A stretch of DNA of 51,374 nt from an uncultured bacterium (GTDB lineage: Bacteria > AUK180): NCBI GenBank assembly GCA_937863565.1, contig CALMGJ010000014.1, positions 87,817 through 139,190 of the forward strand. The letters are read 5' to 3'. Below are positions 1-51,374 of the stretch, one piece after another. The position numbers and the translations under genes are program-made. Positions within the stretch are counted from its first letter, which is position 1, and every line of letters starts with the position of its first letter. The notes under the pieces were generated by a model. That model was not told where the DNA came from. It did no database searches and saw only the letters and a list, made by a program, of their open reading frames with translations.

Positions 1-513
1 TCCGGTATCTGCATTTCCCGATATTCCGCCCCATATCGCCCAAGTTCGCCGGCGTAAGGTCTGTACGCTCCCCTCGATTTGTATCCACTCCGGTCCGGAA
101 AATATCCAGCCCCGCGCCGTCTCAATTGCCTTCAGTTCTAATGGCCTGAAGGTCAACTCGAGTCTTCTGTCCGAATATTTCCAATCACCCCATTTTTCGT
201 TTCCGGACGCGTCCCCTTCGGGGATCTTCAACACTACCGTATCATATTGCACTCGCGTTTCCACCCGTGTCTCTATTCGCGGATTTCCAACAACACTCAA
301 AAGTGCTTTTATACGCTCATCCTTTTCTTTAATTATATTGGCCGCTTTTCCGGTCACCATTACAAGATTGTCTGCTATCCGGAGTATTTCCGCATCCTTG
401 CCGGCCGCCGCGTGTCGCAACGCCGCAAGGCGGATATTCTGAATATATACCGCAGCCCCCAGCAGCGCGATCATTAAGGCCGTGATAATCTCAATTGTCT
501 TCTTTTTTCTCAT
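1..513 (-). CDS. Spanin-like membrane-anchored phage protein (3' truncated by window edge)
   Basis: Not in the ORF track because it has no stop in the window. My translation from ATG 513: MRKKKTIEIITALMIALLGAAVYIQNIRLAAL...ETRVQYDTVVLKIP...RRRTWAIWGGISG. N-terminal TM, coiled coil, aromatic beta-like tail, and it overlaps the holin-like gene. Spanin role is inference. Confidence 0.6.
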   Translation of the reverse strand, partial: MRKKKTIEIITALMIALLGAAVYIQNIRLAALRHAAAGKDAEILRIADNLVMVTGKAANIIKEKDERIKALLSVVGNPRIETRVETRVQYDTVVLKIPEGDASGNEKWGDWKYSDRRLELTFRPLELKAIETARGWIFSGPEWIQIEGSVQTLRRRTWAIWGGISGNADTG

Positions 514-718
514 TTAACGGCTTCAATCTTTTGGCGGCGTGCTCCCCTACATTGGAGATCCCGTAAAATAGCAGCACATCTTTCAATGTTCTCATCAGCA
601 CCTCGAATTTTTCCGGAGTTATGGACGGATTCACGTATAGATAAATGATCAGCGCACTTGTAATGAGAAGCGCAATAAAGAACTTTCGCTTATCCCGCAG
701 AGTGAACAGCCCGTTCAT
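491..718 (-). CDS. Holin-like small membrane protein
   Basis: 75 aa; RKFFIALL-type basic+TM start, second hydrophobic segment ending YGISNVGEH, charged C-tail. Confidence 0.6.
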   Translation of the reverse strand: MNGLFTLRDKRKFFIALLITSALIIYLYVNPSITPEKFEVLMRTLKDVLLFYGISNVGEHAAKRLKPLNEKKEDN

Positions 719-1248
719 TAATGGATTTTTTTCAGATGAACTTCCAGGGTCACGGTGCCGTATGTGTCCGCAGTGTCGCCGCCCTGATTCGCCCAGAACA
801 TCACCAGCCTGCTCAGCGATTTTATCACCGCGCCCTTATTGTACAGTTCACCGACGGCGGGCTTGATCCCAGTGCCTGCAGTTGCCATCGCGTTCAATAC
901 TTTCAGATCGGTGACGCCCTCTAATTGCGACCGGTCCCGGTTGCTCGCGTACGGTGCGAGTGTTATCTGCTTATTCCCGTCCCGGGCCGAGATCACGGCC
1001 AAAAGCGATATGGCATCATACTCGGCCGTATCAAAGTCAGCGGCAACGCCGTCTGCCCAGGTAAGCGCCGTAATACTGGCCAGATCGGCCAGGTCGAAAA
1101 CAAAACGATAGAACCGGGAGTTCTCCGTTTTATCGTATTCGATGTAATTGTTCGGGCTGGCTATTAAAGCGAATCTGGTCTTAAATCCTGTATTGAATAC
1201 CACGCCCGGCACATTGTTCGCGTTCACGTCTGCTACATAGTATTTCAT
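718..1248 (-). CDS. Phage protein, possibly structural
   Basis: 176 aa, GGAGG SD upstream, beta-rich composition, directly downstream of the giant virion gene. Confidence 0.6.
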   Translation of the reverse strand: MKYYVADVNANNVPGVVFNTGFKTRFALIASPNNYIEYDKTENSRFYRFVFDLADLASITALTWADGVAADFDTAEYDAISLLAVISARDGNKQITLAPYASNRDRSQLEGVTDLKVLNAMATAGTGIKPAVGELYNKGAVIKSLSRLVMFWANQGGDTADTYGTVTLEVHLKKIH

Positions 1249-1266
1249 AAAATACCTCCGTATTTG

Positions 1267-4200
1267 TTATTCATTGTTTTCCATATCTATAGACATATCA
1301 TCCGTAATCTCGGTATCCCCTTCGTCCAGGTCGTTCTGCAGCGGTTCCCAGTCGTACGGGATCAAGCGCATCAGTCTGGCGCCGAACTGCTTTACTGCGA
1401 ACGGATAGGCTTCGAGATACGACATCACGTCGCTTCGGCTTCTGAGCTTCGTATAATCGTTCAGATACTTGGCCCAGAAGTTGATCTTCTCTTCTGTATA
1501 TTTAGCGGACTCCTCCTTCTCTTTTTCGGATGCTGATGGATCCCGGGCTATTTTCCCAAATTCGGACTGCGCCTCATTGATGTTCCTGATTATATATTCC
1601 TCATACGCCCGGCTCTTGTATGTCGGCACGGCCAGTATTGAAAGCGCCGTTTGTGCTATATCGTTATTCTCTATCTGTGTTTCCACGAACTCCATCGGCG
1701 GGAATATGAATTTAGCGATATGCCATAGCTTATCAAGCGCCTGCCTGTATGGCGGGTCGCCTTTATTGAATATTTCCCGTCCCTTCCAGCTGCGGTTCTT
1801 TGAGAGTTGCCGCATCATCATCACGAGTTTGCCGGCCATCAGTTCTGTTGCGAGCTCAAAGTTCCGCTCCACGATTCTGTCTAAGAGAAAGAGCGGGCCC
1901 GGGAGCGCCACGATATTCTCTCCCCAGATGATCTCCCCCGTATCGGGGTGCCGGTAATATGTCTTTTTAGACGCCTTATACAGCGTCGTCATTTTATAAT
2001 TCTGGGCGGCAAGCACGCTTTTTGCGATGAACCGGGCCCCTATCGTGGCCCCCATTTTCTGCAGCGCATCTCCCCGCAGGCTTTTCGAGAGATCGTCGCC
2101 TCCGAGCAGGGCAACTTTTAGGGCATCGTCTATCTGGTTATTGATCATGCAGGTTGAGAATGTCGGCGTATAGAACTCAAGGTTCATGAATGTCCTGTAT
2201 CTGTCCCGTACCCTGCCGTAATCGCCGAACTCGGTAGCGCAGTCCTTCACTATTTTCCGGAAGGCGTCGGATGTCAGATCTGTCACCTTTCTGATCTTCA
2301 TCTCGTTTATGATGGCGCCCATCCTGATCGTATCGTCCCCCTGCCAGCCGATGCTGGAGAGGTACTCGTATCCGGAATCCACCATCTTTATCGGGTCCCC
2401 GCCGAGTTCCTTCATTTTTTTGAACAGGCCGGAGTTCTGATTTGCCGACAGCCATTTCTTCATCACGCTCACGTGATTATGCAGCAGTTTCATTGTCTCC
2501 CCGGTCAGCCCGAGTTCTTTGGCCCTGCGGTAGATCGGCCCGTTGTTCATCACCTCGCTCATCCCGTCGGTCAAGGCTTCTTCCACAAAAGAGAAATACT
2601 CCGGCCCGAATCTCAGCCGCGCCGCCTGATACATATCATTGGTCCAGATGATCGTCTGCATATAGAAAGACCAGGCCTTCATCCGGTGATTTATCTGCCC
2701 GTATATCTTCAAAAATTCCGGCCAATGCGCCGTCACGGGATCGGTGAGCTCCGCGAGGTCGGCGGCCAGGCGCGGGTGCACGACATAGCCTTCGAAGCCC
2801 TTCACGGGCTTCCAGTCTTTCGGCGCTTTATCGCCTGCCTCCATCACGAGTTTCGATGTCCGCTTGAGGTTCTCGAAGAGCCGCGCATATTCGGTGCTTC
2901 TCACGTTCTCCACGGCATAATACCCGCTTGCCACTGCCAGATCGACTTCAACGCCCTCTTCTCCCACGGCGCGCATCGTATCGTATATGGTCGGCTCGGA
3001 ACGGCCGGCATATCCGAATTTCGGCGTTCCTTTTCCGCCGGCGCCTACGATCACATCCCCGCCCTCTTTTTCCAGCATGTGGTGGTGTCCGTACTGTATA
3101 TTCTCGTACACGAATATTTTCCGGTTCAAGTTCCGGATCTCGTCTTGTATCTCTGCTGCCTTCTGTCCGTTTTTAGTATGCCGGAGCTCGTCGGTCAGCT
3201 CCAGTATTCTTTTCCTGGAGCCGGCTATGATGTGGTCGGGGAATATCTTGGCCTTGGTGGTGGCGCCCATTGCGGTGAGCCTTTCCCCCATCAGATCATA
3301 CCACCGCTTGAGTTTCAGGATGATGTCCCGCTCTTCGGGGGATATCGCCCCCATCCGCACGAGGTCGTCGGCGATCGCGGGCGTTCTGGTCGCCTTCTCG
3401 TATATCCCGAAGAGGAATTTTCTGCGTTCTGCGGTCGTTCCGCGGAAGAAGTGCCTCAGCGTTGCCATGGCGTCGTCTATTCCCATATTTGCGCGCGCGC
3501 GGGCGGCAATGATCATACGGTAATCGTCCATGAACCCGTGATCGCGATACCACGAATCCACGAATGCGTCGTTCCTGGTCCGCTCCAGCATTTTCCGGAC
3601 CATAAAATAGGCATTAGAGCGTTTATCCGCGGCAATAGCGAACATCGCCTCGTCGTTCAGGGCCGGTTTAAGCGGCGTCACGGCTTCCCAGTAGGCCTCG
3701 AGATTGGCATCAGGGTTCCCGCCCTTCTCTATGAGCGCCTTGATCGTTTTGGTATATCGCGGGTCCGCGAAAACGCCCGAGATCTTCGGCTGGTCCGAAG
3801 TCGGGAATATCTTCTTTAAAAGCTCGGCGTCCCTTTTGAGGTCGTCAAGCTCGGTCGACGCCGTAAGCTGATATCGTATCTCTCCGAGGTCATCAAAGAA
3901 CGGTTCCTCTACAGGAAGAACATCGGCACCCCATCGTCTATTCCCTTTTTGTTCCAGTACAGTATCTGTTCTAAGACGTATTCCTTCAAGTTCTCCCAGG
4001 ATACCTTCGATCCGTTCTTCGTATTCTCCTGTTTTAAGAGCATTTCCGCTTCTTCCTCTTCTTCGGCCGTAGGTATCACGACCCACTTTTCGAAAGCTTC
4101 GGTCAATGTAGCCGCTCGCCACACCAGCGCTTCGTGGTGTTTTCCATCCGCTATTTCCAGCCACAGCCGATACGCCGCCACTTTCAGGGTCACCCCGTAT

Positions 4201-7200
4201 TTGCCACGAATATACGCGCGCAGGCACGCGAGCCCCGCTACCATCACCGGTTCCGGCATTTGGAAGTTTCCCATATAGTCCTTGTACCCCTTCGGGCACC
4301 CCTTTGCCGAGAATGCGTTTGCCAGTGAGTTTTTCCATCCTGATGTTTTGTACATACACGCCTCCCTGTGCGTCGGCGCTTATATCTGCGCCGATCCTGC
4401 CCAGTCTCTTCATCTTTTCGATGAAGGCCGGCATCTCCTTGTCGGGGATGATATACATATATCCCCTTAGCCTGCCGCTTCGGATAGAACCTTCAACCTC
4501 TTCTATCATAAGAGTATAATGATATTGTTCCAAAAAGTCAAGTGTCTCTTTCGAGAGCACCCGCTCTCCGAGTTGCGGCATCGCATCGAGGTCGATCTGT
4601 TTCATCTTCACGATGGCCTCATGGAATTCGCGGGCGGGCAAACTCCTCACATTCCCGAGCAAGGGTATATTGGCATACGGCATCGCCGCCTTTGTTTTCC
4701 CGAGTTCGGCGAGTTCATCGAGGGAATTGCCGAGTTCCTCCCAGGTGTCGATCTTCTTGAACGCCTCTTCGGGTATGTCCTCGGCCCCGACCGTGTACAG
4801 CCCGGCGGGATACGCGTAGCCCTTCTTGGGATGTATGAGCGGTTTTCCCAAAATTCCGGCGTCATCCAGCGTTTTATCGAACAGGGCGTCTATCGTCCTC
4901 TTCACGCCCGCCTCGTCCCCGATATCCCAGTCCGCTATGTAGAATATTTCATCGCCCCCCTTCCGGACGACTTTTACCCGTCCGCCGAATTTATGATGCA
5001 CCCTCTCGAAGAAATTGCTCATGAAGGCGTTCATCTCCTTATCGTTCTTGAAAAGGTTCCCTCCGGCGAGGTTCGAGACATCCGAATACAGTATCCTTTT
5101 CCCCTTCTCCCCTTTCTTCAGGGCTCCGAGCGCTTCTTCCAATAATCCCGTCCCGTACATATCGTTATAGGCCTTCCGGTATGCGGGGTCCCTCACCCTT
5201 CCCCAGATGAGGTCTATGAGGTTCTTCTTCTGCTTGGGATCGAGGTCCGCGGCCTCTATCGCCCTCGCGGCCTTATTTAGCGCCTCCTCGTCTGCGCCCC
5301 CGCTCACAGGGTCCGCGGCGCCGTACACATTGAAATCGATATCCGCGACAGGCCTCTGCCATTTCTCCACTATCCCGGTTGAGAAGCTTTCGTCCCGCAG
5401 GTATTTCCAGGCCGCCTCGGGGTCGGATATCTCCTCCCCGAACACCGCCTTTATCACTGCCTTCGTCTCATCGCTGTATCCCTCGCCGGTCTTTATGAAT
5501 TCCTGTACGGCCATTTTCGTTTTCTTTTTTGCGGCCTTTGTGAGCCCGTCCATATAAAGACCGTATTTATCTGCAATGTCTTTCTTCTTGAATATCCACT
5601 TAGTTTTCTTTGCGTCGAGCGCCTCGTCGGCATATTTCACCGCGTCATCGAGTATCCCGTCTTTAATTGTATTGTATAATGACCTGAACTTCTCTTTCAG
5701 TTCTTTTATGTCCTCAACGGTCACCCCGTACCTTGCGGCCTCGGCCTTCGCGTCTATCATGATCCCGATATTCCCGCTTTCGTATATGGCCGCTCTGCCG
5801 CCGTGCATCCGGGCGGCCCTGTCCACGGCCTCGTATATGATATCGTTCACGGCATCGGCCTCGAGATGTCCCAGGGCGTCGTTCATTTGTTTGAGGTCCT
5901 TGACCCCGAACTGATAGAATTCCCCGCTGTCGCCCATTATGTCGCCGGCGATCTTCATTCCGCCCCTTGAGAGCGCGTGCACGGTTTTATCCGATGTCAG
6001 CGCCTCGTCGATAATGTCCAGCGTTTCGGGGTCGGCGATATCTCCCGTATAGTTCCTGCTCAGATGCCTCGGTTTCGGCCCTTTGCCCACGGACTGGCCG
6101 CCGGGGGCGCCTGTTCCCGGGGCGATCTTCTTTCCCGTGAAATCCTCGAGCAGGCCGGCGGTTTTCTCTATCGGCTCTTCCTCCCACTTCTGCCTGAGTA
6201 TGGCATCCTGTATCTCGTCCGTCTGTCCGGGCCGGTATTTATTCGCCTCTTCGAGCGCGTCTGCGAGCTGAAGTTCTTTCTGCACATCCCGCGGCACGGT
6301 ATCGGCGATCCCGGAAGCGAGGTCTTCCATCATCTTCACGGTCTTCCCCGTCATTCCGGCCGTGCCGGCCTTGATCCGTGCCATTTTGGAAAGGTTCTGC
6401 AGATGTGCGGGCTCGAAGAGATCTCCGAAGAGCGGGTTCTTCACGCCCACCTTCAGGGCATTGAGGATATTGCTCACGCTCTTATCCCCTTCGAGCACGC
6501 GCTTGAATATATTGGCGTCGCCGGTGATCTCTATCATCCGTCTTTGTATGTCGGCAAGTTTGGTAAGCGCCTTCACGGCCTCCTTTCCGCTTCCGTATGT
6601 GTCCAGAAGGGCGGTATATGTCAAAAGCCCGTCGGCCCCGAGATTCCCCGCCTGCATCATCTTGAGAAGCCGCATCGGGTCCTTCACGGTTATGGTCTTT
6701 GCCGCGCCGCCCGCGGCTGCGATCTCCTTTAATATCTTCGATTCCTTTGCCCCCTTGACAAGGAGCGGTATCGACCTGAACCCGGCGAGCGCGAGTTCTC
6801 CCGCCGCCGTCCATATCAGGTTCTCCGGCCCGAGGAGTTCGCCGAGAAGTCCCACGAGCATATCCCGGAGTATATCGGGCCGCCGCATATATTCCGGCAT
6901 ATTATCGGAGAAGTACAGGGTCTCCTCCTTCTTGTCGAGCCAGTTCCGGTATTTATCGCGGAGCCCCGCCATTGCGGCCTCTTTTTCGTGTTCCAGGCGT
7001 TTGAGCTCTTTCTGGTTTTTCGCCCACCGCTCATTGTATTCCGCCGTCCCGTCGGGGTCATACGGGTATTGTCCGGCATAGACCCGGGCCCGGAAGAGCA
7101 TCGCCGCCGTTTCGGGATGATAGTCCCAGAAGAGCTTTTCCTCTTTGGATGTCCGCGACTGTGTGTTCTTGTCCGCGCCCTTGATCATTTCGGGCGTGAA

Positions 7201-8646
7201 CCTCCACCAGGGCGCGGCGAAGAACAGGTCTTCCGCCGTCAGTTTTGTTTTCATTTTCCCGCCGGGCAGGTATTGTTCTACATATTCGTCGGGCACGGGC
7301 TCTTTGAATACCGCCTCGATCACGGAGCGCGCCTTTTCCGCGGCGAACATCCTCCGCGCGTATTCGAGCATACCGCTTTTCCGGGCCTCCGATGCCTGTA
7401 TATTAGGGATCGCCGTGCCGGTGGCCGGGCCGGTCCCGGACGCCGCGGCCTTCACTCCGGAGAGGAACCGGCCTGCGAATGTCGGCGCCGTTGTTCCGAA
7501 CGCCTCTTTCAGTTCCTTTTGCATCCTCGGGGATACGAGGTCCCACACATTCCCGGGCATCGCCTGCATTGCGGCATTGAACACGAAGTTGAAGGTATCG
7601 CTTACAAGTTCAACCTGCGAGGGCTTATAGTATTTGCGGTAGTTCTCATTGAATTTTATAAGTTCCCGTATCGCGTCGGCTTCCGCGTCCGATGCGAGCG
7701 CGGGGGCTTCTTTTGTCAGGGTCGCCGCGCCCGGCGTGTATCTTTTATTGTGTTCGGCCGTCTCTTCGGCCGATACGGCCCCGTATGCGTCGTTTTCCGC
7801 GTCGGGGTCTTTGACCCTTGCCGTATACTTGCCGGATAGGAATGCTTCCTCCGATTCGATATTCCGCTCCAGGGTTTTGGCCGTTCTTTTCTTCTCCTCG
7901 ATCTTCTGCAGCTTTTTTTCAGCCTCGCCGGGCACATGATAGCCCTGCGCAAAAGGCATGTTGCCGTCCGGCGTTTCTAATCCGGAGGCGGTCAGCCTTA
8001 ATAGCTCGTCCTGTGCCTCTTTCTCCTCATAGGCCTGTTTCTCGAGCGTTTCTTTCTCTTCTTTCTCGATCAGCGCCCTCTCGAATTTTCTGGTCCGTTC
8101 TATGCTGTCGCGGTATCCCTTGAGTTCTCCGGCCGCCCTCTGGCGCGCCTTGCGGCCCTCGGCGTCGAGTTCCAGGAAATATTTTTCCATCTCTGCGGGG
8201 TCCTGCAGCCTGGCGGCGGTGGTGCCTTCTATGGCCGTGCCGGCATTTTTTTTCACATATTCCTTTACCCAGTCCTTGAATTCCGCCCGTTTTCGCGCAT
8301 TGGCCTTGTCCGTATCGGATGTATAGTTCCAGATGGATGCTATCTCGTCATATGCGAATTTCCGTCCGGACTTCTTCGCTTCCTCTTTTGCCCTTTCCTC
8401 GGTCAATAATGCTCCCACCCGGTCGATCTCGCCGATATATTCTTCCAGGGCGCCGGGTTTCAGCAGTTTGAAAGCGGTGAAAGACGGGTCGAGCTTGCTC
8501 ACGTCTTCGGGGGTGAGCGAGTTCATATACTGTCTGATCACGGCCAGAAGCCCCTCGCGGTCCTTGGGGTCCGCGATATCGGTCCCGAGCTCGCTTTCGG
8601 CTATGAAATCGAAGTCCAGGAATTTATACTTATCCTTATCGTCCAA
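1267..8646 (-). CDS. Giant internal-virion/ejection (polyvalent-type) protein, ~2459 aa, with two GGDEF-like domains
   Basis: Long open frame at the ejectosome position of a podovirus gene order. Likely start TTG 8646 (GGAG SD, overlaps the upstream stop). Motifs DLKQMNDALGHLEAD and SDVSNL...VRKGGDEIF. Confidence 0.8.
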   Translation of the reverse strand: MDDKDKYKFLDFDFIAESELGTDIADPKDREGLLAVIRQYMNSLTPEDVSKLDPSFTAFKLLKPGALEEYIGEIDRVGALLTEERAKEEAKKSGRKFAYDEIASIWNYTSDTDKANARKRAEFKDWVKEYVKKNAGTAIEGTTAARLQDPAEMEKYFLELDAEGRKARQRAAGELKGYRDSIERTRKFERALIEKEEKETLEKQAYEEKEAQDELLRLTASGLETPDGNMPFAQGYHVPGEAEKKLQKIEEKKRTAKTLERNIESEEAFLSGKYTARVKDPDAENDAYGAVSAEETAEHNKRYTPGAATLTKEAPALASDAEADAIRELIKFNENYRKYYKPSQVELVSDTFNFVFNAAMQAMPGNVWDLVSPRMQKELKEAFGTTAPTFAGRFLSGVKAAASGTGPATGTAIPNIQASEARKSGMLEYARRMFAAEKARSVIEAVFKEPVPDEYVEQYLPGGKMKTKLTAEDLFFAAPWWRFTPEMIKGADKNTQSRTSKEEKLFWDYHPETAAMLFRARVYAGQYPYDPDGTAEYNERWAKNQKELKRLEHEKEAAMAGLRDKYRNWLDKKEETLYFSDNMPEYMRRPDILRDMLVGLLGELLGPENLIWTAAGELALAGFRSIPLLVKGAKESKILKEIAAAGGAAKTITVKDPMRLLKMMQAGNLGADGLLTYTALLDTYGSGKEAVKALTKLADIQRRMIEITGDANIFKRVLEGDKSVSNILNALKVGVKNPLFGDLFEPAHLQNLSKMARIKAGTAGMTGKTVKMMEDLASGIADTVPRDVQKELQLADALEEANKYRPGQTDEIQDAILRQKWEEEPIEKTAGLLEDFTGKKIAPGTGAPGGQSVGKGPKPRHLSRNYTGDIADPETLDIIDEALTSDKTVHALSRGGMKIAGDIMGDSGEFYQFGVKDLKQMNDALGHLEADAVNDIIYEAVDRAARMHGGRAAIYESGNIGIMIDAKAEAARYGVTVEDIKELKEKFRSLYNTIKDGILDDAVKYADEALDAKKTKWIFKKKDIADKYGLYMDGLTKAAKKKTKMAVQEFIKTGEGYSDETKAVIKAVFGEEISDPEAAWKYLRDESFSTGIVEKWQRPVADIDFNVYGAADPVSGGADEEALNKAARAIEAADLDPKQKKNLIDLIWGRVRDPAYRKAYNDMYGTGLLEEALGALKKGEKGKRILYSDVSNLAGGNLFKNDKEMNAFMSNFFERVHHKFGGRVKVVRKGGDEIFYIADWDIGDEAGVKRTIDALFDKTLDDAGILGKPLIHPKKGYAYPAGLYTVGAEDIPEEAFKKIDTWEELGNSLDELAELGKTKAAMPYANIPLLGNVRSLPAREFHEAIVKMKQIDLDAMPQLGERVLSKETLDFLEQYHYTLMIEEVEGSIRSGRLRGYMYIIPDKEMPAFIEKMKRLGRIGADISADAQGGVYVQNIRMEKLTGKRILGKGVPEGVQGLYGKLPNAGTGDGSGARVPARVYSWQIRGDPESGGVSAVAGNSGWKTPRSAGVASGYIDRSFRKVGRDTYGRRRGRSGNALKTGEYEERIEGILGELEGIRLRTDTVLEQKGNRRWGADVLPVEEPFFDDLGEIRYQLTASTELDDLKRDAELLKKIFPTSDQPKISGVFADPRYTKTIKALIEKGGNPDANLEAYWEAVTPLKPALNDEAMFAIAADKRSNAYFMVRKMLERTRNDAFVDSWYRDHGFMDDYRMIIAARARANMGIDDAMATLRHFFRGTTAERRKFLFGIYEKATRTPAIADDLVRMGAISPEERDIILKLKRWYDLMGERLTAMGATTKAKIFPDHIIAGSRKRILELTDELRHTKNGQKAAEIQDEIRNLNRKIFVYENIQYGHHHMLEKEGGDVIVGAGGKGTPKFGYAGRSEPTIYDTMRAVGEEGVEVDLAVASGYYAVENVRSTEYARLFENLKRTSKLVMEAGDKAPKDWKPVKGFEGYVVHPRLAADLAELTDPVTAHWPEFLKIYGQINHRMKAWSFYMQTIIWTNDMYQAARLRFGPEYFSFVEEALTDGMSEVMNNGPIYRRAKELGLTGETMKLLHNHVSVMKKWLSANQNSGLFKKMKELGGDPIKMVDSGYEYLSSIGWQGDDTIRMGAIINEMKIRKVTDLTSDAFRKIVKDCATEFGDYGRVRDRYRTFMNLEFYTPTFSTCMINNQIDDALKVALLGGDDLSKSLRGDALQKMGATIGARFIAKSVLAAQNYKMTTLYKASKKTYYRHPDTGEIIWGENIVALPGPLFLLDRIVERNFELATELMAGKLVMMMRQLSKNRSWKGREIFNKGDPPYRQALDKLWHIAKFIFPPMEFVETQIENNDIAQTALSILAVPTYKSRAYEEYIIRNINEAQSEFGKIARDPSASEKEKEESAKYTEEKINFWAKYLNDYTKLRSRSDVMSYLEAYPFAVKQFGARLMRLIPYDWEPLQNDLDEGDTEITDDMSIDMENNE
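3909..4355 (-). CDS. Nested alternative-frame gene (148 aa) inside the giant protein gene
   Basis: GGGAGG SD 5 nt before ATG 4355, upstream internal promoter, globular-looking composition, while the host frame here is a G/R/S-rich linker. Confidence 0.7.
   Translation of the reverse strand: MYKTSGWKNSLANAFSAKGCPKGYKDYMGNFQMPEPVMVAGLACLRAYIRGKYGVTLKVAAYRLWLEIADGKHHEALVWRAATLTEAFEKWVVIPTAEEEEEAEMLLKQENTKNGSKVSWENLKEYVLEQILYWNKKGIDDGVPMFFL
4513..4541 (-). promoter_or_regulatory. Intragenic sigma70-type promoter
   Basis: Minus strand TTGACT-ttttggaacaatatcat(17)-TATACT in an AT-rich patch of a GC-rich ORF. Confidence 0.7.
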
Positions 8647-9379
8647 TATATTTCTCCGCGAGTTTATATCCTTCCGAGTTTTTGCCGCTCGAGTTCGCCA
8701 CGATCCTGAGGAACAGTTCATAGTTTCCGGCATCGAGGGCATCGCGGGCCGCTTTCAGGGAGGTACTCGAGCGTATCCCGAAATCCGGCACGACGGCATA
8801 TTGCGGTTTCATTGTATTGTCGCCGGGCGCCGCTCCGTCTCCGGGTCCTGTCGCCCCGCCGCCGGTGTTCCCGGTGCGTCTTTTATCGAGTTCGATGCGG
8901 AGCATTGACTGGCGCTCTTCCTCCTCCCGTATCATGTCCGCCAGGACGGCTTTTCTGGAGGTATCCCATGTCCGGCTCATTTCGGCGGTCAGTCCTTTGA
9001 TAAAAGTGTTTATACTGTTCAGCTCGCTTGTCAGCGAAGACGTCTCCGCCCTGAGTATATCGAGCCTCTCCTTTTTCTGTTTCTCTGTCTCTTTTTCCTC
9101 TGCCGCAGCGGCACGGAGCCCGTATTCTCTTTCCGCTTTTTCTTTGGCGGCCGCGATCTTCTCCCACTGTATGTCCTGATGTCCTTCTTTGATGGCCTGA
9201 TCGAAGATACGGTTCTTTTGCTGGTATTCCAGTTGTCTTTCCTGGAATTCCCTCATTTTTTCCTTGGCCTGTTTATCCTCTTCCAGCATCTTGATGTATT
9301 CCCTTCTCTTCACGGCCTCTTTAACGGCGGTTGTGAGGGCCAGAAGCCCTGCAGTGAAATCGTCGCCTTTAATGCCCAT
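8636..9379 (-). CDS. Probable ejection/internal virion protein (coiled-coil)
   Basis: 247 aa, E/K/Q-rich helical, GGAGG SD, between nozzle and giant gene. Confidence 0.6.
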   Translation of the reverse strand: MGIKGDDFTAGLLALTTAVKEAVKRREYIKMLEEDKQAKEKMREFQERQLEYQQKNRIFDQAIKEGHQDIQWEKIAAAKEKAEREYGLRAAAAEEKETEKQKKERLDILRAETSSLTSELNSINTFIKGLTAEMSRTWDTSRKAVLADMIREEEERQSMLRIELDKRRTGNTGGGATGPGDGAAPGDNTMKPQYAVVPDFGIRSSTSLKAARDALDAGNYELFLRIVANSSGKNSEGYKLAEKYIGR

Positions 9380-9456
9380 ATCTGCCTCCGGGCGGAATAT
9401 TCCGCCACTTATCGGTTTTTATCATCATCTTGCTTTTATCATTTTTCATTCTTCAT

Positions 9457-9966
9457 TTAATATTTATACGGCCAGTATTCGGGATGTTCGCGCCTGATCT
9501 TGGCGATCTCTGCGGGCGTCATCATGGAGAGGTCGAATCTCGGGTTCTCGGCCGGGGTCTGCAGTTCATCGGCCGTCACGGCATTTGATGCGGCGCCGGC
9601 AGCGCCCTTTATGGCGGCGCCGGGCAGGCCGCCGAATATATACCCGAGATTGCCCGCCGCGCCGAGTATGGCATTGATGATGGAATCGCGCTTTTTTTGC
9701 GCCTCCTGTTTTTCGGCGAGGTCCTTGGCCTCTTTCATCCGTCGTTCCTGGAGCCCGATCTCGGCCACATCTATATTGTATTTGGCGAAAAGATCGGTAA
9801 GGCTTTTGGCCATTGCATCGGAGTATGCGCTCGAATCGAGTGTTCCCCGTTTTGCCATTTCCGTTGCGATGGCCTCGGAGATCTCTTTTTTTGAGCTTCT
9901 CATATTTTCGGCGAGCGCCGCCTTGATGCTGTCATATTCGCTCATATATCTCTCCTTTTTTGACAT
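9457..9966 (-). CDS. Probable small ejection/DNA-pilot protein
   Basis: 169 aa, G/A-rich hydrophobic segment (ILGAAGNLGYIFGGLPGAAIKGAAG), AKRG..DSS motif, and position. Start may be the second ATG. Confidence 0.6.
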   Translation of the reverse strand: MSKKERYMSEYDSIKAALAENMRSSKKEISEAIATEMAKRGTLDSSAYSDAMAKSLTDLFAKYNIDVAEIGLQERRMKEAKDLAEKQEAQKKRDSIINAILGAAGNLGYIFGGLPGAAIKGAAGAASNAVTADELQTPAENPRFDLSMMTPAEIAKIRREHPEYWPYKY

Positions 9967-9990
9967 TCTTCATTTTTCATTCTTCTTTTT

Positions 9991-12906
9991 TCATCTTCCC
10001 CTCACGACCTTTCCCTCCATTTCTATACTGCGCACGGCGAGGTACTTCGTCGCATCGATCATGATGTCGATATTTCTCCCCTGGACGGTATGGGGGACCC
10101 TGCCCCTCTGTTTCCCGAGGCTCCGGCTGTGGTTCTTAACGGTGAGCGTTCCGGAGGCCTCAAGGTTCATCTTTTCCGCGTCCACGACTATTTCGTCATA
10201 TATGGTGTATTTTGTGCTTTTGGACAGCATCTTATACCTGATGTCGTCTCCTTTTCCTATACGTATCAGATAATGCTGGTCGCCCGTGTATCTGTACAGG
10301 ATGGTATCCTCCCATACAGCCTCTATTTCCATGATGGTATCGTCGGATATTATGTCCGCCGGCATCCATTCGCGCGTCGCGGGATCCCACAGCAGCGTGT
10401 ACCCGCCGGAATGGTATATGAGCGCGTATTTCCCGTCGATATTCGTTGCCGTGATCTTCAGCCCCTTATATCCCGTCACTGTTTTGTATATGATATTGAA
10501 TCCCGTTATCCGGTCCGGGAGCAGTCCCTTGTTCGTTACGATCTTGAATCTCCAGTATTTTTTCGTTTCGCTGTCTGAAGTATAGATTTTCTTCCAGTCG
10601 AACTCGGTCCAGGACGGCGTCCATCCCGGTGTCGTGGAATTTGAATAATATACTGTGGTCTCTATATCGCCGCCGTATAATCCGTATGCCCCGTCTGCGA
10701 TCGCCTGCTCCCTGATGACCTCGAATGACACCATGCTGGTGAGATCCGACAGGTACACTTCGTCCGTTATATATTCGTAATTGCTGGCATGGCTTTTATA
10801 AGCGTATTTAATATTAAGCTGCGTTGTCCCGGGTACCGATTGCGATACCCTGTTGTTCGTGTCGTTTTTGAAAACGGGTATTTCGGTATCGAATATTCCC
10901 CAGGCGGCCTCCGATAAGGCGTAACTTTTGAATTTCAGAAAAAATTGGTTTGTGGGGCTCCCCAGTACTTTTCTGATATACAGGGCTTTTTCGTCTCCGG
11001 TATCGTATGCGGCAAGATCGTTCCATTGCCATGGATAATCGTATCTTATACTGCCTATACTCTCGCTCTGTACGGACATTTTCTCCCATTCTCCGCGCGC
11101 GAGGAACACGGATATTGTTCCGTCGCCGAATGTACGGGCGAAATAAACAACTATATCGTCGCTGACAAACGCCGCTCTGGCGATCACGTTCGTTGCCGGG
11201 GATATGTATGTTTTATTCGTGTGTGCGGATGTTTCGAATATATACAGTTTTTCCGTCCCGCCGGTATCGTATGTATATCCGCTATAATATGTGTCCGTGA
11301 GTATTTTCGAAGCCAGGAACCAGTATGCGGCGTCCTTATACCGTACGCTCCATATCCGCACTTTTTCGCCGCTTATGGAAGCGGGGGTTCCGAGGTTGAA
11401 CGATGTATCGTAATACTTGATCCCCGTAGCCTCCGACCCGCCCGAGTATTCCACCGCGGACCAGTACAAGCGGCTGTTAGCAACGTCGGCGGGGAAATAT
11501 TTCAGGGTATTTGTCGCCGCGGTTGAAAGCGTTGTAGCGGTGATCTCATAATACGGGCTCGCTACGGGAAGCAGATAGCTCATGCTCATTTTTATTATCT
11601 TGGAATAATTTCCGGAAACATATGAATTGGCGAATATAACCCAGTTCGAGCCGAATACGCGTATCTGGATATGGTATCTGTCCCCGATTATGACTTTATT
11701 ATATTCCTTGAATATCCCCCCCCGGTTGATCACCACCGTGTCGATGCCGGTGATATAAGTAGACCCTTTGCTCGCCTGCCAGACCATAGCGTATGCCACC
11801 CAGCGGTTGTCCAATATCGGCATGCAGTTCACATATTCCTTTTTCACTGCCTCTCCGCCCACCGTATATGTTCCGGATATCGTATCAGATCCCGCCGTTT
11901 GCTTAACATATAATTTGTCGGGCGCATTGTATGTATAATCCGCCGGCAATCCCGCGCGCATGTTCAAGGGGTCGCTGAATGAATCGTTTATCGCGCTCAT
12001 CAGATTTTCGGGCGTGTTCTGTGTCAAATAATTCTCTATCTTGCCCGATATTTTATATGGCGCCCTTCCGGGGTATACGATATATACCTGATTGTCTTCT
12101 CCCATGAATACGAACGCCTTCCCGACCTCGGCGATTGAGCGCGGCACGCATCCGATCGAGGAGATCCTTTTATTTGTGTATCCGCTGGCCGGGAAATTCT
12201 GCAGTATATGAACATCTGTGCTTCTGAAAACATACGCCGTCGGTTCCACGGTCCCGTCCTTCATTCCGAGGAAAGTGCCGATCCCGACGATCTGGCCCTC
12301 CTTGGCGGATACCGCGAGGGACCCGGCAGCCCAGTCGTACGGCGTGCCGGTGGAGCCCCATTTAACCGTGTTCTTATATCCTGTGAAATTTGCTCCGACA
12401 AGTAGCCCCTGATGAATGCACAGATATTTTGACCCGTTCGTCTGGCGCTGCGTGAGGGTGTCTGAGCTGGTCGTGTCTATTTCCCAGAGCCCGTCGCTTT
12501 TTGTGCTGAAATATATCCGGTCATTGAGCATTACGAACGCTTGGCTTTCGACTATTTCGGCGAACTCCAGAGCACTGCCCCCGTTCATTACTATTCCCCA
12601 GCGGTCATGCTCATATGATTTCGCGAAGCGGTATTTGCCTGCAGCCCCGTCCCAGTATTGGGCGAGATAGTAATTCACCCCGTTTGAATTTTCGAAATGC
12701 GCCCAGGTATAGATATCGTAATTTTCGAGTACGGGATTGGTCGCCGATAACTGCTGCTTGATCTCGGTCGCGTTCCCGGCCTCATATCCCGGCCTCAGGT
12801 TCCCGGCTTCGTCGATCGAAAAGACAAGTTTCTGCTCGGTTCCGAGCGGTACCGACATATTATCGGCTTCATTAAGCCCGGGGAACTTGTCAATTCGGAG
12901 CCTCAT
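9991..12906 (-). CDS. Tail nozzle / packaged-DNA stabilization protein (P22 gp10 / tubular-B-like)
   Basis: 971 aa, N-terminal F.GLN motif, beta-propeller-like composition, IGCVPRSI motif, follows the adaptor gene. Confidence 0.65.
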   Translation of the reverse strand: MRLRIDKFPGLNEADNMSVPLGTEQKLVFSIDEAGNLRPGYEAGNATEIKQQLSATNPVLENYDIYTWAHFENSNGVNYYLAQYWDGAAGKYRFAKSYEHDRWGIVMNGGSALEFAEIVESQAFVMLNDRIYFSTKSDGLWEIDTTSSDTLTQRQTNGSKYLCIHQGLLVGANFTGYKNTVKWGSTGTPYDWAAGSLAVSAKEGQIVGIGTFLGMKDGTVEPTAYVFRSTDVHILQNFPASGYTNKRISSIGCVPRSIAEVGKAFVFMGEDNQVYIVYPGRAPYKISGKIENYLTQNTPENLMSAINDSFSDPLNMRAGLPADYTYNAPDKLYVKQTAGSDTISGTYTVGGEAVKKEYVNCMPILDNRWVAYAMVWQASKGSTYITGIDTVVINRGGIFKEYNKVIIGDRYHIQIRVFGSNWVIFANSYVSGNYSKIIKMSMSYLLPVASPYYEITATTLSTAATNTLKYFPADVANSRLYWSAVEYSGGSEATGIKYYDTSFNLGTPASISGEKVRIWSVRYKDAAYWFLASKILTDTYYSGYTYDTGGTEKLYIFETSAHTNKTYISPATNVIARAAFVSDDIVVYFARTFGDGTISVFLARGEWEKMSVQSESIGSIRYDYPWQWNDLAAYDTGDEKALYIRKVLGSPTNQFFLKFKSYALSEAAWGIFDTEIPVFKNDTNNRVSQSVPGTTQLNIKYAYKSHASNYEYITDEVYLSDLTSMVSFEVIREQAIADGAYGLYGGDIETTVYYSNSTTPGWTPSWTEFDWKKIYTSDSETKKYWRFKIVTNKGLLPDRITGFNIIYKTVTGYKGLKITATNIDGKYALIYHSGGYTLLWDPATREWMPADIISDDTIMEIEAVWEDTILYRYTGDQHYLIRIGKGDDIRYKMLSKSTKYTIYDEIVVDAEKMNLEASGTLTVKNHSRSLGKQRGRVPHTVQGRNIDIMIDATKYLAVRSIEMEGKVVRGR

Positions 12907-13047
12907 CGCGGCCCTCCGCGCCTCAATATGTGTAAATATTTACATATACGCATTAAAATTAAAATCCTTTCATATTTTGATTTAGCCGCGTTTTCTTGCC
13001 CCGGGGTATATCCGAATATCCCCCTCCGCCGGGCGCAGGCCCTTAAA

Positions 13048-13066
13048 TGTTTCCAATTTGGCAACA
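13048..13066. repeat. Isolated copy of the 19-bp replication-gene repeat
   Basis: TGTTTCCAATTTGGCAACA, identical to the copies at 32511, 32543 and 32565. Confidence 0.9.
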
Positions 13067-13080
13067 TTTCCCGCTGTCCA

Positions 13081-13168
13081 TCTTTCTTCACTCTTATCTT
13101 CTCATTCCTCATCCTTCTTTTCCCATTTTTCATTCTTCATTTATCATCTTTCATTTTTCATTCTTCAC
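13081..13168. repeat. Degenerate heptamer tandem repeat (TTCATTT/TTCATTC)
   Basis: tttcattcttcatttatcatctttcatttttcattcttcac; similar arrays at ~9437-9457, ~9964-9995 and ~50265-50295. Confidence 0.75.
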
Positions 13169-13773
13169 TATCTTACCCTCGGGCTTCCGAATTTTATCCT
13201 GGCGGTCCGCCCTGCGCCGTATTTTCCGCAAAGGCCGTCGAATTCCCTTTTGGCTATCATTGCGCTGTTTATATTCCCCTCGGCGCTTTGGCACATATAC
13301 GCGGTATACCAGACCGGAGCCATGTGGTATTCGGCTTCCACGGCGGGCTCGTCGTCCTCATCGGAGAGATTTTCGGGCAGCACATATGCGCGCACGGAAA
13401 GCGTATCCGCCGCGTCGAGCTCGGGCCAGATATACAGTCCCTGCCCGCTCTTATACCACCGGCACGTATTGTATCCGAGATCGTGCCTTTCAATGTCCGG
13501 GATCTCGTTTTCCTTGATCTCGGCATAGATATTGCCGTCGCTGTCCTCCACGGAGATCACCCCGTTTCTCAGAACGGAGTTATCGGTGTAGAAGGTATTT
13601 TCCGTATCCGGCGTATAGGCGAAGGATATTGTATCCGCATAACAGCGCGTTTGAGCGGCGAATTCCTGCATTCCCCGGTTCAGGAACACGGTCAGCTCAG
13701 CGTCGGTGAACCGCTCCCCGTTCCCGTCCAGTACCAGCGCCCTTGTCGCCGTGATCATTTCCGAAAGCGTCAT
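13168..13773 (-). CDS. Head-tail adaptor (tubular protein A-like)
   Basis: MTLSEMI..R...D....RFTDAEL..FLNRG N-terminus and IWPEL/EP....YH.A.V.Y motifs typical of podovirus adaptors. Confidence 0.7.
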   Translation of the reverse strand: MTLSEMITATRALVLDGNGERFTDAELTVFLNRGMQEFAAQTRCYADTISFAYTPDTENTFYTDNSVLRNGVISVEDSDGNIYAEIKENEIPDIERHDLGYNTCRWYKSGQGLYIWPELDAADTLSVRAYVLPENLSDEDDEPAVEAEYHMAPVWYTAYMCQSAEGNINSAMIAKREFDGLCGKYGAGRTARIKFGSPRVR

Positions 13774-13913
13774 ATCCGTCTCCTCTTCTTAATTCTCAAT
13801 TCCCCCCAACCACTAACCTCCGGCCCCTAACCTCTCTTATCCCGGTACGGGCTGAGCGAACCGCAACGAGACAAGTCAAGTCCGTCCGCCCGCCCGCCCG
13901 GGACGAAAGGGGG

Positions 13914-14366
13914 TTATGAGAAAAAAGCGATTATCGCCTGTTTTATTTCCTTCTCGTTCTTGCCGTCGATATCGGCTTTCAATACGCCGATCTTCGTGGC
14001 ATAATCGTACAGTTCCTGGCCTTTGAGGTATTTGATCTCCCTCTGGACATTTGCGAGATTCCTCTCCTGTGAGAGCTTCTCCTCTTCGGCGAGGCGTTTT
14101 GCCTCTTCGGCCTCATGGGTGCGGATCTGCTCATCGAGCTCCTTTTTCGCCTCGGCCTCGGCCTTGGCGCGCGCCGCCTTCTCCGCAGCCTCGATCTTTC
14201 TCTTCACATCTTCGTTTATGAAACCGTATGTTTTGGCGTCGTATCCCTCCGTATCGATTAATATTTTCGCCACCCGCAAGTTATCCACTTCGGTTGGGCG
14301 GTTCCTTATGAAGACATAGCCGTATTTCCGCAATACTGCGGGCGCTTTTGTGTGTAGTATTTTCAT
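13914..14366 (-). CDS. Hypothetical phage protein
   Basis: 150 aa, AGGAGG SD, charged coiled coil with a small C-terminal helical domain. Confidence 0.7.
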   Translation of the reverse strand: MKILHTKAPAVLRKYGYVFIRNRPTEVDNLRVAKILIDTEGYDAKTYGFINEDVKRKIEAAEKAARAKAEAEAKKELDEQIRTHEAEEAKRLAEEEKLSQERNLANVQREIKYLKGQELYDYATKIGVLKADIDGKNEKEIKQAIIAFFS

Positions 14367-14391
14367 ATCTTTCCTCCTTTTATCCTGAAAT

Positions 14392-14443
14392 AAAAAAAAG
14401 AACTGCCCGCCCTAAGGCGCATTGCTAAGAGGCGGGGCGGGCA
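14392..14443 (-). terminator. Rho-independent terminator after the capsid gene
   Basis: GC stem tgcccgccc...gggcgggca followed by a U-tract on the - strand; second hairpin at 14454-14477. Confidence 0.65.
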
Positions 14444-14517
14444 TGTTCGAAAAGGGGCCCCGCCCCGGCAGGGCCCCGATAGTGTTTCCGGCATTTTCCC
14501 CGGAGTCCTCTCCGGTA

Positions 14518-15753
14518 TTATGCAAGGTCGTTCTTTATGCCCCAGTGTACGGCGTGCCTTTTGACATTTCTGAGCACGGGCGTGCCTATGTAGAGCAGCT
14601 GGTCCTTTCTTACCAGCGAATCATTCCCCTGAATGTTCTGGAGAAGGACCAAGTCCGTATTCTGATATTTCCCGGTTTCCACGGCGGCCTCGATCGGGAA
14701 CGAATATATCTCGAGATCGTCTATATCGAAACCGATCGCCATATTCTTATATCCCGGCACCGTAGCGCCGAGGCTGTCGTCCATCTCTCTGGATTCATAC
14801 AGATATATGGTCTTGCCCATAAGGTCGACCTTCTTAAAATTAACCCCGAACACTTCTATGTTCGGTGCCATCTGTAGATTGGTCAATCCCAGCCCCATAA
14901 CGCTCCCGATCCATTCATTGGAAGCCATTACCACCTTCGGTTTTCCCGAGGTGGTGCCGTACTGATAGAGCGCGGTCAAAAACTCCCATAATTTCCCTTT
15001 TGTCAGGGCTGTATTTGCGCCGCCGGATGTGTGGTCGACGACCGTTCCGCCGCGGCTATATATCTGCTTGTAAATGCCCTCGCATAACCACAGTGAATTG
15101 GCCGCGTCGCTTTTGTATTCTCCGTATAGCCATGAGCGCTCGATCTTTCGCGCGAGCTCGATCAGCGCATTCCGCCTCATGCTGTCCCTGGTATTTTTAT
15201 CAACGCCCTGGAGTACTGCATTCGCGGTGAAGTAATCGGCTTCTATGACATGATCGAATATCTGCATGGCCTGCTTTCGCTCATTCTCCGCTTCGTTCTT
15301 CCCGTCTCCGGCCGTGGCGATTGCGGTATTGCCGGGTCCCAGTATCTTCAAATAGTCGCCTGTCGATACCGTCGAAGCCCCGTCGGTAGCCACAAGGGTG
15401 ATTGTGTTATTTACCGTATCTACAGCGCTTACGCGGTAGGTGTGGCGGTCATTTTCCTCTTCAACAGTATCGCCGACTTTGAAATACTTATAGTCTCCTG
15501 CGACGGATAGCGGGACCACGGGCCATGCGGATACCGTACCGGCCACGAACGAGCTCTTGAGAGCATCCTGCTCGGCCCATGAAATATCGGGGTCATAGTG
15601 CATGATGCGCTTTGCTTTCGGAAATTTCTCTCCCATCAGGATCATGGCGAATAAACCCACGTCTCCGATGAGGTGCTGGATCTTGTCCCTCAGGAAATAT
15701 GCTCTGCGACCCGTTAGGACATCACTGAATACTCTTGTGCCAGATGTTACCAT
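14518..15753 (-). CDS. Major capsid protein (SU10/DUF5309-like)
   Basis: 411 aa after the scaffold gene; W.EQD, beta insertion domain, QIF, ELARKIERSWLYGE and EGI motifs; followed by a terminator. Confidence 0.8.
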   Translation of the reverse strand: MVTSGTRVFSDVLTGRRAYFLRDKIQHLIGDVGLFAMILMGEKFPKAKRIMHYDPDISWAEQDALKSSFVAGTVSAWPVVPLSVAGDYKYFKVGDTVEEENDRHTYRVSAVDTVNNTITLVATDGASTVSTGDYLKILGPGNTAIATAGDGKNEAENERKQAMQIFDHVIEADYFTANAVLQGVDKNTRDSMRRNALIELARKIERSWLYGEYKSDAANSLWLCEGIYKQIYSRGGTVVDHTSGGANTALTKGKLWEFLTALYQYGTTSGKPKVVMASNEWIGSVMGLGLTNLQMAPNIEVFGVNFKKVDLMGKTIYLYESREMDDSLGATVPGYKNMAIGFDIDDLEIYSFPIEAAVETGKYQNTDLVLLQNIQGNDSLVRKDQLLYIGTPVLRNVKRHAVHWGIKNDLA

Positions 15754-15765
15754 GGCATCCTCCTT

Positions 15766-16593
15766 TTATGCCTCGCCGAAATAATTGTCCATTTCCGGCG
15801 GGGTGTTTTTTATCGGTTTTTCCCTTCCGCCCTGCATAAATGTCCCCTTTGCTTTCTCGAATGATTCGGTCCGCCAGATCCGGAACGCTTTGGCGATAGC
15901 CTCTTTCGGCCGGCCGTCTATGTGATGTTCGCGGATGATCCGCGCGATCTCGCGGTCGTCGGGCGGCTCGGCGCCGTCAGCCTGTACTGCTTCCCGCTCG
16001 GCGCGCACGGCTGCGGCCAATTCCACGCTCAGCGCCTCCTGCTTCTGCATTTCGGCGTCGTGTTCGGACTGTATCTTTTTGAGCTCCTCGGCAAAGGCCT
16101 TCTTCTTTTCCGCCTCGAATTTTTCATATTCGTCGCGGGTGAGAAAAAGGTTCTTGTCATTGCCCGCGGTATCTTTGCCCTCTTCCTTCTTCGGCTCCTT
16201 TTTTCTGAACTCGTACAGATCGGAGTCGAGGTCCTCTTCTTTTTCCACGGCGTACTTCTTCATCCTTGCCGCCCAGCGTTTCCGCGCCTGGACCGCGTCC
16301 TTCACTGTTTTTTCCATGGTCTTCAGATACTCCGAGGCCTCTTTCTCATCGGCAAAACGCCCGAGATATTTCGGCTCTTCGGGTGTCTTCTCCGGAATCG
16401 CCTCTGTTTCGGGCGCGTTTCCCGCTATCCCGAACCAATCCCCTATGCCGTCCGGCTCATTTTCCGCGGCCGTATCCGGGGCATTTTCTCCGGTCTTATC
16501 CGGCAACTTCCCCGGAGTCCGCTCCGGCAACTTCCCTTCGTCTTCCAGTCCCATGTTAGGCCTCTTCGGGTCCCGCTTCCAGGGCGTCCGCAA
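15766..16593 (-). CDS. Scaffolding protein
   Basis: Acidic, P-rich N-terminus, KYLGRF motif, coiled coil; between portal and capsid. Confidence 0.7.
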   Translation of the reverse strand: MRTPWKRDPKRPNMGLEDEGKLPERTPGKLPDKTGENAPDTAAENEPDGIGDWFGIAGNAPETEAIPEKTPEEPKYLGRFADEKEASEYLKTMEKTVKDAVQARKRWAARMKKYAVEKEEDLDSDLYEFRKKEPKKEEGKDTAGNDKNLFLTRDEYEKFEAEKKKAFAEELKKIQSEHDAEMQKQEALSVELAAAVRAEREAVQADGAEPPDDREIARIIREHHIDGRPKEAIAKAFRIWRTESFEKAKGTFMQGGREKPIKNTPPEMDNYFGEA

Positions 16594-16795
16594 GCGCCGC
16601 GGAATCCATTTCTGCGGGCTCTGTTTTCTCGGTGGCGGCGGTTTCTTCCAAAAGAACGCTTTCTATCTTGAGCGACTTGACCGCTCCGGCAACGCCTTCC
16701 ACGGTGCCGTCGATTATAAGGCGTATTTTTGCGCCCGGCTCGACGGCGTTCATATCCGGGAATTCTATCCCGGAGATCTCCACTTTGCTTTTCAT
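16556..16795 (-). CDS. Hypothetical phage protein
   Basis: 79 aa, AGGAG SD, ATGA overlap with the upstream gene. Confidence 0.65.
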   Translation of the reverse strand: MKSKVEISGIEFPDMNAVEPGAKIRLIIDGTVEGVAGAVKSLKIESVLLEETAATEKTEPAEMDSAALADALEAGPEEA

Positions 16796-17043
16796 GTTCT
16801 CTCCTTTGATTTTTCCGCTAATATTTTTGCGTATCGTCTGTATTTCTTCAGCTCCCCGATCACGTTCTTCATGCCGTCGGCGTAGCCCCGTGCGTATTCG
16901 GGGGTATCCTTCTGCGCGGAGGTGGCATATGAGAACACCAGCGCCTCAAGCACCGTTTCGAGATCGTCGCCGATATTTTCGAGGCCTTTCGCCAGCCGGT
17001 ACATTCTCTTGTCCGGGAAATCCTGTTGCACCCATATTTTCAT
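16792..17043 (-). CDS. Hypothetical phage protein (post-portal small protein)
   Basis: 83 aa, ATGA overlap with portal, YARGYADG motif. Confidence 0.65.
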   Translation of the reverse strand: MKIWVQQDFPDKRMYRLAKGLENIGDDLETVLEALVFSYATSAQKDTPEYARGYADGMKNVIGELKKYRRYAKILAEKSKERT

Positions 17044-18605
17044 TGTTCGCCTCCGTGCGCTGCGGCTCCGGCTTCCGCCTGGCTCGCGAGATCGGTAGCG
17101 GCTCTGCTTTTCTGCGCTCCCATGGCGCCGATCAGGGCGGCCATCGGGTTCCCGGGCATCGATTCCGCGCCGGCGGAGGGATTCTGCTGCGCTGCGGCCT
17201 GCGCGGCCACTTCGAGCTGTTTCTTTTCTCTGGTTGACAGAAGGAAAAGATCGGGATCATGTCCCGATTCCTTCGCTATATATTCTATGATCGATCTTAT
17301 GTCTATGTATTTGCGTTCCGGGTCGAGGTTCATGAGCGTCATCGCGATCTTCGTGAAATCGTCTATGCGCATCTTGCGGGTGATCTCGCCCACGCCTCCG
17401 CCGTTCCATAAAAGATCCAGCCCGGTCATATCGGCGTCGGCCATTTGCAGGCACAGGTCTGCCACGGACATGAAAAAGTCGCCGATCTTCATCAACACCC
17501 GGTTGATCCGCAAATTCGCGTTCTGCGTCATTATGTTCACAACGGTTGCGTATTCCTGTCTCTGCAGCGATCCGCCCACGGCTATATCGAAATTCCCGGT
17601 TACCTCTTTCAGTTTCTGGTTCACGAGGTTATTGGTGAAAACCGCCGCATTGCTCATATCCGGCACTTTCATGAATTCCGGTATATCGTCTTTGCTGGAT
17701 ACCTGAAAGATCTTTCCGGCCACGATCTCGAACTGATCGGGGAGGCTGCGGTCTGAGGTGAACCCGACCGGACGGGACACCATGTCCTTATTGTCCAGCA
17801 TGAGGTTCAGGTTGTCTATATTGAGATTTATTATGTCTTCCGCGATCTCGAGTATCCCCTTGCCGTAGACGGTATCGTTCCCGGTCCTGTAGAGGTTCTG
17901 GACGAACACCGGTATCCGTCCGAACTCGTTTTTCGCGTTGCGCACCACATATGCGGAGTCGATCACGGACAGGACCGTCCCCTTGTCCCAGTACTCGTAC
18001 ATCGTGAACTGTTTTTTATGTTCGTCTATTGCGCTGGAGATCTTCTCTTTTGCGTATCTTTCAAAATCCGCCCCCGGCTCGTATACGGGATTATCGGCGA
18101 TATCGCGGTATGAGACCTGGATCTTACGGCATATCCAGCCTATATTGTCCGGCTCCGTCGCGTCGGGGTCTATGATGAGGTTCTCGAACTCTTCATATCC
18201 GAATGTCCCGTCCGGGGAGACGGTGGCGGCCATATTCCCTTTTATGAACAATGCGGACAAGAACATCTCCAGGCGCGCGCGGAAACGGCTCCGCTTGAAG
18301 ATCGAGTCCGCGATATTCTGTATTTTCCGCGCCTTTTCCGAGAGTCCCTTTTCGCGTGCGATCACCGTCGCCGGCCTCGGATTTGAAAGGAGCGTATCCT
18401 CCGTTCTGGCCAGCAGGTTCTCTATCTCCTGGAACGCGCGGGGATCATAGACATCGTTTGCCCCCGAATACTTCTTATGATCTTCGTCCCGGTCATTATT
18501 GTAGTATCCCTGCATCCGTTCGGATCGAGTCTTGTATTCCGTTTGCGTCGATTCCGCCTCTTTTATTGATGCCAGAATGATGTTTATTTCCTTTTTTTTC
18601 TTCAT
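17040..18605 (-). CDS. Portal protein
   Basis: 521 aa after TerL; IDPDA, YEYW, N.FGRIP, YGKGI motifs and a Q/A-rich C-terminal barrel. Confidence 0.85.
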   Translation of the reverse strand: MKKKKEINIILASIKEAESTQTEYKTRSERMQGYYNNDRDEDHKKYSGANDVYDPRAFQEIENLLARTEDTLLSNPRPATVIAREKGLSEKARKIQNIADSIFKRSRFRARLEMFLSALFIKGNMAATVSPDGTFGYEEFENLIIDPDATEPDNIGWICRKIQVSYRDIADNPVYEPGADFERYAKEKISSAIDEHKKQFTMYEYWDKGTVLSVIDSAYVVRNAKNEFGRIPVFVQNLYRTGNDTVYGKGILEIAEDIINLNIDNLNLMLDNKDMVSRPVGFTSDRSLPDQFEIVAGKIFQVSSKDDIPEFMKVPDMSNAAVFTNNLVNQKLKEVTGNFDIAVGGSLQRQEYATVVNIMTQNANLRINRVLMKIGDFFMSVADLCLQMADADMTGLDLLWNGGGVGEITRKMRIDDFTKIAMTLMNLDPERKYIDIRSIIEYIAKESGHDPDLFLLSTREKKQLEVAAQAAAQQNPSAGAESMPGNPMAALIGAMGAQKSRAATDLASQAEAGAAAHGGEQ

Positions 18606-18898
18606 TTGCCGTCTCGGTTCATTTCCTCTAACAGGATCTCGATCCTGTACAGGCGCTTGTCCATGGCCGTCTGGCTCCGTTCTATGTTCTCGATCTTCTC
18701 ATACACGTGCTCGAGCCGGTCTGTCTTCTCGGCGTATTTTTCGAGTTTTCCCCTGTCCGTTGCCGTGAAGAGGATGGCGAGGATGATGGGCACGGCAAGC
18801 GCGCCTATGATCCATGTCATGGCCGAGAACTTTACCGCTATGCCCTTCTGGGCTTCTTTGCAGACCTTCGCCGTTACCGGCATATCTTCGTTCGTCAT
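18602..18898 (-). CDS. Small membrane protein (one TM plus coiled coil)
   Basis: 98 aa, TM WIIGALAVPIILAILF, ATGA overlaps on both sides. Confidence 0.65.
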   Translation of the reverse strand: MTNEDMPVTAKVCKEAQKGIAVKFSAMTWIIGALAVPIILAILFTATDRGKLEKYAEKTDRLEHVYEKIENIERSQTAMDKRLYRIEILLEEMNRDGK

Positions 18899-20496
18899 TG
18901 TCCTCTCCCGTTCTTCACCCAGCGTTTCACCCTTTTGGGTTTGTCGGCCGCCGGTTTTATATGCGCTTTCTCATAGATCATTTCCGCGAATGTTTTCGGC
19001 TTCTGTTTTTTCGGCACGGTCGGTTCTATTTCGGACAGGCCCATCTGCATCGCGTCGAGTATGTCGTCGTGTCTTCCCTTGGGGAATCGTGAGGCCTCGT
19101 CCTTCAATTCCTCCCATATCTCGGATTTTTCGAGTATTCCGGCATAGATGTGGATCCCCCCCGTTTCCGAGAAAGGCACTAAAGAGCGGATCTTCTGAGC
19201 TTTTGACGCCCAGGCCGATGACAATACAGGAACGGTCTTGAATGAGAGGTCCTCGCCTCTTTTCTTGAAATCGATTATGTTCTTATATGTTTTCTGGAAA
19301 CCGTTCTTTTCGATGATCAGTTTCCCTATCTTCCATTTTTTGGCGGCGGCGATGGCCATATCGGAGATCACCGTCTCATTCCCGCGCGACAGTTCTATAT
19401 CGAGTATCCAGGGTTCCCCGTATTCGTCCGCGGCCATGATCACCAGAGCGGAAAAATCGGTCTTCTCCAGGCCCTTCTCGTCCTCGGCGGCGGGGTCGAG
19501 GACGGCTATCGTGCCGCGTCTTATATGTTCGGGTATCTCCGGTTCTATCTTCCATTGCGTCCACTCGAATTCCTGCCCTTCTTGGGCCACCGGCTCGTTC
19601 TGGTACTGGCATGAGAAGATATATATCCCCTGCTTGTGCCGTATATCCCGGAGGCGTTTCACATTGAGGCGGGCGGGGAAATACAGTATTCCGGGATCTC
19701 CGGATACCTGGCGCTCCAGCTCTTCCCAGTCCCAGTGAACGAGACGGACCGCGCGCTCAAGCAGGACGGCGAAATCGTCCGGGCCTTCGCCGGCGAGTTC
19801 CGCTACGATCCAGCCGTACAGGTCGAGATCGGAATATCTCGTCCCGATCACGTGATATGCCGATCCGGGCTCGGTGTTCAAAAGCGAAAGATTGTACCGG
19901 AAATGTTCGCGGACCTTCTTCCTTTGCTCGGCGGTGTTCACATTGCGCGGCGTCACGGGGTCGTCCGATTTGATGTAATCGTAATGGGCGGATGTTTTCT
20001 CGTTCCCGATGCCGGATGCGGTGAAGGTTGGTTCTTTCACGAACTTGCTCCGTTTCACTTCGGCCTCCTCCTCGTTCCATTTCTTGCCGGGCTCGATGCC
20101 GTACAGGGATAATATGAGCGGATTTTTCTCGATGATGTTCTTGATCGTCCCAATCATGTTCGCGGCATTGGTAAAGTTCTCCGAGTCGATGAGTATCCTG
20201 CGGTTCGGGTTCTCGCAGATCAGGCGCACCGATTCGGAAATAGTGATGATCGAGGTCTTGAACGTATCGCGGGGCAGCAGAAAGAGCGTATAGCGTTTTC
20301 CGCTCATGAGATGCGCCTCGATAGAGGAATGGACTTTTTCGTCCACTTCAGAGAAGCCCACAACGTATTTTGCGAAGAACAGGGGATGCAGGAGCGCATG
20401 TTTGGCTATAAAAGCCGGTGAGACGCGGGCCATCAGTTCGGATATATCCGATTCCTGGCGCCGGAGCGCCTCCATTTGATACGCTATTTTATCCAT
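18895..20496 (-). CDS. terL: Terminase large subunit
   Basis: LLPRDTFKTS Walker A variant, HYDYIKSDD Walker B, GTRY, FSCQYQNEP, and nuclease motifs DPA..DFSA..HDDILDA. Confidence 0.93.
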   Translation of the reverse strand: MDKIAYQMEALRRQESDISELMARVSPAFIAKHALLHPLFFAKYVVGFSEVDEKVHSSIEAHLMSGKRYTLFLLPRDTFKTSIITISESVRLICENPNRRILIDSENFTNAANMIGTIKNIIEKNPLILSLYGIEPGKKWNEEEAEVKRSKFVKEPTFTASGIGNEKTSAHYDYIKSDDPVTPRNVNTAEQRKKVREHFRYNLSLLNTEPGSAYHVIGTRYSDLDLYGWIVAELAGEGPDDFAVLLERAVRLVHWDWEELERQVSGDPGILYFPARLNVKRLRDIRHKQGIYIFSCQYQNEPVAQEGQEFEWTQWKIEPEIPEHIRRGTIAVLDPAAEDEKGLEKTDFSALVIMAADEYGEPWILDIELSRGNETVISDMAIAAAKKWKIGKLIIEKNGFQKTYKNIIDFKKRGEDLSFKTVPVLSSAWASKAQKIRSLVPFSETGGIHIYAGILEKSEIWEELKDEASRFPKGRHDDILDAMQMGLSEIEPTVPKKQKPKTFAEMIYEKAHIKPAADKPKRVKRWVKNGRGQ

Positions 20497-21289
20497 TCCC
20501 CTGTTCCTCGTTCTTTTTTATGTTTTTAATGATCGCTTCGGCCATTGCCTGATACGCCGCCATGCCCATTACTTCGGTTTTGGCCTCTTCTTCCTCTTTT
20601 TTATCCTTTTGCGACTTCGGCGATACCAGGAATTCCGAAAGCGAAGCCGGGCCCATCATTTTCTCAAGGGTCGGCAGCACGGGGTTCTGTTGGTACGAGC
20701 TGATCACGGGGTTGCCGGCGGCGTCGTTCACGATCTCGCCCTCTTTATTCCGGGCGTATATCGGTATCAGGGCGCCTTTCTGGAATATCTCCCTGAATAT
20801 GAGCGTTCTCAGCATCGCGTATTTCGCCTGGTTTTCGGCAAAGTATTTCTGGATATGTCTCGGATCCTTTGAATCGAAGGCCATTTGGAAATCGTTGTAC
20901 ATCTCGTTCTTGAGATAACAGACCGCGGCGGCCTCGCATTTTTTCGCATGCGGGCAGTTTTCGCATTCGGGATATTTTCCGGGCCGTGCGGGAAAGTATT
21001 TGTGGATTTTAGAGAAAAGCAGGTTCTTAACGGGGTTCATGCTGGAGCGGTATTTCCCCGCGGGGGTTTTCGGCCCCGTCGAACCGGTTGCCCAGGCGCG
21101 GGTCAGGTTTCTGAACCAGACGGGGGCTTCTTCGAGCTCGCGTCCGCAGTTCGGGCACTCTGATCCGCCCGGATCGCCGGCTTTCCACCATTTACACGAT
21201 GGGCAGTATATGATATTCCCGTTTTGTGATTGATTTTCTTTCGGGCCGTCCATTCGAAGGCATTTCTCCTTCTCCCACCGCATGAACAT
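20489..21289 (-). CDS. Terminase small subunit-like protein with Zn-ribbon motifs
   Basis: Directly upstream of terL; CxxC pairs, STGPKTPAGK.RS motif, GNPVI..YQQNPVL. Start may be ATG 21253. Confidence 0.65.
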   Translation of the reverse strand: MFMRWEKEKCLRMDGPKENQSQNGNIIYCPSCKWWKAGDPGGSECPNCGRELEEAPVWFRNLTRAWATGSTGPKTPAGKYRSSMNPVKNLLFSKIHKYFPARPGKYPECENCPHAKKCEAAAVCYLKNEMYNDFQMAFDSKDPRHIQKYFAENQAKYAMLRTLIFREIFQKGALIPIYARNKEGEIVNDAAGNPVISSYQQNPVLPTLEKMMGPASLSEFLVSPKSQKDKKEEEEAKTEVMGMAAYQAMAEAIIKNIKKNEEQGNG

Positions 21290-21306
21290 TGCTCCCGAAC
21301 TACCGC

Positions 21307-21335
21307 ATTATACATATTTTGTCCGGTTTTGTCAA
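21307..21335 (-). promoter_or_regulatory. Perfect consensus sigma70 promoter for the packaging/structural operon
   Basis: TTGACA-aaaccggacaaaatatg(17)-TATAAT on the - strand. Confidence 0.8.
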
Positions 21336-21402
21336 CGGTGTGGCGATACCCATTTTTTATTACTGTCTTATTGGGCTTATTTTTATTTGATTATTGGCCG
21401 GC

Positions 21403-21430
21403 TTGACTTTCTGTACTAATTTGTTATAAT
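21403..21430 (+). promoter_or_regulatory. Sigma70 promoter of the moron gene
   Basis: TTGACT-N16-TATAAT with a TG extended -10. Confidence 0.7.
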
Positions 21431-21444
21431 TGCATGGGACATAT

Positions 21445-22122
21445 ATGATAAAATCCTTTGATGAGATAAGAAATAAGTGGCTTTTTGCGAAAGAGAGGCG
21501 AAAACCTCGGACATATGAAGAATGGATATTCACAATAATGCTGTTTATCGCTGTATTTGAATTTTTCACAAGATTACCTGGTATCATCTACCGTTTTTCA
21601 TTTCATAGCATTTATAATTTATTGGTTGATGAATTCGATGTCAATCGTTCTTTGGCAAGTGATTATGCCATATATGCCGTCCATTCCATCATTATATTTA
21701 TTCTTATTTTTGTTCACGATCGTGAGCATACACGTTTCGGACGCAAGAGAAGGCATTACCCCTTTTTAACAAAGGTCCATTTAATTGCTACAAAGGAACA
21801 TATAAAAAAGTTTATCCCAATATTTATTGCGTCTTTGATAATTTTGCTTGTTTTTTGTTCCTATGTTATATTGTTCTTCCCGTGGTTCGATCGTAAATAC
21901 TGGATATGCACGGATAAATTTTATTTTTCATCATTTTATATGATGTCTTTCATTCTTTTGTGGTTCATTGGGTTTCTTATTTTAGAATTTTTATTCAATT
22001 ATACAAGGAAAGCCTTTTCTTATCTTGTCCCGGAAGTTGGTTTTCTGCCGGAAAGCGTCTGCCGTAATGAAGATCGTGATAAAAAAGATTATACTGGCGA
22101 GCGGGGCTTTTATTGCGTTTGA
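21445..22122 (+). CDS. AT-rich multi-TM moron protein
   Basis: About four hydrophobic segments, opposite strand, own promoter, low GC. Start placed at ATG 21445. Confidence 0.7.
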   Translation: MIKSFDEIRNKWLFAKERRKPRTYEEWIFTIMLFIAVFEFFTRLPGIIYRFSFHSIYNLLVDEFDVNRSLASDYAIYAVHSIIIFILIFVHDREHTRFGRKRRHYPFLTKVHLIATKEHIKKFIPIFIASLIILLVFCSYVILFFPWFDRKYWICTDKFYFSSFYMMSFILLWFIGFLILEFLFNYTRKAFSYLVPEVGFLPESVCRNEDRDKKDYTGERGFYCV

Positions 22123-22157
22123 TTCTGCTTTTTACGCATTAAATATTCGCCGAGTTT

Positions 22158-22340
22158 TTAAGTATTCTTTTTAAAAACTAAAAATACCGAGTAGTCCGGA
22201 TCATACCATAATATTTGCAGTGTTCCGCATGGTAGCATTACTCCCCATATTCTCTTTTTCCCGTCTAGTGGCAATGAGTACAATTCCTCTATATCGTTCT
22301 GTTTTATTTCGTCCAATCTGTCTCTTGCTTTTTTTTGCAC
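22158..22340 (-). pseudogene. C-terminal remnant of a RelE-like toxin-family gene
   Basis: ARDRL......EELYSL.L.GKKRIWG......QILWYDP pattern; no N-terminal half, SD or antitoxin visible. Confidence 0.45.
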
Positions 22341-22407
22341 AGGGACGGGCTAACGCGAGTCTTCCCGGTCGCCCGCCCCCGGCACAAAATTCAATGCACT
22401 ACAAGTG

Positions 22408-23385
22408 CTATTTCCATATTATCTGTAATTTGGGTTGGATATTCTTTTTCACTGCGTCTATTCTGCGTTGCGAGATCTCTATATTTTTAGGGACGAGTTC
22501 GATCCCGATATAGTTCCGCCCGTGTTTCAGGGCGCAGACAGCCGTCGTTCCTGAGCCCATGAAAGGGTCTAAAACAATCCCGCCTTCGGGGCTTCCCGCC
22601 AGTATACACGGCCTGATCAACTCCTCCGGATACGTGGAGAAGTGCGGTCCTTTGAATGGGCGGGTCGGAATTTTCCAGACGCTGCCGAGCAGTTTTCCCA
22701 GGGGATTTAGCGGTATAGTTCGGAGGCTGATCCCGGTCTTTTTATATTCGGGTTTATGCCGCCCGTATGTATCGCATGTGTTCACTATTGGGTATCGGAG
22801 CCTCTCCTGGCTGGCGGCGGAATACGGGCTGCGCACCGCGTCTGCGTCGTAGTAATAGCGCGGCGCCTTCGAGAACATGAACAGATACTCATGGGCCGTC
22901 ACGGGGCGGTCCGTGACGCTCTCCGGCAGAGGGTTTGTTTTGTGCCAGATGATATCGCGTCTCAAAATCCAGCCGGTATCGATCATTTTCAGGGCTATTC
23001 TCCACGGCATACCGATTAGACATTTATAAGCCAGCCCGGGAACCGTTGCGTTCCCTCCGCCCCATCTGGAACAGCCGCGGGGGATTTGGCGGTTTCTGTG
23101 TATCCGTTCGAATCCATTGGGGTGGCTGTGGCCGCCCTTGCCGACATATCCGTCCCCAAGGTTCAACCAGAGTGTGCCGTCGCTTTTCAGCACTCGCTTG
23201 GCCTCCCGAAATATTTCACAGATATTCCCGATATATTCCTCCATGGTCGCCTCGGTCCCGATTTGTTTTGGGTGCCCGTAATCGCGCATTCTCCAATACG
23301 GGGGTGATGTTACGATACAGTCCGCGATTTCCGCCGGCATCGCCCGCATGACGGTCAGCGCATCTCCGCATATTATCTCGTTCAC
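22408..23385 (-). CDS. Orphan amino-DNA methyltransferase, beta class (probably m4C)
   Basis: TSPPYW catalytic motif before the DPFMGSGTT SAM motif. Start GTG 23385 overlaps the endolysin stop. Confidence 0.92.
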   Translation of the reverse strand: MNEIICGDALTVMRAMPAEIADCIVTSPPYWRMRDYGHPKQIGTEATMEEYIGNICEIFREAKRVLKSDGTLWLNLGDGYVGKGGHSHPNGFERIHRNRQIPRGCSRWGGGNATVPGLAYKCLIGMPWRIALKMIDTGWILRRDIIWHKTNPLPESVTDRPVTAHEYLFMFSKAPRYYYDADAVRSPYSAASQERLRYPIVNTCDTYGRHKPEYKKTGISLRTIPLNPLGKLLGSVWKIPTRPFKGPHFSTYPEELIRPCILAGSPEGGIVLDPFMGSGTTAVCALKHGRNYIGIELVPKNIEISQRRIDAVKKNIQPKLQIIWK

Positions 23386-23936
23386 CACTCCACCCCGGGC
23401 CGCCACGCCGCCGCCTTGATCGGGTTCATGTGCCTCCCCTCCAGCAAATACGCCATATCGATGTGGACAAACGGTTGCGGCGCGAACGTGCGGTGTGTTG
23501 GGCTGTCCAGGAGCTTGAGGCGGTACAGCATATATTTCCGCCACCCGATCCGTACGGTCGGATGATGTTTGCGTATAAAATCCCGGTACAGTTCCTCCGG
23601 CTGCTTGCTGTAATTCCTGAATTTTTCAGGGACGAGGCTATCGATCGCGTACGACAGCCCGTCGGTCTGGATCTCGTGCGGGGTGTTCCCTACGGCATTT
23701 GGATTGTTTTGCAGCAGGTGTTCCTGGTGCGCGCGGCATCTGGTCCCGGAGGTCGTCCAGATGGGGCACTCTGCGGCGTCTCTGAGCTCGTCGAGGAACA
23801 TCAGCATATCCCCTATTATCGCGAATTTCCTGCAGCCGCATCGGCACATCAATTCCGGGTCCGTTTCCGGTGCAAACCAGCGGGCAGTGTAGATTGTCCC
23901 GTCGTGCAGTTCGCTGCTATATTGGCCGTATTTCAT
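23382..23936 (-). CDS. Peptidase M15 family endolysin
   Basis: E..CRCGC, LDELR, TSG.RC..H, H...AID and FVHID Zn-peptidase motifs. Confidence 0.85.
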   Translation of the reverse strand: MKYGQYSSELHDGTIYTARWFAPETDPELMCRCGCRKFAIIGDMLMFLDELRDAAECPIWTTSGTRCRAHQEHLLQNNPNAVGNTPHEIQTDGLSYAIDSLVPEKFRNYSKQPEELYRDFIRKHHPTVRIGWRKYMLYRLKLLDSPTHRTFAPQPFVHIDMAYLLEGRHMNPIKAAAWRPGVEW

Positions 23937-23952
23937 GTTTTCTCCCCCTTTT

Positions 23953-24180
23953 TCATATATCTTCCGTTTCCCCTATCTGTTCCCGGATCTTCTGGATCTC
24001 TGCTTCCTTCTTTTCCAGGTTCTCCGCGAATTTCCCGACGGTCTTCGGTACAAAGAACGGAAATGAGTAGGCCTGCCCGCCTTTGAATATGATTCCCACG
24101 CGGTAGCGGTCCGTGTTCTTTTTTTGCGCGAACACGAGCCCGTGTCTCCTGAAGAACCTCTGTATGATGAGTGCGATCAT
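23953..24180 (-). CDS. Hypothetical phage protein
   Basis: AGGAGG SD before ATG 24180, ATGA overlap. Confidence 0.6.
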   Translation of the reverse strand: MIALIIQRFFRRHGLVFAQKKNTDRYRVGIIFKGGQAYSFPFFVPKTVGKFAENLEKKEAEIQKIREQIGETEDI

Positions 24181-24368
24181 TTCGGCGCCTCCTTTTCCCA
24201 TTCCTCCGGTATTTTTTTAAAGATTATCCTGAGGGCGAGGAGGATGCGCGCCCCCGTCCGCATTGATTTCACATTTTCCCAGAAATTTCCGATGATTTGC
24301 TGATATTGCTGTCTCAGTATTTTTTTTACCTTTCTGATTTTCATTGTTCTCTCCTTTCTGATCTTCAT
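24177..24368 (-). CDS. Hypothetical phage protein
   Basis: Small basic ORF with coupled overlaps; alternative start at the second MKIRK. Confidence 0.55.
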   Translation of the reverse strand: MKIRKERTMKIRKVKKILRQQYQQIIGNFWENVKSMRTGARILLALRIIFKKIPEEWEKEAPK

Positions 24369-24598
24369 TGTTCTCTTCTTTTTTCCCGTTTATGAGCTAT
24401 GATATATCTTATATGTTCTATGGAATATCCTTCCTGGTCGGCGATGATGCCGTATATTTCAAGGCTCTTCGCTTCGGGGTTCATCGTGATAGCCTCGGCA
24501 TATGCCGCAGTGAAATACTGTTTTCTTTTCGCGGCTCGCTCTTTGACCAGGTCGCGGATCCGTGCATCGTATATTTTCTGTATGTCTTTCCATTTCAT
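24365..24598 (-). CDS. Small HTH (Mor-like) regulator
   Basis: C-terminal IA.QEGYSIEHIRYII helix-turn-helix pattern, AGGAG SD. Confidence 0.55.
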   Translation of the reverse strand: MKWKDIQKIYDARIRDLVKERAAKRKQYFTAAYAEAITMNPEAKSLEIYGIIADQEGYSIEHIRYIIAHKREKRREQ

Positions 24599-24608
24599 GT
24601 TCTATCTC

Positions 24609-25004
24609 CTATTCCGCGCGCCAGTTTGTATCCCCGTTTGGGGCGTGGCCTCGGATCAGTGTAATTATTCCCGCAGGTATCCGTTCAAAGCTGAATGTTG
24701 CGGCGGTAGCAAATACGCAGCATCGTATCCGGTATCCCTCGGTCCTCCAGATCTGTTCGGATTTTATTGGGTTCAGGTTTTGGATGAATTTCAGCGCTTC
24801 CGCTGTTATGCTTTTTATTTCTTGGGTGTTCTTCTTTCCGAAAAAGCGTGTTTTCCCACATTTTTCGGAAATGAACCGCGCTATCGCCCTTTGCATGTAT
24901 CTGTTTTTCACTACTTCCTCGGCGTTCGCCCTCAGATGCCGGAGCGTTTCTCTGACCTCAATGGTCTCCATACTCAGTTTCTGTCCTTTGTATCTCATAT
25001 TCAC
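24609..25004 (-). CDS. Hypothetical phage protein
   Basis: 131 aa, GAGG SD, overlap-coupled. Confidence 0.6.
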   Translation of the reverse strand: MNMRYKGQKLSMETIEVRETLRHLRANAEEVVKNRYMQRAIARFISEKCGKTRFFGKKNTQEIKSITAEALKFIQNLNPIKSEQIWRTEGYRIRCCVFATAATFSFERIPAGIITLIRGHAPNGDTNWRAE

Positions 25005-25930
25005 CTCTCTCTTTCATATCCGTCTATCGGTCTGATCGTTCCGTGTTCCCGCAGCCATTCCGCATACTTATGGCCGTGTTTTTGCGCGTTCTCGTCGCTT
25101 TCCTCGATATACCGTATATAACAATTTCTTTTAATGCGTTCGGATATTTTCCCCGCCGGAGCGTGCGGCTCATCCCAGATGTCTTTAATATCCTCCATTT
25201 TATTATTGCTTGTTATTATCAGTCGCACGGGCCGTGAGAACAGCTCTTTCAGGAGCGCTCGCGGTTTGGTCCTCGTCCATTCTTCGAGCCGGTACACGTC
25301 TTCAATTATATCGTCGATGATGAATAGTTTTTCTGCAGTGAGCGAGGCCATCATTTCCGAGAATTTTGGCAGGTCCCAGGCCACGGCCCCGTTCAATGGG
25401 ACGAATACCGCAGACCGGCCCGTGTATAGGATATATTCCCTGGCGAGTTCCACGGCGTATTTTGTCTTTCCCGCCTGTATCCGGCCGGGAATGAACAGGT
25501 TCCGCCCCTCTTTTATGAGTTTTTCGCGGTATATTCCGTATTCCTTGGTCGTTTTGAGCGGCCCCCTTAGAAAATTGGGGAGTGTTTTCGAGAATCCGTT
25601 CATCTTCTCGATCCGGTACTCGAGGTCGTTCGCTGCGCTGCGTACGATCTCTCTCATGCGGTATTCCTCTCTGAGCGCGTCCCATTCCTTTTCGGGACTT
25701 TTCCGTATAGTATATTCGATCAGCGGAGTGACTTTATGCCAGGCGGTCTGTGCTTTGATCGCGTCCGAGAGGTCGAATATTTCTGATAGCGCCTCGTATA
25801 TCTTCTTTATGTCATATCCGTTCGGCGCTCGCATGATCGTTAAAAGTTCGGAGGCCTGCTTTTTGATGTCCCGTTCTTTTTTCATTTCACTCCACACTTC
25901 ACATACCGCACTCTTCATATTTTTTCGCAC
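25001..25930 (-). CDS. DnaC/IstB-like AAA+ ATPase (helicase loader)
   Basis: NLFIPGRIQAGKT Walker A, LFIIDD Walker B, IITSN sensor, ISERI arginine finger. Confidence 0.8.
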   Translation of the reverse strand: MRKNMKSAVCEVWSEMKKERDIKKQASELLTIMRAPNGYDIKKIYEALSEIFDLSDAIKAQTAWHKVTPLIEYTIRKSPEKEWDALREEYRMREIVRSAANDLEYRIEKMNGFSKTLPNFLRGPLKTTKEYGIYREKLIKEGRNLFIPGRIQAGKTKYAVELAREYILYTGRSAVFVPLNGAVAWDLPKFSEMMASLTAEKLFIIDDIIEDVYRLEEWTRTKPRALLKELFSRPVRLIITSNNKMEDIKDIWDEPHAPAGKISERIKRNCYIRYIEESDENAQKHGHKYAEWLREHGTIRPIDGYERER

Positions 25931-26208
25931 ATCTGTATATAGAATCTTTGGGGGTCTTCTATTTCGGCGGGCAATACTCTCATCATTTCGAGCGGCAGTT
26001 CATAGAATTCCGTCAGTCTCCGCTGCACTTTTTCAAGCGTCACGTTGTCCAGGATATGCGGCGTATCGATCCTCACCTGTTCGGCCCGGAAGCCGTTCCT
26101 GAAAACGCTCACAGCCTCCACTTCAACGATATCCCGCAGGACGACTTTCATGGTTTGCTTTCCGAACACGGTCCCGCCGTGCCGGGAAAGGAAATTCCCT
26201 TTTCTCAT
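25915..26208 (-). CDS. Hypothetical phage protein
   Basis: 97 aa, AGGAGG SD, ATGA overlap. Confidence 0.65.
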   Translation of the reverse strand: MRKGNFLSRHGGTVFGKQTMKVVLRDIVEVEAVSVFRNGFRAEQVRIDTPHILDNVTLEKVQRRLTEFYELPLEMMRVLPAEIEDPQRFYIQMCEKI

Positions 26209-27125
26209 AGATCCTCCTTTTTATGTGCTTTTTTATTTTTCAAAAATGAATTAAAATCGATGATCGCTTTTTTCTGTACTGCGCGGAGCACCGCTTCCGA
26301 CATTGCATAGTATTTCTGGAGCGTTTCTCTGGTCATTCCGGCCACGGCGCAGATCTGGCCCTCCGGCACATGCGCATTGATGAGGTGCGTCACGAAACTG
26401 GCGCGGAATACGTGCGGATGGTTTTCCTGGTACCCGGCCGCGGTGAGCGCCTTTCTGATCGCCATATAGGCTTCTTGGCGGCTCCATTTTTTAGGGCTGC
26501 GCAATTGCGAGAACAGATACGGCGATATTATGGTTTTTTGTGTCGCGTAGTTCTCAATGATCGACATCACGGCGCTGTCTATGAGGTTTTTACGCTCGGT
26601 GTTCGTCTTCGTTTGCCGGAAATGGACATAATAGTCTTTGTGTGTCTGTCCGAATCTCCGCGAGCGTTTTTCCTCTATATAGGTATGTTTCTGTGTGCCG
26701 TCGAGGCGTATTGAGAGCGCCTCGGAGAGCCGGCAGCCGGTTGCGATCAGGAGTGACACGAGCGCCAATGTCCGCGCTTCGCGCTCGGGATGGTCCTCCA
26801 GAATTGCCAGCAGTTCGCCGATCTCTTCTTTGGTCATGGCTTTGGCCTCTTTTTTCTCGCGGCGCGGCGCTTTGAAGTTCAGAATCTCGTGAGGGATCCC
26901 GAGGCGGTCCAGGAATTTGAACCATGTCACGAGATAATAATACTTGGATACTCGCGTATTCACGCTGTTCCCCCGGTTCCTCTCTCCGTTCAGGAATTCG
27001 TACGCGTTCGGGGATTCTCCGTATTGACGGATAGCGAGCTTATAGGCGTTCACGGTATTCGGGGAGTAGTTCAATGATATCAGATACTCCTCGAATTTCG
27101 AAACGGTTTCAGGTTCTATGTTCAT
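26205..27125 (-). CDS. Second tyrosine recombinase (Xer-like)
   Basis: YSPNTVNAY N-domain, TGCRLSE, K (QTKT), HPHVFRASF, C-terminal KYY. The LGH motif is replaced by AGM. Confidence 0.85.
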   Translation of the reverse strand: MNIEPETVSKFEEYLISLNYSPNTVNAYKLAIRQYGESPNAYEFLNGERNRGNSVNTRVSKYYYLVTWFKFLDRLGIPHEILNFKAPRREKKEAKAMTKEEIGELLAILEDHPEREARTLALVSLLIATGCRLSEALSIRLDGTQKHTYIEEKRSRRFGQTHKDYYVHFRQTKTNTERKNLIDSAVMSIIENYATQKTIISPYLFSQLRSPKKWSRQEAYMAIRKALTAAGYQENHPHVFRASFVTHLINAHVPEGQICAVAGMTRETLQKYYAMSEAVLRAVQKKAIIDFNSFLKNKKAHKKEDL

Positions 27126-27322
27126 TATTCCGCCATATAATCTTTAAGTGTGGTGCGGGGGGCGGAAGCCCCCCGCTAAAGCCGCAGGCCCTTGCCTATT
27201 CAGCCCGCTGTTAGCCGTTTTAAAAACGGAGCGGCCGCTCCGCCCAGGCCAGGGGAAGATATGGCAAGCCCTCGCCTGTTTTTGGGTGCGCCCCACACAA
27301 AAAGGGGGTTTTAATTGTATTT

Positions 27323-27637
27323 TCATTCTTGCTTGTACCAGACGGGATGTTCTACGAACTCTGCCAGGTCTAATAGATCGCGGTTGTTTTCATCGAGCAC
27401 ATCGATCATATATTCCTTTTTCAGCATTTCGCGGTTCTTTTTCACGCGGTCGCGAAGCTGTGTTGAGATGTATTGCCGGTCTACAGGCGTGATATTATGT
27501 CTGTTCAGTATATCCGTCAGGTTCCGGATCAGCCACTTCATTGTTTCGCGATCGAGCGTACCGGTCAGCCCGCGGATGATGTCTTTTTTTATCGCCTCGA
27601 CCGGCAAACCGTTCTTGATTGTTTGTTCGGTGTTCAT
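27323..27637 (-). CDS. Hypothetical phage protein
   Basis: 104 aa, AGGAG SD. Confidence 0.65.
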   Translation of the reverse strand: MNTEQTIKNGLPVEAIKKDIIRGLTGTLDRETMKWLIRNLTDILNRHNITPVDRQYISTQLRDRVKKNREMLKKEYMIDVLDENNRDLLDLAEFVEHPVWYKQE

Positions 27638-27718
27638 ATTGTTCTCCTGGTTTTTTGGGAAGGTGGGGAGACGGGGCGAGAGATAGTTCAGGAGCCGTAC
27701 TCCCCACCTTGATTGTCA

Positions 27719-28078
27719 TTATTTCAACGCCTCGATAAAGGTCTGCACCCAGCCCTCGCTGAATATCTTCCCCAGGGCATTGGTCGCGCCCATGATCCAG
27801 CCGTTATTGTGGATCAGAAGAAGGCAGATATCGGCGATCACATATCCGATCGCGCGGGCGGCCACATCGGCTATGCTGAATTTCCGCACCGTGAGGAGGT
27901 CCAGGACCTCGATCAGGATGGCGATGAACAGCGCGGGTATTATGCCGGCCGTCCAGGGTGCCCGAAAGACGGTGACGAAGATCGTGGCCAGGAACACCAT
28001 CAGGGCGAGTCCGTAGATGATATTCCGCACAAAGTCGCACATCAGGAAGGCTTTGACCTTCCGCATGAATTCTTTCAT
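27719..28078 (-). CDS. Phage membrane protein
   Basis: 119 aa with about three TM segments, ATGA overlap. Confidence 0.65.
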   Translation of the reverse strand: MKEFMRKVKAFLMCDFVRNIIYGLALMVFLATIFVTVFRAPWTAGIIPALFIAILIEVLDLLTVRKFSIADVAARAIGYVIADICLLLIHNNGWIMGATNALGKIFSEGWVQTFIEALK

Positions 28079-28572
28079 ATTCTTTCCTCCGTATTTAACA
28101 GCTCCGGGTTTTCAAAGATATTCCCGATAACTTCAAGCCCGTGGGGGACGAAAAGATTGCACGGATATCCCATGATTTGAAATCCTGCGGCGTCAGTATT
28201 CCATTGAATATGGCTTATTATTTCGGGTGTGTATAAGGATCGTACTTTCATAATATCGCCGGCGTAAATTTCTTTACCGTTTTTATCTATCAATCCGGTA
28301 TATAACCCTACCGTCTGGACAATCACCGGTTGACAAATTATTTTCCCCGGCATTCCATCTATGCGCTCTATACCCTCTTCTATTTTTGGGGTACCCGTTG
28401 AATCAACAAAGTAAAATCCATAAACCCACCGCGTCCCATCAAAATGAATCCCGCGGACCTTGATAAAAACGGTGCTGTATATAGGGGGACAACGACGGAT
28501 AGAATCATAAAAAGGACAGGATTCAAACCGGATATTTTGCATATCATCCCTCTTAGTCTTTTTCTTGTTCAT
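28075..28572 (-). CDS. YopX family protein
   Basis: WVYG, TVGLYTGLIDKNGKEIYAGDI, EVIGNIFENPELL. Confidence 0.9.
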   Translation of the reverse strand: MNKKKTKRDDMQNIRFESCPFYDSIRRCPPIYSTVFIKVRGIHFDGTRWVYGFYFVDSTGTPKIEEGIERIDGMPGKIICQPVIVQTVGLYTGLIDKNGKEIYAGDIMKVRSLYTPEIISHIQWNTDAAGFQIMGYPCNLFVPHGLEVIGNIFENPELLNTEERI

Positions 28573-28870
28573 TTATTTCCTCCCCGTTATTTTTGCTCTT
28601 TAGACATGCTTCGGCATATTGGGAGTACATTGCGGCGGAGTGGCACCAAACTCTCGCGTTCTTGGAATAATTATGCCGATTTCGACGCAAATGATTTTCT
28701 CCTTCAGCCCTTGAGCAGAACGGGCCTGTGAGCATCGTCGCAATATTAAACAGCCCGAAATCATCCAATTTAAAATTCTGTCGCGGGTCGATAATTATCC
28801 ACCACGGAGCACGGGTGATCTCATTGTCTTCTGATATTTCTAGATGTATTTTCATTCTATCCCCTCCCAC
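28553..28870 (-). CDS. Hypothetical phage protein
   Basis: 105 aa, PWWIIIDP...GPF.SR..H.YS; in operon context. Confidence 0.65.
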   Translation of the reverse strand: MGGDRMKIHLEISEDNEITRAPWWIIIDPRQNFKLDDFGLFNIATMLTGPFCSRAEGENHLRRNRHNYSKNARVWCHSAAMYSQYAEACLKSKNNGEEINEQEKD

Positions 28871-29727
28871 GGATATTCATTCCATTCCTTTCCGTCAAGC
28901 TCACGCCCGGCGCGCTTTTTCCCAACACGGAACATTGTGACAAACGAATGAGTCCAGGAATTAAAAAGGTCACGGGATTCGCTCAATTCAGGGGCGGTAT
29001 ACGGCCCCCATTCTCCCCAGCCCTTGAAAAAGAACGGCACATTGTTCTGCACACAGGTATCTCTGATCTCCCGGACCCAGTCGGGGTGCATCGGCCGCGC
29101 ACCGGGCCCTGTCTCACCCCCGACGATCACCCACTCTATGCCGCGCCATCCTTCTGCAGTTGCGTGACCCCGTAGCATACGCTCCAGTGTTTTTGGGGAT
29201 ATACGGCCCAGCAACGGTTCGAATGAAATAAATTTGTGTCTCGCAGGCAGCTCCTTTAGTGTGTGGACTCGTGAGGCCAGACGGTAGGGGTCCTCGGCCG
29301 ATATGCCAAACCAGACGTTTTCCGGCCAGGTAGGATTGGTTATTTTATCCCAGTCAGCCCAGCGGACGGGACATTTTGTCAAGATCATAAATTTATGTCG
29401 TTCACACTCCTGCATTACCGAGAATATGTCCCAAATACCCCGCATTGTATGGTGATATTTCAAAGTGAGCGGTGCGGGCTCTTTTGGGATCATCTCCCCC
29501 ATAGAGTTCACAAAAAATGTCGTAGGGCGCTTGATTTTTCTTGGGTAATAGGTTTTATGTATCTGATGCACAATCTGATCAAAGGGCTGTTGATATGCGC
29601 CCATCCCTTGCAAGCGTGCGGCCATCCGCCGGGCATAGCAGTGATCACAGCCCGGCGAAAACGGCCCATCACAGCCGACGATCGGGTTCCAGACCTGGTC
29701 CGCCCATTCGATTTTAGTTTTGCTCAT
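28852..29727 (-). CDS. DUF5131 (Gp37/Gp68) family protein
   Basis: TKIEW....WNP..GC...SPGC.HCYA, FVNSM, ILTK, SFEPLLG, WVIVGGETG..ARPM, VPFFFK.WG. Confidence 0.93.
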   Translation of the reverse strand: MSKTKIEWADQVWNPIVGCDGPFSPGCDHCYARRMAARLQGMGAYQQPFDQIVHQIHKTYYPRKIKRPTTFFVNSMGEMIPKEPAPLTLKYHHTMRGIWDIFSVMQECERHKFMILTKCPVRWADWDKITNPTWPENVWFGISAEDPYRLASRVHTLKELPARHKFISFEPLLGRISPKTLERMLRGHATAEGWRGIEWVIVGGETGPGARPMHPDWVREIRDTCVQNNVPFFFKGWGEWGPYTAPELSESRDLFNSWTHSFVTMFRVGKKRAGRELDGKEWNEYPWEGIE

Positions 29728-29812
29728 TTATCCCCTCCCCTTTCATCAATTCTTTTAATGACCTTAAAAATTTCCATTGCCACTTGCGGAACGATGGAGT
29801 TCCCAAGCGCTT

Positions 29813-30404
29813 TCAATCGTTCTGTCCTATGTCTGGATTTTGACAATTTAAGTCCGTCCAGTGCCGCGGGTAGCCCATCATCCACTCCACAAAGTTCGGT
29901 TGCAATCTCATGCCATGCTCTCCGCCAGCCCACCGTTGTATATGCTCTACCATATTGACTCCGCGGCCGTGTCTCAACCGTGATTGGAACGCTTTCGAGT
30001 TCTGACCGTACATACTGCGAAAATCCCTTCGTGTCGGTGTCGGAATTAAAGGAATCGACGCGAGCAATAATCCAAACCCTTTCCCTTTTGTGCGGAGCGT
30101 TGACGCTCGCAGCAGGAATAATAAACGGCTGGACTGCGTAAGCAATATCTTCCAGATCAATACACATTTGCTCGAATACCAGCCCCCCCCCCAATATTAA
30201 TAATTCCGCGAACATTCTCCGCCACGACCCAGCGTGGACGAATTTCTCGTATAACTCGCAGCAGTTCCGGCCAGAGATGGCGTTCGTCTGCCGTGCTGCG
30301 TCGCTGCCCGGCGTAGCTAAAAGGCTGGCATGGATAGCCTGCCGTGATAAGGTTGATGATTTCCCCGCTGAAAAATTCTTGTTTAAGTTCTCTAACGTCC
30401 CCAT
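29813..30404 (-). pseudogene. Overprinted beta chain of the C5 methyltransferase (motif IX-like), broken by the same G10 tract
   Basis: Alternative frame carries LIPTPT.RD and LQPNFVEWMMGYP.HWTD, and is continuous from ATG 30404 if the tract is G9. Confidence 0.65.
30183..30192 (-). repeat. G10 homopolymer (slippage tract)
   Basis: Ten C on the + strand, exactly at the frameshift. Confidence 0.9.
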
Positions 30405-30554
30405 ATATTTTGGCTCCCGGGAATCTTAATCCCAATAATCGTTGACAGTATTGATCGATATCACAAAACCCGACACATTCATATTCTTTTCCCCAAACCC
30501 ATGAAGCGGCAAGCGCAAAACCTCCGATACCGCTGAAAAGGTCGAGGTGTTTCA

Positions 30555-30950
30555 TCAAATCTCGTCCCCTCCCCTGCTCTCCTTCGCCCCGTCTCTTCGT
30601 ACAGATACAGGATGATCATGAACACGGTTTTTCGTCAGGAACACCGGCGGCTCGGCAACAGGACCCGGAGACGGAACGGCTTTCCCTTCTTCCTCGTCGC
30701 GCAACAATATACGATTCATTATGATCATTGGCGGGCTTTTGGCCGGATCCGATTCAAAATACCTCATCATATCCTGCTTCAACGAGTCTGTTAGGCCGAT
30801 TAGCTCCCAGAGATTGAACCCGTAATTGGCGCGGGTCATTTTTATTTTCCCGCCGGGCATAGCTCTTGAGACGATCAGCCAAACCTTGTCTCCTTCCTGA
30901 ACGTCGGCAGCGGCGAGCAGGTCTTTCAGCAATTTCTTATCTTCGCTCAT
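30555..30950 (-). CDS. Hypothetical phage protein
   Basis: Start MSEDKK at 30950 (ATGA overlap with the upstream gene). Confidence 0.65.
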   Translation of the reverse strand: MSEDKKLLKDLLAAADVQEGDKVWLIVSRAMPGGKIKMTRANYGFNLWELIGLTDSLKQDMMRYFESDPAKSPPMIIMNRILLRDEEEGKAVPSPGPVAEPPVFLTKNRVHDHPVSVRRDGAKESRGGDEI

Positions 30951-31234
30951 TTCTTCCCTTTTTTCCGCGAGGCATCTTCGTATCCGGCCCGGCCGGCCGC
31001 GGCCGATTTTTTCGAGGCCTTTCTTACTGGATAGTTGGGAATAGCGTTTTCCTGTTCGTGTTCGAAAGATACGAAGGCACGCTGTTCGGGATCCAAACCC
31101 AATTTTTTCAGTACCGCGCATACGATCTGCGAGGTTTCCCCGCATTCGAAGATCAATTCGCCCTTCTTCAGGTGCTTGGCGCGGCTCAGCCGGCCCACGA
31201 CACGTCCCAAAGCATCAACGATCTCGTTTTTCAT
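30947..31234 (-). CDS. Hypothetical phage protein
   Basis: 95 aa, GGAGG SD. Confidence 0.65.
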   Translation of the reverse strand: MKNEIVDALGRVVGRLSRAKHLKKGELIFECGETSQIVCAVLKKLGLDPEQRAFVSFEHEQENAIPNYPVRKASKKSAAAGRAGYEDASRKKGKK

Positions 31235-31986
31235 ATAACCTCCCTTTGCCCGGTGCGGGCTTGTATCTTTCTTTTCGATTTTTTTATGTATATCCGCGGA
31301 GTTTGCCGGGTATTAATATATATACCGATGGCCCGCGCGGACCGTGCATCGCCTTGGCACCCCCCTGTCGATGCGTTTCGGCCCGACCCGTTTTTAAAAC
31401 CTGTAGAGGCCCGGGAAACCCGTTTTTCATTTTTACGGGTAAAATGCACTGCCGGAGACCTTTTTAAGGTTCCTGAACCGTTCAGTGAACTCTGCGGGCC
31501 GCTTATCGCTGCGATATATTTTCTGAGATGGCATATATCGCCGCGCCCCGTTATTGTATTTTTCCGGATCGGGCCATTTTGGGAAATGTTTTTTCTCAAG
31601 GTCTTATCCGGGGTCCGCCCCGCTATAGTGAAAATCGGTTCCGATAATAATGCATTATCGGTCCGGAATTTATCGGCAAAACCGGGAAACCCGTTTTTTG
31701 ATGAATTTCGGCCTAATGAATGCCCGTTTTTTGATGTCCTTTTATTTCCTACAGTTCCGATAATATCTTCCTTTCCCGCCTTTGTTTCATAACTCGAAAA
31801 TCCCGTAAAATGCCCTTTGTAAGTCCTTATGTGTTCGGCTCGTTTTGAGTTCGTTTTTGCGTTTATTTTTGGGTTTTTTCTCATATATCGCGCACCCAAA
31901 AACATTGCAACCGTATATTCCTGTATTTGCGTCTTTTTTAATATTTTCTTACTATATGTTAGGAAACCGCTATTTATCTTTTTCAT
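31231..31986 (-). CDS. Very basic, low-complexity ORF (doubtful)
   Basis: ATGA overlaps at both ends support it, but the K/R/G/S/N-rich composition is atypical. Confidence 0.4.
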   Translation of the reverse strand: MKKINSGFLTYSKKILKKTQIQEYTVAMFLGARYMRKNPKINAKTNSKRAEHIRTYKGHFTGFSSYETKAGKEDIIGTVGNKRTSKNGHSLGRNSSKNGFPGFADKFRTDNALLSEPIFTIAGRTPDKTLRKNISQNGPIRKNTITGRGDICHLRKYIAAISGPQSSLNGSGTLKRSPAVHFTRKNEKRVSRASTGFKNGSGRNASTGGCQGDARSARAIGIYINTRQTPRIYIKKSKRKIQARTGQREVI

Positions 31987-32840
31987 GTCCAGCTCGTTAA
32001 TTTTGTGGCTTTATCTGCTTCTTTCGGCCCGATTTTGTGAACTATTTTATCGCACAGCAACCACTTGAACCAATTGTGACTCTTTGCCCTTTGTTTATTC
32101 TTCCGGATTGCCAAATCCATAGCCATGATCATCTCTTTTCGGCTTAATCCTTTTATTTTTATCTTTTCGGCGTTATATCCTGAGTAGGAAGTCTTTTCCT
32201 GGAATATATCCCTTAATTCTCTGAGAATATCTTTCAGTTTATTAGGAGCAATGCCTTCCCATGTATCCATTCTTGCTCCTTTCCAGATATTCAAATAATC
32301 AGATAGGATCTCTTTGTGCTCATCGTTACCGAATACAACTTGAGCAGCGAGACACTTGTTTTTTTCATGATTATCCCCGATTTTGAAGCTCTCTATACTT
32401 CCTATGGGAGGCGTTTCCAATTTGGCAACATCTTTTTGAACTATATTAAAAGATACTTTAGTATCTTTATTATATATATTTTTGATACTTTTTATTTCGA
32501 CAGGTCCTTTTGTTTCCAATTTGGCAACATTTTCCCCGGGGTTGTTTCCAATTTGGCAACAATTTGTTTCCAATTTGGCAACAACATCAACTTTTTGCCC
32601 CTCAATGTCAAGGCTTTTCACACTAATTTCCCCGGGGCTGTTTCCGAGCTTATTCCGTATTTTTGAAATACTTTTAGAAAGCACTGATCTGGAGCATCCC
32701 GTTAGCTTCATTATCCGCCGGCGCCAGGCCTGATTATCATAGTCCTGTTCCTCTGAAATATAAATTGCTATCCCGAGCCGCATTTCGCGTAAATTCCAGC
32801 CCTCTGTAAGCATTTTCTTTAAGATATCCTCACGTGTCAT
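31983..32840 (-). CDS. Replication initiator (lambda O-like organisation)
   Basis: N-terminal HTH-like segment (IMKLTGCSRSVLSKSISKI), central linker made of DNA repeats next to an AT-rich tract. Confidence 0.65.
   Translation of the reverse strand: MTREDILKKMLTEGWNLREMRLGIAIYISEEQDYDNQAWRRRIMKLTGCSRSVLSKSISKIRNKLGNSPGEISVKSLDIEGQKVDVVAKLETNCCQIGNNPGENVAKLETKGPVEIKSIKNIYNKDTKVSFNIVQKDVAKLETPPIGSIESFKIGDNHEKNKCLAAQVVFGNDEHKEILSDYLNIWKGARMDTWEGIAPNKLKDILRELRDIFQEKTSYSGYNAEKIKIKGLSRKEMIMAMDLAIRKNKQRAKSHNWFKWLLCDKIVHKIGPKEADKATKLTSWT
32413..32583. repeat. Iteron array / probable phage replication origin
   Basis: Four exact GTTTCCAATTTGGCAACA copies (32413, 32512, 32544, 32566), each an imperfect palindrome, flanking an AT-rich stretch at 32431-32500. 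Confidence 0.8.
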
Positions 32841-33754
32841 TCTTCGAAATTTTTAATCACATCCACTATTTTTTCCCTGAGTTTTGGCGACAGACCCTCG
32901 AGATGCTTCTTGAGATCTGCCTTCCAGCCGGCATTGATGTCACTTGAGCTTTTTTCTACTTGATCGGCCAATATTTTCTGATTCACGCCCAGATATAGCT
33001 GGGTAGTTTCGATACTCTCGTGTCCGAGAAGTATTTGAATATATCTCACATTACAACCGCTCTCGAGCAAACGAGTCGCATATGTCCTCCGGAGATCGTG
33101 AAGTGTAAACTGGACCCCCGAGATCTTTGCGTAATAATCGATCATCTTTCTAAGCCCGCGCGTTGTATGTATTGATTGAAATAGCGGCGCATCGAGCATT
33201 CTGGCTGTCCCGCAGTAGTCTATCCAGTCCTCAAGTTGCCTGTAAAGGTCGTTAGGTATCGGCACTCTGCGGTTTTTCTGACCCTTGCCCGTCACATGCA
33301 GCATCCTTGAAATAAAGTCAACGTCGCGCACGCGGAGAAAAGTCAGCTCTTCGGATCGTATGCCCGTATGTAGAAAGAGCTCAAATATCATTGCGTCTCT
33401 GAAATTGAAACCACTGTGCCCGCCGTACTTTTTTCTGCTTCCTAACCGGATCACCGATCTGATCCGATCGATCTCTATATCTGTCAATACAACAGGGATG
33501 CTTTTGTCAATTTTTTCAAACGGGATGTTTTTGAATCCGAATATTATTTCCCCTGTTTCCGTTTTTGCTGTCCTCAATGTTGAAATTCTTCTGTTCACCG
33601 TTCTGCAGGAGTATCCTCTCTCCATCATTTCTCTTTTCCATGCCCGCGCCGAGTTTTCGTCATCGGCATCGAGGCCATGCTCCCGGCAAAACGCTCGATA
33701 TGCTCTGATATCGCTTTGTTCTGCATAAAGTGAGTGTTCTGATCTCTGTTTCAT
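32837..33754 (-). CDS. Integrase, XerC/D-like tyrosine recombinase
   Basis: HTGIRSEEL, GKGQKNR.VP, HDLRRTYAT, IQILLGHESIETTQLY: full R-K-H-R-H-Y set, next to the prophage boundary. Confidence 0.93.
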   Translation of the reverse strand: MKQRSEHSLYAEQSDIRAYRAFCREHGLDADDENSARAWKREMMERGYSCRTVNRRISTLRTAKTETGEIIFGFKNIPFEKIDKSIPVVLTDIEIDRIRSVIRLGSRKKYGGHSGFNFRDAMIFELFLHTGIRSEELTFLRVRDVDFISRMLHVTGKGQKNRRVPIPNDLYRQLEDWIDYCGTARMLDAPLFQSIHTTRGLRKMIDYYAKISGVQFTLHDLRRTYATRLLESGCNVRYIQILLGHESIETTQLYLGVNQKILADQVEKSSSDINAGWKADLKKHLEGLSPKLREKIVDVIKNFEE

Positions 33755-33925
33755 ATCTCGCTCCAACCGAGGAGAGGATCAAGCCTCTCGCTCCCTCCTG
33801 ATTCTTTTTTTGCTGAAGTTTTGAAAATCCCAGAGATTGTTTTGAATTCTACTTACTTTATTTTGAATTTATTGTAGAATTTGTGCGGGGTTATTGATTA
33901 TTTGAGAATAAGCCGTATATAACAG

Positions 33926-33953
33926 GTTTTACGTACTATATATTATCGGAAGT
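33926..33953 (-). other. dif-like Xer recombination site (probable prophage att junction)
   Basis: - strand ACTTCCGATAA-TATATA-GTACGTAAAAC, 11-6-11 layout; compare B. subtilis dif ACTTCCTAGAA-TATATA-TTATGTAAACT. Confidence 0.75.
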
Positions 33954-34038
33954 AATAAATATGAGATCTGATGTCCGTAAAAGCGAATATCCGTTTTAAT
34001 GCTTTCATATTGGGAGATCGGCGGGAGTGTTCATAATA

Positions 34039-34551
34039 TTACCAGATGACCTCTTTTTTCTCCTTCAATTGGCCGTTTTGAAAATAAAAGATATGGATAT
34101 TGTAGTCAGTAATTATTGAAATCCATTCTTCCTCATTCCCCTTTTTGATGATCCTGAGATCTCCCGGTCTACCCGGAAAACCGTCGAATAAATAAAAAGT
34201 ATATTCCGAACCGCCTTCGGTCCTGATTATTTCACTGAAAGTGATCCATTGATCTTTTCCTTTCCCTTCAGGCAATTCGATGATCCTTTTAGGATCTATG
34301 GTAAAATACATCTGCTCCCTTGTCAAATTATCCGTAATATGATGTTTTATTATATTCTCTACCGTATCATCATCGTAATTCTTTATATTAAGGAGATAAT
34401 CCCTTTTCTGATCCTCGTTCAGCAGCCGGTATTCATTTTTTCCGTACTTCTCCTGCGGCACTTCCAGTATAATACATGTCCTTTCTATGCAGGAAAACAA
34501 TAAAAAGAAAAACCCGTATATTAAAATATTTACGGATCTATTTCCCGTCAT
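34039..34551 (-). CDS. Putative lipoprotein
   Basis: Hydrophobic leader ending LLFSC. Confidence 0.6.
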   Translation of the reverse strand: MTGNRSVNILIYGFFFLLFSCIERTCIILEVPQEKYGKNEYRLLNEDQKRDYLLNIKNYDDDTVENIIKHHITDNLTREQMYFTIDPKRIIELPEGKGKDQWITFSEIIRTEGGSEYTFYLFDGFPGRPGDLRIIKKGNEEEWISIITDYNIHIFYFQNGQLKEKKEVIW

Positions 34552-34570
34552 TTTCCATATTTCTCCAGTA

Positions 34571-35938
34571 TTATTTTAAATATACCGAAAGGAGTGACTC
34601 CCCCGCTTTTAAGGAACCAAAATATCTCCCGTCATCTTCGGGTGTATTAATGAGTTGAGCATTGAGGCCCAGAAATGCATCCTTTCCGCCATTCGTCATG
34701 TATGAGAAAGAGCTGCCGCTCATTGAATCCTTTAATGCGGCTTCTTTCAGATCGAGCTCAGAAGGTTCGAGGGCTTCCGGGTATTTCCCTTTCTTCAACC
34801 TGTAGGTTTTCAATGCGAGAGCCGTTTCAAGGAGCTTTCCTTGCGACCGGCTCAGCATATATTTGAAAGCGGTAAATCTTAACCGGTCGGCAAATCCGTA
34901 TCTTTCATTCTTCTTAATAAAAACCCCTTTAAATTCTGCATTGAAGGCGTTCCACGGCCGTCGGGTCTTCACTTCTCCGTCCATGTTCACTAGAGATCTG
35001 ATCTCTTTTGCATAATCGAGGAAAGGCGAGAAGAACCCTCTGTAAGAATCCGTTCTGCATTTAAAATAATACCTTAATTTCTCCGGAAGGTTCAATTTAT
35101 GCTCCGGATGGATGCCGTAGAAAGCATAGGCATAGTCAAGAACTGTACGGTTCCTCTCAAGAACCAGGAAAATGTCGATGTACAGGTCCGCGGCGTAATT
35201 GAGGTCCAGATCGGCAGAATCCTTAAGGCATTCCCGCAATCCCGTGATCTGGGCATCCTTCAATTTTATATTCTCCACGGCATATTTCATGCCTTCGAGC
35301 ATATAGTAACGGGAGGGAATGGAAACGAGCTTCCCCAGAAGCTCCATATCGCCCCTGGAAATATCCTGGGCTGCATAATGTCCCGCGATAAGAAGCTCTA
35401 TCCCCTTTTCGACTTTACCGCTTTGAAGATAGTGAACAGCGGAAACGGCAATGAACAGAAGCACTTTCTTCAATTTTGCCATATCCGTGAACCCGTCAAG
35501 GTCCTTGTGCTCTTCGGCAAGTGAAATGCTGCAGTATTTGCAATGCGCTCCATCGATGATCAATCTTTCGATATCTCTATTCTCAATTAATTCATCAAGA
35601 AGGGCACCCTCGACCCGGGATTTGAAATCATAATCCGAAATGAGACTGCTGTCCTTTATCCTGAAGTCCCTTACAGCAAGAAGATAGTGGTCCCAAGCAT
35701 TGCCGTCTGTCTCATTTTCGTACTGGTCGCGGCTGTTCTCGTACTGGATCACATTGAAGTAGTTCTTCTGCGCCAATGCTATCTCGTGATATTTCTTTAA
35801 TGATTTTTTTCCGATGACATCGGCGAAACAACCAATAATAACGGCAAGAGTAAGAAGGCAGGCAAGAATGCCGATTACCCAGAGCACGCCTGCTCCGGCC
35901 AGCTTCAAGATCTGCCCCGGTCCCCTTTTTCCACCCAT
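34571..35938 (-). CDS. Membrane-anchored hypothetical protein
   Basis: 455 aa, N-terminal TM, AGGAGG SD, C-terminal ALK.YR...G.YP..L..L...D..SG..F.Y pilin-like tail. Confidence 0.75.
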   Translation of the reverse strand: MGGKRGPGQILKLAGAGVLWVIGILACLLTLAVIIGCFADVIGKKSLKKYHEIALAQKNYFNVIQYENSRDQYENETDGNAWDHYLLAVRDFRIKDSSLISDYDFKSRVEGALLDELIENRDIERLIIDGAHCKYCSISLAEEHKDLDGFTDMAKLKKVLLFIAVSAVHYLQSGKVEKGIELLIAGHYAAQDISRGDMELLGKLVSIPSRYYMLEGMKYAVENIKLKDAQITGLRECLKDSADLDLNYAADLYIDIFLVLERNRTVLDYAYAFYGIHPEHKLNLPEKLRYYFKCRTDSYRGFFSPFLDYAKEIRSLVNMDGEVKTRRPWNAFNAEFKGVFIKKNERYGFADRLRFTAFKYMLSRSQGKLLETALALKTYRLKKGKYPEALEPSELDLKEAALKDSMSGSSFSYMTNGGKDAFLGLNAQLINTPEDDGRYFGSLKAGESLLSVYLK

Positions 35939-36006
35939 GAAGCCTCCTTGATCCGGTTCTGCGCCTTATGAATTATAGCACTTTTCGAATAAATGTAAAG
36001 GAATAA

Positions 36007-37407
36007 TTAATTTCCGCGTAAAAGAACTGACAGCCACGGCGAAGCATTTATACCTTTCAGTAATCGGGAAAGTTCCTTTTTCCTTTCTGAAGCCATTTTG
36101 GGAATGAAAACCTCCAGAAAACGGCAATAATGACCGAGCGCCAACGCTTCCTCAAACGGGTGCCCCAATTGCTTCAATATCCCGATCGCTTTTTCGAATT
36201 CAGACATCAGGGCCTTTATACGGTTCTTATCAAGTTTATTCACGACCGTTTCTGCCGTTGCCCTCAGAAACACGGCATTGGCGATGAGTTCGCTGTCCTT
36301 ATATTCTCCCGCCTTTTCCAGCGCCGTTTCTGCAAACTCGAGTGGAAAACCCTTTTCCTTTACCGGTGAATGAAGCGCGAGTTCCGCTTTCATGAGAGAA
36401 CATATGATCTCGAGCCTTTTTTCACCTATCTTCGGTAAGAGAACCTCCAGTTCTCCGTACTCCTTCCGTGCTTTCCGAACGTTTCCGCGCGCCAAATGAA
36501 TATACCCGCATAAATAATGGCAATAACCCAAATTAGTATAATCCTTGATCTTTTCGCTGATCTGCCCTGATCTTTCGATCGCGTTCATTGCTTTTTCAAG
36601 ATCGAATTCGATATAAAGTATCTTTGAGGCATTAAAGAGTATCGTGGATTGGAAAACGGGATCATTGATATCTTGAGCTATACGGAGCGCATGCTCAAAA
36701 TATTTCTTTGCTTTTTCATATTTGCATCGTCTCATATAGGCTACGGCGATATTGTTGCTGGTTATCATCTCGCCCTTCTTATAACCGAGCTTCTTCCTGA
36801 GCCTCAGACCCTCCTCAAGGCATTCGAATTGTTTCTCGGTCTCCCCTGCTTTCATATACCAGGAGGCAAGCCAGTTATACGTGATGGAAGCAATGTTCAG
36901 GTCCTTCTTCTTAAGTGAGATCGCAAGGCATTTTTCATAGCATTCCCTTTCCTTTTCCGTGTCTCCGAGGCCTTCGTAGACGACCCCGAGATTGAGATAG
37001 ACGGTTGGGCTGTCCCCTATGATGCCGAGTTTCTCCTTGATGGCGAGCGATTCTCCGTAATAGCTCAACGATTTATCGTAATCCTTCCGGAAGTAACACA
37101 CAAATCCCATATTGTTCAAGGCATAGGAAAGCATCTCCTTATCTTTGAGCCGTTCTGCCGCTTCAAGCCCCTTTAAAGAGTACTCTTCCACTTTGGAGAC
37201 ATCGTTCATAATGGAATAGCATTCGGAAATATGAAGAAGACATGTTATTCTTTCCTTTTCATTATTTAAATGCTCAATAACCTTCATCGCGTCATCCAGT
37301 ATCTCAAGAGACCTCTGCGGTTTCCCTACCGTATTGTAGAGCGTTGCCAGAGAGGAGGATGCCTTGATAAAGAGTTCTTCATTAATTTGTTTTTTTACGG
37401 TTCCCAT
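36007..37407 (-). CDS. Tetratricopeptide repeat protein
   Basis: Repeated ~40 aa units (LNNMG..Y...DYDKSL.YY..SL.I). Confidence 0.88.
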   Translation of the reverse strand: MGTVKKQINEELFIKASSSLATLYNTVGKPQRSLEILDDAMKVIEHLNNEKERITCLLHISECYSIMNDVSKVEEYSLKGLEAAERLKDKEMLSYALNNMGFVCYFRKDYDKSLSYYGESLAIKEKLGIIGDSPTVYLNLGVVYEGLGDTEKERECYEKCLAISLKKKDLNIASITYNWLASWYMKAGETEKQFECLEEGLRLRKKLGYKKGEMITSNNIAVAYMRRCKYEKAKKYFEHALRIAQDINDPVFQSTILFNASKILYIEFDLEKAMNAIERSGQISEKIKDYTNLGYCHYLCGYIHLARGNVRKARKEYGELEVLLPKIGEKRLEIICSLMKAELALHSPVKEKGFPLEFAETALEKAGEYKDSELIANAVFLRATAETVVNKLDKNRIKALMSEFEKAIGILKQLGHPFEEALALGHYCRFLEVFIPKMASERKKELSRLLKGINASPWLSVLLRGN

Positions 37408-37515
37408 AGCAGTTAATTATAAAGAATATTGGCAATTATTTCAATTCGAACGAAAAACGGAACCTGTCCGGGATGTGAAATTTTTAAAATAATGAAAAAT
37501 ATAGTAAAATAAACC

Positions 37516-37588
37516 GCACCCGTAGTTTAGCGGATAAAGCGTTGGCCTCCGGAGCCGAAGAGCAGGGGTTCGAATCCCCTCGGGTGCG
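37516..37588 (+). tRNA. tRNA-Arg(CCG)
   Basis: Acceptor GCACCCG/CGGGTGC, anticodon arm ttggc-ctCCGga-gccga, T arm ggggTTCGAATcccc; CCA not encoded. Confidence 0.95.
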
Positions 37589-37599
37589 CTTTTTTAGAA

Positions 37600-38421
37600 A
37601 TGAAGTTCGGTTTTATACTTAAGTTTATATTTATCCTTTTGGTCTTCTTTCTGTTCTCCTTCATCCATTTCCTGTTCAGGCTTTCGCTTGAATCTGTAAA
37701 CGCTTCCGTTATGCTTTCCTATTGTCTTCTTGCATTCATTATAATACTTGTATGCGGACGTGAAGCTATTAAAATGAACCTGCGCAAAGCGGATGTCATT
37801 GCATCCCTTTTTCATGTATTTGCTTTCCTTGCAGTTCTATTTATGCCATTTATCCCATTTATAAAATCCTCCCATCTCGCCGCAGTTCACTATACCGCCC
37901 TTTTTTCCCTCATCATCACGATATTCTATGCTGCCCTTTTCGAGGAGCTTGCCTATAGATATATCATATACGGGATCTTCAGGGAGAACGGGAGGATCCT
38001 GACAGGACTGATCGTATCGTCCCTCATTTTCTCGCTAAGCCATGCCGGGAATCCCGATATCAACATTTTCGGGTTTCTGAACATCTTCCTCTTCGGCGCG
38101 CTTTTCAATTATATCTATATCGTGCACGGCGATCTTGGTTATCCCATCATGTTCCATTTTTTCTGGAATATCCTCAATGCCCTTTTCATGCCCGGATATG
38201 TCAGCGGATTGTCGACGGATAAACTTATTGCCTATGAGCTCGGGGAAGAGGTCCCGCGCGTCTTTAGCGGCGGAGGTTTCGGAATAGAGGGCTCCGCGCT
38301 CTTGACCGTTCTGCTTGCCGGTTATGCGTTCATCCTGGTCAGAAAATACGGACTTGCTCCTCTTCTTCCAAAGGGACATACCGACCCCGAAGAAGGATCT
38401 TCAGAAGCTTCAAGCCGATGA
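37600..38421 (+). CDS. CPBP (CAAX/Abi) family intramembrane metalloprotease
   Basis: EELAYR, FSLSH, HFFWN, GGFGIEGS. Confidence 0.92.
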   Translation: MKFGFILKFIFILLVFFLFSFIHFLFRLSLESVNASVMLSYCLLAFIIILVCGREAIKMNLRKADVIASLFHVFAFLAVLFMPFIPFIKSSHLAAVHYTALFSLIITIFYAALFEELAYRYIIYGIFRENGRILTGLIVSSLIFSLSHAGNPDINIFGFLNIFLFGALFNYIYIVHGDLGYPIMFHFFWNILNALFMPGYVSGLSTDKLIAYELGEEVPRVFSGGGFGIEGSALLTVLLAGYAFILVRKYGLAPLLPKGHTDPEEGSSEASSR

Positions 38422-39893
38422 TAGCCGTTTCCCATAATGAGATCCGGGGAAGTTATCTGCCCTATCTGAGCGATGAATCTAAGCTTTCCGGTGATGCCGA
38501 GATGCTGTACTTCCCGGAGCATCCCGAAGAGTTGTCCGCAATATTATGCGAGTTATTCTTAACAGATAAGACTGCGACGATGCAGGGCTCGAGAACCGGT
38601 GTCGCCGGCGGATGTGTGCCTTTCGGCGGAACCGTTGTGAATATGGAAAAGCTGCGCTCGATAGAAATAAATGCAAAAACTGAAAGCGGTCTGCTCCTTA
38701 AGATCGGTCCGGGCGCTTCTTTAGCAGAAATGACCGCCTATCTGAAAAAGAATGGAGCCGATTATTTCTTACCCGTCAATCCGACTGAGGATACGGCATC
38801 TATCGGAGGGATGATAGCCACGAATGCTTCCGGCTCGCGTTCCTTCAGTTATGGCCCGATCAGGAAATATATCCGGGGCTTGAAAGTCTATATTCCCGCT
38901 TTCGGAGAATTAAGCATAAGAAGAAGCGAGATGAATATCAAAAAAGGCGTAATAAGGATCGGGAGCAGGCGATCCCATGCTTTTGAATCCTGGGACTTCC
39001 CGGACATCAAGAACAACGCCGGCCCTTACTATAAAACGGATATGGACCTTATTGACCTTTTCATAGGATCGGAGGGCATCTTCGGAACACTTCTTGAAGC
39101 GGATCTCCTATGCGTGAGAAGGCCCCGGCATGAGCTTATCCTCATGGCTTTCTTCCATAATAGACATGATGCTCTGAATTTTCTCGAGACACTTCGCCGT
39201 TCTCCCCGTATGCCTTCCGAGATAGAATATTTCGACGAGAATTCCCTTAGTCTGGCAAGGGAGGACCTTGATAAACTTCCCGCATATCCGTTCGAAGGCG
39301 CGCATGCGATCATGACCGTTTTTCTCTATGAAAAAGAGACCGAGATCGAGAATATTTATGAAATGCTCGAGAAGAGCTTAAGCGCTTCCGGAGGCAGTAT
39401 TGACGATACCTGGACACCGGGAAATGAGACAGAAAGCACGCGGTTCCGCATTTTCAGACATATCGTTCCTGAAGCTGTCAATAGAAGGATCGCTGCCATA
39501 AAAACGGATGAACCCGCTGTTCATAAAGTAGCTTCCGATACGGCTGTTCCCGTGAATCTGCTCGTTCCGGCCCTCAATGAATATGATAAAGCCCTTTCCG
39601 AAAGCGGACTGGAGCATTGCATATTCGGCCATATCGGGGATGCCCATCTGCACATCAATATGCTCCCGCGGAACATAAAAGAACTTGAAACTGCTAAGGA
39701 TACGCTGAGAAAGATCATGCAGACCGCAAAAGAAATGGGCGGAACGATCAGCGGCGAACACGGGATCGGTAAGATCAAAAAAGAATACCTGGCGTCTTTT
39801 TACGGCTCTGAGATCATTGCAAGGATGCGCGCGATCAAACATTTCTTCGATCCACATGCACTTCTGAACCCCGGAGATGTGTTTGACCGTTAG
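38418..39893 (+). CDS. FAD-linked oxidase (GlcD/D-lactate dehydrogenase family)
   Basis: GGMIATNASG, IGSEG.FG, FGHIGDAHLH, GGTISGEHGIG, LNPG. Confidence 0.92.
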   Translation: MIAVSHNEIRGSYLPYLSDESKLSGDAEMLYFPEHPEELSAILCELFLTDKTATMQGSRTGVAGGCVPFGGTVVNMEKLRSIEINAKTESGLLLKIGPGASLAEMTAYLKKNGADYFLPVNPTEDTASIGGMIATNASGSRSFSYGPIRKYIRGLKVYIPAFGELSIRRSEMNIKKGVIRIGSRRSHAFESWDFPDIKNNAGPYYKTDMDLIDLFIGSEGIFGTLLEADLLCVRRPRHELILMAFFHNRHDALNFLETLRRSPRMPSEIEYFDENSLSLAREDLDKLPAYPFEGAHAIMTVFLYEKETEIENIYEMLEKSLSASGGSIDDTWTPGNETESTRFRIFRHIVPEAVNRRIAAIKTDEPAVHKVASDTAVPVNLLVPALNEYDKALSESGLEHCIFGHIGDAHLHINMLPRNIKELETAKDTLRKIMQTAKEMGGTISGEHGIGKIKKEYLASFYGSEIIARMRAIKHFFDPHALLNPGDVFDR

Positions 39894-40470
39894 AAAGCCT
39901 TTTTTAATTTATACCGTTTTCGCCGTGCTTCTTTCTATCATGTTCCTTTTCTTCGGCGGGTATATCCCGACGGCCGTTTTCTGCAGAGAGCATATCAAGA
40001 TCGGAGTTTTCGCGGAATACATTGCCGTAGAGGGAAAGTATTTATACAAGAACCCTCTCCCTTTCCCTGTCACACAGCATCTCTACACCCCTTTTCCCGT
40101 TGACGGATCACATCCTTTTCCATACAATATCGATCTTACGGCTGCAGATGAGAGCGGAGATGAGCATGATATCGCTCCCCTGGAATTATCGGGGAAGCTT
40201 TACTTCAATATCCGCTTGCCGGCAAAAGGAGAAGTGACCGTCCGCCTTTACTACCGCCAGCGCTCGCTGAACAGAACATGCACTTATATCCTGAAAACCA
40301 CAAGAAAATGGGGAAGACCGCTTGAAAAGGCCGTATTTGAAGCGGAGTTCTTCGAAGGGACAGCTCCCGCCCATATCAACTACGGCCTCCTGCCAGCCGG
40401 CGAGAACAGATTTAAAAGCACATACTTTAATTTCATGCCCGAAAATGATATAATGATCTCATGGGAGTAA
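39877..40470 (+). CDS. Exported hypothetical protein (DUF4424-like)
   Basis: N-terminal TM, YILKTT.KW..PLEKA and F.P..DI.I.W motifs. Confidence 0.65.
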   Translation: MCLTVRKPFLIYTVFAVLLSIMFLFFGGYIPTAVFCREHIKIGVFAEYIAVEGKYLYKNPLPFPVTQHLYTPFPVDGSHPFPYNIDLTAADESGDEHDIAPLELSGKLYFNIRLPAKGEVTVRLYYRQRSLNRTCTYILKTTRKWGRPLEKAVFEAEFFEGTAPAHINYGLLPAGENRFKSTYFNFMPENDIMISWE

Positions 40471-40475
40471 GCAAT

Positions 40476-41390
40476 ATGCCAAAAAACCTTCGGAGGATTT
40501 TTCTGTTTGGATTCATTACTATTCCGGCACTTACTTTTGCCAATAACGGCCCGTCTCCTCAATTGGCGGTCCTGGAGATCATGGTGATCCCTGTTATAGG
40601 TCTTTTCATGCTTATAGGCGGCACCTATCTTGTAAAACAGAAGAAGAAGAGAATGAACCTTCTTGGCGGGTTGGCCGTTATTCTGATGATCTTCTTTTCC
40701 GCTGCGCATAACGGCCTCGCTCTTCTTGTTGTGATCATCTTCTCGGTAATGGCGCTTTATAATGCGATCAGAATGCTGACATGGGGAATAATAGCGGCTT
40801 TCTCAAAAAAGAGACCGGAGCACCTTGAAAAGGCCTCGGGGATAAGGCTCGTCATCGCCGGCGCACTTCTTACTTATCTTGGCGTGATCTTTATTCTCGG
40901 TTCTCTCGCACTGGCCCGCTGGGACCCTTTCCGCAGCCATGCCCGATTGAGATCTCTCAAGGGGTTCGTCGAATTCCAAATAGCCTATTCCAAATATCCC
41001 GACAATATCGATGGCAGGTTCATGGATATAAACAAAAAGAATGCTGATGAACTGGCGGAGAAAGCGTTGATCCCGCCGGACAGCGGCCTGTTTCTAAGGA
41101 GGGACAGCACCGAGATAGTTTACAGTGAGGGATTCAAGGATTTCAAAGTAACGATGATACCGCAGAACCCTTTCCCGGTATTCCCTCTTAATCTGATATT
41201 CAAACAGAGCAGTTATTATGCAGATCAAACGGGCGTAATACGGAGAATCCTTGTCTCGGCTCCTAAAGCAGTATGCCCCCCGGACGCAGAGATCTTCTGG
41301 GAGATCACATCGGAACAGTTAGAATCGATGACCCATTTTATCGGCGGAAGGGCGTATGATATTTTCTATTCGACCGGGACCGTGAAGTAG
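40476..41390 (+). CDS. Membrane protein
   Basis: Several TM segments followed by a soluble domain; GGAG SD before ATG 40476. Confidence 0.7.
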   Translation: MPKNLRRIFLFGFITIPALTFANNGPSPQLAVLEIMVIPVIGLFMLIGGTYLVKQKKKRMNLLGGLAVILMIFFSAAHNGLALLVVIIFSVMALYNAIRMLTWGIIAAFSKKRPEHLEKASGIRLVIAGALLTYLGVIFILGSLALARWDPFRSHARLRSLKGFVEFQIAYSKYPDNIDGRFMDINKKNADELAEKALIPPDSGLFLRRDSTEIVYSEGFKDFKVTMIPQNPFPVFPLNLIFKQSSYYADQTGVIRRILVSAPKAVCPPDAEIFWEITSEQLESMTHFIGGRAYDIFYSTGTVK

Positions 41391-41391
41391 T

Positions 41392-42372
41392 ATGGAAATA
41401 CGGAAGCGCGTTTTTTTCATCGTATTGATATTGTTCTTTATATTCGCCATAGGCGTTACAGGATACAGGATCATCGAAAAATGGAATTTTACAGATGCCT
41501 TTTTCATGACGGTGATAACACTGGCCACGGTCGGCTACGGGGAAACGCATCCCCTTTCCGAAACGGGACGGGTCTTCACCATATTCCTCATTATGGGCGG
41601 AATAGGTTTATTTTCATACAGCCTTGCCACTTTAGGCGCGATCATCGCGGAAGGCGAGATACTTAAACTAATCAGGAGAAGAAAGATGGAGAACAGGATA
41701 AAAGCCCTCAACGGGCATTACATCGTATGCGGCGCCGGCGACATCGGCATTCATGTCATCGAGGAACTTATTAAAACTAAAAGACAGTTCGTCGTGATCG
41801 ATCCTGAAGGAACGAATGTGATCAAATACAAGGACCGCATCGAGTTCTACATCCAGGGTGATCCGGCAGAGGATATCATTCTCGAGGAATCCGGCATTGA
41901 CAAAGCTGCAGGCATTTTCTGTGCTCTTCATAATGATAAGGATAATCTCTTTATCGTTCTGGCCGCAAGAAATCTCAATAAAGATATAAGGATCGTAACG
42001 GAATGCATCGAGGGCAGTTCCGTGAGTAAATTCTTCAAGGCCGGTGCCGACAATGTCATATCCACCAATCTGATCGGCGGTATGCGGATGGCTTCGGAAA
42101 TGCTGAGGCCGAATGTAACGGATTTCCTCGATATCATGCTAAGGGATAAAAGCAATGTGCGGGTCAATGAGATCCCTGTATTGAAAGACTCCCCTTTCAT
42201 CGGAAAGCCTGTTGACGAATTCAATAAGAATAATAAGGCATACATGACCACAGTAGCCCTGAAACGCGCTAAAGGCGATTATCTGTATCATTTTTCCGAC
42301 GATATCCTGCTCGAGGAAGGCGACACTCTTATCGTTATCGCCGACCCGGAAGTCCTGAAGAAGGTCAAATAA
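41392..42372 (+). CDS. Potassium channel with RCK (TrkA-N/TrkA-C) domains
   Basis: TVGYG filter, HYIVCGAGDIG Rossmann motif. Confidence 0.95.
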   Translation: MEIRKRVFFIVLILFFIFAIGVTGYRIIEKWNFTDAFFMTVITLATVGYGETHPLSETGRVFTIFLIMGGIGLFSYSLATLGAIIAEGEILKLIRRRKMENRIKALNGHYIVCGAGDIGIHVIEELIKTKRQFVVIDPEGTNVIKYKDRIEFYIQGDPAEDIILEESGIDKAAGIFCALHNDKDNLFIVLAARNLNKDIRIVTECIEGSSVSKFFKAGADNVISTNLIGGMRMASEMLRPNVTDFLDIMLRDKSNVRVNEIPVLKDSPFIGKPVDEFNKNNKAYMTTVALKRAKGDYLYHFSDDILLEEGDTLIVIADPEVLKKVK

Positions 42373-42379
42373 AGCGAGA

Positions 42380-42655
42380 CGCAGTGAACAACGAATAGTG
42401 AAAAGTGAACAGTGAAAAATGTGAAGAAGTTAAGAGTTGATAGTTAACAGTTAAAAGTTGATAATGGATAATTCAAGTCAAAAAAGATAACGGATCAACT
42501 CGTTAACTCGCGGGCGGTCCTCCGCCAACTCGTTAACCGCGTAATAGATAATACTTTCATATGCAACTCGCTAACTGAATAATAAAGCGAAGCGCAGCGA
42601 TAAATGGCATATTCGATCATTATGCAGTTAAAGGGTTAACGTGTTAACGGGTTAG
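42380..42655. repeat. Intergenic 7/8-mer degenerate repeat element between convergent genes
   Basis: (a)gtgaa heptamers, agtt(a/g)a heptamers, aactcgtt octamers; shares blocks with 50110-50295. Confidence 0.7.
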
Positions 42656-42663
42656 ATATTGTA

Positions 42664-43428
42664 TTAAATATTGATCTCCATCGTCACCGGGCAGTGATCC
42701 GAGCCCAATATTTCGCTCAGTATTCTGCAGGAGATCACCTTATCTTTAAGATCGTTCGAAACAAAAAAATAATCTAAACGCCAGCCTATATTCCTTTCCC
42801 GTGCCCTTGTTTTATAATCCCACCAGGTATATTGCTCCGGCCTGTCGTCGAACAGCCTGAAAACATCTGAAAATCCCGCATCGATGAACCTGTCGATCCA
42901 TTCCCTTTCGATCTTCAGGAATCCGGAGACGTTCTCATTCTCCTTCGGGTGTGAAAGATCGATCTTCTTATGAGCGGTGTTCAGGTCCCCGCAGACGATG
43001 ACGGACCTTCCGTTCCTTAGATCGGCCCGGCACTTCTTTAGGAAGGTTTCATAATAATCCATCTTAAACTTCAACCTTTCACCATCTCTTGAGCCGTTCG
43101 GAAAATAGATATTATAGAGGATAATGCCTCCGTTCAATTCGACGGAGATCAGCCTCCCCTCTTTGTCAAGGCCGTCTTTTCCCAAAGCATAATGGACCGC
43201 CTTGTGCGGACATCTCACGAAGGAGCAGACGCCGCTGTAACCCTTCTTTTCGGGTTCGGCAACATAGAGGGCGTAATCCGTTTCCTTCAGTTCGGCAGGG
43301 AATGATCCATAAGAAGCCTTTACTTCCTGGAAACAGAGGATATCGTATGCGCTCTTGAAAAGTGGTTCCAGAACGCCTTTTTTATGTATTGCCCTTATAC
43401 CGTTGACATTCCACACAAGGATCTTCAT
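42664..43428 (-). CDS. xth: Exodeoxyribonuclease III
   Basis: WNVNGIRA, QEVK, KGYSGV, GDLNTAH, YTWW, GWRLDY, GSDHCP. Confidence 0.97.
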   Translation of the reverse strand: MKILVWNVNGIRAIHKKGVLEPLFKSAYDILCFQEVKASYGSFPAELKETDYALYVAEPEKKGYSGVCSFVRCPHKAVHYALGKDGLDKEGRLISVELNGGIILYNIYFPNGSRDGERLKFKMDYYETFLKKCRADLRNGRSVIVCGDLNTAHKKIDLSHPKENENVSGFLKIEREWIDRFIDAGFSDVFRLFDDRPEQYTWWDYKTRARERNIGWRLDYFFVSNDLKDKVISCRILSEILGSDHCPVTMEINI

Positions 43429-44016
43429 TTATTTCTGCCTCTTCCAGATGAGAGCATACACTGCTCCTGCCGCTATTCCTGCCATATTACCGCGGAAATC
43501 ATTGAAAAAATCGGTCATAAGATTCTCATATGCGTTCGTAGCCCCGATATCGCCGGGTCCGAGCCGGAAGAAGCCTTCTCCCGTCCCGAACATGGCATAT
43601 CCCGCATATTCGATGAGTTCATTTAAAAGTCCGAATCCGAGCGTTATCAGCAAGGCGATGAAAATCCGCTCCAATATACGGGAGGGGAATTTACCGGTGT
43701 AATTGAAGGCGGCTATGCCGATGACAAGGGCGGATGTGAAATGGACATATGTATCGTATTCAAGCCCGAGAAAAGACATTTTGAAGAAACCGAAGGCGCC
43801 TAATGAATGAAGAAGCGGAAGGAAACAGATCATCGCGAAGATAAAGGGAGTGAGGTTGAAGATCCTTCTCAGATAATAGAGCGCCGTTATCACTGCGGAA
43901 AAGAACACTGCGTCCGCGGCCCATACCGGGCGGCCTGCTATAACGGCATAAGCGGATATACAGGTCTGAATAGATAAGAATGTCAGAAGTAATGCAAAAA
44001 AGGGATTCTTTTTAAT
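43429..44016 (-). CDS. Multi-TM membrane protein (DUF2238-like)
   Basis: YD..VH, G.LNELIEY and TD..ND motifs. Frame stays open 36 codons upstream of GTG 43908, so the start is uncertain. Confidence 0.7.
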   Translation of the reverse strand: MKKNPFFALLLTFLSIQTCISAYAVIAGRPVWAADAVFFSAVITALYYLRRIFNLTPFIFAMICFLPLLHSLGAFGFFKMSFLGLEYDTYVHFTSALVIGIAAFNYTGKFPSRILERIFIALLITLGFGLLNELIEYAGYAMFGTGEGFFRLGPGDIGATNAYENLMTDFFNDFRGNMAGIAAGAVYALIWKRQK

Positions 44017-44030
44017 AGTCCGCTAAACTA

Positions 44031-44717
44031 TTAATACCCGAAATTGAGCGCAATACCCGGTTGGAAAAGGTACCCTTCATCCGTTGAAGTATTGATATCA
44101 TTTAGATTGAAAGCGATCTTGTAGAAGCTCACTTCCGGCCTTAATGACAATTTTCCGAAATTCAGGCTGATGCCGATGAAACCGCCGTAGTAGTGTTCGG
44201 GGAATATCCCGTCGGAATCACTGCTTTCATCGAAATCGATATTATAATGCGTGTACATGTATTTCGGACCGAAGTATATCGTGATCCATTTTGCGGGGGT
44301 GAAATCAAGGATAGCGTTCACATAAACTCCCCATCCGCTCGTGAATATCAAACTCGTATACACGGCGCCGGCATTTATCGCGGCCCTGAACATCGATTCT
44401 CTGGGAAGCATTCTCCACTTGAAATCTAAGGCAAGGTTGGAGGAATAGAGTTTGAAACCGATGTCCATATTGTCAGCGATGCCGTATCTGAAGAACAGCT
44501 CAAGCATCTGGAATCCGCCGAGGAAACTGTTGGCGACATCTTCAGCGGTCGAGTCGGTATCCGAAGAAGTATCCATCTGAAGCGTTGAAAAACCCACGCC
44601 GCCGCTGAATTTCCCCTCCGGGACCGTATCGGCCGTCTGATAGGTCGACATCGAATAGCAGCCGCCGAATATCACTATAGCCAGAACGGCAATAAGAGAG
44701 ACAAGTTTTCTTTTCAT
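44031..44717 (-). CDS. Outer-membrane beta-barrel / lipoprotein
   Basis: Signal ending FGGC, amphipathic beta strands, aromatic C-terminus (LNFGY). Confidence 0.75.
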   Translation of the reverse strand: MKRKLVSLIAVLAIVIFGGCYSMSTYQTADTVPEGKFSGGVGFSTLQMDTSSDTDSTAEDVANSFLGGFQMLELFFRYGIADNMDIGFKLYSSNLALDFKWRMLPRESMFRAAINAGAVYTSLIFTSGWGVYVNAILDFTPAKWITIYFGPKYMYTHYNIDFDESSDSDGIFPEHYYGGFIGISLNFGKLSLRPEVSFYKIAFNLNDINTSTDEGYLFQPGIALNFGY

Positions 44718-44738
44718 TCCAAAACCTCCATTAATTAT

Positions 44739-44767
44739 ATTTTAGGACAATCTTCGGAAAAAGTCAA
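44739..44767 (-). promoter_or_regulatory. Host sigma70 promoter
   Basis: TTGACT-N17-TAAAAT upstream of a GGAGG SD. Confidence 0.6.
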
Positions 44768-44820
44768 TAATATATGGGAAAAATAGACCCGCGGGAGCGG
44801 AGAAATACGCATTTACTCTT

Positions 44821-45564
44821 TCAAATGCCGCCGTCCAGAAGCGTGTCAGGCAGTTCATTATCCCGCGCAAGCCGTAATGCGCCGTTCTTCATTTCTATAT
44901 ATGAGAAGTTGACGATCCAATCGCCGGAGTTCATATAGGTCATCCCGTCCTTTTCGGTGAACACCGGAAAATGAGAATGTCCGAGTATCACGCCGTCATA
45001 TCCGTAATGCCGGGCGAGCCGGAACGAGTTCTTTTCAAGAAAGGCCACCTCCTCCTTGCTGTGAACCGTGAATCTATCCGTTCTCGAGATCCTTTGAACA
45101 TATCTTAGAAAAAAAACCGGCGGGACGATGAGGGACAGGCCGTACATGAAACTTCTTTGTGTAAGGGCTTTAAGAGCGATATAGCCGATATCCACCGGAT
45201 TGAAGCCGTCCCCGTGATGGAAAAAATACTTCTTCCCGTGATACATCGCACCCATTCCTCTTTCATGATAGATATAGCCCTCGTCAATCAGTATCTTCCT
45301 GCCCCAGAAATCATGATTGCCCGGAATGAAATGCTTTTCCGGAGCGAATCCGCCCAATGCGGACAACAGTTCTTTATTGATCCCGTATCGCTTCTCGAGA
45401 GGTGTATAGAGAAGGTCGAAAATGTCTCCGAGAAGGATCGCGCAGTCGTATACTCCGCTTCTTTCACGGAGGAATTCCAGGAATTTCCTGCTGCCACTGC
45501 GGTTCTTCATCCCGTAATGAACATCACTTATGATAATAACGCTTTTGCCGGTCAGATCCGTCAT
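44821..45564 (-). CDS. lpxH: UDP-2,3-diacylglucosamine diphosphatase (LpxH-like metallophosphoesterase)
   Basis: SDVH, LGDIFD, GNHD, HGD, GHSH, NSGDW. Confidence 0.75.
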   Translation of the reverse strand: MTDLTGKSVIIISDVHYGMKNRSGSRKFLEFLRERSGVYDCAILLGDIFDLLYTPLEKRYGINKELLSALGGFAPEKHFIPGNHDFWGRKILIDEGYIYHERGMGAMYHGKKYFFHHGDGFNPVDIGYIALKALTQRSFMYGLSLIVPPVFFLRYVQRISRTDRFTVHSKEEVAFLEKNSFRLARHYGYDGVILGHSHFPVFTEKDGMTYMNSGDWIVNFSYIEMKNGALRLARDNELPDTLLDGGI

Positions 45565-47066
45565 AAGGTCAAGACAACAAGAAGAATGCCGAGAAGAAGG
45601 AAAAAGATCGCGGTTGCAAGTTTAACGCCCGCGCCGGCCTTCTGATAGAAGGCATTGAGTTTTTCCGAGGAAAGGCCGAAATAAGCAAGAATGAAAACGA
45701 TGATGAGGGGTATGATGAAAAAAAGATTGTAAAGCAGGAGATACATCATCGCCTTTAAGCGGAATTCAGGCACTTTCATGACGAATGTTATAGTGGGGAG
45801 GTAGACCTGTCCCGTGCATGCAAATTCCACGAACGATATCAAAATGCCCGTTATGAAAGCAGAGACCCAGATATTTTTCGCTTCACGCCCGCGACGGATG
45901 ATCGAGTGAGCCATTTTCTTGAGATAGTCAGGCAACTGCAGCACGGCCTCTCTCGATCTCCCCTGTTTGAATTTTATATAATCGAAAAAGGACAGGCCGG
46001 CAAAGATAAATACGACGGCAGCCATCGCGATATAGATGATCTTCGAGATGAGCGTGAACACGCCGAGTTTGTTGAAAACGAAGACGAGCCCGACACCGAT
46101 AGCAAAATATGCTATGAAGATCGCCGCACAGAAAGCGATCCCGGTCATCAGGATCTCTCTTTTAGTCCTTTTGATGAGCGTTAAAAAAGAAATGAAAAAA
46201 AGGATCGTAGTGAAAGCGCAGGGATTGATGCCGTCAATAAGACCTGCGGCAACAATGGCAAAAACATTGAAGTGCCTGAAGCGCTCAATGATCTTCTGCT
46301 TCCCTTCCTCCGAATTATCGAGTTCGCGCCAAAAAGGAGGTGCGCTTTTGTATTTCCCGAGAAGTTCTTCGATCCTCTCTTTATCCATCTCATCCGGCAT
46401 GAGAATATTATCCCCTATGACAAGTTTCGGAAAGGATGCCCTTTTTTCTTCGGGAACATTGAATCTCTCCTCGAGCATTTCGAGAAGTCCCGCGTGATCG
46501 GGAAGCCGGTATTCGTCAAGCGTGAACCCGTATCTTTTCTTCAAGATCGCGATCATCTTGTGCGCTTTGCTGCATTCCTTGCATCCCTCTGAATAGAAAT
46601 ATGCAGCATGAACGCGTTTAAGATCTTTTAAAGCCTTAACTTTATCATCTATCTTCGATTTATCCCAGACGGGTTCATTAAAAACGGTCGCACGGGCGAT
46701 TATTCCGGAAATGGCCTCATTGTCTTTCTCCGTTGTTCCTGCAAGGAATGCAAAGAACTCCTCTGTATTGCCTTCTTCGCCCCAGAATAACCTGTTTCCG
46801 GCGATGAATTCCGGAAAATCCTCTCCTTTTCTGCCAATGGATTTTTCGCATAGAAGAAGCGCATCAAAATTCTCCGATACGGAGATCTCGTAGTATTCCG
46901 GAGTGAATCCGGTATCTGAGATCCTCTGCCGCCAGGCCGTATCGTTCAGGATCCTCGAGCAATGCTCACAGTCATAAGAGTAGAATACATGCAGGACCTT
47001 CGCGTTTTCCGCAGTCGCTGCCGCAAGAGCAAACAAAGTGCAAAGAACGCTAATTACCCTTCTCAT
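45561..47066 (-). CDS. Thioredoxin-fold plus CcdA-like cytochrome c biogenesis membrane protein
   Basis: Two CxxC domains (CEHC, CKEC), DGINPCAF and CTGQVYLP. Start MRRVIS with signal peptide. Confidence 0.85.
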   Translation of the reverse strand: MRRVISVLCTLFALAAATAENAKVLHVFYSYDCEHCSRILNDTAWRQRISDTGFTPEYYEISVSENFDALLLCEKSIGRKGEDFPEFIAGNRLFWGEEGNTEEFFAFLAGTTEKDNEAISGIIARATVFNEPVWDKSKIDDKVKALKDLKRVHAAYFYSEGCKECSKAHKMIAILKKRYGFTLDEYRLPDHAGLLEMLEERFNVPEEKRASFPKLVIGDNILMPDEMDKERIEELLGKYKSAPPFWRELDNSEEGKQKIIERFRHFNVFAIVAAGLIDGINPCAFTTILFFISFLTLIKRTKREILMTGIAFCAAIFIAYFAIGVGLVFVFNKLGVFTLISKIIYIAMAAVVFIFAGLSFFDYIKFKQGRSREAVLQLPDYLKKMAHSIIRRGREAKNIWVSAFITGILISFVEFACTGQVYLPTITFVMKVPEFRLKAMMYLLLYNLFFIIPLIIVFILAYFGLSSEKLNAFYQKAGAGVKLATAIFFLLLGILLVVLTL

Positions 47067-48345
47067 TTCGTATATCCTTTTTAACTTTTTTAATGAATTC
47101 GAGGCGCTTTTTGAGCTTTTCCTCGTAACCTCTTTCATTCGGAAAATAGAACACCGTATCTTTGAGCGCTTCCGGCAGATAATCCTGTGCATTCACGGCG
47201 AACGGGAACTCGTGTGAATATTCGTAATCCTTTCCGTAACCGAGGTCTTTCATCAGTTCCGTGGGAGCATTTCTGATCACGAACGGTACTTCGAGGTACC
47301 CGGTCTCCGATATCGCTTTTTTCAGTTTCATCTCCGCTTTGTAAACAGTATTGCTCTTCGGCGCAAGAGCAAGATAGACGACGAGCTCCAGAATAGCAAG
47401 TTCTCCTTCCGGGGTGCCCAGGAAATCATAAGTACTCTTCACTGATACGGCGAGGTTCAAGGCATTGGGATCGGCAAGCCCCACATCCTCGCAGGCGAAC
47501 CTGATCAGTCGCCTTACAAGAAATCTCGGATCCTCGCCTGACTGGAGCATCCTTTCCGCCCAGTAGAGCGCGGCATCAGGATCAGAACCACGGAGCGATT
47601 TATGAAGCGCTGAGATCTGATTGTAGTGTTCTTCTCCTCTTTTATCGTACCTGAACGTAGTGACCTTGATCAGTTCCTCTATATCCTCTTTCCCGAGATT
47701 ACCTGAAGAAGAAGTGATCACCGAATGTTCAAGGATGTTCAAAGCGATCCTGGCATCCATCCCTGCCGCAGAAATGATCGTTTCAACGGCATCCAAAGAG
47801 ACCTCGATATTCTTTCCGCTCCATTCCCCCATCCTTCCTATCGCTTTTTTCAATATCTCTTCCAGATGAGGCCTTTCAAGAGGATAAAGAACGAAGACAT
47901 TTAAGCGGGAGAGGAGCGCGGAATTGATATGGAAGGAAGGATTCTCCGTTGTAGCTGCGATCAATGTGAGCGTGGCGTCCTCTACATAAGGGAGGAGGAA
48001 ATCCTGCTGGGTTTTATTGAAATGGTGTATCTCATCGACAAAAACGATGCTTTTCTTATTCTTATTAAAAAGCCCCCTTGTCTCCTCCACGATCTTCTTG
48101 AGGTCGGGAATGCCCGAGGAAACAGCGGAGAAATGGTAGAACATCACATTGGTCATCTTGGAGATGATACGGGCGATCGTGGTCTTTCCGCATCCCGGAG
48201 GGCCCCAAAGAACGAAGGAGGATATATCCCCCGCATCTATCATTTTCCTGAAGGGAGAATCGGGCCTGGTTAAGTGTTCCTGCCCTATGAGGTCCTCGAA
48301 GTTCTGCGGCCTTAGCCTTTCGGGAAGAGGAGCTTTTGTATTCAT
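47050..48345 (-). CDS. rarA: Replication-associated recombination protein A (MgsA)
   Basis: PLPERLRP, WGPPGCGKTT, FVDEIH, ATTENPSF, ISALHKSLRGSDPDAA, EDVGLADP. Confidence 0.96.
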   Translation of the reverse strand: MNTKAPLPERLRPQNFEDLIGQEHLTRPDSPFRKMIDAGDISSFVLWGPPGCGKTTIARIISKMTNVMFYHFSAVSSGIPDLKKIVEETRGLFNKNKKSIVFVDEIHHFNKTQQDFLLPYVEDATLTLIAATTENPSFHINSALLSRLNVFVLYPLERPHLEEILKKAIGRMGEWSGKNIEVSLDAVETIISAAGMDARIALNILEHSVITSSSGNLGKEDIEELIKVTTFRYDKRGEEHYNQISALHKSLRGSDPDAALYWAERMLQSGEDPRFLVRRLIRFACEDVGLADPNALNLAVSVKSTYDFLGTPEGELAILELVVYLALAPKSNTVYKAEMKLKKAISETGYLEVPFVIRNAPTELMKDLGYGKDYEYSHEFPFAVNAQDYLPEALKDTVFYFPNERGYEEKLKKRLEFIKKVKKDIRNEKGN

Positions 48346-48388
48346 TTTTAATTATATAAAATTCCGGGATTTTTTTCAAAAATTGGGA

Positions 48389-49558
48389 TCATTTCCGCGC
48401 TTCGCCCAGAAGCCTGCGGGACTCCTTCTTGAGGACATCGTCTTTCAGTTGCTCGGCCAGTTCTGAGGCCTTTTCCAATGAAGCCGCGGCATCCGGCTTC
48501 TTGCCCAGAAGTAGTTCCGCCTCTCCCTTGTACCTGAAGGCCTGGCATACTCCCATTTTATATTTCATATTGCCGAATGCTTCAATGGCCTTCTCTAAAA
48601 ACGGTATCGCCTCAGGATATTCCTTTAAGCGGATCCTGATCTTACCAAAATAGAGATTTGAGAATCCGATACCCTTCGGATCGCCGGTTCTCCGGCATAT
48701 CTTCTCATATTCGGAAAAAAGAGGCGCTGCTTTTTCGTATTTCCTGTATTCATAATAAAGAAGGGCAAGATTGACGCAGACGAGCGCGCTCCCGTGATCA
48801 TCGGCCAGTTTTGTGAACATCTCAGAAGCCCGGTTGAAAAGTCCCTTTGCCTTATTGTACTTCTTCCTGTTCTTGTAAAGGATCGCACAATTCAGATATG
48901 AAAGGGCTTTGCCGTAAACATACCCTATAGAATCGGAAAGCCGGAGCTGCTCCTCGGAATAATAGAGGGAGCGGTCGTAATCCCTGAGACGGTTATAGAT
49001 GATGCCGATATTCCCGAGTGCGACAGCAGAGTGGATCTTATTGCCCGCCCGCCGGCTTATCTTCAGGAATTGCCCGTAATATTCGAGGGCTCTCTGATAT
49101 TCCCCCAGATTCATATAGATGCTTCCAAGACAATTGCATATCTGTCCCCGGATAGTGTATCTGTTTCTGCCTCTCAATGATCTTGAGAACTCGATAGCGG
49201 CCATACCCTGCTTAAGTGCATTGTCCATATTGCCCATAGCATAGAGTACCCATGTTTTAGTTGCGCCGATGGCACATTTTTCGAATACTGCGGTTTGGGA
49301 GTTCTCTTTTATCATCGCTTCCGCCTTCTCTACGCATTCGAGAGCGAGCCGGTTATGTCCTCTGAGTTTATGGATATCCGCGTATTTACGCAGGGCGATA
49401 GCTCTTTGAAGGCGGGGCAAGGACATATTTTCATATACGCTATTATAATCTGCACCGGCTTCCTCATATTTCCCGAGATTCAGGAAAACATCACCCCTTG
49501 ACAGAAGAGCGTAGTGCATCAGATCACGCAGGTCTTTCTTGTCCGATCTCACTTTCAT
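48389..49558 (-). CDS. Tetratricopeptide repeat protein
   Basis: Repeated LGNIGIIY....Y..A..Y units. Confidence 0.88.
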   Translation of the reverse strand: MKVRSDKKDLRDLMHYALLSRGDVFLNLGKYEEAGADYNSVYENMSLPRLQRAIALRKYADIHKLRGHNRLALECVEKAEAMIKENSQTAVFEKCAIGATKTWVLYAMGNMDNALKQGMAAIEFSRSLRGRNRYTIRGQICNCLGSIYMNLGEYQRALEYYGQFLKISRRAGNKIHSAVALGNIGIIYNRLRDYDRSLYYSEEQLRLSDSIGYVYGKALSYLNCAILYKNRKKYNKAKGLFNRASEMFTKLADDHGSALVCVNLALLYYEYRKYEKAAPLFSEYEKICRRTGDPKGIGFSNLYFGKIRIRLKEYPEAIPFLEKAIEAFGNMKYKMGVCQAFRYKGEAELLLGKKPDAAASLEKASELAEQLKDDVLKKESRRLLGEARK

Positions 49559-49681
49559 ATGATATTATACTTTTTCATACGATATAACGCAAGAGCGTTT
49601 GTTGTTCCGTATCTCCACGAAGTGCAGAATTTGAAAAAACACGCCGTTCATGGTATGATAAAGGGAAGCAAGGAGGAGGAT

Positions 49682-50065
49682 ATGGCCTTTAATCATTGCG
49701 CAGTAATAAATAAAAATGAGGAGAAGATGCTCCATTTTTACAGGGATATCCTGGGTTTTGCAGTGGATGGCGAGTTCATGGTCCCTGCTCCCCTCGCCGA
49801 AGAACTGTTCGGATACGACAAGGAATTTAAAGTGACCGTCTTCAAAAAAGAGGAGATGGTCCTTGAAGTATTCCTCATCACGGATATAGATATCCGGCCG
49901 CATCCTTTCAATCATTTCTGCCTGAACGTTGAAGATCTCTACGATTTCCTTGGCGTTCTGAAAAGAGCCGGCGTAGATATAATTGTGGGGCACAGGAAGG
50001 ACCGTATCGTCCATTTTATAAAGGACCCCGTCGAAAATCTCATCGAATTAAAAGACAAGGAATGA
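49682..50065 (+). CDS. VOC/glyoxalase family protein
   Basis: NH.A..., FY.DILGF, NHFCLNVED, FIKDP..NLIEL; AGGAGG SD before ATG 49682. Confidence 0.9.
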   Translation: MAFNHCAVINKNEEKMLHFYRDILGFAVDGEFMVPAPLAEELFGYDKEFKVTVFKKEEMVLEVFLITDIDIRPHPFNHFCLNVEDLYDFLGVLKRAGVDIIVGHRKDRIVHFIKDPVENLIELKDKE

Positions 50066-50109
50066 GAGCGGCAAAGCCGCTTGAGAAGTGTTATTTTATT
50101 GCGGGTTGA

Positions 50110-50296
50110 CAAGTGGCTTGTCTTAGAGTTAACGGGTTGAAAAGCAGTGGGGCACTGCAGTGAATAATGAAGAGTGAACAGTGAATAATAGAAATACAAT
50201 TAGACAGTTATTCAGATAACGAGTTGGCAAAAAGTTTACCCGCGAGTTAACGGGTTCATTTCGTATTTATCATTCTTCATTCTTCATTTTTCATTG
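50110..50296. repeat. Intergenic degenerate repeat element between convergent genes
   Basis: gtgaacagtgaa and taacgagttggc...cccgcgagttaacg blocks shared with 42380-42655; ttcattc heptamers. Confidence 0.7.
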
Positions 50297-50307
50297 CGTT
50301 TCGCCCT

Positions 50308-50733
50308 TCATTCTCTTATCAGTTCCTGTTTTGAAAAGAAGAACCCTATCTCGTATTCGGCGGATTTGACTGAATCCGACCCGTGTATGGCATTCTCTCT
50401 GAGATTATGCCCGTAGAGTTTGCGTATCGTTCCCTCCGCGGCGTCCTCCGGATTGGTCTTCCCCATTAGTTCGCGCATCCGCGCGATGATATTCTCCCCT
50501 TCAAGGACGGCCACCATGATCTCCCCGGCGCTCATGAATTTGGTCAGGCCTTCATAGAAGACTTTGCCTTTATGGACATAGTAGAATTCCTCGGCCTGTT
50601 TTTTGGAAAGCTTCACTACTTTGCAGGCAACGATCTTGAATCCTTTGGCCTGAATCATAGAAAGGATATTTCCCGCTACATTCTCCTCGAATGTGCGGGG
50701 CTTGATCATTATCAAAGTCCGTTCGAGCATCAT
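50308..50733 (-). CDS. ndk: Nucleoside diphosphate kinase
   Basis: ERTLIMIKP, FY..HKGK.F, MRELMGKTNP, GTIR, NAIHGSDS. Confidence 0.98.
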   Translation of the reverse strand: MMLERTLIMIKPRTFEENVAGNILSMIQAKGFKIVACKVVKLSKKQAEEFYYVHKGKVFYEGLTKFMSAGEIMVAVLEGENIIARMRELMGKTNPEDAAEGTIRKLYGHNLRENAIHGSDSVKSAEYEIGFFFSKQELIRE

Positions 50734-50827
50734 AGAAACTCCTCAAAGAACCGATGTATTATATAATTTAAAAATTTAATTTCAAGGGATTTCCGGCAAA
50801 CAGCTTCTCTTCACGTTCCCAACCGTT

Positions 50828-51374
50828 TCACTGAACGGCTTTCTTCGTCCCCGGCGTATGAAGCGGAACACCTTTCTTACATAAAGGGCATTCATCAGGC
50901 TCCCAGGCGGGAAGGTCGAGCTTCAGAAGAGGATAGAAAGGGATCCCCGGCAGTTCAAAGCCCTTTGAACGGTCGATCAGTGAAGTCACGGCTATCACTT
51001 CGCAACCTATGCCCTTTATTATCTCGTGCAGTTCCAGAAGGGAGCTTCCCGTGGTTATCACATCTTCACACAGAAGCAGTTTATGTTCGGGCCCGATCTC
51101 GAAACTCCTTCCGATAGCGAGCTTTCCCGTTTTTCTTTCCGCGAACATAGCTCTTTTTCCAAGGAGCCGCGCCAGTTCATACGCGAATATGACGGCCCCC
51201 ATGGCAGGGCCAATGACTATGTCCGCGTCCCCTAGACCGTGCCGTGCGATAAGTTCTTTTGCGAGTGCTTCCGCCGCAGAGGGATGTTCGAACACCCGGG
51301 CGCACTGAACATAATTTCCCGAATGCTTTCCCGAGGCCAATTGAAAATGGCCCTCCAGAAAAGCGCCGCATTCC
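50828..51374 (-). CDS. pyrE: Orotate phosphoribosyltransferase (5' truncated by window edge)
   Basis: LEGHFQLASGKHS, GPAMGA, FAER, EDVITTGSS, CPLC..G.P...PG. Confidence 0.96.
   Translation of the reverse strand, partial: ECGAFLEGHFQLASGKHSGNYVQCARVFEHPSAAEALAKELIARHGLGDADIVIGPAMGAVIFAYELARLLGKRAMFAERKTGKLAIGRSFEIGPEHKLLLCEDVITTGSSLLELHEIIKGIGCEVIAVTSLIDRSKGFELPGIPFYPLLKLDLPAWEPDECPLCKKGVPLHTPGTKKAVQ

Follow-up and report, generated by a model that had tools for sequence, protein, structure and literature searches.

A giant prophage gene contains, on its own strand and in its +1 frame, a 148-codon open reading frame (ORF) with a Shine-Dalgarno (SD) sequence ahead of its ATG. Is this nested ORF a gene in its own right, or is it an open stretch that encodes nothing by itself? 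The question was addressed by computational analysis of a 51,374-nt stretch of the genome of an uncultured bacterium (assembly GCA_937863565.1, contig CALMGJ010000014.1, positions 87,817 to 139,190; hereafter the window). Table 1 lists the features discussed, numbered from the first letter of the window.

Table 1. Coordinates of the giant ORF, the nested ORF and associated features in the window
Feature	Position	Strand	Details
Giant ORF	8742..1267	-	2491 codons counted from the first ATG
Second, degenerate GGDEF-like stretch	5755..5904	-	giant residues 947-996; KQMNDALGH ... ESGNIG
GGDEF-like motif set nearest the nested gene	4939..5082	-	giant residues ~1221-1268, ending RKGGDEI; a lead only
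Sigma-70-like motif TTGACT-N17-TATACT	4541-4513	-	inside the giant frame, encodes LDFLEQYHYT; -35 at 4541-4536, 17-nt spacer, -10 at 4518-4513
Strongly structured RNA	4330..4510	-	between promoter-like site and nested start; hairpins 4431..4401 and 4394..4373
Shine-Dalgarno GGGAGG	4366-4361	-	5 nt (CGTGT) before ATG 4355
Nested ORF	4355..3909	-	148 codons, +1 frame of the giant ORF; product P0002
Small hairpin with nested stop TAG in loop, then T-rich run	3903..3921	-	terminator-like by pattern only

Genomic setting, initiation signals and predicted product

The giant gene is a prophage orphan downstream of SU10-like head/adaptor genes, in a neighbourhood of SU10-like capsid, portal, adaptor and terminase genes and integrases. 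The database form of its protein, P0003, has 2459 aa, from which the true start of the ORF is probably near 8646. The giant protein has no match in Pfam, PHROG, NCBIfam, PADLOC or PDB sequences, and a search of 1.84 billion representatives returned itself alone and no homologues. The initial annotation had called it a virion protein; this label is putative and comes solely from the position beside the SU10-like head genes. Of 47 windows of 150 codons along the giant gene, 46 score best in frame 0, with a codon signal of about +0.2 to +0.6 per codon in a scan of 4842-3583 outside ~4340-3910. Frame-0 start codons are absent from 4086-3681, and the giant frame must therefore truly run through the nested interval. 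There its 149 codons include 27 Gly, 18 Arg and 9 Ser, in agreement with the G/R/S-rich reading described earlier.

The nested ORF was found where it had been annotated. The giant ORF encloses it completely and runs in the same direction but in another frame, which places the two among embedded gene pairs. ATG 4355 is the first ATG, eight codons past the preceding +1-frame stop. The length of the ORF by itself is unremarkable: within the giant gene, alternative frames of the same strand also stay open for 139, 122 and 114 codons, and those of the antisense strand for up to 553. The SD and the sigma-70-like motif were likewise present as described. In this genome the mode of the GGAGG-ATG spacing is 5 nt, as at the nested start, and GGAGG at a spacing of 4-6 nt precedes 113 of 1358 first-ATG starts (8.3%) versus 53 of 22531 internal ATGs (0.24%), a difference of ~35-fold. 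The nested ORF thus has a translation-initiation signal of its own, GGGAGG-N5-ATG with modal spacing. The promoter-like site scores 10/12 and is the top of 13 sites in 1000-9500 (shuffles, 5.4 ± 2.4). Sites scoring at least 10/12 occur at 0.226 per kb within long ORFs versus 1.44 per kb outside, and this 6.4-fold excess outside long ORFs suggests that the organism uses this consensus. The chance of a site of at least 10/12 on the right strand within 300 nt is ~3%, the windows for the promoter and SD odds having been picked after the site was seen. Taken as sequence, the site appears moderately beyond chance.

From the promoter-like site to the start of the nested ORF the RNA is strongly structured, with an MFE of -57 kcal/mol (z -3.85; 0/200 shuffles equally stable), and the ~180 nt upstream of the nested start have the most negative z among 82 windows of the giant mRNA. 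Its two hairpins have z -4.3 each (0/200 shuffles); the second ends 6 nt ahead of the SD, which is unpaired in the local fold. A strong RNA structure and an SD-like GGGAGG at the junction, with a +1 frame that opens just eight codons ahead of the ATG, might also point to programmed +1 frameshifting near 4379-4340, by which a ~1610-aa protein ending in P0002 would be made beside the full-length protein. SD-like elements are known to stimulate frameshifting, as in prfB and dnaX. However, no slippery or hungry-codon site is apparent by eye in 4379-4340, the RNA structure lies upstream and not downstream of any possible shift site, and the SD-to-ATG spacing is the initiation spacing of this genome. 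We consider frameshifting very unlikely. At the other end of the nested ORF, the terminator-like hairpin has no extra stability compared with shuffles (z -0.10) and carries little weight.

The nested product, P0002, has 148 aa (16.9 kDa, pI 6.7) and is predicted to be all-helical without a transmembrane segment. Its N-terminus has no hydrophobic stretch (the best 19-residue Kyte-Doolittle mean is 0.98, at residues 31-49), and no signal sequence comes ahead of its "AKGC". The single-sequence fold is of low confidence (pLDDT 49), and the language-model atlas did not recognise the protein (recognition 1701). It has no family match and is not among the 1.84 billion representatives. No homologue of the nested or the giant protein was found in any search, and the evidence comes from one sequence. 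Residues 79-134 bear a faint resemblance to a single 51-aa unit in a large, tail-fibre-like protein built of repeats, the repeats inflating the score. P0002 was also considered as an o-spanin (Rz1-like lipoprotein) and rejected, as it has no lipoprotein signal and its neighbours are head/adaptor genes.

Coding signatures in the two frames

Coding potential was scored by a codon log-likelihood ratio (LLR) model trained on the 810 long ORFs of the genome. In mean LLR per codon, frame 0 is ahead along the whole giant gene except in windows 4332-3913, where values run from +0.14 to +0.38 in the +1 frame and from -0.25 to +0.14 in frame 0. Codon and amino-acid usage of the host type thus passes to the +1 frame over the nested ORF and nowhere else in the giant gene. 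The null set consisted of 60 same-strand alternative-frame ATG ORFs of at least 100 codons inside the 810 long ORFs and averages -0.238 ± 0.137 with the nested ORF counted in; the nested ORF is the only one of the 60 whose alternative frame outscores the main frame (0.250 vs -0.011). Its aaLLR is 0.237, compared with 0.194 ± 0.039 for real genes and -0.101 ± 0.073 (maximum 0.045) for null +1 ORFs. Its synLLR of 0.013 falls between null and real genes, a pattern expected under double constraint, and the giant-frame synLLR over the interval is -0.078; in real genes, comparable intervals of the main frame give 0.128 ± 0.059.

Such a signal could in principle be a by-product of a real Gly/Arg/Ser-rich linker under which the +1 frame is open and coding-like by accident, with nothing else encoded. 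Long alternative-frame ORFs are frequent in the giant gene, G at giant codon position 2 becomes G at +1 position 1 (a coding-like feature), and codon-order shuffles of the giant frame retain a +1 aaLLR of 0.240 ± 0.011. Given the linker peptide, the +1 frame is open in 2.1% of resamples. The same shuffles, however, carry a mean of 8.5 +1-frame stops and none of 5000 is open. When the giant peptide was fixed, the +1 frame forced open and synonymous codons resampled, the +1 aaLLR was -0.023 ± 0.037 versus the actual 0.237 (z 7.1, 0/3000), so that the linker peptide alone does not yield the +1 signal; under synonymous resampling, the 14 blocks of the giant gene used as controls depart in the opposite direction (z -1.9 to -4.7). 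The SD odds given above and the position of the nested ORF as sole outlier among 60 comparable ORFs also speak against a by-product, which we regard as highly improbable.

The reciprocal test, with the nested peptide fixed and frame 0 forced open, gave a frame-0 aaLLR of -0.081 ± 0.032 versus 0.065 (z 4.6, 0/3000), and the giant frame was open given the nested peptide in 0/5000 resamples (mean 8.3 stops). Both frames thus show coding constraint in these single-sequence tests, with 0/3000 in each direction: each is more protein-like than expected from the peptide of the other, and the synonymous sites of either frame are tuned towards the other. An exclusive two-state change-point model assigns a +1-only segment to 4137-3934 (gain 14.6) and leaves the first ~70 nested codons ambiguous. 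By the segment measure of this model the nested region ranks 4th of 1562 genome-wide; two of the three segments ranked above it contain +1-frame stops and one is open but has 45 codons, and none is a long open +1 ORF. The earlier claim of an independently initiated, gene-like ORF missed by gene callers was borne out at the level of intrinsic statistics. The direction implied by the term "overprinted" was not: the nested frame is fully protein-like and the giant frame is degraded in composition, which suggests that the giant frame may be the newcomer here, or that both frames are co-adapted.

The same asymmetry is exactly what a recent frame change would leave, and the main rival explanation is that the +1 ORF is an untranslated fossil with a coincidental SD and ATG. 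On this view the stretch belonged to the giant gene and was formerly read in the present +1 frame, or it is a piece captured out of frame from another gene; two compensating indels or an out-of-frame insertion would make the giant protein now read it as a scrambled linker. A5 runs are visible by eye near both ends of the interval, and the likeness of P0002 residues 79-134 to a tail-fibre-like repeat unit, faint as it is, would fit descent from part of a large structural protein. Genes remodelled out of frame are reportedly common in a bacterial pangenome (PMC8788219). As in this explanation, they have a gene segment read in a non-ancestral frame; such segments can do without an SD, ATG or stop, and they do not require the two frames to be tuned to each other. 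Against a relic, the giant frame would, after the shift, have had to come out open by chance, which happened in 0/5000 resamples (mean 8.3 stops), and a modal-spacing SD occurs at only 0.24% of internal ATGs. The protein-likeness of the giant frame also exceeds that of a passive by-product (z 4.6). Its synonymous sites are not host-adapted (-0.078 vs 0.128 ± 0.059), which would be odd if the +1 frame drifted freely, since the third position of a giant-frame codon is at the same time the second position of a nested-frame codon. On balance a relic seems unlikely.

Two compensating indel errors in the metagenome-assembled contig could likewise have shifted a normal giant segment out of frame. The genome is a 38-contig assembly and the interval has homopolymer runs close to each end, but an erroneous frame would also have to be open by chance (0/5000), the coincidence of SD and ATG would be needed too, and the other long genes of the window are intact. 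An assembly artefact is extremely improbable.

GGDEF-like stretches of the giant protein

The initial annotation described a GGDEF-like domain in the giant protein upstream of the nested gene, a label that fails in Pfam, where the best score is 11.4 bits (PF00990) versus a cut-off of 23.8. This score belongs to the degenerate stretch (E 0.28), which has 5.0 bits against a profile derived from the host. In the GGDEF family the signature GG[DE]EF comes about 45 residues behind a DxFKxxND..GH motif, at a beta hairpin in the palm fold. The motif set nearest the nested gene lies ~195 codons upstream of its start. Its residues 1221-1266 (SDVSN...FKND...RKGGDEI) are in register with the profile of the nine GGDEF domains of the host, yet score -3.4 bits, and Pfam searches of excised giant-protein pieces gave no GGDEF match even at E <= 10. 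The region has 24 of 30 feature hits in a GGDEF-bearing set (score 0.91), with a recognition of 2251, below the mark. Its model, of low confidence (pLDDT 49), places GGDE between two strands, and a fold search with it found nothing at E <= 0.001; at least eight GGDEF entries are among its weak hits. The GGDEF-likeness of the giant protein is a weak lead only.

Known systems and proposed expression

The two ORFs represent a novel form of the embedded architecture known from Rz/Rz1. In the spanin literature Rz1 sits inside Rz in its +1 frame, embedded pairs make up 182 of 528 two-component spanin systems, and o-spanin genes are mostly unannotated, with stop-loss extension discussed as a route to embedding (PMC6139136). 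In lambda Rz/Rz1, as in the present pair, the inner gene is complete, has a start codon of its own and occupies the +1 frame of the strand that it shares with the outer gene; gene callers routinely miss such genes. Unlike Rz1, P0002 is a 148-aa soluble, helical protein (as predicted) without a signal peptide or usable lipobox, encoded outside a lysis cassette. The outer gene here is a 2491-codon orphan by head genes, the overlap falls in its linker, and there is no sequence relationship.

Small phages provide another parallel: in phiX174, B in A, E in D, and K are same-strand, out-of-frame, nested genes with internal ribosome-binding sites. Coding that is fully nested, out of frame and on the same strand is common to both cases. 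The present pair differs in belonging to a large dsDNA prophage, with no genome-size pressure. Frame composition asymmetry is a criterion for telling old from new frames in overprinting (PMC3494269, PMC8227390, PMC6188560). Here the "older"-looking frame is the short nested one, unlike in phiX174-type pairs, and it is the long gene whose reading is disordered and biased.

The nested gene also resembles a moron in being a small extra gene with a promoter-like site and an SD in a prophage late structural operon. Morons are promoter-gene-terminator cassettes between genes that are expressed from prophages; the nested gene differs in sitting within a gene, and its terminator-like hairpin is not significant. 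As for the giant protein, some gigantic prophage polyvalent proteins carry GGDEF domains and are encoded near virion genes (Iyer et al., 2017, PMC5512222). The giant protein is likewise encoded beside prophage late virion genes, but 0 of 131 class domains were recognised by HMM, its GGDEF-likeness is sub-threshold, and the passages of that paper used here do not mention a gene nested out of frame.

The probable explanation, judged from sequence, is that 4355-3909 truly codes in two frames and gives rise to a 17-kDa protein with its own initiation, predicted to be soluble and helical. The giant gene would be read straight through the interval as a Gly/Arg/Ser-rich, probably flexible linker, and ribosomes would start separately at GGGAGG-N5-ATG in the +1 frame to make the 148-aa protein. 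We infer that the nested protein is made from the long late transcript via internal initiation, in which the two stable hairpins just upstream may expose the SD and slow upstream ribosomes. Possibly, though we lean against it, a short transcript from the internal sigma-70-like promoter also makes the protein in the lysogen.

By analogy, the likeliest role for the nested protein, though still a doubtful one, is linked to the giant protein, of which it may be a partner, a chaperone or an antidote; this is suggested by embedded pairs such as Rz/Rz1, whose products act together. The initial annotation had gone further, to a protein that may neutralise or regulate the GGDEF-like domain or give superinfection immunity, after the manner of MuF toxins and their immunity genes. 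This parallel is an analogy, and a specific GGDEF-immunity role is improbable. It is equally a long shot that the nested gene is an antidote or regulator cassette (promoter, structured leader, SD and gene) in the linker of an injected giant effector. If it were, the cassette would be active in the lysogen and in late infection, where it would neutralise or control the GGDEF-like nucleotide-cyclase module within that effector or exclude superinfecting relatives, and the shared nucleotides would mean that recombination could never split effector from antidote.

Layout of the nested ORF and its start signals

The nested ORF would encode a 148-aa product (P0002) in the +1 frame of a giant prophage gene whose database protein form (P0003) has 2459 aa. 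The coordinates of the features are collected in the table below. The initial annotation had described a complete expression unit here, and its layout is accurate: both ORFs, the GGGAGG-N5-ATG start, the TTGACT-N17-TATACT promoter-like site and the compositions of the two frames are found where they had been placed. ATG 4355 is the first ATG in the +1 open run, with the upstream +1-frame stop lying 8 codons earlier. The genome uses SD sequences and its GGAGG-to-ATG spacing peaks at 5 nt. GGAGG at a spacing of 4-6 precedes 113 of 1358 first-ATG starts of long ORFs versus 53 of 22531 internal ATGs, a likelihood ratio of roughly 35-fold in favor of a real start.

Features of the nested ORF, the giant gene and the surrounding prophage
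Feature	Position	Strand	Remarks
Giant ORF	8742..1267	-	2491 codons
Nested ORF	ATG 4355 to TAG 3909	-	148 codons, +1 frame, inside giant ORF
SD GGGAGG	4366-4361	-	five bases, then ATG 4355
Promoter-like TTGACT-N17-TATACT	4541-4513	-	sequence reading
Structured leader	4510-4330 (181 nt)	-	z -3.85; 0/200 shuffles as stable
Leader hairpins	4431..4401 and 4394..4373	-	z -4.3 each
GGDEF-like set 1	5755-5904	-	residues ~945-996; degenerate, ESGNIG replacing GGDEF
GGDEF-like set 2	4939-5082	-	residues ~1221-1268; intact-looking GGDEI; ~270 residues from set 1
Adaptor (PF24175)	13168-13773		upstream of giant gene
Major capsid protein	14518-15753		upstream of giant gene
SU10-like portal	17040-18605		upstream of giant gene
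Terminase	18895-20496		upstream of giant gene
Tyrosine integrases, two	26205-27125 and 32837-33766		

The promoter-like site ranks best of the 13 found in 1000-9500, and the chance of such a site within 300 nt on the right strand is about 3%. The density of comparable sites is 6.4 times higher outside long ORFs than within them, which suggests that a sigma-70-like consensus is used in the organism. Sigma-70-like motifs are also in excess across the giant gene (13 in 1000-9500 versus 5.4 +/- 2.4 in shuffles), and three of them overlap at 4548-4505. An unexpected feature is the leader, the most structured among 82 windows along the 7.5-kb giant mRNA. Its second hairpin stops 6 nt short of the SD, which is unpaired in the local fold, and carries the upstream +1-frame stop TAA (4382-4380) in its loop. 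The leader hairpins could have a part in internal initiation, in RNA processing or in the pausing of ribosomes. A candidate terminator at the nested stop was given zero weight, as the hairpin with the stop in its loop is no more stable than shuffles (z -0.10).

Coding signal in the two frames

The length of the nested ORF is not significant: other same-strand alternative-frame runs in the giant gene measure 139, 122, and 114 codons, and on the antisense strand runs extend to 553. The frames were scored with a codon model for which 810 long ORFs of this genome served as the training set; its per-codon log-likelihood ratio is split into an amino-acid part (aaLLR) and a synonymous part (synLLR). 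Of 47 150-codon windows along the giant gene, 46 have frame 0 as the best frame; 4392-3942 alone does not. At 30-codon resolution the +1 frame is coding-like from ~4340 to 3913, and frame 0 falls to about zero there. The 810 long ORFs contain 60 same-strand alternative-frame ATG ORFs of 100 codons or more, and of these only the nested ORF outscores its main frame (0.250 versus -0.011; the mean of all 60, nested ORF included, is -0.238 +/- 0.137). A segment-based scan is less exclusive and places the nested region 4th of 1562; the three segments ranked higher do not include a long open +1 ORF: two are interrupted by +1-frame stops and one, though open, spans only 45 codons. A 45-codon open +1 stretch in a + strand ORF (G000 C11:142422, codons 210-255) shows a gain of 14.8, comparable to that of the giant-gene segment; its main frame is R/L/C-rich over the stretch. 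A shadow ORF, or another frame anomaly within this ORF, would be possible readings.

Over the 149 codons the giant frame reads as G 27, R 18, and S 9 with a pI of 10.2, while the nested frame is balanced and K/A/E/L-rich with 6 W and 8 Y. The nested-frame aaLLR of 0.237 is fully gene-like (real genes 0.194 +/- 0.039, null -0.101 +/- 0.073) and its synLLR is intermediate at 0.013. The giant frame shows an intermediate aaLLR over the interval (0.067 versus a +2-frame null of -0.141 +/- 0.062) and a poor synLLR (-0.078 versus 0.128 +/- 0.059 when the main frame of real genes is scored over similar intervals). In a resampling test the giant peptide was held fixed, +1 was forced open and synonymous codons were redrawn by host usage; the resulting +1 aaLLR was -0.023 +/- 0.037, so that the observed value stands at z 7.1. 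The sign of the deviation is reversed in the 14 giant-gene control blocks. That the nested frame is a pure by-product of the Gly/Arg/Ser-rich linker, or chance, is highly improbable, since this peptide-preserving resampling never reaches the observed +1 aaLLR (0/3000) and codon-order shuffles of the giant frame, with a mean of 8.5 +1-frame stops, never leave +1 open (0/5000).

The reverse resampling, with the nested peptide fixed and frame 0 forced open, gave a frame-0 aaLLR of -0.081 +/- 0.032, and the observed giant-frame value of 0.065 was again never reached (z 4.6, 0/3000). The +1 frame is open in 2.1% of draws given the giant peptide; given the nested peptide, the giant frame is open in 0 of 5000 draws (mean 8.3 stops). 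Because both resampling directions are positive and joint openness is improbable, each frame looks tuned via the synonymous sites of the other, the signature of dual coding. This coding signature and the SD odds indicate that the nested ORF is probably a real gene overlooked by gene callers, as had been proposed.

A relic of a frame change, through compensated indels or a gene piece captured out of frame, would account for the nested frame looking older, but it is an unlikely origin: it requires both that the shifted frame be open by chance (0/5000) and that an SD at the modal spacing arise by chance (0.24%), and it does not predict reciprocal tuning. Moreover, third positions of the giant frame are second positions of the nested frame; an unconstrained nested frame should have let them drift toward host usage, which is not seen. 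Programmed +1 frameshifting that yields an alternative C-terminus is very unlikely, with no slip site visible by eye and the RNA structure on the wrong side; an assembly error is extremely unlikely.

Other origins were considered and rejected. Against three separate genes joined by spurious read-through, no frame-0 start codon exists in 4086-3681, and the giant frame would have to be open by chance (0/5000). Rfam gave no relevant match in 1-12000 for an intron or other RNA family, and the interval is not flanked by notable direct or inverted repeats that would point to a mobile insertion. If the nested gene is real, two clues bear on its origin: composition marks the nested frame as the mature one, and opening +1 in an existing linker is easier (2.1%) than read-through of an existing gene (<0.02%). 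Gradual co-adaptation within a tolerant linker fits both clues, as does a stepwise stop-loss extension of the kind described for embedded spanins (PMC6139136).

The giant protein, its prophage and the predicted nested product

The bacterial contig carries a prophage in this region, and ordinary cellular genes start at ~36 kb. The stretch that separates the structural module from the host genes, 22408-33766, carries two integrases, N6/N4 and C5 DNA methylases and a DUF5131 protein, and could represent two integrated elements side by side. The label of virion protein given to the giant product agrees with the gene's position beside the head genes but not with any family match; because searches of Pfam, PHROGs, NCBIfam, PADLOC, and PDB sequences gave no match to the protein, we infer the label from gene position only. 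It also agrees with the concept of polyvalent proteins, whose genes lie next to late genes (PMC5512222). The first ~32 codons of the giant ORF (8644-8742, - strand) carry a coding signal that belongs to a different frame, namely to the 3' end of upstream ORF 8636-9379; this, together with the 2459-aa database form, suggests that the gene probably starts near 8646. Inside the neighboring 971-aa gene, Rfam PYLIS_3 scores below threshold at 10479-10573 (-), most likely by chance (24 bits versus a gathering score of 38, E 0.15).

For the GGDEF-like label of the giant protein several weak leads concur, but every score is sub-threshold and the Pfam search detected no GGDEF domain. The GGDEF family model reaches 11.4 bits on set 1 against a cut-off of 23.8. 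A profile built from the GGDEF domains of the genome's own nine bona fide GGDEF proteins aligns residues 945-972 at 5.0 bits and residues 1191-1266 in register to RKGGDEI, yet at -3.4 bits. With language-model features of residues 1230-1462, GGDEF-bearing clusters are nearest in 24 of 30 matches, below the recognition mark. The AlphaFold2 single-sequence model of residues 1190-1400 places GGDE at a beta hairpin at a pLDDT of 49, too weak as evidence; Foldseek on this model returned 0 matches at E <= 0.001, with GGDEF domains and nucleotide cyclases among the weak matches. The leads, each of them weak, agree, and none amounts to a positive test. The nested start is ~195 codons downstream of the intact-looking motif.

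This prophage is exceptionally isolated: the giant protein, the adaptor and the 971-aa neighbor have no close relatives in the collections searched. Searches of viral contigs found no homologue of the giant protein (N-terminal, mid, C-terminal, or whole), P0002, the 971-aa protein or the adaptor, and homologue searches of genome and metagenome contigs were empty. No homologue was found in 60 related genomes and no paralogue in the genome itself; just 6 further genomes of the set belong to the host family. Three word-based searches of a 5.8-billion protein collection, the first two covering lengths 1370-4360, returned only the query's own entry, and tblastn against 50,697 phage records and blastn against phages were both empty.

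P0002 is a 16.9 kDa protein of pI 6.7 with no transmembrane or signal segment; its candidacy as an o-spanin was rejected because the signal segment is absent. A low-confidence AlphaFold2 single-sequence model has seven helices (pLDDT 49, too weak as evidence). Pfam, PHROGs, NCBIfam, PADLOC, and PDB sequences gave no match and the ESM atlas no usable one. P0002 is absent from 1.84 billion representatives, with one marginal match only (E 6.8e-4), which was not accepted as a homologue since its score is inflated by a 51-aa tail-fibre-like repeat. Residues 79-134, in the C-terminal half, faintly resemble one unit of the ~51-aa tandem repeat (..SAFEEWSLLPGNEEKGF..) in the matched protein, the 1233-aa tail-fibre-like P0004 (pairwise E 2e-4). 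By analogy with embedded pairs in which the two products cooperate, a role tied to the giant protein is tentatively favored; that P0002 would be an immunity factor toward the GGDEF-like module, as the initial annotation proposed, is doubtful.

Comparison with known embedded genes

The nested genes of phiX174 are one known case of embedded genes. Another is Rz1, embedded in the +1 frame of Rz, with 182 embedded systems counted in the spanin survey (PMC6139136). The architecture here is that of Rz/Rz1, with the inner gene in the +1 frame. It differs from both cases in that the inner gene encodes 148 aa, sits within a linker in a giant, virion-associated orphan gene, and is preceded by a promoter-like site and a strongly structured leader. 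The asymmetry is also reversed, with a mature-looking inner gene and a degraded-looking outer frame.

If the nested gene is real, it would be among the longer fully embedded out-of-frame genes of dsDNA phages, and the first found to occupy a linker in a giant virion-associated gene, as far as a non-exhaustive keyword search of open-access text can tell: it turned up no nested gene described within a giant gene for a phage virion protein or polyvalent protein. It would offer a clonable case for ribosome initiation inside a translated ORF, with two strong hairpins just 5' of the SD. Single-genome tests such as the amino-acid/synonymous split by frame and reciprocal synonymous resampling would then be able to flag hidden genes that have no homologues. 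Such genes would escape gene callers, as the absence of P0002 from the 1.84-billion-representative library illustrates, and the disordered linkers of giant phage proteins would be able to host complete hidden genes.
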